A stretch of DNA of 64,000 bases from NCBI GenBank assembly GCA_031414535.1, contig JANNVQ010000002.1:1-64000 (forward strand), given 5' to 3'. The translations under genes and the position numbers were made by a program. Of this stretch, positions 1 to 64,000 are shown piece after piece. Below the pieces are notes generated by a model. The model was given only the letters and a program-made list of their open reading frames with translations. It ran no database searches and was not told the DNA's origin. The stretch is from Gemmatimonas sp. (lineage in GTDB: Bacteria; Gemmatimonadota; Gemmatimonadetes; Gemmatimonadales; Gemmatimonadaceae). The number at the start of each line of letters is the position of its first letter. The stretch's first letter is position 1.

Positions 1-86
1 GGCTGGTAAGTGCTTGGACGTACGAGGTATGAGGGTTGCGGTGGGCTGTTGGGTTACCCAGCCGTAATCCGTCTTCCGTGCGATTC

Positions 87-1619
87 TCAGTGCCTAAACG
101 TCCTCTGCCCTGTGAACACCATCGCAATCCCATGCTCATCCGCCGCGGCGATTACCTCGTCGTCACGGACGCTGCCACCGGGTTGCACGATGGCCTGTAC
201 CCCTGCCACTGCGGCCTGGTCCACGCCGTCGCGGAAGGGGAAGAAGGCGTCCGAGCCGAGTGCGGATCCCTTGGGGTCGTGGTTCGCGATCTTCGCCTTG
301 TGCACGGCGAGGAAGGCGGCGTCCACACGGCTCATTTGGCCAGCGCCGATGCCGATGGTGGCACCGTCGCGGGCCAGGACGATGGCATTGGACTTCACGC
401 TGGCAACGGCCCGCCATGCGAAGAGCAAGTCCTTGAGTTCGGCGCTGGTGGGTTGCCGCTTGGTCATCACACGCCAGCCATAGTCGGTGAGGACAGCCGG
501 AGCCCGTTCCTGCACGAGGATGCCGCCGCGCACACCCTTCACATCCAGAGCGGTCCCCGTGACGCGCGCGGAGCCCTCGAGTACGCGAAGATTCTTTTTG
601 GCTCCGAGCATCACCAAAGCCTCGGGCGTGAACGCTGGTGCGATGATGCACTCCACGAACAACAACGACACGGCCTGCGCTGCGGCTTCATCAACAGGCA
701 CGCTGAACGCGATGACACTACCAAACGCCGAGACGGGATCGCAGGCCAGGGCCTTCTGATACGCTTCGAGGGCCGTGCGACCCGTGGCGAGTCCGCAGGG
801 CGTAGTGTGCTTGATGATGGCGCACGCGGTCTCCTCGCCAAAGGGATCGATGGCGAGCATCGCGCCTTCGAGGTCGAGCAGATTGTTGAAACTGAGCTCC
901 TTGCCGCCGTGCTGCTTGAGCGCGCCGAGGCCGGCACCGCTCTTCTCTACATAGAAGGCCGCAGCTTGGCCGGGATTCTCACCATATCGCAGGGTCTGCA
1001 CGCGCTCAAACGACATCGCGAGGTGCTCGGGGAATCGGTCGTCCCGCTGCGCGGCGAACCAACCGCTAATCGCGGCGTCGTAAGCGGCGGTGTGCGCGTA
1101 CACCTTCTCCGCCAGATCGCGGCGCATCTCAATGGCATCGCCGCCGTGCTGGAGCGCCTCTAGCACCCGGACGTAGTCGTTGGGATCCACCACCACGGTC
1201 ACCGCGGCGAAATTCTTTGCGGCCGAGCGCAGCATGGACGGACCACCGATGTCAATCTGCTCGATGACCTCTGCGGGCTCGAGTCCCTTTTTCGCGGCGG
1301 CTTCGCGGAAGGGATAGAGATTCACGCACACGAGGTCAATTGGCGCAATGTCATGCTGGGCAATGGCCGCCATGTGCTCGGGCAGGTCGCGCCGCGCGAG
1401 CAGGCCACCGTGCACGGCGGGGTGCAGTGTCTTCACGCGGCCGTCGAGCATCTCGGGGAACTTGGTCACGTCGCTCACGTCGGTGACGCTGAGCTTGGCC
1501 CCGCGCAGTGCCTTGGCGGTGCCGCCGGTGGACAGCAAGGTGTAGCCCAACGCGGTGAGTCCGCGCGCGAACTCCACCAAGCCGGTCTTATCGGAAACGG
1601 AAAGTAGGGCAGCAGGCAT
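87..1619 (-). CDS. purH: Bifunctional AICAR transformylase/IMP cyclohydrolase
   Basis: ALLSVSDKTG, GRVKTLHP, IDIGGPSMLRSAAKN, LRYGENP, SDAFFPF and C-terminal RTFRH motifs. Start is ATG 1619 or 1643 (the latter overlaps the purN stop). Confidence 0.97.
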   Translation of the reverse strand: MPAALLSVSDKTGLVEFARGLTALGYTLLSTGGTAKALRGAKLSVTDVSDVTKFPEMLDGRVKTLHPAVHGGLLARRDLPEHMAAIAQHDIAPIDLVCVNLYPFREAAAKKGLEPAEVIEQIDIGGPSMLRSAAKNFAAVTVVVDPNDYVRVLEALQHGGDAIEMRRDLAEKVYAHTAAYDAAISGWFAAQRDDRFPEHLAMSFERVQTLRYGENPGQAAAFYVEKSGAGLGALKQHGGKELSFNNLLDLEGAMLAIDPFGEETACAIIKHTTPCGLATGRTALEAYQKALACDPVSAFGSVIAFSVPVDEAAAQAVSLLFVECIIAPAFTPEALVMLGAKKNLRVLEGSARVTGTALDVKGVRGGILVQERAPAVLTDYGWRVMTKRQPTSAELKDLLFAWRAVASVKSNAIVLARDGATIGIGAGQMSRVDAAFLAVHKAKIANHDPKGSALGSDAFFPFRDGVDQAAVAGVQAIVQPGGSVRDDEVIAAADEHGIAMVFTGQRTFRH

Positions 1620-1642
1620 CAGGTTCTCTGGTTGGTCAGGCA

Positions 1643-2326
1643 TCAGCCGGCAAAAGGTTGCCGATTGATTGGGTTTGCATCGAATCTGTCAAAGTCGTTT
1701 AGGTCCGCACCGCGCACGCGCACGCGCCCGTCTGGCCCCAGCACGATGTGGCCGCTGGCCACGGCGCGTACGCAAAGCGGGTACAGCTTGTGCTCAACGG
1801 CAAGGACTCGCGCGGCGAGCGTGTCTGCGGTGTCGGTCGCGTGCACGGGCACTGGCCACTGCGCGATAATGGCACCCTCGTCGTAGTGCTCGGACACAAA
1901 ATGCACCGTCGGGCCGCTCACGCGTGCACCAGCGGCAATCACGGCAGCGTGCACCTTGGTCCCGTACATCCCTGGGCCGCCGAACGCGGGAAGCAGGGCG
2001 GGATGCACGTTGATCATTTTGCCAGCGAATGCGCGGACCACGTCCAAGGGAATCAGCTTCAGGTAACCCGCGAGCGCGATATGCGAGATGCCGTGCTCGC
2101 GGAGCGAGGCCGCGAGTGCCGCGCCCTGGTCCTTGGGCACATGCACCGCTGGCACACCCCAGGTCCGTGCGCGCTCAAGCGCGCCGGCTGCTTTGCGGTC
2201 GGACACAACGAGGGCGAGTTCCACACCCGCACGCGCGCCGTGCACGAGCAGGTCGTCGTAAATGGCCTGCAGATTGCTGCCGTTGCCCGATGCGAGCACT
2301 GCGAGCCGCGCTGGAGAGGATGTCAC
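1643..2326 (-). CDS. purN: Phosphoribosylglycinamide formyltransferase
   Basis: AVLASGNGSNLQA, LAGYL, NVHPALLPAFGG, GPTVHFV...YDEG motifs; adjacent to purH. Confidence 0.96.
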   Translation of the reverse strand: MTSSPARLAVLASGNGSNLQAIYDDLLVHGARAGVELALVVSDRKAAGALERARTWGVPAVHVPKDQGAALAASLREHGISHIALAGYLKLIPLDVVRAFAGKMINVHPALLPAFGGPGMYGTKVHAAVIAAGARVSGPTVHFVSEHYDEGAIIAQWPVPVHATDTADTLAARVLAVEHKLYPLCVRAVASGHIVLGPDGRVRVRGADLNDFDRFDANPINRQPFAG

Positions 2327-2335
2327 GGTCAGAAC

Positions 2336-2896
2336 TTACTGCGTGCGTGAGCGAAGTACGAGCGAGACGGCCGCATTCAGTGTGGACTCGACTTTCGCCT
2401 CTGCCGCTGCCCGCTCTTGATCTTCAGGGGGCGTATTGGCGCTCGGTACGAGAATGCCCAGGCCACCTAGCTCAAATGCGGGTGCCACATCCCGCCAACG
2501 ATCGCCAATGAACACTGAGCGCGCGGGATCAAGAGCGAAGCGCTCGATGGCCTCGCGGTAGAGCAGGGTGCCTGGCTTACGGCACTCGCATGGGCCGCTC
2601 ACGCTTGGCTCGTGCGGACAGTGGTAGCTCGCGTCCAGCGTGACGTTCTCAGCGGCTAAGAGGGCGTCGAGCTTTGCTCGGACGGCTTTATAGTCTGCAG
2701 CGCTCAGGAGGCCGCGTGCAATTCCGGACTGATTGGTGATTACCACCAGCGCGTAGCCAGCCGCGGCGAGGCGCCGCAACTCGGCGGGAACACCATCAAT
2801 GAGGCGCACCAGCGCAGGATCCCGCAGATAATGCGCGTCGTGAATCAGCGTGCCGTCGCGGTCGAGGAAGGCCGCCGGGCGGCATTCGAGCTTCAC
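2336..2896 (-). CDS. gmhB: HAD-IIIA phosphatase, D-glycero-D-manno-heptose 1,7-bisphosphate phosphatase-like
   Basis: FLDRDGTL, ITNQSGIARG, Zn motif CPH...CECRKP, IGD; GTGA overlap with the upstream gene. Confidence 0.85.
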   Translation of the reverse strand: MKLECRPAAFLDRDGTLIHDAHYLRDPALVRLIDGVPAELRRLAAAGYALVVITNQSGIARGLLSAADYKAVRAKLDALLAAENVTLDASYHCPHEPSVSGPCECRKPGTLLYREAIERFALDPARSVFIGDRWRDVAPAFELGGLGILVPSANTPPEDQERAAAEAKVESTLNAAVSLVLRSRTQ

Positions 2897-4329
2897 GGGC
2901 GGCGCGTCTCGCGAGTTGGCGGCGGCGTTGGTCTTGTTGCGGGTGTTGCCGGTGCCTTGGATGAGTCCGCAGGAGGCGCCGGCGGACGCACTCGGAACTC
3001 GCGCTCGCTATCGACCTCGCGTCCGTTGAGCCCAGGCGCACCGCGGATGCGAATGCGATAGCTGCCGGGTTCCAACGGTGCGCTGAGCAATGCGGACCAG
3101 CTTCGCTCGGGAACCTGGCGCCCGAACACAGGCGCTGGAGGAAGTGTGTCTCGACCAGAGCTGTCGGCGGCGGTCGTATCCGTGGCCGTCGTATCTGTTG
3201 CGGTTGTATCTGCTGCCGTAGTATCCGCGGCAGTCGTATCTGCGGCGGCGCTGTCAGCCTTTGATCTAACGCTCGGCCGCATCGGGGTGCTGTCGCTACG
3301 CGTAGAATCAGCCGCCGTGCTGTCCGCCGCCTTTGCTGCCCTCGCTGCGCTATCGAGCGCGGCGCGACGACGAATCGCCAGCGAGTCATAACGCGGCTGC
3401 GGGAGGAGCACGCTCTCGAGCGGAACTACGGACGAATCCGCCGCGAGCAAGCTTACGCCAGCTCCATCCCAATCCAACACGATACCGCGATCGAAGCGCA
3501 CACGGATGCCGGTGGAGTCCAGCGCTTCTACGTTCTCGATACGTGGGGCAATTGTGTCGCGCAAAAAGGCATAGAGCTCCAAGCTTGCGGTGTCGGCGAG
3601 GGCGACGCGTGCGGAATCCGATACCTCGCGGAACGAGATGCGGCGATCATTGTTCGCGTCAAGCCAAGCACGAACCTCATAGTTGCCGGCATTGAGGTCC
3701 CGCACCCGGAAGCGGCCAGCGGAGTCTACGCGAGCGGTCCAGCGAAACGTGCTGTCGCCTTCGCGATAGAGTTCGACGCGTGCGTTGACGGCCGCTCTTC
3801 CGGTGGTCCAATCGAAGAGTACGCCCCGCACTTCGCCGCTCGCGGTGCTCGGGCCGGTGGAGAACACGTAATCGAAGGCTTCGGACGTGCGATTGTTACG
3901 CAGGTCAGCGAGGCCAGGCGCGACGGTGACGCGGTAGGTGGTGTTGGGCCGGAAGCCCCGACGCGGGCGCAACTCGAGGATGTTGCGACGCCAAATCACC
4001 TCGTCGCGGCCATCGCTGGGCGAGAGCAGCAATACGGAAGCGAGTGAGCTCGTGTTTGCCGACGCCTGCGTTCCGGTGCCCGCAGAGCGCTCGCTGATCA
4101 CCTCGTCAAACTGCAACACGATGGCGGGCGTGCGTACGTTCACGGCGTTGGACTCGGGCAACACCTTCACGAGTACGGGCAGTTCGGTGTCCGGTGGTCC
4201 GCCCGGCGGTGCGCCCGGCTGCGCGCAGGCCACCGCAAGTGCCACCAGCGCGCTGGCCACCAGAAGCGTCACGCGATGCAGCAACTCGCGATGCCGCACT
4301 CCCGACTGCCTGCGCGCGGCTGCCGTCAT
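2893..4329 (-). CDS. Lipoprotein with Ig-like (Big_5) domain and D(S/T)-rich repeat linker
   Basis: Lipobox LAVAC followed by A-x4-PPGGPPD, FDE, 'LRPNTTY'-like RPNTTY and DLRNN, typical of FCB-group Big_5 proteins. ATG 4329 overlaps the valS stop (TGATG). Confidence 0.75.
   Translation of the reverse strand: MTAAARRQSGVRHRELLHRVTLLVASALVALAVACAQPGAPPGGPPDTELPVLVKVLPESNAVNVRTPAIVLQFDEVISERSAGTGTQASANTSSLASVLLLSPSDGRDEVIWRRNILELRPRRGFRPNTTYRVTVAPGLADLRNNRTSEAFDYVFSTGPSTASGEVRGVLFDWTTGRAAVNARVELYREGDSTFRWTARVDSAGRFRVRDLNAGNYEVRAWLDANNDRRISFREVSDSARVALADTASLELYAFLRDTIAPRIENVEALDSTGIRVRFDRGIVLDWDGAGVSLLAADSSVVPLESVLLPQPRYDSLAIRRRAALDSAARAAKAADSTAADSTRSDSTPMRPSVRSKADSAAADTTAADTTAADTTATDTTATDTTAADSSGRDTLPPAPVFGRQVPERSWSALLSAPLEPGSYRIRIRGAPGLNGREVDSEREFRVRPPAPPADSSKAPATPATRPTPPPTRETRRP
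3160..3260 (-). repeat. Imperfect 15-bp coding tandem repeat encoding (A/T)ADTT/ATDTT units
   Basis: Protein reads KADSAAADTTAADTTAADTTATDTTATDTTAADSS; GTATC recurs every 15 nt on the + strand. Confidence 0.85.
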
Positions 4330-7112
4330 CAGGACCCGAGCTCCGAAATCTTCTGCTGCATCTGCGATACGCGCGCTGCCCACTCCTGCTCCTTCGCGCG
4401 CTCGGCTTCTACCACCGCCGGCGGTGCTTTGGCCGTGAACTTTTCGTTGGACAGACGGCCGCGCAGCGCGTCGAGTTGCTTGCTCAAGTTCTCGACCTCT
4501 GCGTTCAAACGCGCCTTTTCCTTGCCGAGGTCCACCATGCCGGCCAGAGGAAGCGTGAGCTCGAGCTTGCTGGCCAATACGGCGTGCGCCGCGGCGCCGC
4601 TGGGTGCGGCATCGGTGGAGAGTTCGCAACGCGCGAGGCGACTCACCAAGGCTTGGCTGGCGATGAGCGCATCCATTTCCGCGCTGCTCGCGGCCCCGCG
4701 AGATACGAATGCTTTGATGGGTGAGCCCGGCTGTACACCGTACTCCGCTCGCAATCCGCGAATGGCATCAATCGCCTCGCGCACCGCATCAAAGGCAACG
4801 CCGGCATCGGCTCCGGCGGCACGCTGCTGCGGCCAGGGCGCGAGGGCAAGGAACTGCCCTGATGCCTGCGCGGGCAGTCGCTGCCAGAGCGACTCGGTCA
4901 CGAAGGGCATGATGGGGTGCAGGAGACGCAGGCCTTGGTCGAACACGTGCACCAATACCCTGCGCGCGGTCTCGCGGTCCGCGCCCGGCTGGGCGAGCCG
5001 CGGCTTCACGGCCTCCACGTACCAGTCCGCCAGCTCGTTCCACACAAATCGGCGCGCGGCCTCGGCGTAGGCGTCCAAGCGCATCCCACTCTGACGCTCA
5101 TTCTCCGGCCAATTGGCGGCCGTTGGGCGCGCGGGTCCCAATGCCGCATCGCACTCGGCGATGGCGGCATCGAGTCGGCCGAGTATCCAGCGGTCCTCGA
5201 GGCGCAGGGTAGAGGCGTCGCTGTCAGCAAAACGACCAATCGGCTCTTCGCCCACTTGGATGAGCAGGAAGCGCCCGATGTTCCAGAGCTTGGTGGCAAA
5301 GTTGCGGCCCGGCGCGAAGGACTTATCGAGGTCGTTGGGGTCGAGCATCACGTCCACGCCGAGACCCATGCCTTGGATCAGCGTCCAGCGCAGCGCGTCG
5401 GCGCCGTAGCGCTCCACGACGTCGAGCGGGTCTATTCCGTTACCTAGTGACTTACTCATTTTGCGGTGCTGCATATCGCGCACGGTGCCGTGCAGGTACA
5501 CCGTGTGGAATGGCGCGCGGCCGAGGAACTCGTAGCCCGACATGATCATGCGGGCCACCCAGAAGAACAGAATCTCCGGCGCCGTGACGAGCACATCGCT
5601 GGGGAAGAATGCCTTGAGGTCCTTCGCGTTCTCATTGGGCCAACCCATCGTGCTGATGGGCCAGAGCCAGGACGAGAACCAGGTGTCGAGCACGTCAGGG
5701 TCCTGCGAGACGATCTTCGCGCCGCAGGGCGAACCGCCCGCGGCGTGCGCGCACACCGACGGATCTTCGCGGTAGGCAAGCGCGTGGCCCAATTCGCAGG
5801 TGAACACCGGCACGCGATGTCCCCACCACAGCTGGCGCGAGATATTCCAGTCGCGAATGCCATCGAGCCAGTTGATGTACACCTTCTCCCACTTTTCGGG
5901 GAGCAGGCGGACTGTGCCGTCCTTTACGGCTTCCAAAGCCGGTGCCGCGAGCGGTGCCATGCGCACAAACCACTGATCGGAGAGACGCGGCTCCACGACC
6001 GTGTCGCAGCGATAGCAGCGGCGAATCGAATTCGCGTGCTTCTCAATCTTGACCAGCGCGCCCGAGGCCTCGAGCGCCTTCACAATCTTCTTGCGGGCGT
6101 CAAAGCGGTCGAGGCCCATGAACTCAGCCGGCACACGACCGGCGGCGTTCACCACTTCGCCCATCTTGCCCGAGGGATCAATAACCACGGGCATCTCGAG
6201 CTTATGGCGCTTGCCAACCTCGAAGTCATTGGCATCGTGCGCGGGCGTGATCTTCAGCGCTCCCGTTCCGAAATCCTTCTCCACATAGTCGTCGGCGATC
6301 ACCGGCATTTTGATGCCCGTGAGCGGGAGCAACACCTGCTTGCCCACGAGCGCGGCGTAGCGCTCGTCGTCCGGGTGCACGGCAATCGCCACGTCGGCGA
6401 GAATGGTCTCGGGACGCGTGGTCGCGATCGTGATGCCCTGCGAGGGGTCATCCGCCAAGGCGTAGCGCACGTAATGCAGGGCGCCTTCGCTGTCGTGGAA
6501 CTCGGCTTCTTCGTCGGAGAGGGAAGTCAGACAGCGCGGACACCAGTGAATCACGCGGTGGCCACGATACACGAGATCCTTCTCCCACAAGCGCACGAAG
6601 GCCTCGCGCACCGCAAGCGAGAGTTCGGGCGTAAGCGTGTAAGCCGTGCGAGAGAAATCCGCCGAGGCGCCAATGGACTTGAGTTGGTGGAGAATGACTC
6701 CGCCAGTCTCTTCCACGAACTGCTCGGTACGCTTCACGAAGGCCTCGCGGCCCAAGTCAAAGCGCGTCTTGCCTTCCTTGGCGATGATTTTCTCGACGAC
6801 GTTCTGCGTGGCGATGCCCGCGTGGTCAGTGCCAGGGAGCCAAAGCGCTTCATCGCCAGCCATGCGGCGCCAGCGGATCAGTACGTCTTGGACCGTGTTG
6901 TTGAGGCCGTGGCCCACATGCAGCACCGCCGTCACGTTGGGCGGCGGGATGAGCACGGTGAACGACTCGCGTGTGCCTCCCAAGGCCTTGGTGCGTTCCG
7001 GCCGTGCGCGGAAGATGCCATTCTCGTCCCACGCCTTGGTTAGCGCGGATTCGGCAGTGGCAAAATCGAAGTGGGTTGGGAAATCGGGCGTCTGGTCGGG
7101 CGTCTCAGGCAT
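4329..7112 (-). CDS. valS: Valyl-tRNA synthetase
   Basis: PPPNVT...HVGH (HIGH-like), GTDHAGIATQ, DWNISRQLWWGH, KMSKS and C-terminal coiled coil. Confidence 0.98.
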   Translation of the reverse strand: MPETPDQTPDFPTHFDFATAESALTKAWDENGIFRARPERTKALGGTRESFTVLIPPPNVTAVLHVGHGLNNTVQDVLIRWRRMAGDEALWLPGTDHAGIATQNVVEKIIAKEGKTRFDLGREAFVKRTEQFVEETGGVILHQLKSIGASADFSRTAYTLTPELSLAVREAFVRLWEKDLVYRGHRVIHWCPRCLTSLSDEEAEFHDSEGALHYVRYALADDPSQGITIATTRPETILADVAIAVHPDDERYAALVGKQVLLPLTGIKMPVIADDYVEKDFGTGALKITPAHDANDFEVGKRHKLEMPVVIDPSGKMGEVVNAAGRVPAEFMGLDRFDARKKIVKALEASGALVKIEKHANSIRRCYRCDTVVEPRLSDQWFVRMAPLAAPALEAVKDGTVRLLPEKWEKVYINWLDGIRDWNISRQLWWGHRVPVFTCELGHALAYREDPSVCAHAAGGSPCGAKIVSQDPDVLDTWFSSWLWPISTMGWPNENAKDLKAFFPSDVLVTAPEILFFWVARMIMSGYEFLGRAPFHTVYLHGTVRDMQHRKMSKSLGNGIDPLDVVERYGADALRWTLIQGMGLGVDVMLDPNDLDKSFAPGRNFATKLWNIGRFLLIQVGEEPIGRFADSDASTLRLEDRWILGRLDAAIAECDAALGPARPTAANWPENERQSGMRLDAYAEAARRFVWNELADWYVEAVKPRLAQPGADRETARRVLVHVFDQGLRLLHPIMPFVTESLWQRLPAQASGQFLALAPWPQQRAAGADAGVAFDAVREAIDAIRGLRAEYGVQPGSPIKAFVSRGAASSAEMDALIASQALVSRLARCELSTDAAPSGAAAHAVLASKLELTLPLAGMVDLGKEKARLNAEVENLSKQLDALRGRLSNEKFTAKAPPAVVEAERAKEQEWAARVSQMQQKISELGS

Positions 7113-7185
7113 CTATAAAAGATAGCCCGGAACCCAAGCCTCTCCTACCAGGGCAACGCCCGCCCGCGGCGGGCTGTGTCGGCGT

Positions 7186-7779
7186 CTAGCGGCGCGCCCG
7201 GACGCTCAGGTGCTGGCGCACTCGCGTCACGCCTGGGACGCCACGTGCGAGCGTCACCGCGTACGCCACCTCGCGCGGGCTACGCACGGAGCCGTACAGC
7301 AGCACGTCGCCATCGTCATCGGCTTCGATCTCCAGCGAACGCTCGGCTAGGATGGGATCGTTGATGAAGGCCTCGAGCACCCGCGAGCCAATCTGCGATT
7401 CGTCTTCGGAGCCTAGCTCCTCGTCGGCGAAGTCATCGCCGAAGTCTCCATCTGAGGGCGCTTCCGCCTCGGCGTATTCATCCGCGTCCTCGAACGCATC
7501 TTCGTCGAGCTCGAGCTCGTCAGGCGCGGCCCGCGAGGCCTTCCGTTCGTCCCATTGGTCCTTGAGTTCGAGGGCCAAGTCGAGCATCGGGCCCCACTGC
7601 CGCCCCGCGAGCGAAGCCAAGCCTCGGATGCGCTTGCCAATTTTTTTCATGTCCGGAGTCCGCCCGCGGTACTTCTCCGCAGCCAGCACCCCAAGCGTGA
7701 CGCCCACGGCCGAACCGGCGATGAGCCACAGCAGCCAACGATCGCTGCCCTCTTTGGATTCCACTTCAATGACGCGCAT
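7186..7779 (-). CDS. BON-domain membrane protein with acidic linker
   Basis: N-terminal TM (WLLWLIAGSAVGVTLGVLAA), D/E-rich middle, C-terminal 'GDVLLYGSV...LARGVPGVTRV' BON signature. Start uncertain (ATG 7779 preferred). Confidence 0.75.
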   Translation of the reverse strand: MRVIEVESKEGSDRWLLWLIAGSAVGVTLGVLAAEKYRGRTPDMKKIGKRIRGLASLAGRQWGPMLDLALELKDQWDERKASRAAPDELELDEDAFEDADEYAEAEAPSDGDFGDDFADEELGSEDESQIGSRVLEAFINDPILAERSLEIEADDDGDVLLYGSVRSPREVAYAVTLARGVPGVTRVRQHLSVRARR

Positions 7780-8008
7780 AGGGACGGAGTCGGGGTAATC
7801 GCGTGGCAATGACCGAGTGCCACTGCTAAGTTGCACTTATGGTTACCCCTCCGTCCACTGCAAGCGTTCCCTCCAAGCATTCCGAGGCGCCCCAGTCCTT
7901 GCGCGCCCTCGCCATCTGGCTCGTGTTCGGCGCGACCTTGGTGACGGGAATTGTGTTCGCCGTTCGTTTTTACGGCACGGTCCCCGTGATGATTGAGGAC
8001 CTGCTCCC

Positions 8009-9988
8009 ATGAGCGCCTCAGTGGAACTGTTGGTCCTGACGCTTCCAGATGGGAAGACGCGGGAAGTGCCCCCGGGCACCTTGGCTCGCGAGGTGGTGGC
8101 GAGCATCGGCCCTGGGCTGCTGAAGGCGGCCCTCGCGGTAGCCGTCAATGGTGAGATTCAAGATCTGATGACGCCCCTCCGCTCCGGTGGTGCCTTCCAG
8201 GTGCTCACGGACAAGGATCCGCGCGCGCTCGGCGTGTTGCGGCATTCGGGCGCGCACATCCTCGCGACGGCGGTCCGCCGTCTGCGCCCCGAGGCCAAGA
8301 TTGGCTTCGGCCCCGCGATTGACGATGGCTTCTACTACGACTTCGAGGTCGCCAAGCCGTTCACGCCTGAGGATCTCGAGGCCTTTGAAGCCGAGATGCA
8401 TAAGGTGGTGGCGGAGAAGTTTGCCTTCGTGCGCGCCGAGGTATCGCAAGAAGAGGCCAAGAAGGTTTTCGCGGACGATCCGCTCAAGCTCGAGCGACTT
8501 GAGGATTTTTCTGATCCCCGCGAGGTCATTTCCACGTACACGGATGGGCCCTTCGTGGACCTCTGCCGTGGACCGCACGTTCCTGACACCTCGTATCTCA
8601 AGCACTTCAAGCTGCTGAGCGCCGCCGGGGCCTATTGGCGCGGCGACGAGAAGCGGCAAATGCTGCAGCGCATCTACGCCACGGCCTTCTTCAAGAAGGA
8701 AGAGCTCGAGGCGCATCTGCATACCATGGAAGAGGCCAAGAAGCGCGATCACCGCGTGCTCGGGCGTCAGCTCGATCTCTTCCAGTTCTTCCCGCAGGCA
8801 CCCGGCGCGGCATTTTGGACGCCGCGCGGCACGGCCGTGTGGAATACGCTTGAGGCCTTCGTGCGCGAGCGTCAGCGCGACGAGTTCCTCGAGATTAAGA
8901 CGCCGCTCATGTACACCAAGAAGCTGTGGGAGCAGTCGGGGCACTGGGGCAAGTACCGCGAGAACATGTTCCTCGTGTGGGACAAGGAAGCGGCCGATCA
9001 CGGCGCGTCCACCGAGGATGCCTTGGCGATGTCGCTCAAGCCGATGAACTGCCCCTCGCACCATCTGTACTACGCGGCGAGCAAGCACTCGTACCGCGAG
9101 TTGCCCAAGCGCTTCGTGACCTTCGATGTGTTGCATCGCAACGAATTGAGCGGCGCCTTGTCTGGGCTCACGCGCGTGCGGCAGTTCTCGCAGGACGACT
9201 GCCACGTGTATCTGCGTGAGGATCAAATCGCTGACGAAGTGAAGTTCCTCACGGACTTCATTTTGTCGTACTACGACACCTTTGGGTTGACGGCCAAGCT
9301 CAAGTTCGCGACGCGTCCCGAGCAGCGGATTGGCTCCGACGAGTTGTGGGACCGCGCCGAGGCCGCCTTGCGCGCGGCGCTCGAGAGCACGGGGCGTCCG
9401 TATGAGTTGAAAGAGGGCGATGGAGCCTTCTATGGCCCCAAGATTGACTTTGATGTGACCGATTCCATCGGGCGCGCCTGGCAACTGGGTACCATCCAGC
9501 TCGATTACAACGCGCCCGAGCGCTTTGACCTCGCGTATATGGGCGAGGACAACGCGGCGCATCGTCCGGTGGTGATTCACCGAGCGGTGAGCGGCAGCTT
9601 TGAGCGATTCCTCGCCATCTTGATTGAGCACTTTGCGGGCGCCTTCCCGGTATGGCTCGCCCCTGAGCAGGTGCGGGTGTTGCCGATCTCAGACGACGTG
9701 ACGGGGTATGCACAAGAGGTCACCGCGAAACTTCGCGCGGCCGGTGTCCGTGCTGTCTGCGACGATCGCAGCGACACGCTCAACTATCGGATTCGGGACG
9801 GTGAGGTCATGAAGGTGCCCTACATGATTGTCTGCGGAAAGCGCGAGGCTGAGGCGGGGCAGGTGGCCGTGCGCGTACGTGGGACCGGCAAGAAGCAAGA
9901 CGTGGTGAGTGTGGAAGACTTCCTCGCGCGCGTCACGCATGAGATTCGCACGCGTGCGTTGACGCCCATGGCCACGAGCGACGTATGA
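8009..9988 (+). CDS. thrS: Threonyl-tRNA synthetase
   Basis: TGS domain, RHSGAH, DLCRGPH, KPMNCP, GAFYGPKID, IHRA and anticodon-binding domain. Confidence 0.98.
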   Translation: MSASVELLVLTLPDGKTREVPPGTLAREVVASIGPGLLKAALAVAVNGEIQDLMTPLRSGGAFQVLTDKDPRALGVLRHSGAHILATAVRRLRPEAKIGFGPAIDDGFYYDFEVAKPFTPEDLEAFEAEMHKVVAEKFAFVRAEVSQEEAKKVFADDPLKLERLEDFSDPREVISTYTDGPFVDLCRGPHVPDTSYLKHFKLLSAAGAYWRGDEKRQMLQRIYATAFFKKEELEAHLHTMEEAKKRDHRVLGRQLDLFQFFPQAPGAAFWTPRGTAVWNTLEAFVRERQRDEFLEIKTPLMYTKKLWEQSGHWGKYRENMFLVWDKEAADHGASTEDALAMSLKPMNCPSHHLYYAASKHSYRELPKRFVTFDVLHRNELSGALSGLTRVRQFSQDDCHVYLREDQIADEVKFLTDFILSYYDTFGLTAKLKFATRPEQRIGSDELWDRAEAALRAALESTGRPYELKEGDGAFYGPKIDFDVTDSIGRAWQLGTIQLDYNAPERFDLAYMGEDNAAHRPVVIHRAVSGSFERFLAILIEHFAGAFPVWLAPEQVRVLPISDDVTGYAQEVTAKLRAAGVRAVCDDRSDTLNYRIRDGEVMKVPYMIVCGKREAEAGQVAVRVRGTGKKQDVVSVEDFLARVTHEIRTRALTPMATSDV

Positions 9989-10521
9989 TCTCCTCTTCTG
10001 GCACGGCGAGACTGATTGCACTTTCTCGTTCTGGGCTGCTGACAGTGGCGGCTGCGCTCTGGTTCGGTCCGACGCTTCATGCGCAGCAGTCGAGGCCGCC
10101 ACTCAGCGCTGGCCGCGTGACGGGCGAACTCGTGGCCGGGACTTACGCGGGCATCGGTGGGTTCCTGGTTGGCAAATTTGTTGGCGAGCGCCTCGCTGAT
10201 CTCGGCGGCGCAGAAAGTGACCGGGCGATGGACCGCGTGGGTATCACAACGGGGGTGCTGGTCGCCGGCCTCGCGACGGCTGGAACCGTGTACGGCATCG
10301 GCAATATCGGTGACCAAACGGGCGATTTTGACGCCACCTACCTCGGGACCGGCGTCGGCTTCGTGGCTGGTTGGGCAATCTCAAGGGTCATCCTTGGTCC
10401 GGCCGAGCGGCCACGGCAGGGAATGAGCACCGCCATGCGTTGGACCATGGCCAATGTGATTGCCTTGATGCCGAGCATTGGCGCGACGGTGGGGTTCAAC
10501 TCGACGAGGCGGATGAGGTAG
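9985..10521 (+). CDS. Hypothetical Gly-rich membrane/secreted protein
   Basis: ATGA overlap with thrS; signal-like N-terminus (LHA|Q) and several Gly-rich hydrophobic helices. Confidence 0.65.
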   Translation: MISSSGTARLIALSRSGLLTVAAALWFGPTLHAQQSRPPLSAGRVTGELVAGTYAGIGGFLVGKFVGERLADLGGAESDRAMDRVGITTGVLVAGLATAGTVYGIGNIGDQTGDFDATYLGTGVGFVAGWAISRVILGPAERPRQGMSTAMRWTMANVIALMPSIGATVGFNSTRRMR

Positions 10522-10562
10522 GCGCGAACTTTCGGGGCTCTCGGAGGGATTAGTTTTAACGG

Positions 10563-10652
10563 GGACGGATGACGGAAGACGGATGCCGACGGCATTCGCG
10601 CGCCGGCGCCGTCCCCGCCGCCGTTCAAGCATCCGTCATCCGGCATCCGTCC
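10563..10652. repeat. Heptamer-arm inverted-repeat (REP-like) element, copy A
   Basis: Left arm GGACGGATGACGGAAGACGGATGC, right arm GCATCCGTCATCCGGCATCCGTCC. Confidence 0.9.
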
Positions 10653-10653
10653 A

Positions 10654-11874
10654 ATGTCTACACCAGACCGTACCCCCGTCATTATCAGTGCGACCCGCAC
10701 GCCGATTGGTCGCTTTCTGGGCGGACTCGCCCCGCTGACCGCGCCTGAACTGGGCGCCATTGCCATTCGAGAAGCCGTCAGGCGCGCTGGCATTGATGCG
10801 GCCGAGATTGGCGAAGTCATCATGGGCAACGTGCTGCAAGGCGGCGTGGGCCAAGCTCCCGCGCGCCAAGCCATGATCAAGGCTGGAGTTCCCGGCCTCG
10901 TGCCCGCAGTGACCATCAACAAGGTTTGCGGTTCTGGACTGCAAGCCGTGATGCAGGCGGCGCAGGCGATTCGGGCGGGCGATGAGCAGTTGATGGTGGC
11001 TGGCGGCATGGAGTCCATGTCCAACTCGCCGCATTACGTGCGCGGGATGCGCAATGGCGTGAAGTTCGGCGCGCAAACCATGCAGGACGGGCTCATCAAC
11101 GATGGTCTCTGGTGCTCGTTTTACGACCGCCACATGGGTGGGCACGCCGAGTACACCGCCAAGAAGGCGGGCATCACGCGTCAGCGCCAAGATGAGTTTG
11201 CGTTTGCTTCACACCAGAAGGCCGTCGCGGCCATCGAGGCAGGGAAGTTCAAGGCCGAGATCGTCGCCGTTGAGATCGCCGGGAAGAAGCCGGTCGTCGT
11301 GGACACCGACGAGTCGCCACGCAAGGACACGTCCATGGAAGCGCTGGCCAAACTTCGGCCTGCCTTCCCCAAGGACGCGCCCAAGGACATGAAGCCCGAA
11401 GAGCTGACGGTGACGGCGGGCAACGCGCCGGGGCTGAATGACGGCGCCGCTGCCTTGGTGGTGGCCAGTGAGGCATACGCCAAGGCACACGGACTCCCGA
11501 TTCTCGCTCGCATCACGGGCTACGCCTCCGGCGGTGGCGATCCTCAGGATTTGTTCTTCGCGCCGATTGTGGCCGTGCAGAACTTGATGCGGAAAGCGAA
11601 CGCAAGCATCAACGATTACGACCTGATTGAAGCCAACGAAGCCTTTGCGTCGCAGTCGCTCGCTGACGGCGATGGACTCGGGTGGGCCTGGGACCGCGTC
11701 AACGTCAATGGCGGCGCAATCGCACTGGGTCATCCAATTGGCGCCTCGGGTGCGCGCGTGTTGGTGACCCTGCTGCACGCCTTGAGCGAGCGAAATCTCC
11801 GCACGGGCTTGGCGACGCTGTGTTTGGGCGGCGGGAATGCGGTGGCGCTGTCGGTGGAACGCGTCTCAGTCTGA
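10654..11874 (+). CDS. Acetyl-CoA C-acetyltransferase (thiolase)
   Basis: [26 protein letters not shown] and TLCLGGG thiolase motifs. Confidence 0.96.
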
Positions 11875-11878
11875 AACT

Positions 11879-11958
11879 GGACGGAAGACGGATGACGGAT
11901 GCTAACAGCGGGGGCTCTCGGGCTCCCGTTTTTAGCATCCGTCATCCGTCTTCCGTCC
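11879..11958. repeat. Heptamer-arm inverted-repeat element, copy B
   Basis: GGACGGAAGACGGATGACGGATGCTAA ... TTAGCATCCGTCATCCGTCTTCCGTCC, a perfect 27-bp stem. Confidence 0.92.
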
Positions 11959-11990
11959 CAAATCCCGCTCAAACCCGCTATTTTTCCGCG

Positions 11991-12851
11991 ATGCCTCAGA
12001 CCACTGAAAAATTCGCCGTTGTCGGTGCCGGCCAGATGGGCAATGGTATCGCCCACGTCTGCGCGACCAACGGTTTTGATGTCGTCCTCATTGATGTGTC
12101 TGCCGACGCCTTGGCCAAGGCGAAGGCGACGATTGAGAAGAATCTTGATCGCCAAGTAAAAAAGGGCGCGCTCGAAGCCGCCGCAGCCCAGGCCGCGCTG
12201 GCGCGCATCCAGACGAGCACGTCATTGGATGCGGTGAAGGACGCGACGATCTGCGTGGAAGCGGCCTCGGAGCGCAAGGATCTCAAGTTCCAGATCTTCC
12301 GCGACTTGGACCGATTGGCTCCCGCGGGTGCCATCCTCGCCACCAACACCAGCTCCATCTCCATCACAGAGATTGCGGCGGTGACCAAGCGGCCCGAACT
12401 CGTGATCGGGATGCACTTTATGAATCCCGTGCCGGTGATGCAGCTCGTGGAGGTCATCCGCGGGCTCGCCACGACGGACGCCACGAATTCGAAGACCGTT
12501 GAGCTCGCGAAGGCGCTCGGGAAGACGCCCGTCGAAGCCAACGACTTTCCCGGGTTTATCGCTAATCGCATCCTGATGCCGATGATTAATGAGGCATGCT
12601 ACGCCGTGATGGAAGGCGTCGGCACGCCGGAGGCGGTAGATCAGGTGATGAAGCTCGGAATGAACCATCCGATGGGGCCGTTGACGCTCGCGGATTTCAT
12701 TGGTCTCGACACCTGCGTCGCGATTCTCGAAGTGCTACATGAAGGACTCGGCGATCCCAAGTATCGCCCCTGCCCGCTGCTCAAGAAGTACGTCGCGGCG
12801 GGATGGCTTGGCCGCAAGAGCGGTCGCGGTTTTTACACCTATGCGAGTTGA
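11991..12851 (+). CDS. hbd: 3-hydroxybutyryl-CoA dehydrogenase
   Basis: [44 protein letters not shown]. True start ATG 11991; the ORF-track extension runs through a repeat. Confidence 0.93.
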
Positions 12852-12855
12852 GTTG

Positions 12856-14055
12856 ATGAGCACCTGGACCGGCAGTGCCGTGACGCACCGCGGTATCATC
12901 GCGATGACGGAAGAGCAGCAGGCCATCGTCTCCACGGCGAAGGCCTTCGCTGACGAGCACGTGCGTCCGTTCGCGGCGCAGTGGGATCGCGATTCGCACT
13001 TTGAGCCCTCGCTCGTCGGCAAACTCGGCGAACTCGGATTCCTCGGTATGCTGTTGCCTGAGGAGTACGGCGGACTCGGCCTCGACGCCAAGAGTTACCT
13101 GCTCGCGCTCGAGGAGATTGCCGCGGCAGACGCGAGCACGGCCGTGATGATGTCGGTACACAACTCGCTGCCGACGCAGATGCTCAACACGCACGGCACC
13201 GACGCGCAGAAGCGCGCCTTCCTGACGCCGCTGGCGCGCGGTGAGATGCTCGGGGCCTTCGCGCTGTCGGAGTCCGACGCTGGTTCGGATGCCTCGGCCA
13301 TCCGTTGTCAGGCCGTGCGCGACGGTAACGATTGGATTGTGAACGGCTCCAAGGCTTGGATTACCAGCGGCACGCACGCGGGCGTCGTTATCGCCATGAT
13401 CCGCACCGATACAGCCGAGGACCGCCGCCGCTCCAAGGGTATCTCGGCGTTCATCCTGACGCCGGACCTTCCGGGCTTCCACGTCGGCAAGAAGGAAGAC
13501 AAGCTCGGCATGCGCGCATCGCCCACGGTGACGCTCAACTTCGACAACATGCGTGTGCCAGCAAATCGCATGCTCGGCGCTGAGGGCATGGGCTTCATCT
13601 ACGCGATGCAGTCCCTGGTGCACGGACGCCTCGGCATCGCGGCGCAGGCCATTGGCATTGCGCGTGCGGCCTTCGAAGCTGCCGCCGCCTACGCCAACGA
13701 GCGCAAGCAGTTTGGCACGGCAATCGCGCAGTTCCAAGGCGTGCAGTTTAAGCTCGCCGATATGGTCACCCGAATCACGGCGGCTCGCGCGATGCTGCAC
13801 GAGACCGCCTCGGCGAAAGACGCCGGCGTGGACGTGGATGCGCAGGCCTCAATGTGCAAGCTCTTTGCCAGCGAGACGGCAATGTGGGTCACGACGAACG
13901 CGATTCAGATCTTTGGCGGATACGGCTACGTGAAGGAGTATCCGGTGGAGAAGTATTTCCGAGACGCGAAGGTCACGGAGATTTATGAGGGCACGTCTGA
14001 GGTGCAGCGGATTGTGATTGGGCGTGCGGTGAGTGAGTTGGCACGGGACGGATGA
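12856..14055 (+). CDS. Acyl-CoA dehydrogenase
   Basis: FALSESDAGSD, NGSKAWIT, GRLGIAAQ, RKQFG, GGYGY and IYEGTSE motifs. Confidence 0.95.
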   Translation: MSTWTGSAVTHRGIIAMTEEQQAIVSTAKAFADEHVRPFAAQWDRDSHFEPSLVGKLGELGFLGMLLPEEYGGLGLDAKSYLLALEEIAAADASTAVMMSVHNSLPTQMLNTHGTDAQKRAFLTPLARGEMLGAFALSESDAGSDASAIRCQAVRDGNDWIVNGSKAWITSGTHAGVVIAMIRTDTAEDRRRSKGISAFILTPDLPGFHVGKKEDKLGMRASPTVTLNFDNMRVPANRMLGAEGMGFIYAMQSLVHGRLGIAAQAIGIARAAFEAAAAYANERKQFGTAIAQFQGVQFKLADMVTRITAARAMLHETASAKDAGVDVDAQASMCKLFASETAMWVTTNAIQIFGGYGYVKEYPVEKYFRDAKVTEIYEGTSEVQRIVIGRAVSELARDG

Positions 14056-14138
14056 CGGATGACGGATGCATTGGCATCCGCGAGCTGTCAGCCATTCCCG
14101 CGTAGTTGCAGTTTGCATCCGTCATCCGTCTTCCGTCC
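14046..14138. repeat. Heptamer-arm inverted-repeat element, copy C
   Basis: GGACGGATGACGGATGACGGATGCA ... TGCATCCGTCATCCGTCTTCCGTCC. The left arm supplies the TGA stop of the upstream gene. Confidence 0.9.
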
Positions 14139-14162
14139 ATTTCCCGTGCCATTCGAATACCA

Positions 14163-15239
14163 ATGAAACTGTTTGATACAATCGCGAAGCTCGGCCACGA
14201 ACAACTCGTTCTCTGTGCCGACGAGTCCGCTGGCTATCGCGGCATCATCGCGATTCACGACACCACTCTCGGCCCCGCACTCGGTGGCACGCGCTTCTGG
14301 AACTACAATTCCGACGAAGAAGCCATCACGGATGCGCTGCGCCTCGCGCGCGGCATGACGTACAAGAACGCGGTGGCTGGCCTCAACCTGGGCGGCGGCA
14401 AGTCGGTCATCATTGGGGACAACCGCACCACCAACCGCGAGATGATTTTCCGCGCCCACGGGCGCTTCGTGGAGTCCCTCGGCGGCCGTTACGTCACGGC
14501 TGAGGACGTTGGTACGGGGACGAGTGATATGGACTTCGTGCACATGGAGACCGAGTATGTGGCCGGTCTCGCCAACAAGTCTGGCGATCCATCGCCGGTG
14601 ACGGCACGCGGTGTGTTCCGTGCCATCGAAGCCTCGGCCAAGCAGCGCTGGGGCTCGGCATCGCTCGAGGGCAAGACGGTGCTGGTGCAGGGCCTCGGCA
14701 ACGTCGGGACCTATCTCTGCCGCGAGCTGCATGCGGTGGGTGCCAAGCTCATCGTCACGGACATCCGTCCCGAGCGGGTGAAGAGAATCGTTGAAGAGTT
14801 CGGTGCGAAAGCCGTGGTTGGTGACGCCATTTATGCCGAGAAGGCCGATGTGTTCGCGCCCTGCGCGCTCGGTGCCATCATCAACGACGACACCATCCCG
14901 AAGCTCAAGGTGGAGATCGTGTGCGGCGGCGCCAACAACCAGTTGCTCGATGCCGAGAAGCACGGCGAGGCGCTGGAAAAGAAGGGCATCTTCTATACGC
15001 CTGACTTCGTGGCCAATGCTGGCGGCGTCATCAACGTGTACGGCGAAGTCGCCGGCTGGTCGCGCGAGCGCGCGCTGCGCAAGGCCGATGAGATTTACGA
15101 CACGGTGCTCGGCGTCTACAAAATTGCCAAGGACCATGGGATGCTGACGTATCTCGCGGCTGACAAGCTGGCTGAGCAGCGCATCGCGGCTGTGCACGGC
15201 ATGATGCGCACCTGGCCGCAGTGGCCGCGGAAGAGCTGA
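14163..15239 (+). CDS. Leucine dehydrogenase (Glu/Leu/Phe/Val dehydrogenase family)
   Basis: GPALGGTR, GMTYK, GGGKSV, AEDVGT, GLGNVG, GANNQ and NAGG motifs. Confidence 0.93.
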   Translation: MKLFDTIAKLGHEQLVLCADESAGYRGIIAIHDTTLGPALGGTRFWNYNSDEEAITDALRLARGMTYKNAVAGLNLGGGKSVIIGDNRTTNREMIFRAHGRFVESLGGRYVTAEDVGTGTSDMDFVHMETEYVAGLANKSGDPSPVTARGVFRAIEASAKQRWGSASLEGKTVLVQGLGNVGTYLCRELHAVGAKLIVTDIRPERVKRIVEEFGAKAVVGDAIYAEKADVFAPCALGAIINDDTIPKLKVEIVCGGANNQLLDAEKHGEALEKKGIFYTPDFVANAGGVINVYGEVAGWSRERALRKADEIYDTVLGVYKIAKDHGMLTYLAADKLAEQRIAAVHGMMRTWPQWPRKS

Positions 15240-15241
15240 CC

Positions 15242-15703
15242 GTGGCTGAGCGCATCCCGATTGCCTCGGACCACGCGGGCTACGAACTCAAGCAGCATTT
15301 GAGCCGTGCCCTCACGGAGCTGGGTTATGACGTGGAGGACCTCGGCACCAACTCACCGTCGTCCACGGACTATCCGGACTACGCGCACCCACTAGCGGAA
15401 ATGGTGGAGCGGGGAGAAGTGAAGCGCGGCGTGTTGCTTTGCGGTACGGGGCTCGGCATGAGCTATGCAGCCAATCGCCATCACGGGGTGCGGGCTGCCG
15501 TGGCGTGGACGCCGGAAATTGCGGGACTCGCGCGTCAACACAATGATGCAAATGTGCTGGTGCTTCCCGCGCGGTTTGTGAGCGAGGAAGACGGCGTGAA
15601 GATTTTGAGAACGTGGTTGGAGACGCCATTTGAAGGTGGCCGCCACCAAAAGCGCGTTGACAAGATTGAATCCACGGGCCATGAGCCCTCGGGGGACAAG
15701 TGA
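15242..15703 (+). CDS. rpiB: Ribose-5-phosphate isomerase B
   Basis: SDHAG, DYPD, CGTGLG, HNDANVL and FEGGRH motifs. Confidence 0.95.
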
Positions 15704-16977
15704 AGCCAGGTTGGAACAATTGGGACCGCCGCCTACCCGGCGAGATGCTACGCACTGCCGATCCGGAGATTGCGGCGCTCATTGCCGAGGAGACGAAACG
15801 GCAGAGTGAGGGCTTGGAACTCATTGCTAGCGAGAACTTCGTCTCGCCGGCCGTGCTCGAGGCCACGGGATCATCGCTCACCAACAAGTACGCCGAAGGC
15901 TTGCCAGGCAAGCGCTACTACGGCGGCTGCGAAGTGGTGGACAAAGTGGAGCAGTTGGCCATCGATCGCGTGAAGAAGTTGTTCGGCGCCGATCACGCCA
16001 ACGTGCAGCCGCACTCCGGCGCCACGGCCAATGCGGCGGTGTATCTGGCCTTTTTGAAGCCCGGTGATACCGTGCTCGGACTCGACCTCTCACAGGGCGG
16101 GCATCTCACCCACGGCTCGCCGGTGAACTTCTCTGGTTTGAACTACCGCGCGGTGCACTATGGCGTGACCGACGAGGGGCTCATTGACTACGCGCAGATG
16201 CGTGAAGTGGCGCGTCGCGAGAAGCCCAAGATGATTATTGCTGGGTACAGCGCGTACTCGCGCGTGCTTGACTACCAGCAGTTTGCCGACGCCGCCAAGG
16301 AAGTGGGCGCCATCTTCATGGTGGACATGGCGCACTTCGCCGGTCTCGCGGCCACCGGGGTGTATCCGAGTCCCGTTCCGTTTGCCGACGTCATCACGAC
16401 GACCACGCACAAGACGCTGCGTGGACCGCGCGGTGGGCTGATTCTCTGCAAGGCCGAGCACGCCAAGGCCGTGGACAAGGCGATGTTCCCGGGCACGCAG
16501 GGTGGACCGCTCGAGCACGTGATTGCCGCGAAGGCCGTGGCATTTCTCGAGGCCCTGCGTCCTGAGTTCAAGGAGTACTGCGTGCAGGTGGTGAAGAACG
16601 CGCAGGCCTTGGCCAAGGCCCTGATGGCCAAGAATGTGCACGTGGTGTCCGGTGGGACGGACAATCACCTGATGCTCTGCGACCTGCGGCCACGCGGTGC
16701 AACGCTCACGGGCAAGCTGGCCGAGCATGCATTGGACCGCGCTGGCATCACGGTGAACAAGAACACCGTACCCAAGGAGACGCAGTCTCCGTTTGTGACG
16801 AGCGGCATTCGCATTGGGACGCCGGCCGTGACGACGCGTGGTATGGGAGAACAGGAGATGGTGCAAATCGCCGATTTGATCGATCGCGTCCTCGCGGCGC
16901 CAGAAGACGCAGCGGTCACGGCCTCGGTGAAGCGTGAAGTCCACGCGATGACCGCCGAGTTTCCGCTGTATCTTTGA
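15700..16977 (+). CDS. glyA: Serine hydroxymethyltransferase
   Basis: LIASEN, NKYAEG, GGHLTHG, PLP lysine motif [21 protein letters not shown]. Confidence 0.98.
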
Positions 16978-16983
16978 AACACG

Positions 16984-17370
16984 ATGCCTGAACTCGCGTT
17001 CCGTGATGGGGTGATGGACCGGATTCGCCTACGCGAGTCCCGGTACGACGAGCGTGCGTATCTGTTTGTGCTGGCGGGCTTGGAGTTCGTGCAGCAGAAG
17101 TTGCCGGAGCGCCGTCATCTGACAGGCAAGGAACTCGCGCACGGGTGCCGGGAGTTGGCGCTCGCGCGCTATGGAGTGCTCGCGCGCACCGTGCTCGAGC
17201 ACTGGGGCATTCGGGAAACCTTGGATATTGGCGAGATTGTGTTCACGCTGGTGGACACGGGGCTTCTGATGAGTCAGGCGCAAGACAAGAAGGAAGATTT
17301 CGCGGACGCGTTTGATTTCCACGAGGCGTTTGACCGCGCTTATCCGTGGACCACGCCAGCCGACGCCTGA
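16984..17370 (+). CDS. Minf_1886-like conserved protein
   Basis: RY..RAY.FV, 'RHLTGKEL', 'VLEHWGI..T.DIGEIVF.LV' and 'EDF' pattern recognised from this family. Confidence 0.75.
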   Translation: MPELAFRDGVMDRIRLRESRYDERAYLFVLAGLEFVQQKLPERRHLTGKELAHGCRELALARYGVLARTVLEHWGIRETLDIGEIVFTLVDTGLLMSQAQDKKEDFADAFDFHEAFDRAYPWTTPADA

Positions 17371-17395
17371 GGCGTCGGCGGATGAGCGCATCGCG

Positions 17396-18931
17396 ATGAC
17401 GGCACGGGTCACGACGGCGGAGCAGGCGGCGGCGCGCGATGCCGCTGTCATCGCGAGCGGCAGGCCGAGCTACGAGCTTATGCGCGCGGCCGGGACGGCG
17501 GCAGCCAACGCGATTCTCGCACACATCACCGACGTGCGCACTGCTGGAGCGCTGGTCTTCTGTGGCTCCGGCAACAATGGCGGCGATGGCTGGATTGTTG
17601 CCGCCGCGCTGGCGCGTGAAGGTTGCCCAGTGAGCGTGGTGGAAGTCGCCGCGCCGACGACAGCTGACGCGGCGCTTGCGCGCGACGAATCCCGTACGAT
17701 TCTCGCTGCCGCCTCGGACGCTCGGCATCCGGTGGTCGTGGTGGATGCCCTAATTGGCACGGGCGCGGCCGGGGAACTGCGCGAGACCATGCACCCGTAC
17801 GTTGATGCGATTGCCAAGGCGCGTCGAGAAGGCGCGCGTGTTGTGGCGTTGGATGTGCCTAGTGGCATAGACGCGACCACGGGCGAGGGCGGGCGCGTGG
17901 TGTGTGCGGATATTACGCTGACTTTTGGGTCGGTGAAGCGCGGCCTGCTGTTGAGGCGCGACGAGTGTGGTGCCATCGTCTGTTTGGACATTGGACTTGG
18001 CGTACACGCAGACCTCGAAGACGGCGCGCCTACGCTCGTGGACGTGGCGATGGTAGCGGCGGCCATTCCGCCGATTCCCAGTGATGCGCACAAAGGCGTG
18101 CGTCGTCGCTTGGCCATCGTGGGCGGCGGCGAAGGGATGGCCGGAGCGCCCATGCTCGCGGCGCGTGGCGCGATGCGCAGCGGAATTGGCATGGTGCGTT
18201 TGCTCGTGTCGCCAACGAATGTGCCCGTGGTGCAGGCCGCACTTCCGGAGACCATGGCCGGACGATGGCCCGTCACCGCCGAGGATCAGGACCGCGTGCT
18301 GGCGTGGTCGCACTGTTTGCTGCTGGGTCCCGGCTTAGGTCGCACCGCGATGACGCGCGCCTTGATTGAACGGCTGCTCGTGGCGTGGAAGGGACCAGTC
18401 GTGCTTGATGCGGACGCGCTCAACGTCTTCGAGGGCGAGCCGCGCATGCTCGGCTCGCTGCTGGGGGCGCGGCCTGCGATTGTCACACCGCATCCGGTGG
18501 AGGCTGGTCGCCTGCTGCGCCGTGATGGAGCCTCCGTGAGTGCTGACCGCTTTACCGTAGGAACCGAGCTTGCCAAGCAACTCGGCGCGACCGTAGTGCT
18601 GAAGGGAGTGCCGACCGTCATCAGCGCACCGGACGGCCGTGTGGCCGTGAGCGCGCGGGGCAGTCCCACGCTCGGCGCCGCGGGCAGTGGGGATGTGCTT
18701 GCCGGCATCGTGGCAACGCTACTCGCGCAAACAGGAGATCCCTTTGCGGCCGCCTGCGCCGCCGCGTGGGTGCACGGCCGCGCGGGTGAGATTGCCGCGG
18801 CGCAAGGCTCCGTGCGCGGCACCTCGCTTGAGGACGTGGTGATGGCGCTGCGCACGGCCTGGCGACTGGACGAGGAGGTGCATCATCCTGCCGTACTCGC
18901 CACGCTGCCGGCCTTGGGCAGCGTCCGATGA
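17396..18931 (+). CDS. nnr: Bifunctional NAD(P)H-hydrate epimerase/dehydratase
   Basis: GSGNNGGDG, VDALIGTG, DVPSG, HKG, GPGLG, DADAL, TPHPVE and GSGDVLAG motifs. Confidence 0.93.
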   Translation: MTARVTTAEQAAARDAAVIASGRPSYELMRAAGTAAANAILAHITDVRTAGALVFCGSGNNGGDGWIVAAALAREGCPVSVVEVAAPTTADAALARDESRTILAAASDARHPVVVVDALIGTGAAGELRETMHPYVDAIAKARREGARVVALDVPSGIDATTGEGGRVVCADITLTFGSVKRGLLLRRDECGAIVCLDIGLGVHADLEDGAPTLVDVAMVAAAIPPIPSDAHKGVRRRLAIVGGGEGMAGAPMLAARGAMRSGIGMVRLLVSPTNVPVVQAALPETMAGRWPVTAEDQDRVLAWSHCLLLGPGLGRTAMTRALIERLLVAWKGPVVLDADALNVFEGEPRMLGSLLGARPAIVTPHPVEAGRLLRRDGASVSADRFTVGTELAKQLGATVVLKGVPTVISAPDGRVAVSARGSPTLGAAGSGDVLAGIVATLLAQTGDPFAAACAAAWVHGRAGEIAAAQGSVRGTSLEDVVMALRTAWRLDEEVHHPAVLATLPALGSVR

Positions 18932-19872
18932 ATCGTCACGTGCCGATGGGGCCGGGCAAGGAATTCGATGCCGTGCGTGCGTTGCTCTCACAGTGGGGCA
19001 CGGCAGCGCAGGGCGTGGGCGACGACGGTGCAGTGCTTGATGTGCCCGCCGGCTCGCGTTTGGTGGTGAGCACGGACACGACGGTGGAGGACGTGCACTT
19101 TCGCCGTTCGTGGTTATCGGCGGAGGAAGTGGGCTGGCGTGCCACGCAGGCCGCGTTGAGCGATCTTGCGGCTATGGCGGCGACGCCGCTTGGCGTGTTG
19201 CTCGCGCTGACGGTTCCGGCCAACTGGCGTGGCGAGCTCGCGGCGCTCGCGGAAGGCATCGCGAAGGCCACGCGCTCTGCCAACGCGCCGATCGTGGGCG
19301 GTGACGTCACAGATGGCGATCGTCTCGCGCTAAGCATCACCGTGCTTGGGCACGCGGTTCATCCACTGTCGCGCGCTGGTGCGAGACCTAACGATTTGCT
19401 CTATGTCACGGGTGCACTGGGCGGTCCAGGCGCCGCGCTCGCCGCTTGGGAGTGCGGTGATGCGCCCGCTGCGCCGCATCGAGCGCGTTTTGCATCGCCC
19501 GAGGCGCGCATTGCCGCTGGGCTATGGCTCGCCGCGCATGGCGCGCACGCCGCGATTGATCTTTCCGACGGACTGGCTGGGGACGTGGCGCACCTGGCTG
19601 CCGCGAGCGGCGTGACCTGTGTGCTCGATTTGAACGCGGTGCCCTGTATAGCCGGCGTGGCGGTGGAGCAGGCCGTATCGAGCGGTGAGGAGTACGAATT
19701 GCTTATCACGGCGAGCGCGATTGACCTTGCAGCATTCCGCCGTGCGCACCCCACACTCGCGTTGACGCCGATCGGCCGCGTGGAGGTAGCGCGCGGGGCG
19801 GGTGATGTGCGCGCCGAACGCGATGGCCTCCCAGCGACACTGCCTGGCGCCCACGACCACTTCGCTCGATGA
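18928..19872 (+). CDS. thiL: Thiamine-monophosphate kinase
   Basis: GVGDDGA, STD..VEDVHF, SDLAAM, GGD, IDLSDGL and GEEYEL motifs. Confidence 0.93.
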   Translation: MNRHVPMGPGKEFDAVRALLSQWGTAAQGVGDDGAVLDVPAGSRLVVSTDTTVEDVHFRRSWLSAEEVGWRATQAALSDLAAMAATPLGVLLALTVPANWRGELAALAEGIAKATRSANAPIVGGDVTDGDRLALSITVLGHAVHPLSRAGARPNDLLYVTGALGGPGAALAAWECGDAPAAPHRARFASPEARIAAGLWLAAHGAHAAIDLSDGLAGDVAHLAAASGVTCVLDLNAVPCIAGVAVEQAVSSGEEYELLITASAIDLAAFRRAHPTLALTPIGRVEVARGAGDVRAERDGLPATLPGAHDHFAR

Positions 19873-20609
19873 TTCGCGCCGTCTTCGTATTCATCACGCT
19901 GCTGCTGAGCACCATCACGTTCGGTGGCTGGGCGGTGCTCGCCGGCCTGTTCCGCGTACGGGACGGGATCGGCTCGCCGTACGACCGCTCGCCGCGCTAT
20001 TGGGGTCGCACGGTGCTCTGGGCGAGCGGCGTCAAGCTCGTGGAGCACAACGCGGAGCGAAAGCTTGGCGCTCGGCACATCTTCGCCGTGAACCACGTGG
20101 GCAATTACGATGTGCTGGCGATTGCGGCATCCCTGCGCTGGATGAAGTTCGTGGCCAAGGCCGAGCTCTTCAAGATTCCCGGCTTCGGCAAGGCGATGCT
20201 CTCGGCGGGCATGATTCCGATTGAGCGCGCGAATCGCAAGGCGGCCTTCGGTTCCTATTCATTGGCCACCAAGCGCATCGAAGCGGGCGCCTCCGTGGCC
20301 GTGTATCCGGAGGGCACTCGCGGCAACGCGTATCCGCTGCGGCCCTTCAAGAAGGGCCCGTTTGTGCTCGCCATTCAGGCGCAGGCCCCGGTCGTGCCGG
20401 TGGTTGTGTACGGCCAGCTCGAAGTCCAGTACAAAGGTCAGTTTCGCGTCACGCCAGGGACCATCCATCTGCATTACCTGCCGGCCATCGAAACCGCGGG
20501 GATGAACTACGACGATCGTGACCGACTCGCGCGACTCACCCACGAGGCGATGGCGGGCTGCCTGTTGGAGGTGTACGGGGTGGAGTCACCGCCGTACAAA
20601 GGGGCGTAA
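19869..20609 (+). CDS. plsC: 1-acyl-sn-glycerol-3-phosphate acyltransferase
   Basis: NHx4D, AKAEL, YPEGTR and FKKG motifs. Confidence 0.9.
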   Translation: MIRAVFVFITLLLSTITFGGWAVLAGLFRVRDGIGSPYDRSPRYWGRTVLWASGVKLVEHNAERKLGARHIFAVNHVGNYDVLAIAASLRWMKFVAKAELFKIPGFGKAMLSAGMIPIERANRKAAFGSYSLATKRIEAGASVAVYPEGTRGNAYPLRPFKKGPFVLAIQAQAPVVPVVVYGQLEVQYKGQFRVTPGTIHLHYLPAIETAGMNYDDRDRLARLTHEAMAGCLLEVYGVESPPYKGA

Positions 20610-20629
20610 GTTGGGCTAGTTTTGAGAGG

Positions 20630-22031
<1,402 letters not shown>

Positions 22032-22053
22032 GGCCTAGCGGCTCGAGCGCATC

Positions 22054-22395
22054 ATGGCCACCAAGAAGCGCGCGAGTACGGCAACCGGGGGGCCGGCGGC
22101 TCCCCGCACCCCGGGGTGGATTGCGCTCCGCGTGGGCCTGGGTGTCTTGGTGATTGCCGTGATCTCGTTCGCGGTGCAGGGCGGGGAGTACGGGAGCACC
22201 GACCTGCTGACCCAGAAGAAGCGGCTCGCAGCCCTGACGGTAACAGTGGACTCGCTGCAGCAGCGCGTGGATTCGCTAACGGCGTACAAGCGCGCCGTTG
22301 AGACCGATCCAATCACGCAGGAACGGATTGCGCGCGAGGAATTCGGCATGGTGAAGCCTGGCGAGGTGCTGTACCGGTTTGCGGATCCGCAGTAG
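22054..22395 (+). CDS. ftsB: Septum formation initiator (FtsB/DivIC family)
   Basis: Single TM, coiled coil and ERIAREEFGMVKPGE motif; classic position after eno. Confidence 0.85.
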   Translation: MATKKRASTATGGPAAPRTPGWIALRVGLGVLVIAVISFAVQGGEYGSTDLLTQKKRLAALTVTVDSLQQRVDSLTAYKRAVETDPITQERIAREEFGMVKPGEVLYRFADPQ

Positions 22396-22404
22396 AAGGG
22401 CGGG

Positions 22405-22533
22405 TCACCACGGAGGCACGGAGGCACGGAGACTGCCGGAGCAGGAAATTCTTGGGGGCTCGCACCGGAATCTCGGCGCGAGCCCCCAAAAGCATCCTCC
22501 GCGGACCTCCGTGTCTCTGTGCCTCCGTGGTGA
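22405..22533. repeat. Nonamer-arm inverted-repeat element between convergent genes
   Basis: TCACCACGGAGGCACGGAGGCACGGAG ... CTCCGTGTCTCTGTGCCTCCGTGGTGA, enclosing an inner hairpin TTGGGGGCTCGC...GCGAGCCCCCAA. Confidence 0.88.
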
Positions 22534-22543
22534 AGCAATTTCA

Positions 22544-23434
22544 CTAGACTGCCGCGAAAACTCGCTGCGCATGCGCGAGCTTGCCGAGTGCGTCTCGGGT
22601 GGGAATGAACTCGTGCGCCACGAAGCCGGTGAAGCCGGTCGCCGCGATGGCGCGGGCGATGCGCGGATAGAATAGCTCCTGCGTCTCGTCAATCTCGTGA
22701 CGGCCGGGATTGCCCGCCGTGTGATAGTGCCCGATAATCGCCTGGTGCTTTTCAATCGTGCGGATGACGTCACCTTCCATGATCTGCATATGGTAGATGT
22801 CGTACAGCAACTTGAAGCGCGCTGAGCCAATCCCCTGTGCGACCTGCGCGGCCCATTCCGTGTGATCGGCGTGGTAGTCGAAGTGGTCCACCTTGCTGTT
22901 CAGCATCTCCATCACCAAGGTGACGCCGAGTCGTTCGGCGGTGGGGATGATGCGCTTGAGGCCATTCACGCAGTTGGCGATGCCTTCGCCGTCGGACATG
23001 CCGCGGCGGTTGCCGGAGAACACAATCATCTGCGCAATCCCCGCGCGCGCCACGAGTGGCAACAGGCGCTCACTCTCGGCGACGAGTCGGTCGTGCAGGT
23101 CTGGGCGATTCCAGCCGTCGGGAATTGGCCCCGGGCCGTTGGCGACGGTGCAGACGAGCCCGTGGGCCTTGGGGACATCCCAGTCGGGCTCACTGAGCAG
23201 ATCAATGCCGTCGAGTCCGATGCGTTTGGCCTCGGCGCAGAACTCGGGCAGCGGCATGTTGCCGAAGCACCAGCGCGCAACGCTCTGCCGGTACGGCGCG
23301 GTGCGCCGAGCGTCAGTGGAATCGGCGACTGCGGCATCCGCCATCGGCTCTGCGATGAGCGAAGCCGGTGCGATCGCGATTGCGGCTGCGGCGCCGAGCC
23401 CCCGCTTAATCGCCTCGCGTCGTGATGTGCTCAT
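22544..23434 (-). CDS. Tat-exported hydroxypyruvate-isomerase-like (xylose isomerase TIM barrel) protein
   Basis: SRREAIK Tat motif; EMLNSKVDH, LYDIYHMQIMEG, HYHTAGNPGRHE and HEF metal ligands. Confidence 0.88.
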   Translation of the reverse strand: MSTSRREAIKRGLGAAAAIAIAPASLIAEPMADAAVADSTDARRTAPYRQSVARWCFGNMPLPEFCAEAKRIGLDGIDLLSEPDWDVPKAHGLVCTVANGPGPIPDGWNRPDLHDRLVAESERLLPLVARAGIAQMIVFSGNRRGMSDGEGIANCVNGLKRIIPTAERLGVTLVMEMLNSKVDHFDYHADHTEWAAQVAQGIGSARFKLLYDIYHMQIMEGDVIRTIEKHQAIIGHYHTAGNPGRHEIDETQELFYPRIARAIAATGFTGFVAHEFIPTRDALGKLAHAQRVFAAV

Positions 23435-25116
23435 AGTTCTCCTCGGCGGATCTTGTCCACGGCGCCGGCCGCGGCGCGGGCGGTAAGTGCCATGTAGGTG
23501 ATGCTCGGATTCTGGCAGGCGGAACTCGCCATGGCGGCACCGTCGGTCACGAAGACGTTGGGCACTTCCCACACTTGGTTGTCGCGGTTGAGTACGCCGT
23601 CGCCCGGAGTGCGACTCATGCGCGCGCCGCCCATCTCGTGGATGCACAGACCCGGTGGCACGTTCGGACGATTCTGCCAAATGTCGCGCGCACCAGCGGC
23701 TTCGAGCATCTCGACCGCGCTCGTCGTCATATCACGCATCATTGCGCGTTCGTTGTCGCCCCACTTGCAGGTGATGCGCAGGGCGGGGATGCCCCACTTG
23801 TCCTTGACCGTCGGATCGAGCGCGAGGTGATTGGCCTCGTTCGGCAACTGCTCGCCCCATCCATTGATTGCGAGCGTCCAGGGCGCGAGTTCGTTGAGGA
23901 GCCGTTGCTTGTACTCGGGGCCGCTGCCAGCACCGCGGAACGTCGAACGCCCGGAGCCGCCCTGCATGCCGTATCCGCGCACGAAGTCACTGCTCGCTGG
24001 CGAGGCTTTCGTATTGCGGAATCGCGCGACGTAGATGCCGTTGGGTCGGTTGCCGGTCTTCACGCGGTCTTCGAAGCCTGGCATTACACCGCCAGCGCCC
24101 CAGAGCATGTGGTGATCCATGATGTACTTGCCCAACGTGCCGCTGGCGTTGCCCATGCCCTGCGGGTGCGCACCGCTCTTGGAGTTCATGAGGATGCGTG
24201 TGGACTCGAACGCCGACGCACACAGGAAGATCACCTGCGCTTCGTACAGTGTTTCCTGCATCGTGTGCGCGTCAATCACGCGGACGCCGCGCGCCTTGCC
24301 CGTGCGCAGGTCGTGCACGACCTCCGCCACGACGCTGTGCGGGCGCAAGGTGAGGCGACCAGTGGCGGCCGCTGCTGGCAGGGTGGATCCATTGGAGGAG
24401 AAGTACGAGTGCGTGATGCATCCGCGCTCGCAGGGGCCGCAGTAGTGGCAGGCGGCGCGGCCGTTGTGATTACGCGTGAGCACCGCGGCGCGGCCGATGG
24501 TCATCACACGACTGCCACCGAAGGCACCGAGGATCTTTTCGCGCGCCTGCGTTTCCACGCAGGTCATTTGCATTGGTGGGAGGAACTCGCCGTCGGGGAG
24601 TTGCTCGAGGCCTTCGGCGGCACCGGAGACGCCGATGAAGCGCTCGACGTGCGAGTACCAAGGGGCGATGTCCGCGTAACGAATCGGCCAGTCGTTACCG
24701 TGGCCGTCCTTCGCGTTGGCTTCGAAGTCCAGATCGCTCCAGCGGTAGACCTGGCGGCCCCACATAATGGAGCGCCCACCGACCTGGCGGCCGCGGATCC
24801 ACTTGAACGGTGCGTCGTCGGGCGTAGTGTAGGGATTCTCGTTGTCGTTCACGAAGAATTTGGAGCCCGCTTCGTCGCAGGCGTAGCACTCACGCTGAAT
24901 CTTTTGGTCGCGCGCGAGTGTTTTCCGATCGCCGAGGCCCTTGTAGCGCATTTGGTAGGCCTGCACGTGCTCGGTGTAGTCGGTGGCCGGATTGATTGGG
25001 CCGCCGGCTTCGAGCACTAAGGTCTGCATCCCGCGCTCTGTGAGCTCCTTGGCCGCCCATCCACCGGAGATACCGGAGCCTACGACGATGGCGTCAAAGC
25101 GTCGTTGCTGCGGCAT
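23431..25116 (-). CDS. GMC family flavoprotein oxidoreductase (glucoside 3-dehydrogenase-like large subunit)
   Basis: GSGISGGWAAKEL, GGRSIMWGR, Cys cluster CHYCGPCERGC, IHEMGGARM and CQNPSITYMA. Confidence 0.9.
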   Translation of the reverse strand: MPQQRRFDAIVVGSGISGGWAAKELTERGMQTLVLEAGGPINPATDYTEHVQAYQMRYKGLGDRKTLARDQKIQRECYACDEAGSKFFVNDNENPYTTPDDAPFKWIRGRQVGGRSIMWGRQVYRWSDLDFEANAKDGHGNDWPIRYADIAPWYSHVERFIGVSGAAEGLEQLPDGEFLPPMQMTCVETQAREKILGAFGGSRVMTIGRAAVLTRNHNGRAACHYCGPCERGCITHSYFSSNGSTLPAAAATGRLTLRPHSVVAEVVHDLRTGKARGVRVIDAHTMQETLYEAQVIFLCASAFESTRILMNSKSGAHPQGMGNASGTLGKYIMDHHMLWGAGGVMPGFEDRVKTGNRPNGIYVARFRNTKASPASSDFVRGYGMQGGSGRSTFRGAGSGPEYKQRLLNELAPWTLAINGWGEQLPNEANHLALDPTVKDKWGIPALRITCKWGDNERAMMRDMTTSAVEMLEAAGARDIWQNRPNVPPGLCIHEMGGARMSRTPGDGVLNRDNQVWEVPNVFVTDGAAMASSACQNPSITYMALTARAAAGAVDKIRRGEL

Positions 25117-25688
25117 CAGCGGGCTCCTCCCACGATGGGAAGCGGAACGCAGCCTTCGTACTTGCCAGGCGTGATGTTGGTACGAATGACCGTCTTCTGG
25201 ATGGTTTCGCTGGTGATCCAAGCGTGCACGGTCCAACTCTTGATGCGCCGCAAGGCGCGTTGTCCCGCCGTGGGTTGCTCGGCTTGCGCTTCGGCCCACG
25301 CAATCTCAGATGCGGCCGCCGTGGCACCCAGCGTCGGCCAGTTACGGCCGTGTTCGGCGTAGGCCCGCTGTTCCAACTCTGTGAGACCGCGTTCAATCAT
25401 CGCGCGGTCATCATCGCTTGCCCACTCGGCGAGAAGCAACTCGATGAAATCCACCGTGCCCACGTCCAAGGCACCCGGCGTATCGGAGCGCGGGATGAGC
25501 GCGTCGGCGATGGCGCTGACGGTGGCACGCTCTGCGGCCTTGAGGACGCGCACCCGAGTAGCCGGGCAACCGCTTGCCCGCGCCCAAGCGTGGCGCGTCC
25601 AATCGTCGTTGGGAAGAGCGGCCTCCAGGCGGCGAGGGATAGCGGCGACGACGGCGAGTTCGAGGAGGGACCGGCGAGAAATGGCCAT
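25116..25688 (-). CDS. Gluconate 2-dehydrogenase subunit 3 family (Tat-signal small subunit)
   Basis: SRRSLL Tat motif, 'LIPRSDTPGA' and C-terminal 'PGKYEGC'; translationally coupled to the GMC gene. Confidence 0.85.
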   Translation of the reverse strand: MAISRRSLLELAVVAAIPRRLEAALPNDDWTRHAWARASGCPATRVRVLKAAERATVSAIADALIPRSDTPGALDVGTVDFIELLLAEWASDDDRAMIERGLTELEQRAYAEHGRNWPTLGATAAASEIAWAEAQAEQPTAGQRALRRIKSWTVHAWITSETIQKTVIRTNITPGKYEGCVPLPIVGGAR

Positions 25689-25791
25689 AAGCAATAGCCG
25701 TAGCTGGGAGGGGAGGATGGCCAAACTTGCTGGCCGCGGCTGCCGTCCGGAAGCGGGGAGAAACGGGTGGCGAAAGTTGCTCGCTGATGCC

Positions 25792-25820
25792 TTGAACTTT
25801 GCCTATCTCGCCACTATGTT
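25792..25820 (+). promoter_or_regulatory. Sigma70-type promoter of the tRNA operon
   Basis: TTGAAC-N17-TATGTT ending 11 nt before tRNA-fMet. Confidence 0.7.
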
Positions 25821-25831
25821 CCCCAGACTAC

Positions 25832-25905
<74 letters not shown>

Positions 25906-25962
25906 TGCGCAGGAACCGGAGCGCCTCCTTGCGGGGCGCTTCGTTGTTACACGGATGAATAG

Positions 25963-26036
25963 GGCTGGGTAGCTCAGCTGGTTAGAGCACGGCACTCATA
26001 ATGCCGGGGTCGCGGGTTCGAGTCCCGCCCCAGCTA
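25963..26036 (+). tRNA. tRNA(CAT), most likely elongator tRNA-Met
   Basis: Cloverleaf GGCTGGG...CCCAGCT-A with CTCATAA loop. G2-C3-T4 acceptor and A31-T39 resemble elongator Met rather than Ile2. CCA not encoded. Confidence 0.92.
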
Positions 26037-26043
26037 TCACACT

Positions 26044-26076
26044 GAATCCCCGCGCGCCCCTAGGCCGCGGGGATTC
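26044..26076 (+). terminator. Hairpin after the tRNA pair (terminator or processing signal)
   Basis: 11-bp stem GAATCCCCGCG / CGCGGGGATTC; no clear U-tract. Confidence 0.5.
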
Positions 26077-26116
26077 GGCATATTGGAGCTGACGGTTCAC
26101 CTGCCTGGGCTTCCTT

Positions 26117-26821
26117 ATGCGCCTTCGCTATCGATTTGCCATCGCCGACGGGACGGAGCGCACCTTTGAGGTGACGCTCCATCCAGAGTCGTTGGCGCTG
26201 CAGTTGCCGGTCAAGGCGGACGTCGCCCCGGCGTGGACGGCGCTTGAGAATGAGCAGTGCCCAAACTGCCCACTGCGCCCAGAGGATTCGCCACACTGCC
26301 CCGTGGCCGTGGCGGTTGATCCGGTCATCATGGCGTTTCACGATTCGATCTCCCATCATCAGGCAGAGATTACAATCGAGACGGAGGCGCGCAGCTATCA
26401 GAAGCAGGCCACGCTGCAAGCGGGCATCAGCGGCGTGATCGGTTTGTTGATGAGTACAGCGGGGTGCCCCGTGCTCGACAAACTGCGGCCCATGGTGCGC
26501 ACGCACCTGCCCTTCGCTACGCTGCCGGAGACGATGTATCGGTCGATGTCTATGTACCTCCTCGCGCAGTACTTCATTGCCCAACGCGGAGGCACTCCCG
26601 ACTGGAACATGCAGGGACTTTCCGATGTTTATGCTGAGGTGCGGCGCGTGAACAAAGCCTTCCTGCGTCGCCTACACACGCTCAAAATCGAGGATGCCAG
26701 CCTCAATGCGATCGTCAATCTCGATGTGTTCGCGACCTTCACGAACATGAGCTTGGGGTCAGATCAGCTTGAGGACGTCGAAGTGTTGTTTTCGGCCTAC
26801 CTGCCAGCGGCGCAAGCCTAA
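26117..26821 (+). CDS. Conserved Cys-containing protein (DUF6901-like)
   Basis: W..L...QCPNCPL......HCP.A and GCP...LRPMVR.HLPFA patterns. Confidence 0.65.
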   Translation: MRLRYRFAIADGTERTFEVTLHPESLALQLPVKADVAPAWTALENEQCPNCPLRPEDSPHCPVAVAVDPVIMAFHDSISHHQAEITIETEARSYQKQATLQAGISGVIGLLMSTAGCPVLDKLRPMVRTHLPFATLPETMYRSMSMYLLAQYFIAQRGGTPDWNMQGLSDVYAEVRRVNKAFLRRLHTLKIEDASLNAIVNLDVFATFTNMSLGSDQLEDVEVLFSAYLPAAQA

Positions 26822-26834
26822 TGTGCCACGAACA

Positions 26835-27047
26835 ATGATGACTGAAGAGACTGGTCCTCCCGACTCGAAGCCCCCCACGATTACTCCGCTCGTGGACTGG
26901 ATGTCGCGGCACGGTTGGAAGAGTTTCGTTGCGTTGGTTGTCATTGGACTGCTGTTTCATGCCTATGGCGTGGGCTTGCTGGGGTCGAGTGACGACGTTG
27001 CCGCACTCGCCCGCGTGCAGTTCGACGTGACACCGATTCCCGAATGA
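26835..27047 (+). CDS. Small single-TM hypothetical protein
   Basis: Hydrophobic segment FVALVVIGLLFHAYGVGLL; ATGA overlap with the next gene. Confidence 0.5.
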   Translation: MMTEETGPPDSKPPTITPLVDWMSRHGWKSFVALVVIGLLFHAYGVGLLGSSDDVAALARVQFDVTPIPE

Positions 27048-28999
27048 GCCATGCGTCAATCGGCGCTCGGCTGTCGTCGGCGGGCCGCAGTCGTGAGGGA
27101 CTGCTGGCTAACCGCATCGCCGTCATCGTCTTGGCGTACCAACTGGTGCGCGCGGTATTCCTATGGAACAATCGCGGAAGCTTTGCCGGTACCCCCACCG
27201 CAGATGTGGCGCTGGCCTTCATCAAGGGCCTACGCTTTGATCTCTCGGCCGTTGCGTACAGCAATATCCCGTTCATCCTCCTGTCGCTCGCGCCGGATAC
27301 CGTCTTGGCGCGTCGGTGGTACCAGCGCCTGTTGATGGGTCTGTTCCTTGTGGTGAATGGCGCCGCGGTCATCATCATGATGGGCGATGTTGCCTACTAC
27401 CCCTTCACGGGCACACGCGTGACGATGGATGTTTTCTCGCTCACGGGTGAAGCGACGGCACAAGCCGATCAGCTCTTTTTGAACTTTGCGGGCCTGACGG
27501 CGACGGGTGTCTGTCTGCTGGTTGTGCTCGCGATGCAATACAAGCGTCGCGCCGGTGAAACCTTCGGTCCGGTTGCGGCGTCGCGCCGCGTGGGCGCTGG
27601 TCTCGTGGTGCTGGCGTTGACAGCAGTCGCCGCGCGAGGCGGCTTCCAAAAGAAGCCCCTCAACCCCATCCACGCATTTTCGAGCGGCAGTCACGAGGTT
27701 GGTATCCTCACGCTCAACTCGGCGTTTACGCTCATTCAATCGCCGCGCGGGCGACAGCTCGAGCCGGTGGAGTACTTTGCCGAGCAGGCGGACGTGGACT
27801 CCATCCTGCAGACGCAGTACGGCTTTGCCGCAGCAATGGGCAATAAACTGCCCGCGCAGCAGCAGAACATCGTGTTGCTCATCCTCGAGAGTTACGCCAC
27901 GGAATTCTGGGGCGGTGTGGACCGCGAGCAGCCGGGGCTGACGCCGTTCCTCGATTCGCTGCGCGGCCAGGGTGCGTTCTTCACCGAATCGTTCTCCAAT
28001 GGTCGTCGCTCGATGGACGCGTTGCCGAGCATGCTGTTGGGTGTACCACTTTACCGTGGGCAGAGTATCGCGGTGAGTGAGTATCAGAGCAATCAATGGA
28101 TTGGCCTTGGGCATCTGCTGGGCGGGGCTGGCTATCACACGAGCTTTTTCCACGGCGCCCCCAAGGGCACGATGTATTTTGATGCCATCGCTTCGCTCGC
28201 GGGTATCGAGGACTTCTATCCGTTGGAGCGGTTTCCCGAGGCCACGCAGACGCAAGCCTTTGATGGGCACTGGGGCCTCTACGATGAAGAAGCCTTGCAG
28301 TTTGCGGTCCGGCAGGTGGGGACGTTCAAAGAGCCGTGGTTCGCCACCATGTTCACCATCAGCACCCACCATCCTTATCGCGTTCCGCCGCGCTACGTGG
28401 ATTCGCTGCCGAAGGGCTCGCGCGAAATTCATCAGAGTGTGGCGTATGTGGACTTGGCCGTGCGCCGCTTCTTTGACGAGGCGCGCAAGCAGCCGTGGTT
28501 CGAGAACACGCTCTTCGTCATCACCGGCGATCACACTCCGCCGATGCGCTCCGCCAGGTATGACTCGCCGATAGGTCGCTACATGGTGCCAACGCTGCTG
28601 TATCATCCCGCCGGTCGTTTGCCGACGTTGGATCAGCAGCGCATCGTGCAGCACGTAGATCTGTTCCCGACCATCCTCGACTTTGCGGGCGTGCGCCCCA
28701 CCAAGGTGCCGCTCTTTGGGCACTCGCTGTTTTCGGCGCAAGCTGGCGAAGCGGTGCTGACCACGGACGAGACCTATTGGATTGTCCGCAAGGACGGGGT
28801 GCTGGAGCGCACGCCCGCGGGCACCGAGCGCATGCTGATGTACCGTCGAGAGCGTACGGGGGAGGCGGAGACCGTGCTTCCTCAGGCATCGCGGGCGGAG
28901 CTCAGCAGACGCCTGCTCGCGTATGTGCAACACTACACCATGTCGCTGATCGAGAACTCGTTCTACCGCACGGCGCCGCTGAGGCCTCCCGCGTCTTGA
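27044..28999 (+). CDS. LTA synthase family / membrane-anchored sulfatase-fold phosphotransferase
   Basis: About 5 N-terminal TMs with GLRFD and ARGG; NIVLLILES, TISTHHPY, TGDH and QHVDLFPT motifs. Confidence 0.88.
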   Translation: MSHASIGARLSSAGRSREGLLANRIAVIVLAYQLVRAVFLWNNRGSFAGTPTADVALAFIKGLRFDLSAVAYSNIPFILLSLAPDTVLARRWYQRLLMGLFLVVNGAAVIIMMGDVAYYPFTGTRVTMDVFSLTGEATAQADQLFLNFAGLTATGVCLLVVLAMQYKRRAGETFGPVAASRRVGAGLVVLALTAVAARGGFQKKPLNPIHAFSSGSHEVGILTLNSAFTLIQSPRGRQLEPVEYFAEQADVDSILQTQYGFAAAMGNKLPAQQQNIVLLILESYATEFWGGVDREQPGLTPFLDSLRGQGAFFTESFSNGRRSMDALPSMLLGVPLYRGQSIAVSEYQSNQWIGLGHLLGGAGYHTSFFHGAPKGTMYFDAIASLAGIEDFYPLERFPEATQTQAFDGHWGLYDEEALQFAVRQVGTFKEPWFATMFTISTHHPYRVPPRYVDSLPKGSREIHQSVAYVDLAVRRFFDEARKQPWFENTLFVITGDHTPPMRSARYDSPIGRYMVPTLLYHPAGRLPTLDQQRIVQHVDLFPTILDFAGVRPTKVPLFGHSLFSAQAGEAVLTTDETYWIVRKDGVLERTPAGTERMLMYRRERTGEAETVLPQASRAELSRRLLAYVQHYTMSLIENSFYRTAPLRPPAS

Positions 29000-29042
29000 T
29001 TCGCGCCTTCCGGCGCTTCGTGCATTCCCCCACCTTTCCCTG

Positions 29043-30119
29043 ATGGCAATCCTGCGCAATCCGCTGCACGACGAGCAAGCGACGCTCGTCACGGTCTCGC
29101 TCGTGGTGCTGGCCTCTGTGGCTACGGCGATGGGACTCGCCTTCACGCGCCCCGTGATGGTACCGCTGGTGGTCGCGACCATCGTCTACTACCTCGTGTC
29201 GCCAGTCGCAGACGTGCTGGAGCTTAAGCTACGGTTTACGCGCTGGCTCTCCACCTTCTTCGTGATGCTCTTGGTGGGGGCGGTGCTCGCCGGCGTCGGC
29301 CTGCTCTTTATCACGTCGGCGCGCGGCTTGCTGGGGTCGGCGGATGTGTATCAGGTAAAGATGCTCGATGCGGCGACCCACGTGTCTTCGTGGCTGGACC
29401 GCATGGGCTACGAACTGAGCCGCGATGCCTTGATTGCTGCGGTGAGCGAAATACCGTCCGCAAAGGTGATGCAGGCTGGCCCCAAGTTCGCCTACGCGTT
29501 GGTGCAGAACTCTGTGCTCGTGATGCTGTTTGTCATCTTTCTGTTGCTTGGTCGCACACGCGAGCTCATCAAGCACCCGGTGTTTCGGCAAATCGACCGG
29601 GATATCCGTCGCTACCTGATCCTGAAGACGCTTATTTCGCTGGCTACTGGCGTGTGCTTTTGGGTGATTCTCACGTCGTTCGGCATTGAGTTGGCCTTGG
29701 TGTTTGGGGTGCTCACGTTCGTCCTCAACTTCATTCCCAGCGTGGGTAGCATCATCGCGACGATGCTGCCCATTCCTATCGCGTTGGTGCAGTTTGAGAC
29801 CTTGGGACCCGTGATCGCCATTGTCGTGCTGATGACGCTGGTTCAGATGGTGATTGGCAACGGCATCGATCCCTTGCTGATGGGCCAGAATCTCAACCTG
29901 AGCCCCGTGACGATTCTCGCGGCGCTTGTGTTCTGGGGTTTGATTTGGGGCGTGGTCGGCATGTTGCTTGCAGCACCGCTGACGGCCATCCTGCGCATCG
30001 TCCTAGCCCAGTTTGCGACCACGCGGCCAATGAGTGAGCTCCTCGCGGGGCGATTGCCTCAAGGCGACGAGGGCTTCACGCGCGAGCATCACTCCGAGGA
30101 GCACGCGGGACTGGCGTAA
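29043..30119 (+). CDS. AI-2E family transporter
   Basis: Multi-TM protein with LNFIPSVGS, 'GN.I.P..MG..LNLSP' and WG.IWG..GM.LA.PL motifs. Confidence 0.9.
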   Translation: MAILRNPLHDEQATLVTVSLVVLASVATAMGLAFTRPVMVPLVVATIVYYLVSPVADVLELKLRFTRWLSTFFVMLLVGAVLAGVGLLFITSARGLLGSADVYQVKMLDAATHVSSWLDRMGYELSRDALIAAVSEIPSAKVMQAGPKFAYALVQNSVLVMLFVIFLLLGRTRELIKHPVFRQIDRDIRRYLILKTLISLATGVCFWVILTSFGIELALVFGVLTFVLNFIPSVGSIIATMLPIPIALVQFETLGPVIAIVVLMTLVQMVIGNGIDPLLMGQNLNLSPVTILAALVFWGLIWGVVGMLLAAPLTAILRIVLAQFATTRPMSELLAGRLPQGDEGFTREHHSEEHAGLA

Positions 30120-30147
30120 GGCGCGAGCCCTCGCTATTCCTTCGGGA

Positions 30148-30230
30148 GCCGCCAGGGGTATCTCGCGAATGCGAGATTGAGACAGTCTCTTGGAACCTGA
30201 CCCGGTTTACACCGGCGTAGGGAGCGCGGC
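30148..30230 (+). promoter_or_regulatory. TPP riboswitch
   Basis: AGGGGT...TGAGA...GAACCTGA.CCGGTTTACACCGGCGTAGGGA conserved core with P1 GCCGC/GCGGC, upstream of a TonB receptor. Confidence 0.9.
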
Positions 30231-30357
30231 GAGTGTCTTGGCCACATTCTCGGCCACGGCACCCGCTCGCCGGGTGCACGTGGCCTTTGTTTTGGCCAAG
30301 TGCCTCAGGCGGGATCCGCACTACGGCGTCCTCATTCTCGCTTCGAGGCCACCGCTG

Positions 30358-32406
30358 ATGTTTCGTGCGCTTGTTGGTTCGCTATTCCTCGCGTCGCTCC
30401 TCGTCCCGCCCGCGCTCAAGGCGCAGTCCACGCGAGCACCGCGCGATTCCGCCGCGCGCGATACCCTCGAATCGGTCGTCGTGCGTGCGGTGCGCGCCGG
30501 CGGGGCGGCACCGACCTCGCAGACGGTGCTTGATCGCGAAAAGATTGAGCGCAGTTACGTCGGGCAGGATGCGCCGCTCGCCTTGCTGGGCACCACGGGC
30601 GTGACGGCGGCATCGGATGCGGGCACGTTTTCGGGATACAGTTCCATTCGCCTGCGAGGTGTGGACCAAACACGTCTCGCTATTTCCGTAGACGGCGTAC
30701 CGCTCAATGATCCCGAAGATCAGGTGCTGTACTTCTCGAACGTCCCGGACTTCATGAATTCCATGCAGACGGTGCGCGTGCAGCGCGGCGTGGGGTCGAG
30801 TGCGTTCGGCACGGCCTCGTTGGCGGGTTCGCTGGACTTTGAGTCGCTACCCTTGCTCACGACGCCAGCCTTTCGTGAGCTGCAGGTGAGCGGTGGGTCA
30901 TGGGGCACCCGGCGCACGAGCGTGGAGGCCGCGTCGGGTGCGCGCGGACGCTTCGCCGCCTACGGGCGTGTGTCGGCGCAGGAGACTGATGGATATCGGG
31001 AGCACTCGGGGAATCGCGCCGCCTCGGGCTTCGTCTCGCTGGGCTGGTTCGGTGCCAACGACGCGCTCAAGTTCACGGGCTTCGCGGGACGCTCGCGGAT
31101 GCAGTTGGCCTACTACGCGCCCAGCGAAGGCGCACTGGCCGCGAACCCCCGCGCCAATCCGATGGGTGTTGACGAACGAGACAACTTCCGGCAGGAGATG
31201 GCCAGTCTGCAGTACACGCGGGTGTTGAAGCCTGGGTTGACGCTGACCACGACGGGGTATCGCAACTCAGCGGGCGGCTGGTACGACGTAAACGTCGGCG
31301 ATCCGACGCTCTGGCGCTTCAACCTCGATCACGTGTGGTATGGCGCGCTGTCCGTGCTGAACTGGAGCGGTGATGTGGTGAACGTGTCGGCGGGCGCGCA
31401 TCTGAGTGACTACGCGCGCGACCACTTTCTCAATATCAAGCCGGATGTCAGCGCACGCGTCTATGACAACACCGGCCACAAGCAGGAGCAGAGTGCGTTT
31501 GTGAAGGCCACGATGACGCACGGGCCGGTGGATTGGCACCTGGATGTTCAGCTGCGACGGGCCGCCTTCAGGTACGCACCGAGCGCCGGCACCACATTCG
31601 CGGATCCTCAGGCGGACTGGTTGTTTGTGAATCCCAAAGTAGGCGTAACGTGGCGCGCGCGTCCGGCCCTTGAGGTCTTCGCATCACTGGGGCAAGCGCA
31701 GCGTGAGCCGACGCGTAGCGACATGTTTGCCGGCGCCGACGACCTAGATGACGCCGCCGCGGCAGATGTGCTTCCGCTGACCCGAGTGAAGCCTGAGCGT
31801 CTCACCGATCTCGAAGTCGGTGCGCGGTACAGACGCGGCGCGCTCCAAGCCAGTGTAAACGGCTTCGCGATGCAGTTTCGCGACGAGATCGCCCCCATTG
31901 GGCAGCTGAGCGTCACCGGTAGTCAACTGCGCCGCAATGTAGACCGCTCCTCTCGCGTGGGCGTGGAAGCGGAGCTCGCTTGGCAACTGTTCTCCTCGCT
32001 CGGCATCACGGCCAATGCCATGCTCATGCGCGCGCGCATTGAGGAGTTCACCGACGAGGCGACGGCCACCACGTACACCGATGTGCGGCCCCTCCTGACC
32101 CCAGCCGTGCTGGCCAATGCAGAGGTGGCCTGGAACCCGAGCTCAACACTGGAACTGACGGTGAACGCACGGCATGTGGCGAAGTCGCAGCTCGCAAATG
32201 ATGGTAACGACGCCCTGGTCACCCCCGCCTTCACGATTGCCGATGCCGGAGCCGCGTACCGTTTTGCCCGCGCGACACTGCGCGTGCAGGTGCAGAACCT
32301 CTTTGATGCGACCGCCTACGCGAGCGGCTACACCGACGGCACCGAGCGCTACTTTTTCCCGGTGGCCACACGCACCCTGATGGCGACGATTGCGCTACGC
32401 TTCTAA
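30358..32406 (+). CDS. TonB-dependent receptor, probable thiamine uptake
   Basis: Signal peptide, plug motif IRLRG...DGVPLNDPED...VQRGVGSS, C-terminal Phe; TPP riboswitch upstream. Confidence 0.9.
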   Translation: MFRALVGSLFLASLLVPPALKAQSTRAPRDSAARDTLESVVVRAVRAGGAAPTSQTVLDREKIERSYVGQDAPLALLGTTGVTAASDAGTFSGYSSIRLRGVDQTRLAISVDGVPLNDPEDQVLYFSNVPDFMNSMQTVRVQRGVGSSAFGTASLAGSLDFESLPLLTTPAFRELQVSGGSWGTRRTSVEAASGARGRFAAYGRVSAQETDGYREHSGNRAASGFVSLGWFGANDALKFTGFAGRSRMQLAYYAPSEGALAANPRANPMGVDERDNFRQEMASLQYTRVLKPGLTLTTTGYRNSAGGWYDVNVGDPTLWRFNLDHVWYGALSVLNWSGDVVNVSAGAHLSDYARDHFLNIKPDVSARVYDNTGHKQEQSAFVKATMTHGPVDWHLDVQLRRAAFRYAPSAGTTFADPQADWLFVNPKVGVTWRARPALEVFASLGQAQREPTRSDMFAGADDLDDAAAADVLPLTRVKPERLTDLEVGARYRRGALQASVNGFAMQFRDEIAPIGQLSVTGSQLRRNVDRSSRVGVEAELAWQLFSSLGITANAMLMRARIEEFTDEATATTYTDVRPLLTPAVLANAEVAWNPSSTLELTVNARHVAKSQLANDGNDALVTPAFTIADAGAAYRFARATLRVQVQNLFDATAYASGYTDGTERYFFPVATRTLMATIALRF

Positions 32407-32414
32407 GTTATGTG

Positions 32415-32903
32415 ATGCCTATCCGCACGCTCCAGCAGGAACTTAAGCAGTCCAAGCCCTTCGATACTCCAGCGGATGAGGCGTTGGTGGCGCTCATGCG
32501 CAGCGCCTCACTCGTTCGCCGGGCCATTGCGCAGCGGGTGGAGCCCTATGGCATCTCGCCGGCGCAGTACAACGTCATGCGCATTCTCCGTGGGGCAGGA
32601 GCCGAGGGGCTGCCCACGCTCGCCGTGCGCGATCGCCTGATTGAAGAGGCGCCAGGAATCACGCGGGTGATGGACAAGCTTGAAGAGGCGGGGCATGTGG
32701 CACGGAAGCGCGCCAGGGATGACCGCCGCGTCGTGCATTGCGTCATCACCGATCAGGGCCTGCGCCTGCTCGCCGCGATGGATACCCTCGTGCACGAGAC
32801 AGCCCAGCTCATCACGACGGGTCTGCCGGATGAGGCCGAGCAGCAGGCACTGATTGTATTGCTCGCGAAGGTCAGGGCTGGGTTGGACGACGCGGCGCGC
32901 TGA
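32415..32903 (+). CDS. MarR family transcriptional regulator
   Basis: GISPAQYNVMRIL, ITRVMDKLE..G.V.R....DRR....ITDQG wHTH pattern. Confidence 0.9.
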   Translation: MPIRTLQQELKQSKPFDTPADEALVALMRSASLVRRAIAQRVEPYGISPAQYNVMRILRGAGAEGLPTLAVRDRLIEEAPGITRVMDKLEEAGHVARKRARDDRRVVHCVITDQGLRLLAAMDTLVHETAQLITTGLPDEAEQQALIVLLAKVRAGLDDAAR

Positions 32904-34383
32904 CCTCGCGCATCACGTAGAACTCGTCTCCCTCGAGCACGCGGTCCACGACATCCATGCCCGCGACCACCACACCGAACACCGTGTAGTCCTGCGTCAG
33001 GCGCGCATTGTCGCGGAGGTTGATGAACCACTGCGCGTCGCCGGTGTCATGGCCGCGAGTACTCATTCCCACGCTGCCGCGCGGATGTGGAATCGTCCCG
33101 AGCTCATCCACCAAGAAGAACTTTGATCCCGCGTATTCGTTGTCCGCGCGACTGCCGCCTTGAATCACAAATCCCGGCTCCACGCGGTGCCAGCGTTGGC
33201 CGTTGTAGCCAGAGGCGCGGACGCGAGCGAGGACGCGCGCTGCCATAATCGGTGCGACGTCGCCGCGCAGTTCTACGGTAAAGCTGGCACCGCCGTGCAG
33301 CCGCGAGCTGATGACCTCGATAAAGCGCGATTCGCCGAGCGCGAGCGCCACGACTTCGCGGGGCAGGGAATCCGGCTGTCGCAGCAACCAAGCTTCTGGC
33401 GTGCTATCGCCAAGGATGCGCCGTAAGGCGCTGCGCACATCGCGTTCCGAGGCGATGTTGCGCGCGGTCACGCTGCTCAACGCGCGCTGCGTCGTCGGCT
33501 GGGCGGACGGCGACATGCTTCCTTTGAGTGCCTCGGCGGCGGCCAGTGCCACTTGTGGCACGGTAGACGCGAGATGTGAGAGGTACAGAGCGTCGTAGGC
33601 GTGCCCAGCGACGCGAGAGAGGCCTTGGATCGCCGCCTCAGCCACGTTGCCGTCGGCGTCCCTCGCGAGGCGTCGCAATAGCACGGTGTCGCGCGTGATG
33701 AGGGCCGCGCGAGCTGCCGCGCGTCGCACCTGTGGCATCGAGTGCCGTGCGTAGCGGTAGCTCAACGTAAAGACGGAGTCTGGCGCCAGCGACGCATAGC
33801 TTACCAGCGCCGCTGCACCCTCGTGCCACGAACCCCGCGAGCGCTGGCGGGAGCTGGCGTTGGCCGGCAGATCGCGAATGAACCGGCGGAGCGCCGCGAG
33901 CATCTCGGGATGCGAGTTGCAGGCCGCTTGGTTTCCTGCAAGGACAATCGCCCGAAGGCGTACCTGAATGGCAGAGTCACCGACGGCGCGGTAGAGGGTA
34001 TCGCAGCCGACAGTGCGCGGCGAAAGCGTCCGGAAGCGCTCCGCCCACTCCGGCACTGCCCACACTGGTAGCGGCCGAGTATCAGGTCGCCCCAGCGAAT
34101 CGCGAGCGGCAAAGCTCGAATCGGAGATACGCGCCGCGGCTCGACGGCTGATGCCGCGCACGCGGGGATCGGCGTGGGCGGCCCCCACTCGTAGCGCCTC
34201 GGCGCCGGCATCGCGCTGTTCCTCCGCCGTAAGGACGGCGTAAATGAGGGCCGAGTCCGCGGGCGTGAGTTCGCGCGTCGCAGGTTGCTGGGCGCCGGCG
34301 GAAGGGGCGTGGAGGGCTACGGCGCTGGCTGCCAGAAGGCAAGCGCGACCGAGGATATTCGAGGTCCTGGAGATCTTACACAT
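32872..34383 (-). CDS. Secreted HEAT-repeat protein with C-terminal cyclophilin-type PPIase domain
   Basis: Signal peptide, helical repeats, WHRVEPGFVIQGG, GSVGM, QWFIN and YTVFG.V..GMDVVD. Confidence 0.85.
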   Translation of the reverse strand: MCKISRTSNILGRACLLAASAVALHAPSAGAQQPATRELTPADSALIYAVLTAEEQRDAGAEALRVGAAHADPRVRGISRRAAARISDSSFAARDSLGRPDTRPLPVWAVPEWAERFRTLSPRTVGCDTLYRAVGDSAIQVRLRAIVLAGNQAACNSHPEMLAALRRFIRDLPANASSRQRSRGSWHEGAAALVSYASLAPDSVFTLSYRYARHSMPQVRRAAARAALITRDTVLLRRLARDADGNVAEAAIQGLSRVAGHAYDALYLSHLASTVPQVALAAAEALKGSMSPSAQPTTQRALSSVTARNIASERDVRSALRRILGDSTPEAWLLRQPDSLPREVVALALGESRFIEVISSRLHGGASFTVELRGDVAPIMAARVLARVRASGYNGQRWHRVEPGFVIQGGSRADNEYAGSKFFLVDELGTIPHPRGSVGMSTRGHDTGDAQWFINLRDNARLTQDYTVFGVVVAGMDVVDRVLEGDEFYVMREVSAPRRPTQP

Positions 34384-34445
34384 AGCCAGATGCTACTTTA
34401 GCCGCGTAGACCCGGAAAGTCCCCGCGGCTAGAATTCCTGTACCT

Positions 34446-34967
34446 ATGATGCTTGTCCTCAAGTTCCTCCAGACGCTTCTTAAGGCGCTCAACTCGGATG
34501 GCACGCCGGGACAAGTGGGTATGGGCATGGCGGTGGGGCTCTGCTTTGGTCTCACGCCATTGGTCTCGCTGCACAACCTGCTCGTACTGGCCGTGGCGAT
34601 GCTCACCACGCTGTCGTTCCCCGGTGTGTTCCTCGGCTGGGCCATTGCCACGCCGCTGGGCTTTATGCTCGACCCGCTGTTCGATCGCATCGGGATGGCG
34701 CTACTGACTAACGACGCCCTCGCGCCGATGTTCGTGTGGATTGTCAACACACCCGTCATCGCGCTTTCGCGCCTGAACAATTCTGTGGTGCTCGGGAGCC
34801 TCGTCGCGTGGCTGGTGCTGCTCGTGCCGAGCTACTTCCTGTTCACGGTGCTCGTGCGTCGCTATCGCGCGGATGTGTACGCGCACGTGCAGAAGTGGAA
34901 GGTGGTGCAAGTCGTGAAGGGCTCAAAGGCATTTGAGCTCTACCAGTCATGGTGGCCGTCCACGTGA
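34446..34967 (+). CDS. TIGR03546-like membrane protein
   Basis: 'ALNS...P.Q......G...GLTP', LDPLFD..G..LL and NNSVVLGS; paired with the next gene. Confidence 0.8.
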   Translation: MMLVLKFLQTLLKALNSDGTPGQVGMGMAVGLCFGLTPLVSLHNLLVLAVAMLTTLSFPGVFLGWAIATPLGFMLDPLFDRIGMALLTNDALAPMFVWIVNTPVIALSRLNNSVVLGSLVAWLVLLVPSYFLFTVLVRRYRADVYAHVQKWKVVQVVKGSKAFELYQSWWPST

Positions 34968-36781
34968 GATACATACGCTGGAAGGCTCTGCTGCCCTTGA
35001 GCGTGGTGCTCGGGCTGATTGCGCTGTGGGCCCTTCTGTTTGCCGACCGCACGCTCAAGTGGGCGGTGGAAGCGGGTGGGACCGCGGCCGTGGGTGCGCG
35101 CGTGGATGTGGCGCGTGCACAGTTGGGGATTCTCGATGGCCGCGTGGCACTCGAGGGTCTGGCGGTGACGGACCCGAATGCGCCGATGACGAACATGTTC
35201 GAGGTGGAGGCGCTGGTATTCACTGTCGGTCTTCGGCCGGCCTTGGAGAAAAAGGTTGTCATTGATACCGCATCGGCACTTGGCATCCGCTTCGGGACGC
35301 CTCGGCGGGTCTCTGGCGCGATACCGCAGAAGCGAAAAGACGCGGAAGAGACGTCTGCCGTGATGGAGGCCTTCAGGCGGCAAGTGAAAGTGCCGCCGCT
35401 TGAGCTCTCCACGCTCACGAAGTCCGTAGACGTTGGCGCAATTTCCGCGGACTCTCTCGCAACGCTGCGCGAAGCGCGGCACGCGCTGGCATTTGCCGAT
35501 ACGGCCAAGGCCAAGTTGCTAGCCGACATCGCAGCCGCTGATCCTCGGCCCACGCTGGACTCCGCCCAAGCCCTCGCCACGCGCTTGCAGAGCGCCAACC
35601 TCCGCACCCTTGGCATTGGCGGAGCGCGGCAAGCCGTGACTGATGTGCGGCGGACCCTGCGCGATTTGGGACAGCTCGACGACAAGCTCAAGGCGCTCGA
35701 CACGGAGACGCGGGGCAATGCCGCGGGCATGCAGGCACGCCTGGCGGCCATTCCGGCTGCACGCACCGAGGACTACGCCTACGCGCGTTCGCTGCTAAAA
35801 CTACCGAGCTTCGAAGTCCCAAGCATCGGCCCGCAACTCTTCAGTGATCTTGTGGCCGAGAAGATGGCTGGCGTGATGTACTGGCTCGAACGAGCCCAGA
35901 AGTACGTGCCGCCCGGATTACAGCGGCAGATGCAACCGGGCCGCGATCGCGTGAGAGCGGCGGGCACCGACGTGCTGTTTCCGAAGGAGCGAGTGTATCC
36001 CGACTTTTTGATGCGGCTGGCCGAACTGTCGCTCACGCTCGGCGGTGAGGGTGCAAACGCGGGCAATTACTCCGCCAAGATTGTGGGACTGACCTCGCAA
36101 CCTGCGGTGTATGGGGCGCCAACCACGTTCGCCTTGTCACGATTGGGCGGGCAGGCTGGGCCGCGCGATATTCGCGTGCAGGGATTCTTCGATCATCGTT
36201 CGGCGCCCGTGCGTGATACCATCGCGGCGAGCTTCGTGGGGATCACGCTTCCCACCTTCCCGCTCGGAGGACTCGGGGGGGCCGTGGTACTTGGCAGCGG
36301 GTTCTCGCAGCTTACAGTCGAACGGCGCGGCGAGGCCATGACTGGGCGTTGGCTGTGGCGCGCGCCGAGTGTGACCTGGCAGCGCGACAGCACGCGGCCA
36401 CGCCCAGCCAACGCGCGCACGGCGTTCGTTGAGGACGCGCTGTGGCGAGCCCTTGCTCGCGTGGACTCGGTGGAGATTGATGCGCGCTTTGGCGGCACGC
36501 TGCGCAACCCGACGCTGGCAATTCGTACCAACATCGCCGACGCGATGGCCAATGCGCTCAAGGAGCAGCTCGGCGAGGAAGTACGTCGTGCCGAGCAACA
36601 GGTGCGCGCGCGTGTGAATGCGTTGGTGGATGAGGAGGTTGCGAAGGCGCGGGCCGCAGCCGAAGCGGCAAAGGTTCAGGTGACGGAGCGCATTGCCGCG
36701 GAGCGTGCGCGGCTTGAGGTGCAGAAGACGGCTCTGGAAGCGCGCCTGCGCGAGCTCACACGCATCCCAGGCATTAGCTGA
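34964..36781 (+). CDS. TIGR03545-like protein (N-terminal TM, large periplasmic body)
   Basis: IRW N-terminus, GA.VD, VTDP..PM.N.F, FGTPR..SGA, GTDV.F and PDFL motifs; GTGA overlap. Confidence 0.8.
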   Translation: MRYIRWKALLPLSVVLGLIALWALLFADRTLKWAVEAGGTAAVGARVDVARAQLGILDGRVALEGLAVTDPNAPMTNMFEVEALVFTVGLRPALEKKVVIDTASALGIRFGTPRRVSGAIPQKRKDAEETSAVMEAFRRQVKVPPLELSTLTKSVDVGAISADSLATLREARHALAFADTAKAKLLADIAAADPRPTLDSAQALATRLQSANLRTLGIGGARQAVTDVRRTLRDLGQLDDKLKALDTETRGNAAGMQARLAAIPAARTEDYAYARSLLKLPSFEVPSIGPQLFSDLVAEKMAGVMYWLERAQKYVPPGLQRQMQPGRDRVRAAGTDVLFPKERVYPDFLMRLAELSLTLGGEGANAGNYSAKIVGLTSQPAVYGAPTTFALSRLGGQAGPRDIRVQGFFDHRSAPVRDTIAASFVGITLPTFPLGGLGGAVVLGSGFSQLTVERRGEAMTGRWLWRAPSVTWQRDSTRPRPANARTAFVEDALWRALARVDSVEIDARFGGTLRNPTLAIRTNIADAMANALKEQLGEEVRRAEQQVRARVNALVDEEVAKARAAAEAAKVQVTERIAAERARLEVQKTALEARLRELTRIPGIS

Positions 36782-36852
36782 TCCGCAGGACTCGCCTTTG
36801 GCTAAGGCTCTCGGTTGGCGCTATGATTGATGGTCCTTTACAGGGGCTGCAG

Positions 36853-37641
36853 ATGGTGACGCTGGGTCGCGTGTTTGCGTTAGTGCTCGTATTGCTGGCT
36901 GGAGCCGGGCAAGCAGAGGCTCAGGGCTTCGTAGGGAGCTGGGAGTACACGGCGCCAAACGGGACCAAGATTTCCTTGGTGCTCCGCCAAGATGGGCGCC
37001 GAGTCTTAGGGAGCCTGAGCGGTAACGGGTCTCGCTTCGAGGTCGAAGCAGAAATCGCGGCCGACGGACTTTTCTATGGGACCGCCAAAGCCCAAGCAGG
37101 GTCGCTGTTCATTGGTGGCGAGCTGAACGGCGAACAACTCGGTGTCGCGTTGGCGGAAATGGCGGCCGCTGGCGTGCCCGACATGCGCAATGCGCAGGAG
37201 ATGCGTATGCAGCGCGTCTCGGCAGGCGCGGTGACACCAGGTGCTCCGACGGGTCCATCGCCGAGTAATCCCGGGGGAAGCAACCCAAGTGCGAGCAGTC
37301 CCGCTGACCAGCAACTCTCGCAACTGCTGACGTCTAGCCCGTGGTGCTACATGCGTTATTCGCAGGCCATGGGCGCCACGAGCACGGAGCGCGTGGTATT
37401 CTCGCGTGACGGTCGCGTGGTGAGCCGTATGCAGCGTGAAAGTTCCGTGAATAATCGCGAAGGCAGCTACTACGGCAATAGCACGGACGGAGAGCAGGGT
37501 TTCTGGCGCGTGCAGAATGGCAACCTGATGCTTTCCGCAGACGGACAGAATTTTCAGCCGGCACCGATCTCGGTGGCGCCGAACAGCAATGGCGCGCCCA
37601 TCATTACGACGGGTGGCAAGGAATACAACCGCTGCAATTGA
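36853..37641 (+). CDS. Secreted two-domain hypothetical protein
   Basis: Signal peptide (AEA|Q), beta-rich domain, Pro/Ser/Gly linker and second domain with two Cys. Confidence 0.7.
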   Translation: MVTLGRVFALVLVLLAGAGQAEAQGFVGSWEYTAPNGTKISLVLRQDGRRVLGSLSGNGSRFEVEAEIAADGLFYGTAKAQAGSLFIGGELNGEQLGVALAEMAAAGVPDMRNAQEMRMQRVSAGAVTPGAPTGPSPSNPGGSNPSASSPADQQLSQLLTSSPWCYMRYSQAMGATSTERVVFSRDGRVVSRMQRESSVNNREGSYYGNSTDGEQGFWRVQNGNLMLSADGQNFQPAPISVAPNSNGAPIITTGGKEYNRCN

Positions 37642-37655
37642 AGGAGATGCTGTAA

Positions 37656-38582
37656 ATGGCCATCGGACGTTCGCTGCTGCTTGCAGCGGCAAAGAGTGAC
37701 ACGCTGAATCGCATTGCCACCAAGAGCTCGGTGGTAAAGCGTGCGACGCGCGCCTTCATGCCGGGCGAGACGATGGACGACGGCCTCGCGGCTGGCGCGG
37801 GGATAGCGGCCTCGGGCCGGCAGATTCTCTACACGCGCTTGGGCGAGGCCCTGACGGACATTCGCGAGGCCGATGGCGTACGCGACCACTACCTTCGCTT
37901 GTTCGACGCCATCAAGCAGCGCGGGTTGCCCGCCCAGGTGAGCGTGAAGCCCACGCAGTTGGGCTTTGATCAATCGCTGGATACGTGCGCCGAGCATTGC
38001 GCGGCGCTGGCTGATAGGGCAGAGCAGACGGGCTCGGCGCTGTGGCTCGACATGGAAGATTCCACCACGGTTGATCGCACCCTAGAACTGTACCGAGTCA
38101 TTCGCCAGCGACATGCGCGCGCGGGTCTCGCGCTCCAGGCCTATCTCTACCGCACGCCAAAGGATGTGGACGCGCTGCTACCGTTGGGCCCAACCATTCG
38201 ATTGGTGAAGGGCGCCTACGCCGAGCCGACGAACGTCGCGTTCCCGGTGAAGGCGGACACCGATCATGCCTACGAGGAGATTGCGGTGCAGATGCTGGAG
38301 GCCGCCAAGCGCGGGAACTGCACGCCCATTCTCGGGACGCACGATGTGCCCTTGCTTCGCCGCATCATCACGAGAGCACGCGCGCTCGGCGTGAAGCCGG
38401 GTCAGTATGAAGTCCATATGCTCTTCGGCATTCGCGATCGCGAGCAACTGATGCTCAAGGCCGAAGGCGAACGGGTGGCCACGCTCATTTCGTACGGCGA
38501 GGCGTGGTATCGCTGGTACATGCGCCGTTTAGCGGAGCGTCCGGCGAATGTGGGGTTTGTGGTGCGGTCGTTTTTTGGGTAA
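37656..38582 (+). CDS. Monofunctional proline dehydrogenase
   Basis: SVKPTQLG, DMEDS, QAYLYRT, RLVKGAY, GTHD and YMRRLAERPAN motifs; GAAGGAG RBS. Confidence 0.93.
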   Translation: MAIGRSLLLAAAKSDTLNRIATKSSVVKRATRAFMPGETMDDGLAAGAGIAASGRQILYTRLGEALTDIREADGVRDHYLRLFDAIKQRGLPAQVSVKPTQLGFDQSLDTCAEHCAALADRAEQTGSALWLDMEDSTTVDRTLELYRVIRQRHARAGLALQAYLYRTPKDVDALLPLGPTIRLVKGAYAEPTNVAFPVKADTDHAYEEIAVQMLEAAKRGNCTPILGTHDVPLLRRIITRARALGVKPGQYEVHMLFGIRDREQLMLKAEGERVATLISYGEAWYRWYMRRLAERPANVGFVVRSFFG

Positions 38583-38627
38583 GACGGACGACGGATGCTG
38601 TTCGCGTCCGTCATTCGTCATCCGTCC
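38583..38627. repeat. Short heptamer-arm inverted-repeat element, copy E
   Basis: GACGGACGACGGATGC-TGTTC-GCGTCCGTCATTCGTCATCCGTCC, between convergent genes. Confidence 0.75.
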
Positions 38628-38628
38628 T

Positions 38629-39075
38629 CTACGGAAACACAAACGTCCGATAGCTGAGTTGCCGGTCCGCCACGGCCTTCACGAGGTCGGTCGTGGTGAT
38701 GATGCCAATCAGCTTGTCGCCTTCCACCACGGGCAGGCGGTGGACCTGCTCCTTCTGCATCATCTCGGCGGCGCGACTTGCTGGGGCGTCCGGGGCGATC
38801 GTTGCGAGTGGGCCCGGCGTCATCGCCTCATCCACTGTGTGATCGTCGAGAATGCCGTGCTCCATTCCGCCGCTCACGGCTTCCGGATCTGCCGGCAACG
38901 CAGAGATGAAGTCGAGCAGATCACGCGCCGAGATCATCCCGATCACTTTGCCGAGCCGAACTACCGGTGCTCCGCTGACGTGCTCGGTGGCGAGCAGTTC
39001 CGCGGTCTCGCGGATGGTGGTGTTTGGGGCAACGTGAAACACATCGCGGGTCATGAGGTCGCGGACTTTCAGCAT
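38629..39075 (-). CDS. CBS-domain pair protein
   Basis: VRDLMT, SGAPVV...GMIS..D, VDEAMT and HRLPVV...GIIT..D motifs. Confidence 0.9.
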   Translation of the reverse strand: MLKVRDLMTRDVFHVAPNTTIRETAELLATEHVSGAPVVRLGKVIGMISARDLLDFISALPADPEAVSGGMEHGILDDHTVDEAMTPGPLATIAPDAPASRAAEMMQKEQVHRLPVVEGDKLIGIITTTDLVKAVADRQLSYRTFVFP

Positions 39076-39259
39076 TTCTCCCCCTGCGCACAGTGAGCCA
39101 ACGCTTGAAAGTTCGGCCGGGGGGGAGGTGCTTGGTATCGGGGGGTACCCGCGGCGGATGTGAGGGAACACCTCTCAGGGTGCTTGCGGAAAGAATCCCT
39201 AGTATATTACCGTATCGGAGTACGCTCAAGCAGAATGTCCCCCTGGTGAGGTGCTTTGA

Positions 39260-40225
39260 ATGCAGCGGTCTCTTCCCGCCTTGCGCGCTGTCCTGTTTGC
39301 TCTGACGGCTTTCACCGTTGGCGCGTGTGCGGAACGCGCGCCCGCACCAGCCGACCAGAACCAGCCGGCCATGCAGTTCACCGAGGCAAACTGGAAGCCT
39401 CAGCGCGAAGCCGACATTCCGAACGACTCGATGGGCGCGTCCGTGCGCCGCGGTCTTTACTTGCTGCGCTTCACGCCGGAATCTCTCCCGCAGTTCGCAA
39501 CATCGGGACTCCGCTGCACCTCCTGCCACCAAGACGACGGGCTCAAGCCCACAGCGGCTCCGCTCACGGGTTCGCACGCCCGATTCCCGAAGTACATGGG
39601 GCGTACAGGCGCCGTCATCACGCTCGCCGACCGCGTGAATTACTGCTTCACTCGCTCCCTCGCGGGCAACGTGCTGCCCGTGGATAGTCGCGAGATGACG
39701 GACCTGCTCGCTTACATGGCATTTGTTTCGCAGGATGTGCCGACGAACTACAAGCTCGCTGGTCACGACGGCCTTATCTCCATGCCCGATACGCTCGACG
39801 GAGACGTGGCTCGCGGTGAGGCGCTGTACGTCTCCAAGACCTGTAGCAGCTGCCATGGTGCGGATGGCAACGGAATCGGCGTGCTGCCACCGCTGTGGGG
39901 ACCGCGCTCGTATTCGATCGGTGCGAGCATGTCGCGCATCGAGCGTGCGGCGAGCTTCATCTACCACAACATGCCACAGTCCGCCCCTGGCACCTTGACG
40001 CATCAGGAAGCCTTCGATCTGTCCGCGTACATCAACAGCAAGCCGCGCCCGGATTCGCCCGCCAAGGAGCTGGACTTCCCGGTGGGCGGGAATGCGCCCG
40101 ACGTGCCCTACGACTTGAACTCTGGCCACAAGGCCTTCCGTCCGCCGCCACTGTTGCCGCGCGCCACGCCCATGAAGGCGGTTGTGCCGGTGCCACAGCG
40201 CGCGGCCGCTCGCGGAGCACGCTGA
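39260..40225 (+). CDS. tsdA: Diheme c-type thiosulfate dehydrogenase (TsdA-like) lipoprotein
   Basis: Lipobox VGAC, CTSCH, active-site RVNYCFTRS, CSSCH, PPLWG..SY..GA.M and NMP. Confidence 0.8.
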   Translation: MQRSLPALRAVLFALTAFTVGACAERAPAPADQNQPAMQFTEANWKPQREADIPNDSMGASVRRGLYLLRFTPESLPQFATSGLRCTSCHQDDGLKPTAAPLTGSHARFPKYMGRTGAVITLADRVNYCFTRSLAGNVLPVDSREMTDLLAYMAFVSQDVPTNYKLAGHDGLISMPDTLDGDVARGEALYVSKTCSSCHGADGNGIGVLPPLWGPRSYSIGASMSRIERAASFIYHNMPQSAPGTLTHQEAFDLSAYINSKPRPDSPAKELDFPVGGNAPDVPYDLNSGHKAFRPPPLLPRATPMKAVVPVPQRAAARGAR

Positions 40226-40260
40226 CGTGACGTGGCAACGCCTCCTCAGAACTGCGACAG

Positions 40261-41514
40261 ATGCCTCGTAAACTTTCCCGCCGCGAGATGATTGCGGGCA
40301 CGGCGACGGCCCTTGGTGCCGCTGCCGTGGGTGGCCCCATCGCATCGGCGACTCCGGCGATTGAACCGCCGCGGCCGCAAGACGCGATCGTTCCAATTGA
40401 TGCGACCAAGCTGCAGGGCTTACCCACGAGCCCGCTCGGTGCGCGTTCGCCTTTCGTCAAGCCCGTGCGCGGACCGCAGACGGGCATGACGGTGGGTTCT
40501 TCGCTGACTCCGCTCCAGGATCTCACGGGGCCCATCACGCCGAGTGACTTACACTTCGAGCGGCATCACGCGGGCATTCCGGTGATTGATCCGGCTCGGC
40601 ATCGCTTGATGATTCACGGCTTGGTGGGGCGTGAGGTGACGCTCACGCTCGATGACATCAAGCGATTCCCGCAGGTCACGCGCACCTACTTCATTGAATG
40701 CTCAGGTAACGGACGGAGCGCGTTTCGCGATCCCAAGCCGGACATGACGGCACAAAAGATTGCGGGTATGGTCTCCACGTCCGAGTGGACCGGTGTGCCA
40801 CTCGCCACCTTGTTCCGCGAGTTCGGTGCGAAGCCGGAAGCCAGCTGGTTTCTCGCCGAAGGCGGTGATGCGTGTTTGATGGCGCGCTCGGTACCGATGA
40901 CGAAGGCTTGGGATGATGCGCTCATCGTTTGGGCGCAAAACGGCGAGCCGTTGCGTCCTGCGCAGGGCTATCCGCTGCGCCTCGTGCTACCCGGTTGGGA
41001 AGGCAACATCAACGTGAAGTGGCTGCGTCGCCTTGAGCTCGGCACCCGTCCTTGGCGTACGCGTTGGGAGACGGCCAAGTACACGGACCCCGTACCAGGC
41101 AACAAAGCGCGCGAGTTCACCTTCGAGAACGACGTGAAGTCCATCATCACCGGTCCGTCACATCCGGCCAAGCTCGACGCGCGCGGTTGGCACCCGGTGC
41201 ACGGTCTCGCGTGGAGTGGGCGTGGGAGTGTCACGCGCGTCGAAGTGAGCAGCGATAACGGACGCTCGTGGCACGACGCGGAGTTGATGGGACCGGCCTT
41301 GCCGAAGGCGGCCGTACGCTTCCAGCACATGCTTGAATGGAAGGGTGATGAGCATGTGCTCCTGTCGCGCGCCACTGATGAGGCGGGATTCGTGCAGCCA
41401 ACACGCGCGGCGCTCCTCAGCGCCCGCGGATCGGGCACCGATTACCACTTCAATCAGATTGTCGGCTGGAAGCTCGCGCGCGATGGCAGTGTCACCTTCC
41501 ACGGAGAGACCTGA
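40261..41514 (+). CDS. soxC: SoxC-type molybdopterin sulfite/sulfane dehydrogenase
   Basis: Tat SRRE, TPLQDL.G.ITPS.LHFERHH.G, IECSGN, GYPLRL..PGWEG...VKWL and GLAWSG.G motifs. Confidence 0.88.
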   Translation: MPRKLSRREMIAGTATALGAAAVGGPIASATPAIEPPRPQDAIVPIDATKLQGLPTSPLGARSPFVKPVRGPQTGMTVGSSLTPLQDLTGPITPSDLHFERHHAGIPVIDPARHRLMIHGLVGREVTLTLDDIKRFPQVTRTYFIECSGNGRSAFRDPKPDMTAQKIAGMVSTSEWTGVPLATLFREFGAKPEASWFLAEGGDACLMARSVPMTKAWDDALIVWAQNGEPLRPAQGYPLRLVLPGWEGNINVKWLRRLELGTRPWRTRWETAKYTDPVPGNKAREFTFENDVKSIITGPSHPAKLDARGWHPVHGLAWSGRGSVTRVEVSSDNGRSWHDAELMGPALPKAAVRFQHMLEWKGDEHVLLSRATDEAGFVQPTRAALLSARGSGTDYHFNQIVGWKLARDGSVTFHGET

Positions 41515-42125
41515 TGCGCAGACTCTTTGTGATTGGGGTGGTACTCGCTGGCGGCGCGTGTGGGGTGAAGGACGCACCGCCGTCGGCTGCTGCCGAGCCC
41601 TCGGCGTACGCCAAGCCCGCGGAGTTCAAGAGCGGGCACTTTGCGATTGGCAGCGCCGCGACTCCGGTGCAGGTCGCGGCTTGGAACACGGACATTGGAC
41701 CTGAGGGTGCGGAACTCCCAACGGGACGCGGCTCCGTACGCGATGGCGAAGTACTCTACCGCGCCCAGTGCGCGGCTTGTCACGGTGCCGATGGACAGGG
41801 ACTCGACCCGCTGTACCCGGCGCTCATTGGGCGACCGAGTGCGGGCGAGTCGTTTGACTTCGCCGCCGATCCCAAAGTGCCTCGCACGATTGGCAATTAC
41901 TGGGCTCACGCTACGACGCTGTACGACTACATCCGCCGCGCGATGCCGTTCTACACGCCAGGTACGCTCAGCGCCGACGAGACGTACGCCGTCACCGCCT
42001 ATCTCTTGGCGGCCAACAAGATCATTCCTGACACTGCCTCACTTGACGCCGCAGCACTACGCGCCGTGGTCATGCCTGCGCGCGAGCGCTTCGTGGCAGA
42101 CGACCGTTCACCCTCACGCCCCTAA
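41514..42125 (+). CDS. soxD: SoxD-like monoheme cytochrome c
   Basis: Lipobox GGAC, LP.G.GSV..GE..Y, CAACH, TIGNYW..ATTLYDYIRRAMP; TGATG coupling to soxC. Confidence 0.8.
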   Translation: MRRLFVIGVVLAGGACGVKDAPPSAAAEPSAYAKPAEFKSGHFAIGSAATPVQVAAWNTDIGPEGAELPTGRGSVRDGEVLYRAQCAACHGADGQGLDPLYPALIGRPSAGESFDFAADPKVPRTIGNYWAHATTLYDYIRRAMPFYTPGTLSADETYAVTAYLLAANKIIPDTASLDAAALRAVVMPARERFVADDRSPSRP

Positions 42126-42128
42126 CAT

Positions 42129-42653
42129 ATGAGCACCGCAACGCTTCCCAAGACGGGAATGCCCAACTGGGCATCACTCGGCATTATCTTCGGCCTCGTC
42201 GGCACGGCGAGCATCGTACTCTTTGGCCCCATCGGTGTTTCGGGTACATATCCGCGTCTCATCGGGGAGGCGGCACGAGTGCTCGATCCGGCGTACGCGG
42301 CATCGAATCCCTACCTCGTGCGCATGGGTGGCCTGCTGCGCCCGGAAACCTTCCTTGTCATTGGCCTAGTGATCGGCGGATTCCTCGGGGCGACTCGCGA
42401 TACCGTGCGCGCGGCCAAGATTGAACTGCCGCACGTCGGTGCGAGCTCCAATGCACGCCGCTACACCGAAGCCTTCCTCGCGGGATTCCTCATCCTGTTT
42501 GGCGCGCGCCTCGCGGGTGGTTGCACCAGCGGTCTCATTATCTCTGGGATGCAGCAGTTGAGCATTGCCGGCTTCGTCTTCGCCGGCGGCGTGTTCGCCA
42601 CCGGCATTGGCACCGCCAAGTTCATGCAGGCCATTCGCGTGGGAGGGAAGTAA
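42129..42653 (+). CDS. YeeE/YedE sulfur transporter, half-size subunit
   Basis: PIGVS and FGARLAGGCTSG motifs; hydrophobic. Confidence 0.85.
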   Translation: MSTATLPKTGMPNWASLGIIFGLVGTASIVLFGPIGVSGTYPRLIGEAARVLDPAYAASNPYLVRMGGLLRPETFLVIGLVIGGFLGATRDTVRAAKIELPHVGASSNARRYTEAFLAGFLILFGARLAGGCTSGLIISGMQQLSIAGFVFAGGVFATGIGTAKFMQAIRVGGK

Positions 42654-42655
42654 TC

Positions 42656-43192
42656 ATGGCCAATTTCTATGGACTACTCGTCGGCATCGCGATGGGCTTC
42701 TTAATTCAGCGCGTGCGTGCGTCGAGCCCGGTGGTCATCCTGCAGAATCTTCGCCTCGAGAACCTCGGCATCATCAAGTTCATGGCGACCACGATCGCGG
42801 TAGGCATGATCGCGGTGTACACCTTGAACGTGTTCGTGCCGCAGGCCCTGCATTTCGACATCAAGCCAACGTATCTCGTGGGCGTTCTACTCGGTGGCTT
42901 GATTTTCGGTGTCGGCTTTGGATTGGGTGGCTATTGCCCCGGTACCTGCATGGTTGGCATTGGTGAGGGCCGCAAGGACGCCTGGTTCGCGATGGGCGGC
43001 GGCGTGGTGGGCGCGTTGGTCTTCACGCTCGTCTACACCGCGGCCATCAAGCCGATTGTCGAACTGATGGATTACGGCAAGATCACTGTGCAGGATCTCG
43101 TACATCTTCCAGCCATCGTGCCTGCGCTGGTGATTGGCACGATGTTCCTCGTGGTGGTGAAGGTGCTGCCCACACAGGTGAAGCGCGCGTGA
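42656..43192 (+). CDS. YeeE/YedE sulfur transporter, half-size subunit
   Basis: GGLIFGVGFGLGGYCPGT...GEG..DA motif. Confidence 0.85.
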   Translation: MANFYGLLVGIAMGFLIQRVRASSPVVILQNLRLENLGIIKFMATTIAVGMIAVYTLNVFVPQALHFDIKPTYLVGVLLGGLIFGVGFGLGGYCPGTCMVGIGEGRKDAWFAMGGGVVGALVFTLVYTAAIKPIVELMDYGKITVQDLVHLPAIVPALVIGTMFLVVVKVLPTQVKRA

Positions 43193-43548
43193 GCGCCCGT
43201 CGTGCGATTGCCGTCCGTCGCGCCACGCCGGCGCTCCTTGAGCGTGTGGCGGCGCGGTTTCGCGCCCTCGCTGAACCGGCGCGCCTTGCCATCCTCCACG
43301 CGCTGGAGGATGGCGAGCGCACGGTGACGGAGCTGGTCGAGGCGACGGGGCTGGCGCAAGGCAACTTGAGCAAGCATCTCCAGCAACTCTACGCCGCGGG
43401 CTTCGTGACGCGCCGGCGCGAGGGTCTGTTCGTGCTGTATGCGCTGGCCGATGAAGGCGTGCTCAAACTCTGTGTGTTGATGTGCGACCGACTCGACGAG
43501 AACGTGGAGACGGAGCGCGGCGTGCTGGCGTCGGCACGTAGACGATAG
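43189..43548 (+). CDS. ArsR/SmtB family transcriptional regulator
   Basis: FRALAEPARL.IL, V.ELVE..G..Q.N.SKHL, RREG..V.Y and C-terminal CxxxC. Confidence 0.9.
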   Translation: MSARRAIAVRRATPALLERVAARFRALAEPARLAILHALEDGERTVTELVEATGLAQGNLSKHLQQLYAAGFVTRRREGLFVLYALADEGVLKLCVLMCDRLDENVETERGVLASARRR

Positions 43549-43594
43549 AACCCTGCGGCGCCGTGCAGCTGCGGGGAGTGCGTCAGTCGCCCCG

Positions 43595-44155
43595 TTAGCG
43601 GGGGGGAATCTGCCCCTGAATGCTTCCTGCTGGCACCGGGGTAGTGATACCGCGTTCGCAACGAAACGCGAGTTCGCGAGCGAGTGCGTACAGCTTCGGG
43701 CCGTCGAGAGAGTCGAGCGGACTCGTCGCGGGAGCTGACGCGCCAATCAGCGCGGCGGGAGCACTCACGGCCCGTTGGCCGTCCTGCGTGGCGCCCCCGT
43801 TCAGAAAGCGCACCCGCACATTCTCCTGCCAACGGCCTTCTTCCTTCGGGCGAGCGCCGAGTATGGTGACTTCCCGCGGGTGGTAGCCGGACTCGATCTC
43901 CATGACGAGTGAGCGCCCTGAGTTCACAAGCGTCACGGCCCAAATCACCGGATTGAAATCGCCCGTGCGTGTGGCGAAACGCCCTTGGGGCTGGTTCTGA
44001 ATCTGGAGCGACTCCTGCGCACGGCGGCGGGTGCAGGCGATGGGTTCGTCCTCGGCGGGCTCGAGCAAGGCCGGCGAAATGTCTACCATACGCCGTGCGC
44101 CGCTCTGTGCCCCGACGGACGCGGGGAGCGCCATCGAGAGCACAATTGCGAGCAT
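43595..44155 (-). CDS. Secreted hypothetical protein
   Basis: Signal peptide (VGA|Q), two Cys, GC-consistent coding; fills the gap between flanking genes. Confidence 0.55.
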   Translation of the reverse strand: MLAIVLSMALPASVGAQSGARRMVDISPALLEPAEDEPIACTRRRAQESLQIQNQPQGRFATRTGDFNPVIWAVTLVNSGRSLVMEIESGYHPREVTILGARPKEEGRWQENVRVRFLNGGATQDGQRAVSAPAALIGASAPATSPLDSLDGPKLYALARELAFRCERGITTPVPAGSIQGQIPPR

Positions 44156-44262
44156 CATTCGAGTGTAACGAAGACTCAGATTGCCGCCGCGCGAAGGTCT
44201 ACGTGAGCATACCCCGTTGTGGTGCCGATTGCCATGCGGCCCGCGCGTTGTGATTTTCCTCT

Positions 44263-45210
44263 ATGGATCCAATTACACACACCATGACCGGCGCGGTGCT
44301 GTCCCGCGTGGGTGGCGATCGTAAGACGCCACTGGCGACGGCCACCCTGATTTTCGCGGCCAATGCGCCAGACATCGACATCTATACTGTTTGGACCGAG
44401 ACGAGTTTCGGCAGCATCGCGTTCCGACGTGGCTGGACGCACGGACCGTACTTCCTGGCCGCGTTGCCGCTGCTCATCACGCTGCTGGTGTTGGCTTGGG
44501 ACCGCTTCGTGCGACGCCGGAGACATCCGAGTCTGCCTCCCGTGCACGCTGGATGGACTTTTGCACTCGCGCTCATCGGCACGCTGAGTCATCCTGCACT
44601 CGACTGGCTGAATACCTACGGCGTGCGCTTCTTGATGCCGTTCTCTGAGCGGTGGTTCGCGGGCGATTCGGTGTTCATCATTGATCCAATCTGGTGGCTG
44701 CTGTTGGCCACGACGCTGGTGCTGGCCAAGAAGGGCCGCTCGCTCGGTACGGTACGTGGGGCGGCGGCCGTTGCCGCCGCGTATCCGCTCTTGCTCATCG
44801 CTTTGTCACGCGCCGGCGATGCGATGGCAGTCGCGGAAGCGGAACGCGTCGGACTTAGCGGTGTTCGCGAGGTGATGTACCAACCCCGACCAGCCAATCC
44901 GTTTGCGGCAGAGCTGATTGCGGTGACGGGTGAGGCGTATCACATGGGCTCGCTCGCGTGGTTGCGCAGCGAGCGGGTGCGCTTTGGCGACACAAGCATT
45001 GCCCGCGGCGATTGGTCGGACGCGCGAGTCCGCCGCGCCATGCAGGACCCCGACGCGCGCGACTTCCTCGTGTGGGCGCGCTACGCCTGGGTCAGAATAG
45101 ACACGACCGCCACGGGCGCACCCGTGGCGGTCGTGTTTGGCGATGCGCGTTTCCCGGAGGGAGGGCTCGCCGGGGGACTTGGGGGTCTCCGAGTCCCGAT
45201 TACTCCATGA
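44263..45210 (+). CDS. Membrane-bound metal-dependent hydrolase (YdjM-like)
   Basis: MDPITH...GA, PDID, RRGWTH, SHPALD..NTYG...L.PF and IIDP motifs. Confidence 0.88.
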   Translation: MDPITHTMTGAVLSRVGGDRKTPLATATLIFAANAPDIDIYTVWTETSFGSIAFRRGWTHGPYFLAALPLLITLLVLAWDRFVRRRRHPSLPPVHAGWTFALALIGTLSHPALDWLNTYGVRFLMPFSERWFAGDSVFIIDPIWWLLLATTLVLAKKGRSLGTVRGAAAVAAAYPLLLIALSRAGDAMAVAEAERVGLSGVREVMYQPRPANPFAAELIAVTGEAYHMGSLAWLRSERVRFGDTSIARGDWSDARVRRAMQDPDARDFLVWARYAWVRIDTTATGAPVAVVFGDARFPEGGLAGGLGGLRVPITP

Positions 45211-45688
45211 CGATGTTGCCGTCGGCCTGACGCATCAGGGTCTTGCTGACGGTGCGGCCGTCCTTGAAGCGGGTTTCGATGGTGACGGCATCTTCACCGA
45301 TGCGATTCGTGATGGTCGTCGTGGAGAGGGTTACGCCCTCCTTCACTTCGTCAATCACCAGCGTCTTGCGCTCGGTCGTGGTCGTGCCGGTCTGGACCAG
45401 CGCGGTGCCGTCGGGGCGCAGGGTGCGGGCCGACGCTACGGGGTTCGTGCCAGTCCAGAACTCAACCGAATTCGCGAAGATCGCATCCGCAGCGCCGGCA
45501 AACCAATACACCGGAACGATGTTCAAGCCGAGGAAGACGAGTTCCTGGACGAACTTGTCCGGGGACACGGCCTTGTTCCACGCGTACACCTTGCGCGTCA
45601 GTTGGAACGACCCGAAGCATGCGGAGGAGCTGAGGAGCCCGAAGGTGGCAACCGACAGAATAGCGGCACGACGGAGAGACATACGCAT
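45200..45688 (-). CDS. DUF3332-like lipoprotein
   Basis: SACFGSFQLT..VY.WN, PVY....AD....NSVEFWTG.NP; GGAG RBS before ATG 45688. Confidence 0.8.
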   Translation of the reverse strand: MRMSLRRAAILSVATFGLLSSSACFGSFQLTRKVYAWNKAVSPDKFVQELVFLGLNIVPVYWFAGAADAIFANSVEFWTGTNPVASARTLRPDGTALVQTGTTTTERKTLVIDEVKEGVTLSTTTITNRIGEDAVTIETRFKDGRTVSKTLMRQADGNIVME

Positions 45689-45836
45689 GCGAGCGAACTC
45701 CATTATGAATGGTCTGTGGAAGGGGGTAATGTGAACCCGGCATAACCTAACCTCTGCCAGTCGACTCGCCAGCGGCCCGGGCCGCTACCTCCCCACTGGT
45801 GCGGGCGCCGCTCAATCCGTAACGTCCAACCACAGC

Positions 45837-48221
45837 GTGAGCACGCCTCGTCCTGGAATCCCCGCTGCGCTCTCCGAGCGCTACGAGCCGCGCCGAGAAA
45901 TTGGTGCAGGCGGCATGGCCGTCGTCTACGACGCCTGGGACGTACGACAGAAGCGCAGTGTCGCCGTCAAACTCATTCGCCCCGAACTCGTCAGTCAGGC
46001 CCTCTCGGAGCGCTTTGAGCGCGAAGTCGCCATCGCCGCCCAGTTGGTGCACCCGCACATCGTGCCAGTCTTCGACGCTGGCAAAGAGGGCGACACCCTC
46101 TACTTCGTGATGCCCCTGCTGACCGGTGGCACGCTGCGTGACCGTCTGGTGAAGTACGGCCCACTGCCCGCGTCTGAGGTGCGGCGACTCGCAGAACAGC
46201 TGGCCTCGGCGCTTCACTTTGCGCACCAGCGCGACTGCATCCATCGCGATGTGAAGCCGGAGAACATCCTGATGTCCGAGGGTGCTGCGATGTTGGCCGA
46301 CTTCGGTATCGCGCGCAGCGACGATATCGCAGCTGGGCTGTCCACCACCGGTGGATTCCTCGGATCGCCCACGTACGCGAGTCCGGAGCAACTGCTTGCC
46401 ACGGGGCCTGTGGGGACGTCCAGCGACCAGTACTCCTTGGCTTGTGTGCTGTTCGAGGCGCTGGCGGGACGCGCACCGTTTATTGGGCGGAGCGTCGGGG
46501 ACGTAGTGGTGGCGCACACCACGGAGGCCGCGCCGCTCCTGAGTACAATCCGTCAGGACGTCCCACCCGCGATGGTTTCTGCCATTGCGCGCGCGCTCTC
46601 CAAGCGACCTGAAGATCGTTTTGCCACCATGGCGGAGTTCGGCGAGGCCTTTTCGGCGAGTTCGGCGGATACCTTCGTCGCGCGTGGATCGGGATGGACT
46701 GGCCGTCGCGTTGCGGGGGTTGCCCTTGGTCTCGCTGCTGCAGCGGGGATCTATTTCAGTGGCCTCCTTACTCCGGGCAAGAGAGAAAGCGGACCGCGGA
46801 GTATCGCTGTGCTCCCATGCAAGAACGCCAGTGGCGATTCGCAGCAGGAGTTTTTCAGCGATGGCGTGACCGAGCACCTGATTGGGCAGCTCGCTACGCT
46901 GCCAGAGGTGCGGGTGATCAATATGATTACCGCGCTACAGTACAAGGGCACCACCAAGTCGGTGGAAGTGATTGGCCGTGAGCTCGAGGCGGACCTCTTA
47001 GTGTATTGCTCGGCCAATCGGCAGCCGGACGGCGTACTCATTGCGGCGCAGTTAGTGGACGTGAAGACAGGTGACGTGTTGTGGACGCGCGAGCACCTGG
47101 ATGAATCGCAAGTGAGTCTCAAGTCCTACATGAACGCGTCGCTGAGCATGGTTGAGGCCCTGCGTGTAACGCTGAGCGCAGAGGGGCGTCGTCGCATCAT
47201 GACCCCGGCCACGGAGAACGACAGTGCTCATTCACTCTGGATGCGCGGAAAGCGGGAGTGGAACCGCGGTACCTACGAGGGGCTCGTTCAGTCGCGTCGG
47301 TACTTTACGCTCGCCCTCGAGCTGGATTCCGCGTACGCGCCGGCCTGGGTGGGTCTCGCGGATGCGCATCTGTCGTTCGTCGGCCGCTGGATGCAACCAG
47401 GACCGCCCAACTACGCTGCCGCAGAGATGGCGGCCAGCAGAGCAATCACGAAAGACCCAGAGCTGGGTGAGGCATTGGCGGCCCGTGGTCGGGTGCGTCA
47501 CCGAGCCCAGTGGGACTTCAAGTCGGCACGCGAGGACTACAACGCCGCCCGCCTGGTGAGCGAGAGCTCGTGGCAGCCATGGCTCGATCATGCCAAGCTG
47601 TTGTCCGTGCAAGGGCGCCATGAAGAGGCCATTAAGTTCGCGCGCCGCGCGCAGCAACTCGATCCGATGAACGCGATTAACGTGCTCGGACTTGCGGAGA
47701 TTCTCTACTTCGCGCGGCGCTACGACGATGCGCTGAAGGAAACCGACCGAGCCATCGAACTCGAGCGCACGTTTGCGTTCAATCATCTCTGGCGTGCGAT
47801 GATTCTCATCGGCATGGCGAGGCCTGAAGACGCCGTGATATCCGCGCGTGAGGTGGTTCGCCTGACAGGGGGCCACCCGGGCGCGCTTGCCATTCTGGCG
47901 CGCGCCGAGGCGGAGTCGGGGCGGCCTGAGGTCGCACGCACCATCCTTGGCCAGATGGAGCAGGCTCCCGCTGACCTTTACGTGCCCGCTACGCTCGTGG
48001 CTGTCGTGTACATGGGCCTGAACGACACCGATCGCGCGGTGGCCGCCCTCACGCGCGCCGTCGAGACCCGCGATTGGTTCATTACCGAGCTGGCCGTGCA
48101 CCCACTCGCCGACAAGGTGCGCGATGATCCCCGCGTCCAAGCCCTCCTCGTGCGGATGGGCCTCGACGACGTGCCTCGACCCGCACGGACGCCCCGCGTG
48201 GCCACGCCGATAGAGAACTAG
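45837..48221 (+). CDS. Transmembrane Hanks-type Ser/Thr kinase with TolB-like and TPR domains
   Basis: GAGGMAVV, VAVK, HRDVKPEN, DFG and SPEQ; TM; SIAVLP..N.SGD....FFSDG; TPR repeats. Confidence 0.93.
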   Translation: MSTPRPGIPAALSERYEPRREIGAGGMAVVYDAWDVRQKRSVAVKLIRPELVSQALSERFEREVAIAAQLVHPHIVPVFDAGKEGDTLYFVMPLLTGGTLRDRLVKYGPLPASEVRRLAEQLASALHFAHQRDCIHRDVKPENILMSEGAAMLADFGIARSDDIAAGLSTTGGFLGSPTYASPEQLLATGPVGTSSDQYSLACVLFEALAGRAPFIGRSVGDVVVAHTTEAAPLLSTIRQDVPPAMVSAIARALSKRPEDRFATMAEFGEAFSASSADTFVARGSGWTGRRVAGVALGLAAAAGIYFSGLLTPGKRESGPRSIAVLPCKNASGDSQQEFFSDGVTEHLIGQLATLPEVRVINMITALQYKGTTKSVEVIGRELEADLLVYCSANRQPDGVLIAAQLVDVKTGDVLWTREHLDESQVSLKSYMNASLSMVEALRVTLSAEGRRRIMTPATENDSAHSLWMRGKREWNRGTYEGLVQSRRYFTLALELDSAYAPAWVGLADAHLSFVGRWMQPGPPNYAAAEMAASRAITKDPELGEALAARGRVRHRAQWDFKSAREDYNAARLVSESSWQPWLDHAKLLSVQGRHEEAIKFARRAQQLDPMNAINVLGLAEILYFARRYDDALKETDRAIELERTFAFNHLWRAMILIGMARPEDAVISAREVVRLTGGHPGALAILARAEAESGRPEVARTILGQMEQAPADLYVPATLVAVVYMGLNDTDRAVAALTRAVETRDWFITELAVHPLADKVRDDPRVQALLVRMGLDDVPRPARTPRVATPIEN

Positions 48222-48224
48222 GCG

Positions 48225-48959
48225 CTAGTTTCGCGGCGCGCGGCGCTCCAAGAGCGCGACGCTGCCCAACATGACTGCAGTGCACCATCCGCCAACATGT
48301 AGCGCCAACCGCGCCGCCACCGTCCACGCGCGCGCATCAACGGCATCGCGCAGTTCGGCCACCACGAAGAGTGGTGGCAGACCAAAGCGGAGAAGTGACT
48401 GGAGCAGTGCCGGTACGCTCCCGGACAGCACCGGTGCAAACAGCGTCAGAACAACAACGAGCATCGCGAGCTCAGGCGCGTTCGGCGAGCCGCTGGCGCC
48501 AAGCCCGAACATCAGCACGCTCAAGACCACCATACTGGCGCCGAGCATCGCGATGAGCATAACCGAACTGCCGAGCGAGGGCTCGAGTCCGTAGAGGGGT
48601 GCGGCGGCAAGGAGCAGGGCAGTGAAGATCGTGATCGTGGCGACCAGTGGGAGCAGGTTGGCCCGCCATTTGGCAAACGCCCAGTCTGCCGGCGAGAGGC
48701 CTTTGTGCTGCAGCCAGAACTCGAGCTCGTCAGATACGGCAGCATCGCGTGCAATCAGGAACGCCGCGACGAGGGTGCCGAACATGAGAATCGTTCGATG
48801 CGCGTCGCTCCAGGAGTCTCCGAGCCCGAGGCGATGGGTCGGCAGCACGAGCGCCAAGCCAAGCGCGGCCAGGATGGTGATTCCGCGTGTGCCGGGGGCG
48901 CCGTATCGCCAGCGCGCGAGGTGCCAAGCGAAGGGGATGCGTGCGCTTGGCTCAGGCAT
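48225..48959 (-). CDS. Putative ABC exporter permease
   Basis: About 6 hydrophobic segments; start overlaps the 3' end of the ABC ATPase gene. Confidence 0.7.
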   Translation of the reverse strand: MPEPSARIPFAWHLARWRYGAPGTRGITILAALGLALVLPTHRLGLGDSWSDAHRTILMFGTLVAAFLIARDAAVSDELEFWLQHKGLSPADWAFAKWRANLLPLVATITIFTALLLAAAPLYGLEPSLGSSVMLIAMLGASMVVLSVLMFGLGASGSPNAPELAMLVVVLTLFAPVLSGSVPALLQSLLRFGLPPLFVVAELRDAVDARAWTVAARLALHVGGWCTAVMLGSVALLERRAPRN

Positions 48960-49677
48960 GGATCACGCGCTCCGTGGAGAGAAAGCGCGCCTCGAGCGAC
49001 TGTCCGTCAGACGAGAGTTCAGCGGCCGAGTGGTCGCCCACAAGCCACCCCTCCTTCAGGAAGAGCACGCGTGAGGCGAGTCGCTGCAGCTCGTCGAGAT
49101 GATGAGACGACACGACGATGCAGCGGCCAGGGCGCTGTGCCGCGATGATGCCGTGACGGAGCTGTGTCATCGCGATGGGGTCGAGTCCGTTCGTCGGTTC
49201 ATCGAAGAGAATGAGATCGGGATCCCCGATCAGGGCGGCGACGACTTCCACACGCCGCGATTGCCCCAATGACAGAGTGTTGAGGCGTCGGTCCGCTAGT
49301 CGCTCGAGGTCGAATGCCGAGGCGAGATCGCGCTCGCACTCTGTCATAGCCGGATTCCCGCAGACCTGACGCAGGCCATCCAAGAACTGCGCCACGCTGA
49401 GGTAGGCCGGGAATCGTGGTTGCGCCGGAATGAACCCAAGCGGCACCGACTGGCGATAGCGCCGCGCCTCAACACCCCCGATGCTCACCGAGCCGGATGT
49501 GGGCACCTGCGCTCCGGCAACACATCGCAGGAGCGTGGTCTTTCCAGCCCCGTTCGCACCGACTAAGCCGACGATGCCGCCGCGGAGCGTGACACTGATG
49601 CCGTCGAGCGCGACGAGCTTGCCTCCACCGAAGGCGACGCGAAGATCCTGCAGGACAACAATGGATGATTCACTCAT
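48952..49677 (-). CDS. ABC transporter ATP-binding protein (exporter type)
   Basis: GANGAGKTT, LSLGQ, DEPTNGLD and SSH motifs. Confidence 0.95.
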   Translation of the reverse strand: MSESSIVVLQDLRVAFGGGKLVALDGISVTLRGGIVGLVGANGAGKTTLLRCVAGAQVPTSGSVSIGGVEARRYRQSVPLGFIPAQPRFPAYLSVAQFLDGLRQVCGNPAMTECERDLASAFDLERLADRRLNTLSLGQSRRVEVVAALIGDPDLILFDEPTNGLDPIAMTQLRHGIIAAQRPGRCIVVSSHHLDELQRLASRVLFLKEGWLVGDHSAAELSSDGQSLEARFLSTERVIHA

Positions 49678-50740
49678 GGGATCGCAAGTTGAGACGTTCG
49701 ATGATGGTCACGGCGTCCAGCTCGCGCACGCGAAGCAAGCTCCCTCGGACGGCGAAGAAGCCGCTCGAGTCCGGCGCGGACCACAGCGCGGCAATCGGGC
49801 GGCCGTCGCGCCCGATGAGCTCGGCGACTGCGGCCTCCTCATTGCGTACCGTGACCACGAGGATCTCGCCGCTCTCCGCGATGGTTGCCCCGCGGAGTGA
49901 GGGCAGCGACTCGCCGAGCAAATAGTCACGGCGCTGCGCCTCGGGGAGCATTGCGATGTGCCCGCGCATGCGCTGCGCAAACGCTGAGGAGACTTGAAAG
50001 TGCGGTGCGTCCGCTCGCCGCGCGGAGTCGAGCAACATGAGCGAGGGCGAGTAGCCACGGATACGCCAAGTCTCGGCGTCCACCACAGTCAGGCTCGCGT
50101 CATCTTCGGCCATGAGATGTGGGATGTTGAGCGTCTCCCCAGTGCGCTGGCCGGGTAGCACGGGAAGCGAGTCCACGTGGGAGCCACGGAATCGTTGCAC
50201 CAGCCAATGGCCACTGCTGTCTGTGCTAATCCAACTGGTGAGCATCATGCTCGCTGAGCCCGGCGTGAGCGATTGGTGCAGCGCAACCTGTCCGTTGGCT
50301 TGCCCAAGGACGCGATCCGCGAGACGCTCGCCCGTCGTGGTCCACATCGTGATGCGATGCCGCGGCGCATCCAGCACCGCTACACCCTCGGGCGTACGCA
50401 CGATGCCCTCGGCGCGGGCGAGGTACTCCGGTGCGCCCGTGAGGGCTGTGCCGTAGCTGCCCTGAAGCTGCCCATCAACGACCAAACTCCAGACGTGCAC
50501 CTGCAATACGAACAGCGAGTCGCCCACGAGGTCCAGTGCGCGAACTCGACCGTCTTCAAGCTCGTCTGGTGAGAGGCGAGCGAGTTCCGTCCAACCCAAC
50601 ACCAGACTGGTGTCGAGTGGAGCGAGCTGTCCACTGCGGGGGCGATCCGATCCAGCGGCGGAATCGGACAAGGCAAGTCCGATTCCGCCGAGGATCACGA
50701 CCGCGCCGACGAGGCTAAGTGTTCGAGCGGCGCGGGTCAC
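49670..50740 (-). CDS. Membrane-anchored/secreted beta-propeller-like protein
   Basis: N-terminal TM/signal, repeated short beta-strand blades, 'G....GAPE' and 'VLD...HRI..W...G' patterns like 6-bladed propellers. Confidence 0.6.
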   Translation of the reverse strand: MTRAARTLSLVGAVVILGGIGLALSDSAAGSDRPRSGQLAPLDTSLVLGWTELARLSPDELEDGRVRALDLVGDSLFVLQVHVWSLVVDGQLQGSYGTALTGAPEYLARAEGIVRTPEGVAVLDAPRHRITMWTTTGERLADRVLGQANGQVALHQSLTPGSASMMLTSWISTDSSGHWLVQRFRGSHVDSLPVLPGQRTGETLNIPHLMAEDDASLTVVDAETWRIRGYSPSLMLLDSARRADAPHFQVSSAFAQRMRGHIAMLPEAQRRDYLLGESLPSLRGATIAESGEILVVTVRNEEAAVAELIGRDGRPIAALWSAPDSSGFFAVRGSLLRVRELDAVTIIERLNLRSHE

Positions 50741-50743
50741 GAG

Positions 50744-50971
50744 TTAGAACGGGTTGATGACGACATTGATCGTGCTGCATCCGACGAGACGTCCGGTGCA
50801 GACGACTCCGATCGCGACCCGCTCGACCCAGTTTGAGTCTTCCATCGCCGATGCGCACTCGGAGATGACTCGGCCCTGACACTGCGAGACCGTTTCCTCC
50901 GCGAGCAACGGAGCGGAGAGCGATGCCGTGAGGGCCAGCGCTGCGAGCGGTACACGAATCAAGTGCTTCAT
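50744..50971 (-). CDS. Small secreted four-cysteine peptide 1 (C-x7-C-x18-C-x6-C)
   Basis: GGGAGG RBS, Sec signal (LLA|EE), 75 aa; stop 3 nt before the next gene; paralog at 51148-51366. Confidence 0.85.
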   Translation of the reverse strand: MKHLIRVPLAALALTASLSAPLLAEETVSQCQGRVISECASAMEDSNWVERVAIGVVCTGRLVGCSTINVVINPF

Positions 50972-51046
50972 ACCTGCCTCCCTAGTTGGGGTTGGGCCGC
51001 GAAGCTACCAGGGTACGCGGAATCCTTGTCATCGAATTCCCGCCGA

Positions 51047-51101
51047 CAGCGTCACTGCAACGTCATCGCAACGTCATCGCAACATCAGCGCAACGTCATC
51101 G
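51047..51101. repeat. Five tandem 11-bp direct repeats (consensus CAACGTCATCG)
   Basis: CAGCGTCACTG CAACGTCATCG CAACGTCATCG CAACATCAGCG CAACGTCATCG. Confidence 0.92.
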
Positions 51102-51147
51102 GGAAGATCTCCGCAGGGAGGATTTGGTATGCGTGGCCCGCGAACGC

Positions 51148-51366
51148 CTAGAAGGCCTCGGAGGAGCAACCCAACAGCAGGACGGTGCAGGCCGCGTCCA
51201 CAGCTGTTTCCTCGAACTCGTTGGCGCCTTCACGCGCGAGTTTGCACCAACGCAAGGTGAAGGAGAGGCAGTCCCTGTACTCTTTCCAGCCTTCGGCTCG
51301 CGCGGGAGCGGCGTAGACGGAAAGGAGCAGGCTGGCGGTCAGGCTGGGGATGAGCAAACGACGCAT
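51148..51366 (-). CDS. Small secreted four-cysteine peptide 2 (C-x7-C-x18-C-x6-C)
   Basis: GGAG RBS, Sec signal (ARA|EG), 72 aa; same Cys spacing as peptide 1. Confidence 0.85.
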   Translation of the reverse strand: MRRLLIPSLTASLLLSVYAAPARAEGWKEYRDCLSFTLRWCKLAREGANEFEETAVDAACTVLLLGCSSEAF

Positions 51367-51384
51367 ATGAAGCTCCGGTCTGAG

Positions 51385-51407
51385 GTGAGCGCAGAGTCTG
51401 CGCTCAC
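51385..51407. other. Perfect 11-1-11 palindrome upstream of peptide 2
   Basis: GTGAGCGCAGA-G-TCTGCGCTCAC. Confidence 0.7.
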
Positions 51408-51471
51408 ACGGCGGAGCAAGCCCCATCAAAGCCTTGCGCGTTGCGTCTTTTGTGTGCGATCGCGATGGCGA

Positions 51472-53679
51472 CTAGAAGCTGCGCTCAAGTCCCAGCAGTA
51501 CGACGCGTCCCATCCCCGGAAGCAGGCCGCGCGTGCGATCCACAATCACAAGCGCGTCGGCCGCGTTCTTGACGGATGCAAACACGGTGACGCCGAGCGA
51601 GGCGGGGCTCCAGTTCAGCGAGGCATTCCAGATAGTGCTCGCGGGCAGGACGCCCTGCTGACCATCCGCCACGGTAATGCGCGTGTTCGCGGGATCTCCG
51701 AACTGGGAGCCAAGGTGCACGGCTTCGAGCGAGACATCGAAGCCCGCGAGATGCCGCAGGCCAAGTGTTGCGGTGAGCGTAAACTCTGGCGCGTAGGGCA
51801 GACGATTGCCGGTCACTGAAACGGCCGCGCGCGTCGCGGCTACGTTTTGTTCGGAGTACACCTTGCCCACGACGTCGCTGCCGCCGGTGCCGATGAACGC
51901 AAGGCGAGTGCCTTGGAATTGCGCGATGGGCAGCCAAGTGGCGGCCAGAGCTGCGAAGGGTACGAGCCGCCCGCGCGAGGGCAGATCGCCGCGAAGATCG
52001 AGTTCCACGCCTTGGTGCAGGGTACGACCGGCGCTGGTGAGTGCGGCACCGATGCCGCCAGCCACCGACGCGGGCACGACTTGGTTTTCGAAATCCATCC
52101 GGAACGCCGTGGCGTCAAGGCTCCAGCCGCTGGCCGGCGTCCAGCGCGCACCGATCTCGTAGTTCCAGCTACGTTCGGGCGCGAGTTCTACCACACCGCC
52201 CGTGCTGTTGCTGATGATATCTTCGTTGCGCGGGGGAGAGAAGCCGCGGTGTACTCCGGCGAACAGTCCGAGGCCATCGGTCACGGTGAGTGTGGTTCCG
52301 AGACCCGGAATCACTTCAGTCAGTGTGGTGCTGCCGCTCACCCCTGAGGGATTTGCAGCAGTCGCCAGACGATTCGTGCGTGCGATGCGGATATGCTCGA
52401 CGCGCAGGCCCGGCGTAACGCTCCAGCGGTCGTTGCCGATGCGGCTTTGCGCGAAAGCGGAGAGGGCGTCCGTATCGCGACGGTTGTCCTCCGAGGTTGC
52501 GCCGGAGCGTGAATCGTGGGCTACGCCATTGAGCTGACGGCGCAGTTGGACCTCGCGATGCATGCGCGCGCCAAGGTCTAAGGTCCCCGCAAGGGCACCG
52601 AGCAGCAGGGGCTGCGAGTAGCGCGGTTCGATGCCCATCACCTGATAGCGGCGCAGGCGCCCTTCGTTGCCGCAGCCAGATTCGAGATTGGCGATGCTGC
52701 CGCAGTTTGGGTCCGCGGCATCGTTGGGCCGCTGGCTGGAATTGCTGGACTGCCGCCACCAATCACGCGAGACATCGTGTGCGTACGCAGTGGTGAGGAG
52801 CCGGCGTGGGCCGACACGCCACTCGTGCGCTACGCTGCCGCCTACCCGGGCGATATCAAAGTGGTCGTTGCGAAACGGATTCTGCCGCGGATCATTGGCC
52901 CATTCGCTTTCAGTGAGCCCGGAGTAGGTGACTTGAGACTCTTCGCGAAACACGTTGGTCTTGGCAATCAGCCGCTGATGGTTCGCTAAGGGGACGAAGA
53001 GCTTGAGCGAGGCATCGCTGACCTCAGAGTTTGTGTTTTGGCGTGCGCCGATGCCGCGCCAACGCCCGAGGTCGAGCGTGGCCCCGCCCTTGCCATTCAC
53101 GCTCGAGGCCCGGGCGTAACCGCTGGCGAAGTCGTTGCTACCACCGGACAGACGGAGTTGCCCACTGGAGCGCGAGGGTAGTCCCGGCGTGATGTAGTTG
53201 ATGACTCCGCCAACCGTTTGCGGCCCGTGGAGAATCTGGCCTGCTCCCTTGAGCACCTCGATGCTCTCCATGCGTCCAACTGGCGGGTGGTAGTAGGCCG
53301 CGTTGTCGCCGTAGGGGGCGAGTGTGAGGGGAACGCCATCCTCGAGGAGGAGCACTTTATTTGAGCGCGTGGGGTTGAGACCACGAATGCCAATGTTGGG
53401 GCGGAGGCCCAAGCCCTCTTCGTCGCGCACCACGATGCCTGAGATCTTTCGGAGCGCTTCGTTTGCCGTGAGGACGCGCGCGCGTGTGAGCAGAGTGGCG
53501 TCGAGCCGTTGCGCGGAGCCCGGAATTCGGGCGCGTTCATCCACACTACCAACAATCGAAAGGCCAGGCAGCAGCGCCGCTGAATCGCCGGGGGAAGGCA
53601 CCTGGGCGTGGACTGCCGAGAGCCCGCAGGTGGCGAGTGCGAGAAGGCTACGGAGGATCGAGGCGAGAGCTCGGGACAT
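51472..53679 (-). CDS. FecA-like TonB-dependent iron receptor
   Basis: NIGIRGLNPTRS.K.LLLEDGVP...APY, IEVLKG....L.GPQT.GG.INY and C-terminal Phe; Fur-like box upstream. Confidence 0.9.
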   Translation of the reverse strand: MSRALASILRSLLALATCGLSAVHAQVPSPGDSAALLPGLSIVGSVDERARIPGSAQRLDATLLTRARVLTANEALRKISGIVVRDEEGLGLRPNIGIRGLNPTRSNKVLLLEDGVPLTLAPYGDNAAYYHPPVGRMESIEVLKGAGQILHGPQTVGGVINYITPGLPSRSSGQLRLSGGSNDFASGYARASSVNGKGGATLDLGRWRGIGARQNTNSEVSDASLKLFVPLANHQRLIAKTNVFREESQVTYSGLTESEWANDPRQNPFRNDHFDIARVGGSVAHEWRVGPRRLLTTAYAHDVSRDWWRQSSNSSQRPNDAADPNCGSIANLESGCGNEGRLRRYQVMGIEPRYSQPLLLGALAGTLDLGARMHREVQLRRQLNGVAHDSRSGATSEDNRRDTDALSAFAQSRIGNDRWSVTPGLRVEHIRIARTNRLATAANPSGVSGSTTLTEVIPGLGTTLTVTDGLGLFAGVHRGFSPPRNEDIISNSTGGVVELAPERSWNYEIGARWTPASGWSLDATAFRMDFENQVVPASVAGGIGAALTSAGRTLHQGVELDLRGDLPSRGRLVPFAALAATWLPIAQFQGTRLAFIGTGGSDVVGKVYSEQNVAATRAAVSVTGNRLPYAPEFTLTATLGLRHLAGFDVSLEAVHLGSQFGDPANTRITVADGQQGVLPASTIWNASLNWSPASLGVTVFASVKNAADALVIVDRTRGLLPGMGRVVLLGLERSF

Positions 53680-53700
53680 ATCTGGCAGAGAGAAAGCTAG

Positions 53701-53717
53701 ATGAGAATGGTTCTCAT
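53701..53717. promoter_or_regulatory. Fur-box-like operator
   Basis: ATGAGAA-TGG-TTCTCAT palindrome resembling the TGA(T/G)AATnATT(A/C)TCA 7-1-7 box, 21 nt upstream of the FecA-like start. Confidence 0.78.
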
Positions 53718-53768
53718 AAGGTTCCTCTTAGCCTAATCTGAAATCCCGAGCGATGCAATAGGAATTGC

Positions 53769-54017
53769 TCAACTGCGTAGGCTGCTCTCCACTCGGGTTC
53801 GCAACGTCGCGAACTCGGCGTCCACCGCCGGCGCTGCGGCACGGACAGCGTCAAGGAACGCTTGGGCAAAGTCGTAGTGCGAGGTGCAGCCCGTACAGCC
53901 TACGAGATGGGCGAGGACGCGCGTGCGCTCACCCTCGGGCAAGGCGCCGTCCAAGTACGGCCACAGGCGCTGGACCACCTCTTCGCAGTCCATGAGCGTG
54001 GGGAGTTCAGTCGTCAT
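53769..54017 (-). CDS. Zinc-finger (zf-HC2/ZAS) anti-sigma factor
   Basis: C....L..YLDG.L........HLVGCTGC (HxxxCxxC); soluble; ATGA overlap with the sigma gene. Confidence 0.9.
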   Translation of the reverse strand: MTTELPTLMDCEEVVQRLWPYLDGALPEGERTRVLAHLVGCTGCTSHYDFAQAFLDAVRAAAPAVDAEFATLRTRVESSLRS

Positions 54018-54586
54018 TTTGATTCCACCGCAGGCGTGTTTCCGTACCCGCTGTCAATGGCGTGAGCGATGAGTGCCTCTTGGAGCAAGCGTCGTGCGCG
54101 GTAGAGGCGCGAGCGCACCGTTCCCACCGGGATGGTGAGCAGTTCTGCGATCTCCTCGTACGAGAATCCTTCGATGTCGTACAGGGTGACCACGTCCCGA
54201 AATGCGGGCACAAGGTTTTCGATTTCTCTCCGTATTGCGGGGCCGAGGTCGAATCGGTCAAACAGATCATTCAGACCAGCGGCGCGTGCACTGCGGTGGG
54301 GATTGGCGGCGCCGAGTGCCTCCAAGGTCTCGTCTTCAACCGCGGTCACAACGTCCTCGCGTCGCCGTTGAGCGAAATGCGCATTGCGGCAAATCGTGGC
54401 CAGCCATCGCTTGCAGTCTGAGCCTTGGGCGAAGGTGTTCCAGTGTCTGAGCGCCCGAAGGAAGGTCTCTTGCACCAGATCCTCGGCGTCGCTCACATCG
54501 CGGGTGAGGGCGCGCGCCACACGCGCTACCGCCGGAAGGTGCGGGAGCGCCACAGACTCAAACGACTCGGGGTCCGCGAGCGTCAT
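54014..54586 (-). CDS. ECF RNA polymerase sigma factor
   Basis: DAEDLVQETFLRA, WL..I.RN and GFSYEEIA..L.IPVGTVRSRL.RAR motifs. Confidence 0.93.
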   Translation of the reverse strand: MTLADPESFESVALPHLPAVARVARALTRDVSDAEDLVQETFLRALRHWNTFAQGSDCKRWLATICRNAHFAQRRREDVVTAVEDETLEALGAANPHRSARAAGLNDLFDRFDLGPAIRREIENLVPAFRDVVTLYDIEGFSYEEIAELLTIPVGTVRSRLYRARRLLQEALIAHAIDSGYGNTPAVESK

Positions 54587-54593
54587 CCCTGGC

Positions 54594-55313
54594 TCAGGTC
54601 CCGCCAAACCATTCGTAGCCGGCATCAGACCAATAGCCACCGTTCGGCTTCGGCAGGAACATGATACTGGTGAGGTACTTGGTGTTCTTGTAGCCGAGCT
54701 TGACGGGCGAATGCACTCGCGCCGGTGCACCATAGGCCGGCGCAAGATCCCTGCCGTCTTTTCCATACACAATCATCGTTTGTGGATGCATCGCGCTCTC
54801 AAGATCCCAGCTCTCGTGGTAGCCATCATCGAAGCTCTGAAAGTCCACAAAATTCGCGGCGGGGTCAGGGCGAACGAGCGCGGCGACGTCCCGCAGGCTT
54901 ACCCCGCTGAATTCTGCCACGGCCGTCCAGCCCTCCACACAGAAATGATCGACGCGCTGCGTGCGCCGTGGGAGTCCTTGAAGATCCGCGAGCGAGAGTG
55001 AAACCGGACGAGCCACCATCCCGCCGACCTCTAGCCTCCAAGCGCCGCGCATGGCCTCGTCCCACACGGGGACCCGAGTAGAGATGAAGTAACTCGGGAA
55101 TCCATCCCCCGCGATGGCCGCGCCAGGCGAGCCAGCGTTCATGGCGGTGTGGCGTACCAAGCGCTGTTCAATGAGCGCATTTTTGCGCGTCGCATAGCTC
55201 AACAGCTTTTCGGCCTCCGCCGGACCGCGACTGTTGCAGGCCGCGAGCGCCAAGGCTGCGGTGCTCAGCCCTGCGGCGCGGAGAAACTCACGACGATCCC
55301 AGTGCGCGCTCAT
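54594..55313 (-). CDS. Tat-exported molybdopterin oxidoreductase (MsrP/YedY-like, sulfite oxidase family)
   Basis: DRREFL Tat motif, lipobox LAAC, HFCVEGW Moco Cys, GAP.R...P.KLGYK..K and GYW...GY. Confidence 0.85.
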   Translation of the reverse strand: MSAHWDRREFLRAAGLSTAALALAACNSRGPAEAEKLLSYATRKNALIEQRLVRHTAMNAGSPGAAIAGDGFPSYFISTRVPVWDEAMRGAWRLEVGGMVARPVSLSLADLQGLPRRTQRVDHFCVEGWTAVAEFSGVSLRDVAALVRPDPAANFVDFQSFDDGYHESWDLESAMHPQTMIVYGKDGRDLAPAYGAPARVHSPVKLGYKNTKYLTSIMFLPKPNGGYWSDAGYEWFGGT

Positions 55314-56068
55314 AGTTCTGCCGTGTCGGAGGACGGAGTGAGGTCCGCGCTCGGCGCGGTCGGTGACGAGCGGCGGAGCAGGTTGATAAACGGTCGGGCG
55401 TTGCGCGCTTCCGGAGAGTGGGACTCATCGTAGCCGCCGGTCAGCATCGCGCGCAGCGAATACGGATCAACCGTGAAGACCATGAACACGTGACCAATGG
55501 CTGTCACCAGGAGCGCCATCATCGCAGCGAAGTGGATGAAACGCGCCCACACATAGCCTCCAAGAAGCGCGGTGAGCCAGCCCAGGCTCACGGGTTTCCA
55601 GATGGCAATGCCGCTGATGACGATGACCGCCGCGATCCACGGCATACTGAAGTACGCCATACGCTGCATCGCATTGTGCTTGCCTTGGCGCGGATGTTCA
55701 CGCTCAAGCCACAGGTAAAACCGCAGCATGGCCCACACGTCGCGCGCCGTACCGCGCCGTGGCACGAGGTCTCGCCACTCGCCGTGCAGGTAAATGAAGC
55801 CCAGGTAAATGAGCCCATTCACGACCAGCACCCACATCATTGCAAAGTGCCAGTGCCGCGCGCCGCCGAGCCATTCGCCAAACGTGAGCCACGAAGGGAC
55901 CGGCGTGCCTTCAAACGGATTGAGTGGAAACGTTTCGCCTTTGCGGGCAAAGGCCGGGTACGCGTTGAAGATGCGTAGGCCACTGCCCACCATCACCACG
56001 AGGGCGATCGCGTTCACCCAGTGCGTCAAGCGCACAACCCAATGATGTCGATGCGTAAGAGAGCTCAT
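55310..56068 (-). CDS. Di-heme cytochrome b membrane subunit (Ni/Fe-hydrogenase cyt b type)
   Basis: VRLTHW.NA, SGL.IFNA.P, RHWHF, HN..QR..Y and RFIHF; ATGA coupling to the Mo enzyme. Confidence 0.88.
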   Translation of the reverse strand: MSSLTHRHHWVVRLTHWVNAIALVVMVGSGLRIFNAYPAFARKGETFPLNPFEGTPVPSWLTFGEWLGGARHWHFAMMWVLVVNGLIYLGFIYLHGEWRDLVPRRGTARDVWAMLRFYLWLEREHPRQGKHNAMQRMAYFSMPWIAAVIVISGIAIWKPVSLGWLTALLGGYVWARFIHFAAMMALLVTAIGHVFMVFTVDPYSLRAMLTGGYDESHSPEARNARPFINLLRRSSPTAPSADLTPSSDTAEL

Positions 56069-56076
56069 CCCCGCCA

Positions 56077-56104
56077 GTAGCGACGAAGAAGCCGGGAAGT
56101 TCCC
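56077..56104 (-). promoter_or_regulatory. Putative ECF promoter for the cyt b-Mo enzyme-sigma-antisigma operon
   Basis: Minus strand GGGAAC-N16-CGCTAC, ending 8 nt before ATG 56068. Confidence 0.8.
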
Positions 56105-56117
56105 GTTACAGAGACGC

Positions 56118-56145
56118 GGGAACTCGCGGCCATGTCCGACGCTAC
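56118..56145 (+). promoter_or_regulatory. Putative ECF promoter for the Met-rich peptide
   Basis: Plus strand GGGAAC-N16-CGCTAC, same boxes and spacing as the divergent copy. Confidence 0.8.
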
Positions 56146-56196
56146 GGGGCGGTGGGTCGGAGCCTCCGATTACACACACAACTCGAGGAGTTTCAG

Positions 56197-56469
56197 ATGT
56201 CCGTGGTTCGAATGACCGTCGCAGGTCTTATCCTGATGCTGGTGGCCTCGCCGCTCGCAGCCCAGGGCACTCGGGCGCAACGTCCGATGATGCGCGATTC
56301 TTTGATGCCCTGTCCGTCCACACCCGCTTCCGGCGGCGCAATGGCTGGTGGGCAGATGGCCGGTGGCAACATGAGCCGTGACACCGCGATGGCGCGCGGG
56401 GGCATGATGCGGCCAGCCGCCGACTCGATGCGGCCGCCCTGCAGACCGAACACGGCGCGGCCCAACTAG
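56197..56469 (+). CDS. Methionine-rich secreted low-complexity peptide
   Basis: GAGGAG RBS, signal peptide (LAA|Q); about 68-aa mature part with 10 Met and 2 Cys. Confidence 0.8.
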   Translation: MSVVRMTVAGLILMLVASPLAAQGTRAQRPMMRDSLMPCPSTPASGGAMAGGQMAGGNMSRDTAMARGGMMRPAADSMRPPCRPNTARPN

Positions 56470-58493
56470 TCGCGCTGCGTCACTCTGGGAGCGTCGCGCG
56501 GGGGCAGGAAGAACTCGCGCGGCGACTTTCGGAGGCGACGTAACACGCGAGCCGTGAGGCCGGTCGTGTCGCCGGGCGTGATGCCACGGGACCGCAGTGC
56601 AACCTTGAGCGCGAGGTAGAAACTCACCACGAGGTTCACGAGGCCAATCAACACGACGCCCGCCGCCGACACGACGATCACACGCCAGCCCGTCGCGAAG
56701 TCCAAGGCCTGCAGCGCGTATGCGAGGTTGGCTGAGGCAAAGGCGACATGTCGGATATCCACTGGCAAGCCAAAGAACGCCCCGACCGTCCCGGTAGCGC
56801 CCAGCATGCAGCCAAAGATGAAGTTGCCGGCCAAGGCGCCAATGTTGTTTTCCACGTAGACACTCACCCGGTCAAGCCGCGGCTGACCCAGCGTGCGCCG
56901 CAACCACTTCACGCGGCGCAGGCGCTGGGGAATGCGATGAAACAGTGACTGATTGTCGTAGTAGCCGGAAATCAGTCCGCTCAAGAACAAGTACACGCCC
57001 GCGATGGCTGCGTGGAACAGTGCGAGGCTTTGCCAGGGATTAAGATCGTGCAGCAGATGCTCGGCCTTTTCGAGGTTGACAGGCTCCCAACCAAGGAAGG
57101 TCTTGCCCACGAGCCCAATCGCGAGGGCCGTCAAGAAGCCGATGACCACGTTCCCCGCGATGGACACCCATTGGGTCCGACTCACTTGAGCGGCGAGCGC
57201 AGAGATCTGGGTGAGGCGCGTGTCACGATCCGTCGAGGCATCGAGTGCGCCCGCTAGGGTTGCGGCCGTCATCGCCGGTTGCTTGGTGGCAATCGTGAGA
57301 TGCAGGATGTGGACGAGCACGAAGCCCAGTCCGTAGATGAGACTGAACGCCACGGCTTGCCAGAATCCAGGAAGCCCAAGACTCCCTGCAAGAATTTTCA
57401 ACATCGCCATCACCGCGACAATCAATCCCGCACCGCAGGCCGCGCGCCACATCTCGCGGTACTCCGAGCGCGTGCTCGTCACATAGTGCTCACCAGACTT
57501 GCTCGCGTGCTCGGTGACGCGTCGCGCGAGGAGCTGCGTGGTGCCTTCAAAGATTGCGCCCATGCGGTTCCGGCGACTCTCCGCACGCACGAGCAGGAGC
57601 ATGAAGCGAATTGTGCGCGCGCGGCGTGCGCCTTCGGTGTCGGTTGGGTTTGCGAGCACGAGGAGTCGCAGCAGTTGCAGGCGCGCCACCAACTGCTCGA
57701 TGCGCGCAAGGACGAAGACGAGATTCACGTCCACGCCGCTGTCGTGTGACGTATTACGAATCTGCGTCACGAACTCGGTGCACTGGCCGAGGAGCAACTC
57801 GAGATACCCGTCGTGCGTGCTCGGCGCATCGGCCGCTGTCCGTGCCGTGATGAAGTGCCGCACCTCATCGCTCTGTGAGAGGAATGGCGACTCGTGACGG
57901 GCCAAGGCCGGTGAATAGCGGAGCAGGGAGGACTCCATGCCGAGCGCCGCCAAACGATGCGAGGTCATACGCATCGCTTCGAGCAGCTCGTGGTACATGT
58001 GCGCGCGCACTGGCGCGAATGCCTCGGTGTACACGCCCAGCCGATCGAACAGCGCGAGCCAGAGTTCCATGGGGATGGCGCCCACCCATTCGCCATCGTG
58101 CGCCTCGTCAAAGACCTCCGCGACGAGATCGCGAAGGAAGTAGGGGTCTACCGCGGGCGGAAGGAGGCTTCCAAGAAGGCGACTCCAGATGCCGGCCAAG
58201 AAGCCGGCACTCGCCAAGACTCCGGACTCCGCGTAGAGCGTACGGTGCATGCGTGACTTGAGCACCTGACGCAGGTGCTCCGCCAGCGCCTCAGCCAGTG
58301 CGGGCCGCTCGTCGAGGGTGGCCAAGAATCCCTCAAAACGGACACCGGCGGACGCGGAATCGCGGGCCCGCGCGGGCCGAATCAGCTGGACGAGCCGACC
58401 GAGGAACTCCGCCGAAGTCTCACCCGGCTGGCGGGCGATCTCGCGGAGGAGTTCCTCGGCGCCTTCGAGCGGGGGCGTGGCGGCGGTGGTCAC
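56466..58493 (-). CDS. Multi-TM protein of the Gcr / 'site-specific recombinase' family
   Basis: GEHYVT, GAG, ATKQPAMTA, RTQ....GNV, HAAIAG...FLSG.ISG and P.DIRHVAF motifs. Start uncertain. Confidence 0.8.
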   Translation of the reverse strand: MTTAATPPLEGAEELLREIARQPGETSAEFLGRLVQLIRPARARDSASAGVRFEGFLATLDERPALAEALAEHLRQVLKSRMHRTLYAESGVLASAGFLAGIWSRLLGSLLPPAVDPYFLRDLVAEVFDEAHDGEWVGAIPMELWLALFDRLGVYTEAFAPVRAHMYHELLEAMRMTSHRLAALGMESSLLRYSPALARHESPFLSQSDEVRHFITARTAADAPSTHDGYLELLLGQCTEFVTQIRNTSHDSGVDVNLVFVLARIEQLVARLQLLRLLVLANPTDTEGARRARTIRFMLLLVRAESRRNRMGAIFEGTTQLLARRVTEHASKSGEHYVTSTRSEYREMWRAACGAGLIVAVMAMLKILAGSLGLPGFWQAVAFSLIYGLGFVLVHILHLTIATKQPAMTAATLAGALDASTDRDTRLTQISALAAQVSRTQWVSIAGNVVIGFLTALAIGLVGKTFLGWEPVNLEKAEHLLHDLNPWQSLALFHAAIAGVYLFLSGLISGYYDNQSLFHRIPQRLRRVKWLRRTLGQPRLDRVSVYVENNIGALAGNFIFGCMLGATGTVGAFFGLPVDIRHVAFASANLAYALQALDFATGWRVIVVSAAGVVLIGLVNLVVSFYLALKVALRSRGITPGDTTGLTARVLRRLRKSPREFFLPPRDAPRVTQRD

Positions 58494-58538
58494 TGCGGGA
58501 ATTTGGCCACGGGACCCGCGGGGCGGCACCCTCTAACG

Positions 58539-58574
58539 CAGCGGGGGCGAGCGAAATGTCGCTCGCCCCTGCTG
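58539..58574. terminator. Strong hairpin after the NHL gene
   Basis: CAGCGGGGGCGAGCGA-AATG-TCGCTCGCCCCTGCTG; no U-tract. Confidence 0.5.
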
Positions 58575-58593
58575 TGTAGCGCCTACGGACTCG

Positions 58594-59772
58594 CTAGCGA
58601 GTAGGCCAAGGTGGGCCCTGATCGCGACGGCTGACTGTGCGCATCCCGCGATACACGAATCGTTGCACGCGTTTGCCCTCGTACGTCTCGGTTGTGAAGA
58701 TGTTGCCTCGCGAGTCCGTGGCAATTGAATGCACCGCGAAGAACTGGCCAGGCTGACGTCCGCCACCACCGAAACTGGTGAGCACCGAGAGCGTACGCCG
58801 ATCCAAAACGTAGACCTTTTCGTTCTTGCCATCCGCGAGGTAAAGAAAGCGCTGGGCGCTGTCTTTGGAGAACGCGATGTCCCATACGGCACCGTCGCCG
58901 AGTGTGCGCGGCGCGATCTGCACCTCGTTCACAAACTGGCCGTTGCGCCGAAACACCTGAATGCGATTGTTCGGGCGGTCGCAGACGTATACGAGGCCGT
59001 CGCTCGCCGGCTCGGCGCAGTGTACGGGATTGCGGAACTGCTGGGCGAGCGGTGCGTCCGGATTGTAGGGGCCCAAGTTAGAGTCCGAAGGCACGTTGCC
59101 ATAGGCGCCCCAGAATCGCTTGACCGCGCCGCTGGTCATGTCGAGTACCGCGACGCGCTTGTGTCCATATCCATCGGCTACAAAGGCCTCGTTGGCTGCG
59201 GGGTCGAACGAGATTTTCGCGACGCGACCAAAGTGTTCGGTGCTGCGACTATCCGCCGCGCGTCCCGGTACCCCGAGCGTGCGCACAAAGCGGCCGTCGC
59301 GCGTGAATTGCAGGATGTGCGAATCGCCCTGACCGTTGCCGCCAATCCACACATTGTCGCGGTGGTCAATGGCAATCCCGTGATTGGACATCGGCCAGGT
59401 GTAGCCCTCACCCGGCCCGCCCCATGAGCGTACGAGATTGCCTTCGGGGTCGAACTCGAGCACCGGCGGAGCGGGGCGGCAGCACTCGCCGGTCGGCGGG
59501 TTCTGCGCGGCGCCCACCTCGGTGCGCGCATTCAACGATTGCTCGCGATGGACGATGTACACGTGATCGCGGGAGTCCACGCCCACGCCGATCACCGACC
59601 CAATCACCCAGCCGTTGGGCAGCGGCTTGGGCCAAAACGGATCAACCTCAAAGTGTGGCGCCTGCACCGACTGCTGCGCCAACGACGCGCTGAGTCGGTC
59701 CTGACCGACCGCGAGACTGAGGATGGCCGCACCCAACACTGCGCCCACGAGAATCGTTCTCTTCGCTGACAT
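58594..59772 (-). CDS. Secreted NHL-repeat beta-propeller (PAL-like) protein
   Basis: FEVDPFWPKPLP, HGIAID, VADGYG..RV, HC......G.VYVCDR.N.RIQVF and HSIA.DS.GN motifs; GGAG RBS. Confidence 0.88.
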   Translation of the reverse strand: MSAKRTILVGAVLGAAILSLAVGQDRLSASLAQQSVQAPHFEVDPFWPKPLPNGWVIGSVIGVGVDSRDHVYIVHREQSLNARTEVGAAQNPPTGECCRPAPPVLEFDPEGNLVRSWGGPGEGYTWPMSNHGIAIDHRDNVWIGGNGQGDSHILQFTRDGRFVRTLGVPGRAADSRSTEHFGRVAKISFDPAANEAFVADGYGHKRVAVLDMTSGAVKRFWGAYGNVPSDSNLGPYNPDAPLAQQFRNPVHCAEPASDGLVYVCDRPNNRIQVFRRNGQFVNEVQIAPRTLGDGAVWDIAFSKDSAQRFLYLADGKNEKVYVLDRRTLSVLTSFGGGGRQPGQFFAVHSIATDSRGNIFTTETYEGKRVQRFVYRGMRTVSRRDQGPPWPTR

Positions 59773-59858
59773 CCTCACTCCAGACTTGAAGTCGCTGCTA
59801 TTGAAGGACTTGCTCCGCCCCCCTGTGGGACCCAGCGCATATGCTATATCTCTCAGCG

Positions 59859-61187
59859 GTGAAGCACCAGACGCGACTTTCTGTTCTCTGCGCATGCGCG
59901 CTCCTGCTGGCCACGCCGGCACGTCTCGTCTCGCACGAGATTCCAGCGCGCGTTGCCGTGCGTGCGTGGGTGGCGGCCCGTGATACCGTGCTTACGCTGC
60001 TCGTGCGCGTGCCGTTGGAGGCAATGCGCGATCTCGACTTCCCGGAACGGGCCAACGGGACTCTCGACATGACGGCCGTGCGCGGGCTGCTGCCGGACGC
60101 CGCGCGACTGTGGGTGGCGGAGGCAATCGTCGTCTACGCCGACGGCGCAGACGTGGGCCAAGGCAGGGTTCGCGCCGTGCGGGTGGCGCTGCCTGACGAT
60201 CGAAGCTTTGCCACATGGCCGTCGGCGTACGCCATCTTCGAGCGGCCGCTGCTCGGCGACTCCGTGAGCTTGCCGTGGCGTCAGGCCTCACTGGATGTGG
60301 CGCTTGAGTACCCGATTCCGAGCGCCTCGGCGAGACTCGAGATTGCGCCGCGCCTCGCGCGGCTTGGTGTGCGCACGCTGAGTGTGTTCAACATCGTGGC
60401 CGTTGATGGCAGCGTTCGAAGCCTCAGCTACGAGGGCGACCCAGGGCTGGTGAGCCTAGACCCGCGTTGGTGGCAGAGCGCCGCGCAGTTTCTACAAGTG
60501 GGCTTTGCGCACATCCTCGGTGGGGTCGATCACCTGCTCTTCGTGTTCTGCCTTGTGCTCCCGGTGCGACGCTGGCGTCCCTTGGTTGCGGTGGTGACTG
60601 CGTTCACGGTTGCTCACTCCATCACCTTGGCTGCCGCTGCGAGTGGTGCGCTTCCAACGGCGCTGTGGTTCCCACCGCTCGTTGAAGTCGCGATTGCCGT
60701 TTCCATCCTCTGGCTGGCGGTGGAGAATGTGTTGCTCCCCACCGAACGACTGGAGGGCCGCTGGAAGGTAGCGTTCGGATTCGGGCTCATTCACGGGTTT
60801 GGCTTCTCATTCGCGTTGCAAGACCAGTTACAGTTTGCGGGGAGCAACCTGCTGAGCGCCCTCGCGGCGTTCAATGTGGGTGTCGAGGCTGGGCAGCTGC
60901 TCGTGCTTGCCGTGTCGCTTGCAGTGCTTCAACTTCTGCGTCGGGGATTGCCCGCCGAGCGCGTTCATCTGCTGACCTGGGTTGGCTCGGCGTTGGTGGC
61001 TCACTCCGCGTGGCATTGGATGACGACGCGTTGGGCGACACTCGCTTCCTATGAAATGCGCGTGGCGATGCCAACGTTCGATGGCGCATTCGCGTTGCTG
61101 AGCATGCGCCTTGGCCTGATTGCGCTGATTGCCTGTGCAGCGGCGCTGGGCCTCCGGCAGTTTGTTTCACGATTCCTCCGTACCTGA
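59859..61187 (+). CDS. HupE/UreJ family protein with N-terminal periplasmic domain
   Basis: G..HI..G.DHLLF, TAFTVAHSITL, FGL.HG.GF and FNVGVE.GQ motifs. Confidence 0.88.
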   Translation: MKHQTRLSVLCACALLLATPARLVSHEIPARVAVRAWVAARDTVLTLLVRVPLEAMRDLDFPERANGTLDMTAVRGLLPDAARLWVAEAIVVYADGADVGQGRVRAVRVALPDDRSFATWPSAYAIFERPLLGDSVSLPWRQASLDVALEYPIPSASARLEIAPRLARLGVRTLSVFNIVAVDGSVRSLSYEGDPGLVSLDPRWWQSAAQFLQVGFAHILGGVDHLLFVFCLVLPVRRWRPLVAVVTAFTVAHSITLAAAASGALPTALWFPPLVEVAIAVSILWLAVENVLLPTERLEGRWKVAFGFGLIHGFGFSFALQDQLQFAGSNLLSALAAFNVGVEAGQLLVLAVSLAVLQLLRRGLPAERVHLLTWVGSALVAHSAWHWMTTRWATLASYEMRVAMPTFDGAFALLSMRLGLIALIACAAALGLRQFVSRFLRT

Positions 61188-61191
61188 CCGA

Positions 61192-61623
61192 GTGCCCACG
61201 CTTCTCATTCTACTCTCCGCCGTAGTGCTCGCATTCGGTGCAGCCGCGACTGACCGACGCGCTGGTGACGAGCGCAGCACCGCCGATGGCGTGTACACCC
61301 GTCGGCAAGCTGACGCTGGCCGCGACGTGTGGGCACTGGCCTGCCAATCGTGTCACGCGCCCACGCAGCACTCCGGTGCCACGTTTAAGGCCAACTGGTA
61401 TGGTCGTTCACTGGGCGAGCTGCTGGTGTACCTGCGCCGCGAGATGCCCAAGAACGAGCCGGGGACGCTCAGCGATGAGGAGTACATCACGCTCATCGCC
61501 TACCTGATGCGTGTGAACCGGATGCCGCCTGGCCAAGCCCCCCTCGCGGCAGACTCGGTTTCGCTACATCGTATCCGCATTGACTCGCTGCCGTCCGCAT
61601 CGCGAGACAGGAGCGAGCATTGA
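61192..61623 (+). CDS. Monoheme cytochrome c
   Basis: DGVYT..QA..G, CQSCH and MP...PG.LS motifs. Confidence 0.85.
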   Translation: MPTLLILLSAVVLAFGAAATDRRAGDERSTADGVYTRRQADAGRDVWALACQSCHAPTQHSGATFKANWYGRSLGELLVYLRREMPKNEPGTLSDEEYITLIAYLMRVNRMPPGQAPLAADSVSLHRIRIDSLPSASRDRSEH

Positions 61624-61657
61624 TTCCTGCAGGCCTCGTCACGTTCTGGAGCTACAA

Positions 61658-63895
61658 ATGATTCGTCTCTCCCACCGCGCTCTCGAACTGCGCACCCTCG
61701 CGCTGAGCACCCTCACCCTCGGCGTCCTCACGCTGTCTGCCGGAGCACTGGGCGCGCAATACGTTCGCCCGTCTACCGCGCCGGGTGGCGTGGGCCCGGT
61801 GGCGCGCCCTGATGCGCGCGGGAACGTGGCAGGCGAGTGGCGCGTCTGGGGTGGCGACGCTTGGAGCTCACGCTACTCGCCGCTCGATCAGATCAACGCG
61901 CAGAACTTCAATTCGCTTGAGATGGCCTGGCAGTGGAACGCCGGTGCCTTTGGCGCGGACGAGTACTACCGAGCCACGCCGCTCTACGCCAACGGTCGCA
62001 TATTCACGGTGGCCACCACGCGGCGCGTTGCTGTGGCGCTCGATCCCGAGACGGGTGAGACGCTGTGGTCGTATCGCCTCGATGAAGGCATCCGTTGGCA
62101 GAAGGCGCCGCGGCAGTTCGCGGGCCGTGGCCTCACGTACTGGACCGACGGCACGATTGAGCGCATCATCCTCGTGACGCCAGGTTATCACATGGTCTCG
62201 CTGGACGCGCGTACTGGCATTCCGGATCCGCGCTTCGGTCGCAATGGCATCGTGGACCTGCAGGACGGCCTTGGCTTCCCGCTGGTGCCGCTCGCGGTTG
62301 ACGACACTGGGTCGCTCGTCATCTCCGACGCCGCACCGTTGCGCCGCGCGCGTCCCGGCGAGGGCTGGAATGCACAGACGCGCACCGGTGCAGATGGCAG
62401 CGTGGGCATTGATCCCGTGCACGGGCAAATTGCCAACAGCTCGCCGGCCATCATGGTGAACGATGTTGTGGTCGTCGGTAACTCGAGCATTCACGGATAC
62501 TATCCGATTCGCGTGCGCAATCTGCCCGGCTTCATTCGCGGCTACGATGTACGCACGGGTCGCCAGATGTGGAAGTTCAATCTCGTGCCGCAGCCGGGTG
62601 AGTTCGGTGCGGAGACTTGGGAGCGCGGCTCGCGCATCGGCGACGAGGGCGTGGGCAAGAACGACGCTTGGGCCACCTACTCAGCGGACCCCGCGCTCAA
62701 CATGGTGTACATCCCCGTTGGCATGCCGCTGATGGACGAGTACGGCGGTCATCGTCCCGGCAACAATCTCTACGGCAATTCGCTCGTTGCCATTGATGCG
62801 CGCACGGGCCAGCGGAAGTGGCACTTCCAGATGGTGCATCACGACATCTGGGACTACGACAATCCCATGGCACCCAATCTCTTTGACGTCACGGTGAACG
62901 GCCGTCGTCGCCAAGTGATTTCGCAGGGTACCAAGCAGGGCTGGCTTTACACGTTTGATCGCGCCACGGGTGAGCCCATCTGGCCAATCGAAGAGCGCCC
63001 TGTGTTGCAGAGCGACGTACCGGGTGAGCGTACGGCGCCCACGCAGCCCATTCCCACGCGTCCCGAACCGTACTCGCAGCAGGGACTCGAGGCGGAGGAT
63101 CTGATTGACTACACGCCCGCGATTCGCGACTCGGCGTTGGCCATGGCGCAGAAGTGTCGGATGGGTCCGTACTACATCCCAGCCGTGCTCGCGGACGGTA
63201 GTGGCTCTACGGGACTGCGTTGCTCCTGGTATGCCCCGGGTGCGTCGGGTGGCGTGAACATTGATGGCGGCGCAGCCGTGGACCTCGAGACGGGGATGAT
63301 GTACGTGGCCGCGCTCAGCGGCTTGTCTACGATTTCGCTGCAGAAGGACCCCTGCTCGGAATTCGACTTTAGCTCACCTCGTGATAACTGCGGCCTGATT
63401 GGTGCGCTGCCGCCGCCAGCGGGCTACACGCCGCCTGCCAACCGCGGAGGCGGATTTGCCGGGCGCGGCGCAGGCTCGGTGCTGCATGGTGTGTCAATCT
63501 TGAAGCCGCGTGAGTTGGGCGGCATCACGGCGTACGACATGAACAGTGGCGACAAGCGCTTCTGGTTGCCGAACGGTGGTATGGTACCGCAGACGAGCAC
63601 CGATCCGCTCTTCGCGGGTGTGCAGATCGCGCCGCGGCCCGCGAGCGGGCAAGCGCAAATCATTGTCACCAAGTCGCTCCTCATCTACGGAACGGGCCGC
63701 TCGGGTGGCGTGCCCAACGCTACGCCGCGACTGTACGCGGTGGACAAGGCAACGGGGCGCGAAGTTGGCTCCGTTGAGATTCCCTCACGCACGACCGCCA
63801 TGCCGATGACCTTCATGCATCGCGGGAAGCAGTACATCGTGTTCGCCACGGGCGCGGGTGCGAACACCTCGCTCGTCTCGCTACGTCTGCCGTAG
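61658..63895 (+). CDS. PQQ-dependent dehydrogenase (glucose dehydrogenase-like)
   Basis: RYSPLDQIN..N...L..AW, RG..YW, WHFQ.VHHDIWDYD, K.G....FDR.TG.P.WP and PMTF...GKQYI motifs. Confidence 0.92.
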   Translation: MIRLSHRALELRTLALSTLTLGVLTLSAGALGAQYVRPSTAPGGVGPVARPDARGNVAGEWRVWGGDAWSSRYSPLDQINAQNFNSLEMAWQWNAGAFGADEYYRATPLYANGRIFTVATTRRVAVALDPETGETLWSYRLDEGIRWQKAPRQFAGRGLTYWTDGTIERIILVTPGYHMVSLDARTGIPDPRFGRNGIVDLQDGLGFPLVPLAVDDTGSLVISDAAPLRRARPGEGWNAQTRTGADGSVGIDPVHGQIANSSPAIMVNDVVVVGNSSIHGYYPIRVRNLPGFIRGYDVRTGRQMWKFNLVPQPGEFGAETWERGSRIGDEGVGKNDAWATYSADPALNMVYIPVGMPLMDEYGGHRPGNNLYGNSLVAIDARTGQRKWHFQMVHHDIWDYDNPMAPNLFDVTVNGRRRQVISQGTKQGWLYTFDRATGEPIWPIEERPVLQSDVPGERTAPTQPIPTRPEPYSQQGLEAEDLIDYTPAIRDSALAMAQKCRMGPYYIPAVLADGSGSTGLRCSWYAPGASGGVNIDGGAAVDLETGMMYVAALSGLSTISLQKDPCSEFDFSSPRDNCGLIGALPPPAGYTPPANRGGGFAGRGAGSVLHGVSILKPRELGGITAYDMNSGDKRFWLPNGGMVPQTSTDPLFAGVQIAPRPASGQAQIIVTKSLLIYGTGRSGGVPNATPRLYAVDKATGREVGSVEIPSRTTAMPMTFMHRGKQYIVFATGAGANTSLVSLRLP

Positions 63896-63898
63896 AGG

Positions 63899-64000
63899 CT
63901 AGGGCCGCCGCACGTAGCGCTTGAGGGCGCGCGGCCCAACCTCGGCACCATAGATGACGCCGTTGCGATCCACCGCCACGCCTTCCGCGGCGCTGGTGTT
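63899..64000 (-). CDS. C-terminal fragment of a probable NHL-repeat protein (runs off the window)
   Basis: Reverse strand reads NTSAAEGVAVDRNGVIYGAEVGPRALKRYVRRP*. Confidence 0.65.
   Translation of the reverse strand, partial: NTSAAEGVAVDRNGVIYGAEVGPRALKRYVRRP

Follow-up and report, generated by a model that had tools for sequence, protein, structure and literature searches.

A family of small four-cysteine Sec-signal peptides linked to a predicted beta-propeller and an ABC ATPase-permease pair in Gemmatimonadota

Described systems of comparable layout

In copper delivery by NosDFY-NosL, an ABC-2-type ATPase and permease are combined with a beta-rich periplasmic accessory and a small periplasmic chaperone. 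At the level of protein fold, mitochondrial CHCH/Tim proteins and plant alpha-hairpinins consist of two antiparallel helices with two nested disulfides, and are found in an oxidising compartment. The PedA1A2BC operon, according to its published description, encodes a periplasmic binding protein, a beta-propeller whose function is unknown (PedA2), an ATPase and a permease (PMC6839425). STII is described as a small Sec-exported peptide whose two disulfides form in the periplasm before it proceeds to MacAB-TolC (PMC5985334).

Here we analyze a locus within a window of 64,000 nt (the whole stretch of DNA that was examined) from Gemmatimonas sp., in which the gene order on the minus strand is pepA, pepB, propeller, ABC ATPase, permease. 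Its features are as follows.

51148..51366, minus strand: pepA, 72-aa A-type four-Cys precursor, signal ending in ARA before EGW (from the ORF and its sequence); an orthologue is present in the congener G185
50744..50971, minus strand: pepB, 75-aa B-type four-Cys precursor, Sec-type signal ending in LLA before EET
49670..50740, minus strand: propeller gene, 356 aa, TM helix at residues ~7-25 followed by a putative NHL-like six-bladed beta-propeller (hydropathy, predicted structure)
48952..49677, minus strand: ABC ATPase, 241 aa, nucleotide-binding domain (NBD) only, PF00005 match
48225..48959, minus strand: permease, 244 aa, ~six TM segments, putative divergent ABC-2-like membrane subunit (hydropathy, position)
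51057..51101, no strand: 11-nt tandem repeat (4.1 copies) lying between pepA and pepB, outside the conserved module

By analogy, the layout of the module parallels that of PedA1A2BC: PedA1A2BC and the related Lut systems of lanthanide-using bacteria share with it a four-gene arrangement of partner, propeller, ATPase and permease, and the PQQ-system ATPase model is the second-best NCBIfam match of the window ATPase. The partner here, however, would be a 50-residue hairpin, with a mini-protein gene standing in place of a gene for a substrate-binding protein, and the propeller is NHL-like and TM-anchored rather than of the YVTN type. With the PQQ-system ABC model (TIGR03864) the window ATPase reaches 106.4 bits, the cut-off being 302.25, neither the window propeller nor the permease has an NCBIfam match, and no PQQ dehydrogenase genes lie near the window module. 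NosDFY-NosL is similar in joining an ABC-2-type machine to periplasmic accessories, and NosF is among the solved NBDs nearest to the ATPase, but NosD folds as a beta-helix instead of a propeller, NosL is a lipoprotein that carries Cu ligands, and the module has neither a sequence-model match to that system nor a nosZ context. The ATPase, propeller and permease all fall short of the cut-offs set for Ped, Nos and every other curated model.

The likeness to STII and MacAB-TolC lies in a small Sec-signal peptide that would acquire two disulfides in the periplasm and be handled there by an ABC machine; the peptides described here have no sequence relationship with STII, and the likeness implies no toxicity. 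MacB belongs to another ABC type, has a large periplasmic domain and depends on MacA and TolC. The module contains none of these three; its permease is a short-loop protein of 244 aa, and no adaptor or outer-membrane factor gene is conserved across 17 loci. LanFEG and Pmt-type pumps resemble the module in setting an ABC-2-class ATPase and permease beside a small peptide gene, and among NCBIfam models the one for lantibiotic-protection ATPases ranks third for the window ATPase, at 105.3 bits against a cut-off of 309.75 (TIGR03740). Here, in contrast, the peptides are unmodified, Sec-dependent and anionic, and the host is a diderm. On sequence grounds, the peptides are a new small-protein family within a known type of layout. 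Small secreted proteins routinely escape annotation, and in this case a fixed Cys framework is strictly tied to an ABC machine.

Organization and distribution of the operon

A preliminary description of this DNA had proposed two paralogous secreted disulfide peptides encoded beside a propeller gene and an ABC exporter. Both Sec-signal ORFs (75 and 72 aa) are present, the core sequences that it quoted are exact, and the C-x7-C-x18-C-x6-C spacing is exact in pepA and pepB alike. The ribosome-binding motifs that it reported were also found, GGAG 6 nt before the pepA ATG and GGGAGG 5 nt before the pepB ATG, as was the tight coupling downstream of pepB: the propeller gene starts 3 nt past the pepB stop, the ATPase gene overlaps the propeller gene by 8 nt, and the permease gene overlaps the ATPase gene by a further 8 nt. 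A promoter scan returned 0 promoters, while a terminator scan returned 7 terminator-like sites versus 4.5 expected, those on the minus strand inside the operon (48225-51366) being all intragenic. The 11-nt tandem repeat of the pepA-pepB gap is not expanded in G185. Among the sequencing runs listed for the sequence there is no RNA run, and the DNA runs sharing more than half of the query words are exclusively freshwater-sediment metagenomes from one study.

The peptide was found in 17 Gemmatimonadota genomes belonging to three families, at module frequencies of 2/201, 11/301 and 4/73 genomes, and the module was not found in the other families sampled. In this under-studied phylum, a few genomes carry this conserved and unannotated operon. 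The patchy distribution also fits accessory competition or defense genes. Where it occurs, the module is highly regular: the order peptide, propeller, ATPase, permease on a single strand is kept in 14/14 loci with enough DNA, and the propeller gene comes next after the peptide gene in all 16 loci with any downstream DNA. In the family sampled most deeply (f7, 301 genomes), the peptide is in 11 genomes and the propeller in 10, all 10 of them among the 11; in the sole f7 peptide genome lacking the propeller, the peptide gene lies at a contig end. The ABC ATPase and permease are real and, along with the propeller, strictly linked to the peptide, and among homologues gathered by profile search and synteny both the Cys framework and the propeller/ABC linkage are kept, as the preliminary description had required of its proposal. 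It is likely that the peptide, the anchored propeller and the ABC transporter act together in the periplasm.

The suggestion of a two-component system does not generalize, given that 15 of the 17 genomes have one peptide gene and 2 have two. The two are the window genome and its congener G185, and the peptide gene pair is a lineage-specific duplication.

The peptide family and its predicted fold

pepA and pepB are true paralogues, as had been proposed: with signal peptides removed, the A-type and B-type core profiles align in hhalign with a probability of 98.9% (E 1.5e-17). A profile search collected 50 representative proteins or clusters of the family at E<=1e-3, and 45 of the 48 rows in the alignment retain the four-Cys framework; the relatedness of the two peptides and a family with a kept Cys framework are together far beyond chance. 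The family was earlier said to be unrecognized, and it is indeed without any curated model. Pfam-A and NCBIfam r20 gave 0 families at E<=0.1 for pepA or pepB, PDB sequences gave 0 matches at E<=10 with the 48-row peptide profile, and the best ESM Atlas score for the peptide, 0.83, is a weak lead only. Scans of metagenome contigs with the peptide alignment and with the propeller alignment were both empty, and a few literature searches returned no description of this module among the matches listed. Within the genome itself, matches to pepB were weak (E>0.2), and one frame in locus L005 was without the Cys framework. A scan of genome contigs yielded nothing but a look-alike of the signal peptide.

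In AlphaFold2 models the peptide forms a helix at residues 28-44, a loop, and a second helix at 48-72, and for pepB the pLDDT is ~90 over the core (residues 31-60). The Cys positions are symmetric around the hairpin loop, and the second and third Cys (C2 and C3) are lost only jointly, in 3 of 48 rows (2 distinct sequences), with no row missing just one of them. The earlier idea of a helical hairpin with two nested disulfides fits these observations, and the pairing predicted from the joint loss, the symmetry and the modeled hairpin is C1-C4 with C2-C3. The genome encodes VKOR (1 match) and Thioredoxin_4/DsbA-like genes (2 matches). A single tetrahedral Cys4 metal site was rejected by reasoning, as Cys residues 7-8 apart in a helix lie about two turns apart. 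The predicted antiparallel helix pair, with its putative nested disulfides formed in an oxidising compartment, would resemble the CHCH/Tim proteins and alpha-hairpinins, twin-CxnC proteins from which the peptides differ in their Cx7C/Cx6C spacing, in having neither sequence nor Foldseek similarity to any solved chain (Foldseek with the peptide model gave nothing better than E 2), and in their setting, namely the periplasm of a bacterium and a genetic link to an ABC machine.

Every genomic copy of the peptide has a Sec-type signal, so that the ABC export proposed for it across the inner membrane is unnecessary. Mature pepB is ~51 aa long with a pI of 4.4 and a net charge of about -3, and 12 of 13 mature peptides carry a negative net charge (-2 to -10). 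Helix-2 columns of the 48-row alignment are almost free of charged residues. C-terminal tails with alternating hydrophobic residues occur in many family members and could form a strand. When pairwise identities are averaged over 10 genomes, the peptide core reaches 45.8%, the ATPase 48.0%, the propeller 32.2% and the permease 32.1%; a core about as conserved as the ATPase fits a constrained partner rather than a diversifying toxin.

These properties bear on the bacteriocin reading of the preliminary description, which they weaken. Such a peptide would be a Sec-dependent antimicrobial or membrane-active hairpin, in a two-peptide form in the genus of the window, with the propeller serving in binding or immunity and the ABC-2 pair acting as a LanFEG- or Pmt-like pump that clears the producer's inner membrane. 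We consider this unlikely. In its favor are the position of the peptide gene, first and followed by an ABC-2-class ATPase with lantibiotic-protection and DrrA resistance neighbors in NCBIfam; the patchy, accessory nature of the module; the duplication of the peptide gene in one lineage; the apolar helix 2; and the precedent of STII with MacAB-TolC, a Sec- and Dsb-dependent two-disulfide peptide taken up from the periplasm by an ABC pump (PMC5985334). The anionic character of 12 of 13 mature peptides is against it, as are the conservation of the peptide core, which is ATPase-like and above that of propeller or permease, and the ATPase score of 105 bits versus a lantibiotic-protection cut-off of 310. 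Moreover, no outer-membrane component or channel, adaptor, protease or modification enzyme is conserved beside the module in the 17 loci. Double-glycine, C39-ABC bacteriocin and RiPP systems are a poor match as well: the signals are Sec-type, the ATPase is NBD-only, the scanned window genes and the related loci yielded no RiPP enzyme or C39 peptidase (an absence already claimed in the preliminary description), and scanning the flanking genes of the loci revealed no peptidase and no RiPP enzyme. Should the system nevertheless prove to be an anionic, Sec-dependent peptide with propeller-based immunity, such a bacteriocin class would be unusual for a diderm.

Propeller, transporter and possible roles

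The "beta-propeller-like" call is borne out by structure prediction and is supported by no sequence model. The AlphaFold2 model of the propeller protein (pLDDT 84.1, pTM 0.82) retrieves NHL propellers in Foldseek at E 3e-10 to 1e-8, the best being the NHL domains of TRIM71, Thin and Brat, with target-normalised TM up to 0.68; at fold level, comparing the predicted model with solved NHL domains, the protein belongs with NHL-type six-bladed propellers. A helical insert occupies residues 252-273. At the sequence level there is a weak TRIM71 NHL profile match (E 0.005), Pfam and NCBIfam give no match, and 0/14 propeller orthologues match the NHL repeat (PF01436) or DUF5128 (PF17170) at E<=1. Language-model similarity alone places the propeller near DUF5128-rich clusters. 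DUF5128 membership was ruled out by HMM, a genome-wide PF17170 search matching 6 other ORFs and not the propeller gene, and a literature search for DUF5128 returned no papers. Invariant positions of the propeller are occupied by G, P, W, L and a single R; they include no set of His, Asp, Ser or Cys, and none is of a catalytic type. Most of the propellers are acidic as well and show no overall charge complementarity with the peptides, which counts against docking of the two.

NHL propellers act as extracytoplasmic sensor domains, and the PknD sensor domain is among the fold matches. The hairpin could accordingly be a periplasmic ligand, the anchored propeller its sensor, and the ABC pair, coupled to regulators that differ by lineage, a mechanotransmitter or flux sensor, a signaling role that we regard as very unlikely. 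Different regulators do stand beside the module in different lineages: the window has an ECF sigma and anti-sigma pair upstream as well as a convergent Ser/Thr kinase, which G185 shares; at 3/4 loci of family f4 the gene immediately upstream encodes a sigma-54 activator; and locus L042 has AraC upstream. However, no regulator is conserved over the 17 loci, the Ser/Thr kinase linkage is confined to one genus, and the module is without a BceS-type sensor-kinase partner for the ABC pair. Furthermore, a scan with the -24/-12 consensus gave no sigma-54 promoter hit in ~300 nt upstream of 14 peptide genes with <=2 mismatches allowed.

The ATPase matches PF00005 at 7e-23, and its translation has Walker A, signature (LSLGQ), Walker B and H-loop. 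It is a separate NBD with ABC_tran and the canonical motifs, as in ABC-2 (type V) systems. Its best NCBIfam matches are DrrA, PQQ_ABC_ATP and lantibiotic-protection ATPases, all far under cut-off, and the nearest solved NBDs are those of the ABCA family and NosF; in these comparisons it groups with ABC-2-associated NBDs (DrrA, PQQ_ABC_ATP, NosF, ABCA). The window permease has no Pfam match and no sequence match in PDB, and ABC2_membrane_3 weakly matches 2/10 permease orthologues (E 0.011). Its loops are short by hydropathy (~six hydrophobic segments in 244 aa).

The NBD class, closest to ABCA lipid transporters among solved structures, would also fit envelope building or the trafficking of a lipid, glycolipid or hydrophobic metabolite, in which the hairpin would oligomerise via helix 2 into a carrier. 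MlaC with MlaFEDB and LptA with LptB2FGC are the analogies for such a role. A fully apolar helix 2 and the many C-terminal tails that alternate hydrophobic residues and could form a strand speak for it; conversely, the module occurs too sporadically to serve a core envelope function, the structure predictions show no lipid-binding fold, and nothing in the module is homologous to Mla or Lpt components. We think this role improbable.

Our tentative preference, held at somewhat less than even confidence, is that the mini-protein is a disulfide-stapled periplasmic partner or shuttle that docks on the propeller-ABC-2 machine and is not its export substrate. Sec would export the precursor, with cleavage after the A-x-A-like site suggested by the sequence, and VKOR with the DsbA-like system would form the nested C1-C4 and C2-C3 disulfides. 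In the resulting hairpin, helix 1 would be acidic, the tip conserved (E-D/E-S/A-N-W-x-E-K/R) and helix 2 apolar almost throughout; helix 2 presumably must be buried, either by a partner or by self-association. Tethered to the inner membrane beside the ABC-2-type permease, the propeller would bind the hairpin, and ATP hydrolysis would either drive the loading or unloading of cargo between the hairpin and the membrane complex or act on the conformation of the hairpin. The absence of an obvious pocket in a 50-residue hairpin counts against this reading. We doubt, but put forward, the more specific idea of a new class of acidic disulfide-stapled periplasmic mini-proteins that would serve a propeller-docked ABC-2 machine as its soluble shuttle, with a metal cation the most plausible cargo, the hairpin being a 50-residue stand-in for a substrate-binding protein or metallochaperone. 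Were a shuttle or adaptor role true, no smaller periplasmic partner of an ABC system would be known, and the hairpin would open a way to learn what modules combining a propeller with ABC-2 do. The peptide is short enough for chemical synthesis.

A cation or metal is a first guess at the cargo, prompted by the anionic helix 1 and by occasional iron-related neighbors. The link of the module to iron is weak, as such neighbors occur at 3/17 loci. At the other 14 the neighbors are unrelated and include a histone-deacetylase-like gene, a sigma-54 activator, AraC, MscL and a fumarase-like fusion. In the window, a TonB-dependent receptor gene lies directly upstream of the module and is absent in G185, while loci L031 and L044 have a DtxR-FeoA fusion directly downstream, accompanied in L044 by FeoB.

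A conserved peptide-propeller-ABC gene row

A new family of mini-proteins, with a predicted helical hairpin, is encoded in strict linkage with an anchored NHL-like propeller, an ABC ATPase and a permease. The row is real, conserved and unannotated: a new small-protein family set in a gene layout of a known kind. A preliminary description had proposed two paralogous secreted disulfide peptides with a beta-propeller and an ABC exporter; the peptide cores that it quoted and their C-x7-C-x18-C-x6-C spacing are present in both pepA and pepB.

Features of the module and its surroundings in the window
45837-48221, convergent on the operon: Ser/Thr kinase with TPR repeats, downstream
48225-48959, minus: permease, 244 aa; 8-nt overlap with the ATPase gene
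48952-49677, minus: ABC ATPase; 8-nt overlap with the 356-aa gene
49670-50740, minus: propeller gene, 356 aa; start 3 nt past the pepB stop
50744-50971, minus: pepB, 75 aa; GGGAGG 5 nt before ATG; signal ends LLA/EET
51057-51101: 11-nt tandem repeat, unit GCAACGTCATC (plus strand), 4.1 copies, between pepA and pepB
51148-51366, minus: pepA, 72 aa; GGAG 6 nt before ATG; signal ends ARA/EGW
51472-53679, minus: TonB-dependent receptor, upstream of pepA; plug and barrel, no N-terminal signalling extension
53769-54017, minus: zf-HC2 anti-sigma factor, RsrA-like, 82 aa, upstream of the receptor gene
54014-54772, minus (as the operon): ECF sigma factor, upstream
54594-56179, minus: gene pair, PF00174 molybdopterin-binding oxidoreductase domain protein and PF01292 cytochrome b561
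56466-58529, minus: 687-aa membrane protein, PF10136 "Site-specific recombinase" over its full length (4.8e-208)
58594-59922, minus: second NHL-repeat protein (PF01436), 442 aa
59841-61187, plus: HupE/UreJ_2 protein, 448 aa

Genome searches covered Gemmatimonadota, and the synteny counts apply within this phylum. The peptide was found in 2 of 201 genomes of the window's own family (the window's genome and a congener, G185), where the remaining rows had E>1e-3, mostly with in-frame stops, and were not counted. It was also present in 5/401 genomes of a phylum sample, 6/401 of a class sample, 11/301 of family f7 (one homologue carrying the source label Longimicrobiales) and 4/73 of family f4, giving 17 distinct genomes over all samples; two metagenome context scans found nothing. 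A scripted check of the proposed synteny recovered the same-strand order peptide, propeller, ATPase, permease at all 14 loci with enough DNA, while two of the other three loci stop within or just after the propeller gene and one has its peptide gene at a contig end. In f7, the propeller occurred in 10 of the 301 genomes, all among the 11 peptide carriers, the eleventh being the contig-end case. The propeller is single-copy in the window's genome. Only this genome and G185, among the 17, have two peptide genes. The G185 pepA-pepB intergenic region contains sequence related to the tandem repeat, with the array not expanded, and the two genomes share a conserved stretch of approximately 30 nt, RBS included, just ahead of the pepB start.

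The peptide family and its predicted fold

Neither pepA nor pepB matched a Pfam or NCBIfam family at E≤0.1, and full-text literature searches found no published description of the family. In a 90% cluster database pepB had 13 close relatives (63-92% identity). A profile built from these and pepA, searched against 1.84 billion representatives, returned 50 proteins at the E≤1e-3 threshold, of which 20 also passed E≤1e-10; almost all have lengths of 65-78 aa, consistent with the unrecognised family that had been suspected. Of the 50, 44 went into a 48-row alignment together with the four window and G185 copies; P0037, P0049, P0056, P0059, P0060 and P0073 were omitted for their atypical lengths (33, 107-125, 606 and 1367 aa). 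When pepA-type (9 rows) and pepB-type (38 rows) profiles were aligned to each other with signals removed, hhalign gave a probability of 98.9% (E 1.5e-17), which establishes pepA and pepB of the window as paralogues, as had been claimed.

The first and last core cysteines (C1 and C4) are invariant in the alignment, all four cysteines are found in 45/48 rows, and the exact 7/18/6 spacing in 41/48. The three exceptions (two distinct sequences) have lost C2 and C3 jointly; none of the 48 rows lacks just one of them. Helix 1 bears a small/hydrophobic stripe (C, V, C, A, A), the tip between the helices is conserved as E-D/E-S/A-N-W-x-E-K/R, and helix 2 is nearly free of charged residues. The pepA of G185 (locus L018, 7480-7704) has Ala at C2 and C3, with C1, C4 and the N-W-x-E-K tip kept, and appears from its sequence to be a natural single-disulfide variant. 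P0069 likewise has Tyr and Arg in these places.

From this alignment AlphaFold2 predicted a signal helix, a helix at 28-44, a three-residue loop and a helix at 48-72, with pLDDT of approximately 90-92 over residues 31-60. No solved structure was a sequence relative of the peptide, and the best Foldseek match had E 2. C2 and C3 each lie approximately 9-10 residues from the loop in the model, and C1 and C4 each approximately 17. This symmetry, and the fact that C2 and C3 are lost only as a pair, support nested C1-C4 and C2-C3 bonds within the hairpin. Thus the proposed hairpin holds as a structure prediction, and we infer the nested disulfides from cysteine positions and co-loss. The window's genome encodes one VKOR homologue and two DsbA-like Thioredoxin_4 genes, with no DsbB found, making periplasmic disulfide formation in the host plausible. 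Past C4 the peptides have variable tails of 2-17 aa (loci L027, L031, L040 and L042 and window pepB among those noted), many alternating hydrophobic and polar residues and ending in F, L or I; these look strand-like, in a region that AlphaFold2 models at low confidence (pLDDT 52-78).

The propeller and the ABC pair

None of 14 propeller orthologues matched Pfam or NCBIfam. The AlphaFold2 model from their alignment (pLDDT 84.1, pTM 0.82) has a low-confidence N-terminal helix (3-28), coinciding with a 19-residue hydrophobic segment and lacking a lipobox, followed by an all-beta propeller with a helical insert at 252-273. Its best Foldseek matches were the NHL six-bladed propellers TRIM71, Thin and Brat (E 3e-10 to 1e-8), in agreement with a weak sequence-profile match to the TRIM71 NHL domain (E 0.005), so that the earlier beta-propeller call can be refined to a predicted NHL-like six-bladed fold. 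Its invariant residues are G, P, W, L and one Arg, a pattern more suggestive of a scaffold for binding than of an enzyme. ESM Atlas neighbours were Gemmatimonadota clusters with DUF5128 in 21-40% of members; assignment of the 356-aa protein to DUF5128 was rejected, as that model did not match the gene. The second NHL-repeat protein, approximately 8 kb from the module and unrelated to its propeller, and six weak DUF5128-like ORFs elsewhere suggest that six-bladed propellers have expanded in this genome.

The ATPase is a nucleotide-binding domain only, with canonical motifs (PF00005, 7e-23). Its best NCBIfam matches (DrrA, the PQQ-system ATPase and a lantibiotic-protection ATPase) each reached about one third of the cut-off, and its nearest solved domains are those of the ABCA family and NosF. 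The permease has approximately six transmembrane segments, and ABC2_membrane_3 matched weakly in only 2/10 orthologues. Mean pairwise identity over 10 genomes is highest for the ATPase (48.0%), with the peptide core close behind (45.8%) and the propeller (32.2%) and permease (32.1%) well below; without its four cysteines the core retains approximately 40%, above propeller and permease.

Possible functions and neighbouring genes

Every peptide carries a Sec signal, and the ABC pair would therefore be unneeded to carry it across the inner membrane, which removes the need for the exporter originally proposed. A bioactive peptide with associated immunity seems unlikely. Of 13 genomic copies, 12 give an anionic mature peptide (net -2 to -10) and one is near neutral; this charge, strongly purifying conservation and the lack of a conserved outer-membrane route make a classical bacteriocin less probable. 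By analogy, we tentatively read the hairpin as a periplasmic partner or shuttle of the propeller-ABC module. The module shares with PedA1A2BC the order periplasmic partner, propeller, ATPase, permease, a layout in which the propeller is likewise without known function (PMC6839425). ABC machines can act from the periplasm on Sec- and Dsb-matured peptides, as STII with MacAB-TolC shows (PMC5985334). None of the window proteins reaches the curated models for these systems, so the module may work like them rather than belong to them. An envelope carrier for non-metal cargo has a slimmer chance than a bioactive peptide.

Across the 17 loci, conservation stops at the four gene types. The convergent kinase is common to the window and G185 only. 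The sigma/anti-sigma/receptor block (51472-54772), whose receptor gene ends 105 nt from pepA, is missing at the G185 locus, where a CHAT protein replaces the TonB receptor. The permease gene is directly followed, on its own strand, by a DtxR-type repressor-FeoA fusion in L031 (13-1296) and L044, two loci from Longimicrobiales-family genomes; in L044 FeoB comes next (8185-11400 together with the fusion). With iron-related neighbours at 3/17 loci, an iron connection is only a weak lead.

In f4, three of the four loci have a sigma-54 activator immediately 5' of the peptide gene. At L050-L052, the three g290 loci, the permease is directly followed by a fusion of a cNMP-binding domain to a fumarase/aspartase-type lyase, with a GAF histidine kinase next.

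Neighbouring genes at f4 loci
L050 8110-9135: sigma-54 enhancer-binding protein
L052 6902-8449: sigma-54 enhancer-binding protein
L026 111-731: sigma-54 enhancer-binding protein
L050 3250-5133: cNMP-fumarase-like fusion
L051 8975-11059: cNMP-fumarase-like fusion
L052 1891-4008: cNMP-fumarase-like fusion

A scan ahead of 14 peptide genes detected no -24/-12 motif of a sigma-54 promoter. We regard a signalling module as improbable. L027 and L042 have downstream genes with a histone-deacetylase domain, and L042 also has an AraC regulator upstream. The PF00174-PF01292 pair of the window has an arrangement that we take to resemble the MsrPQ type.
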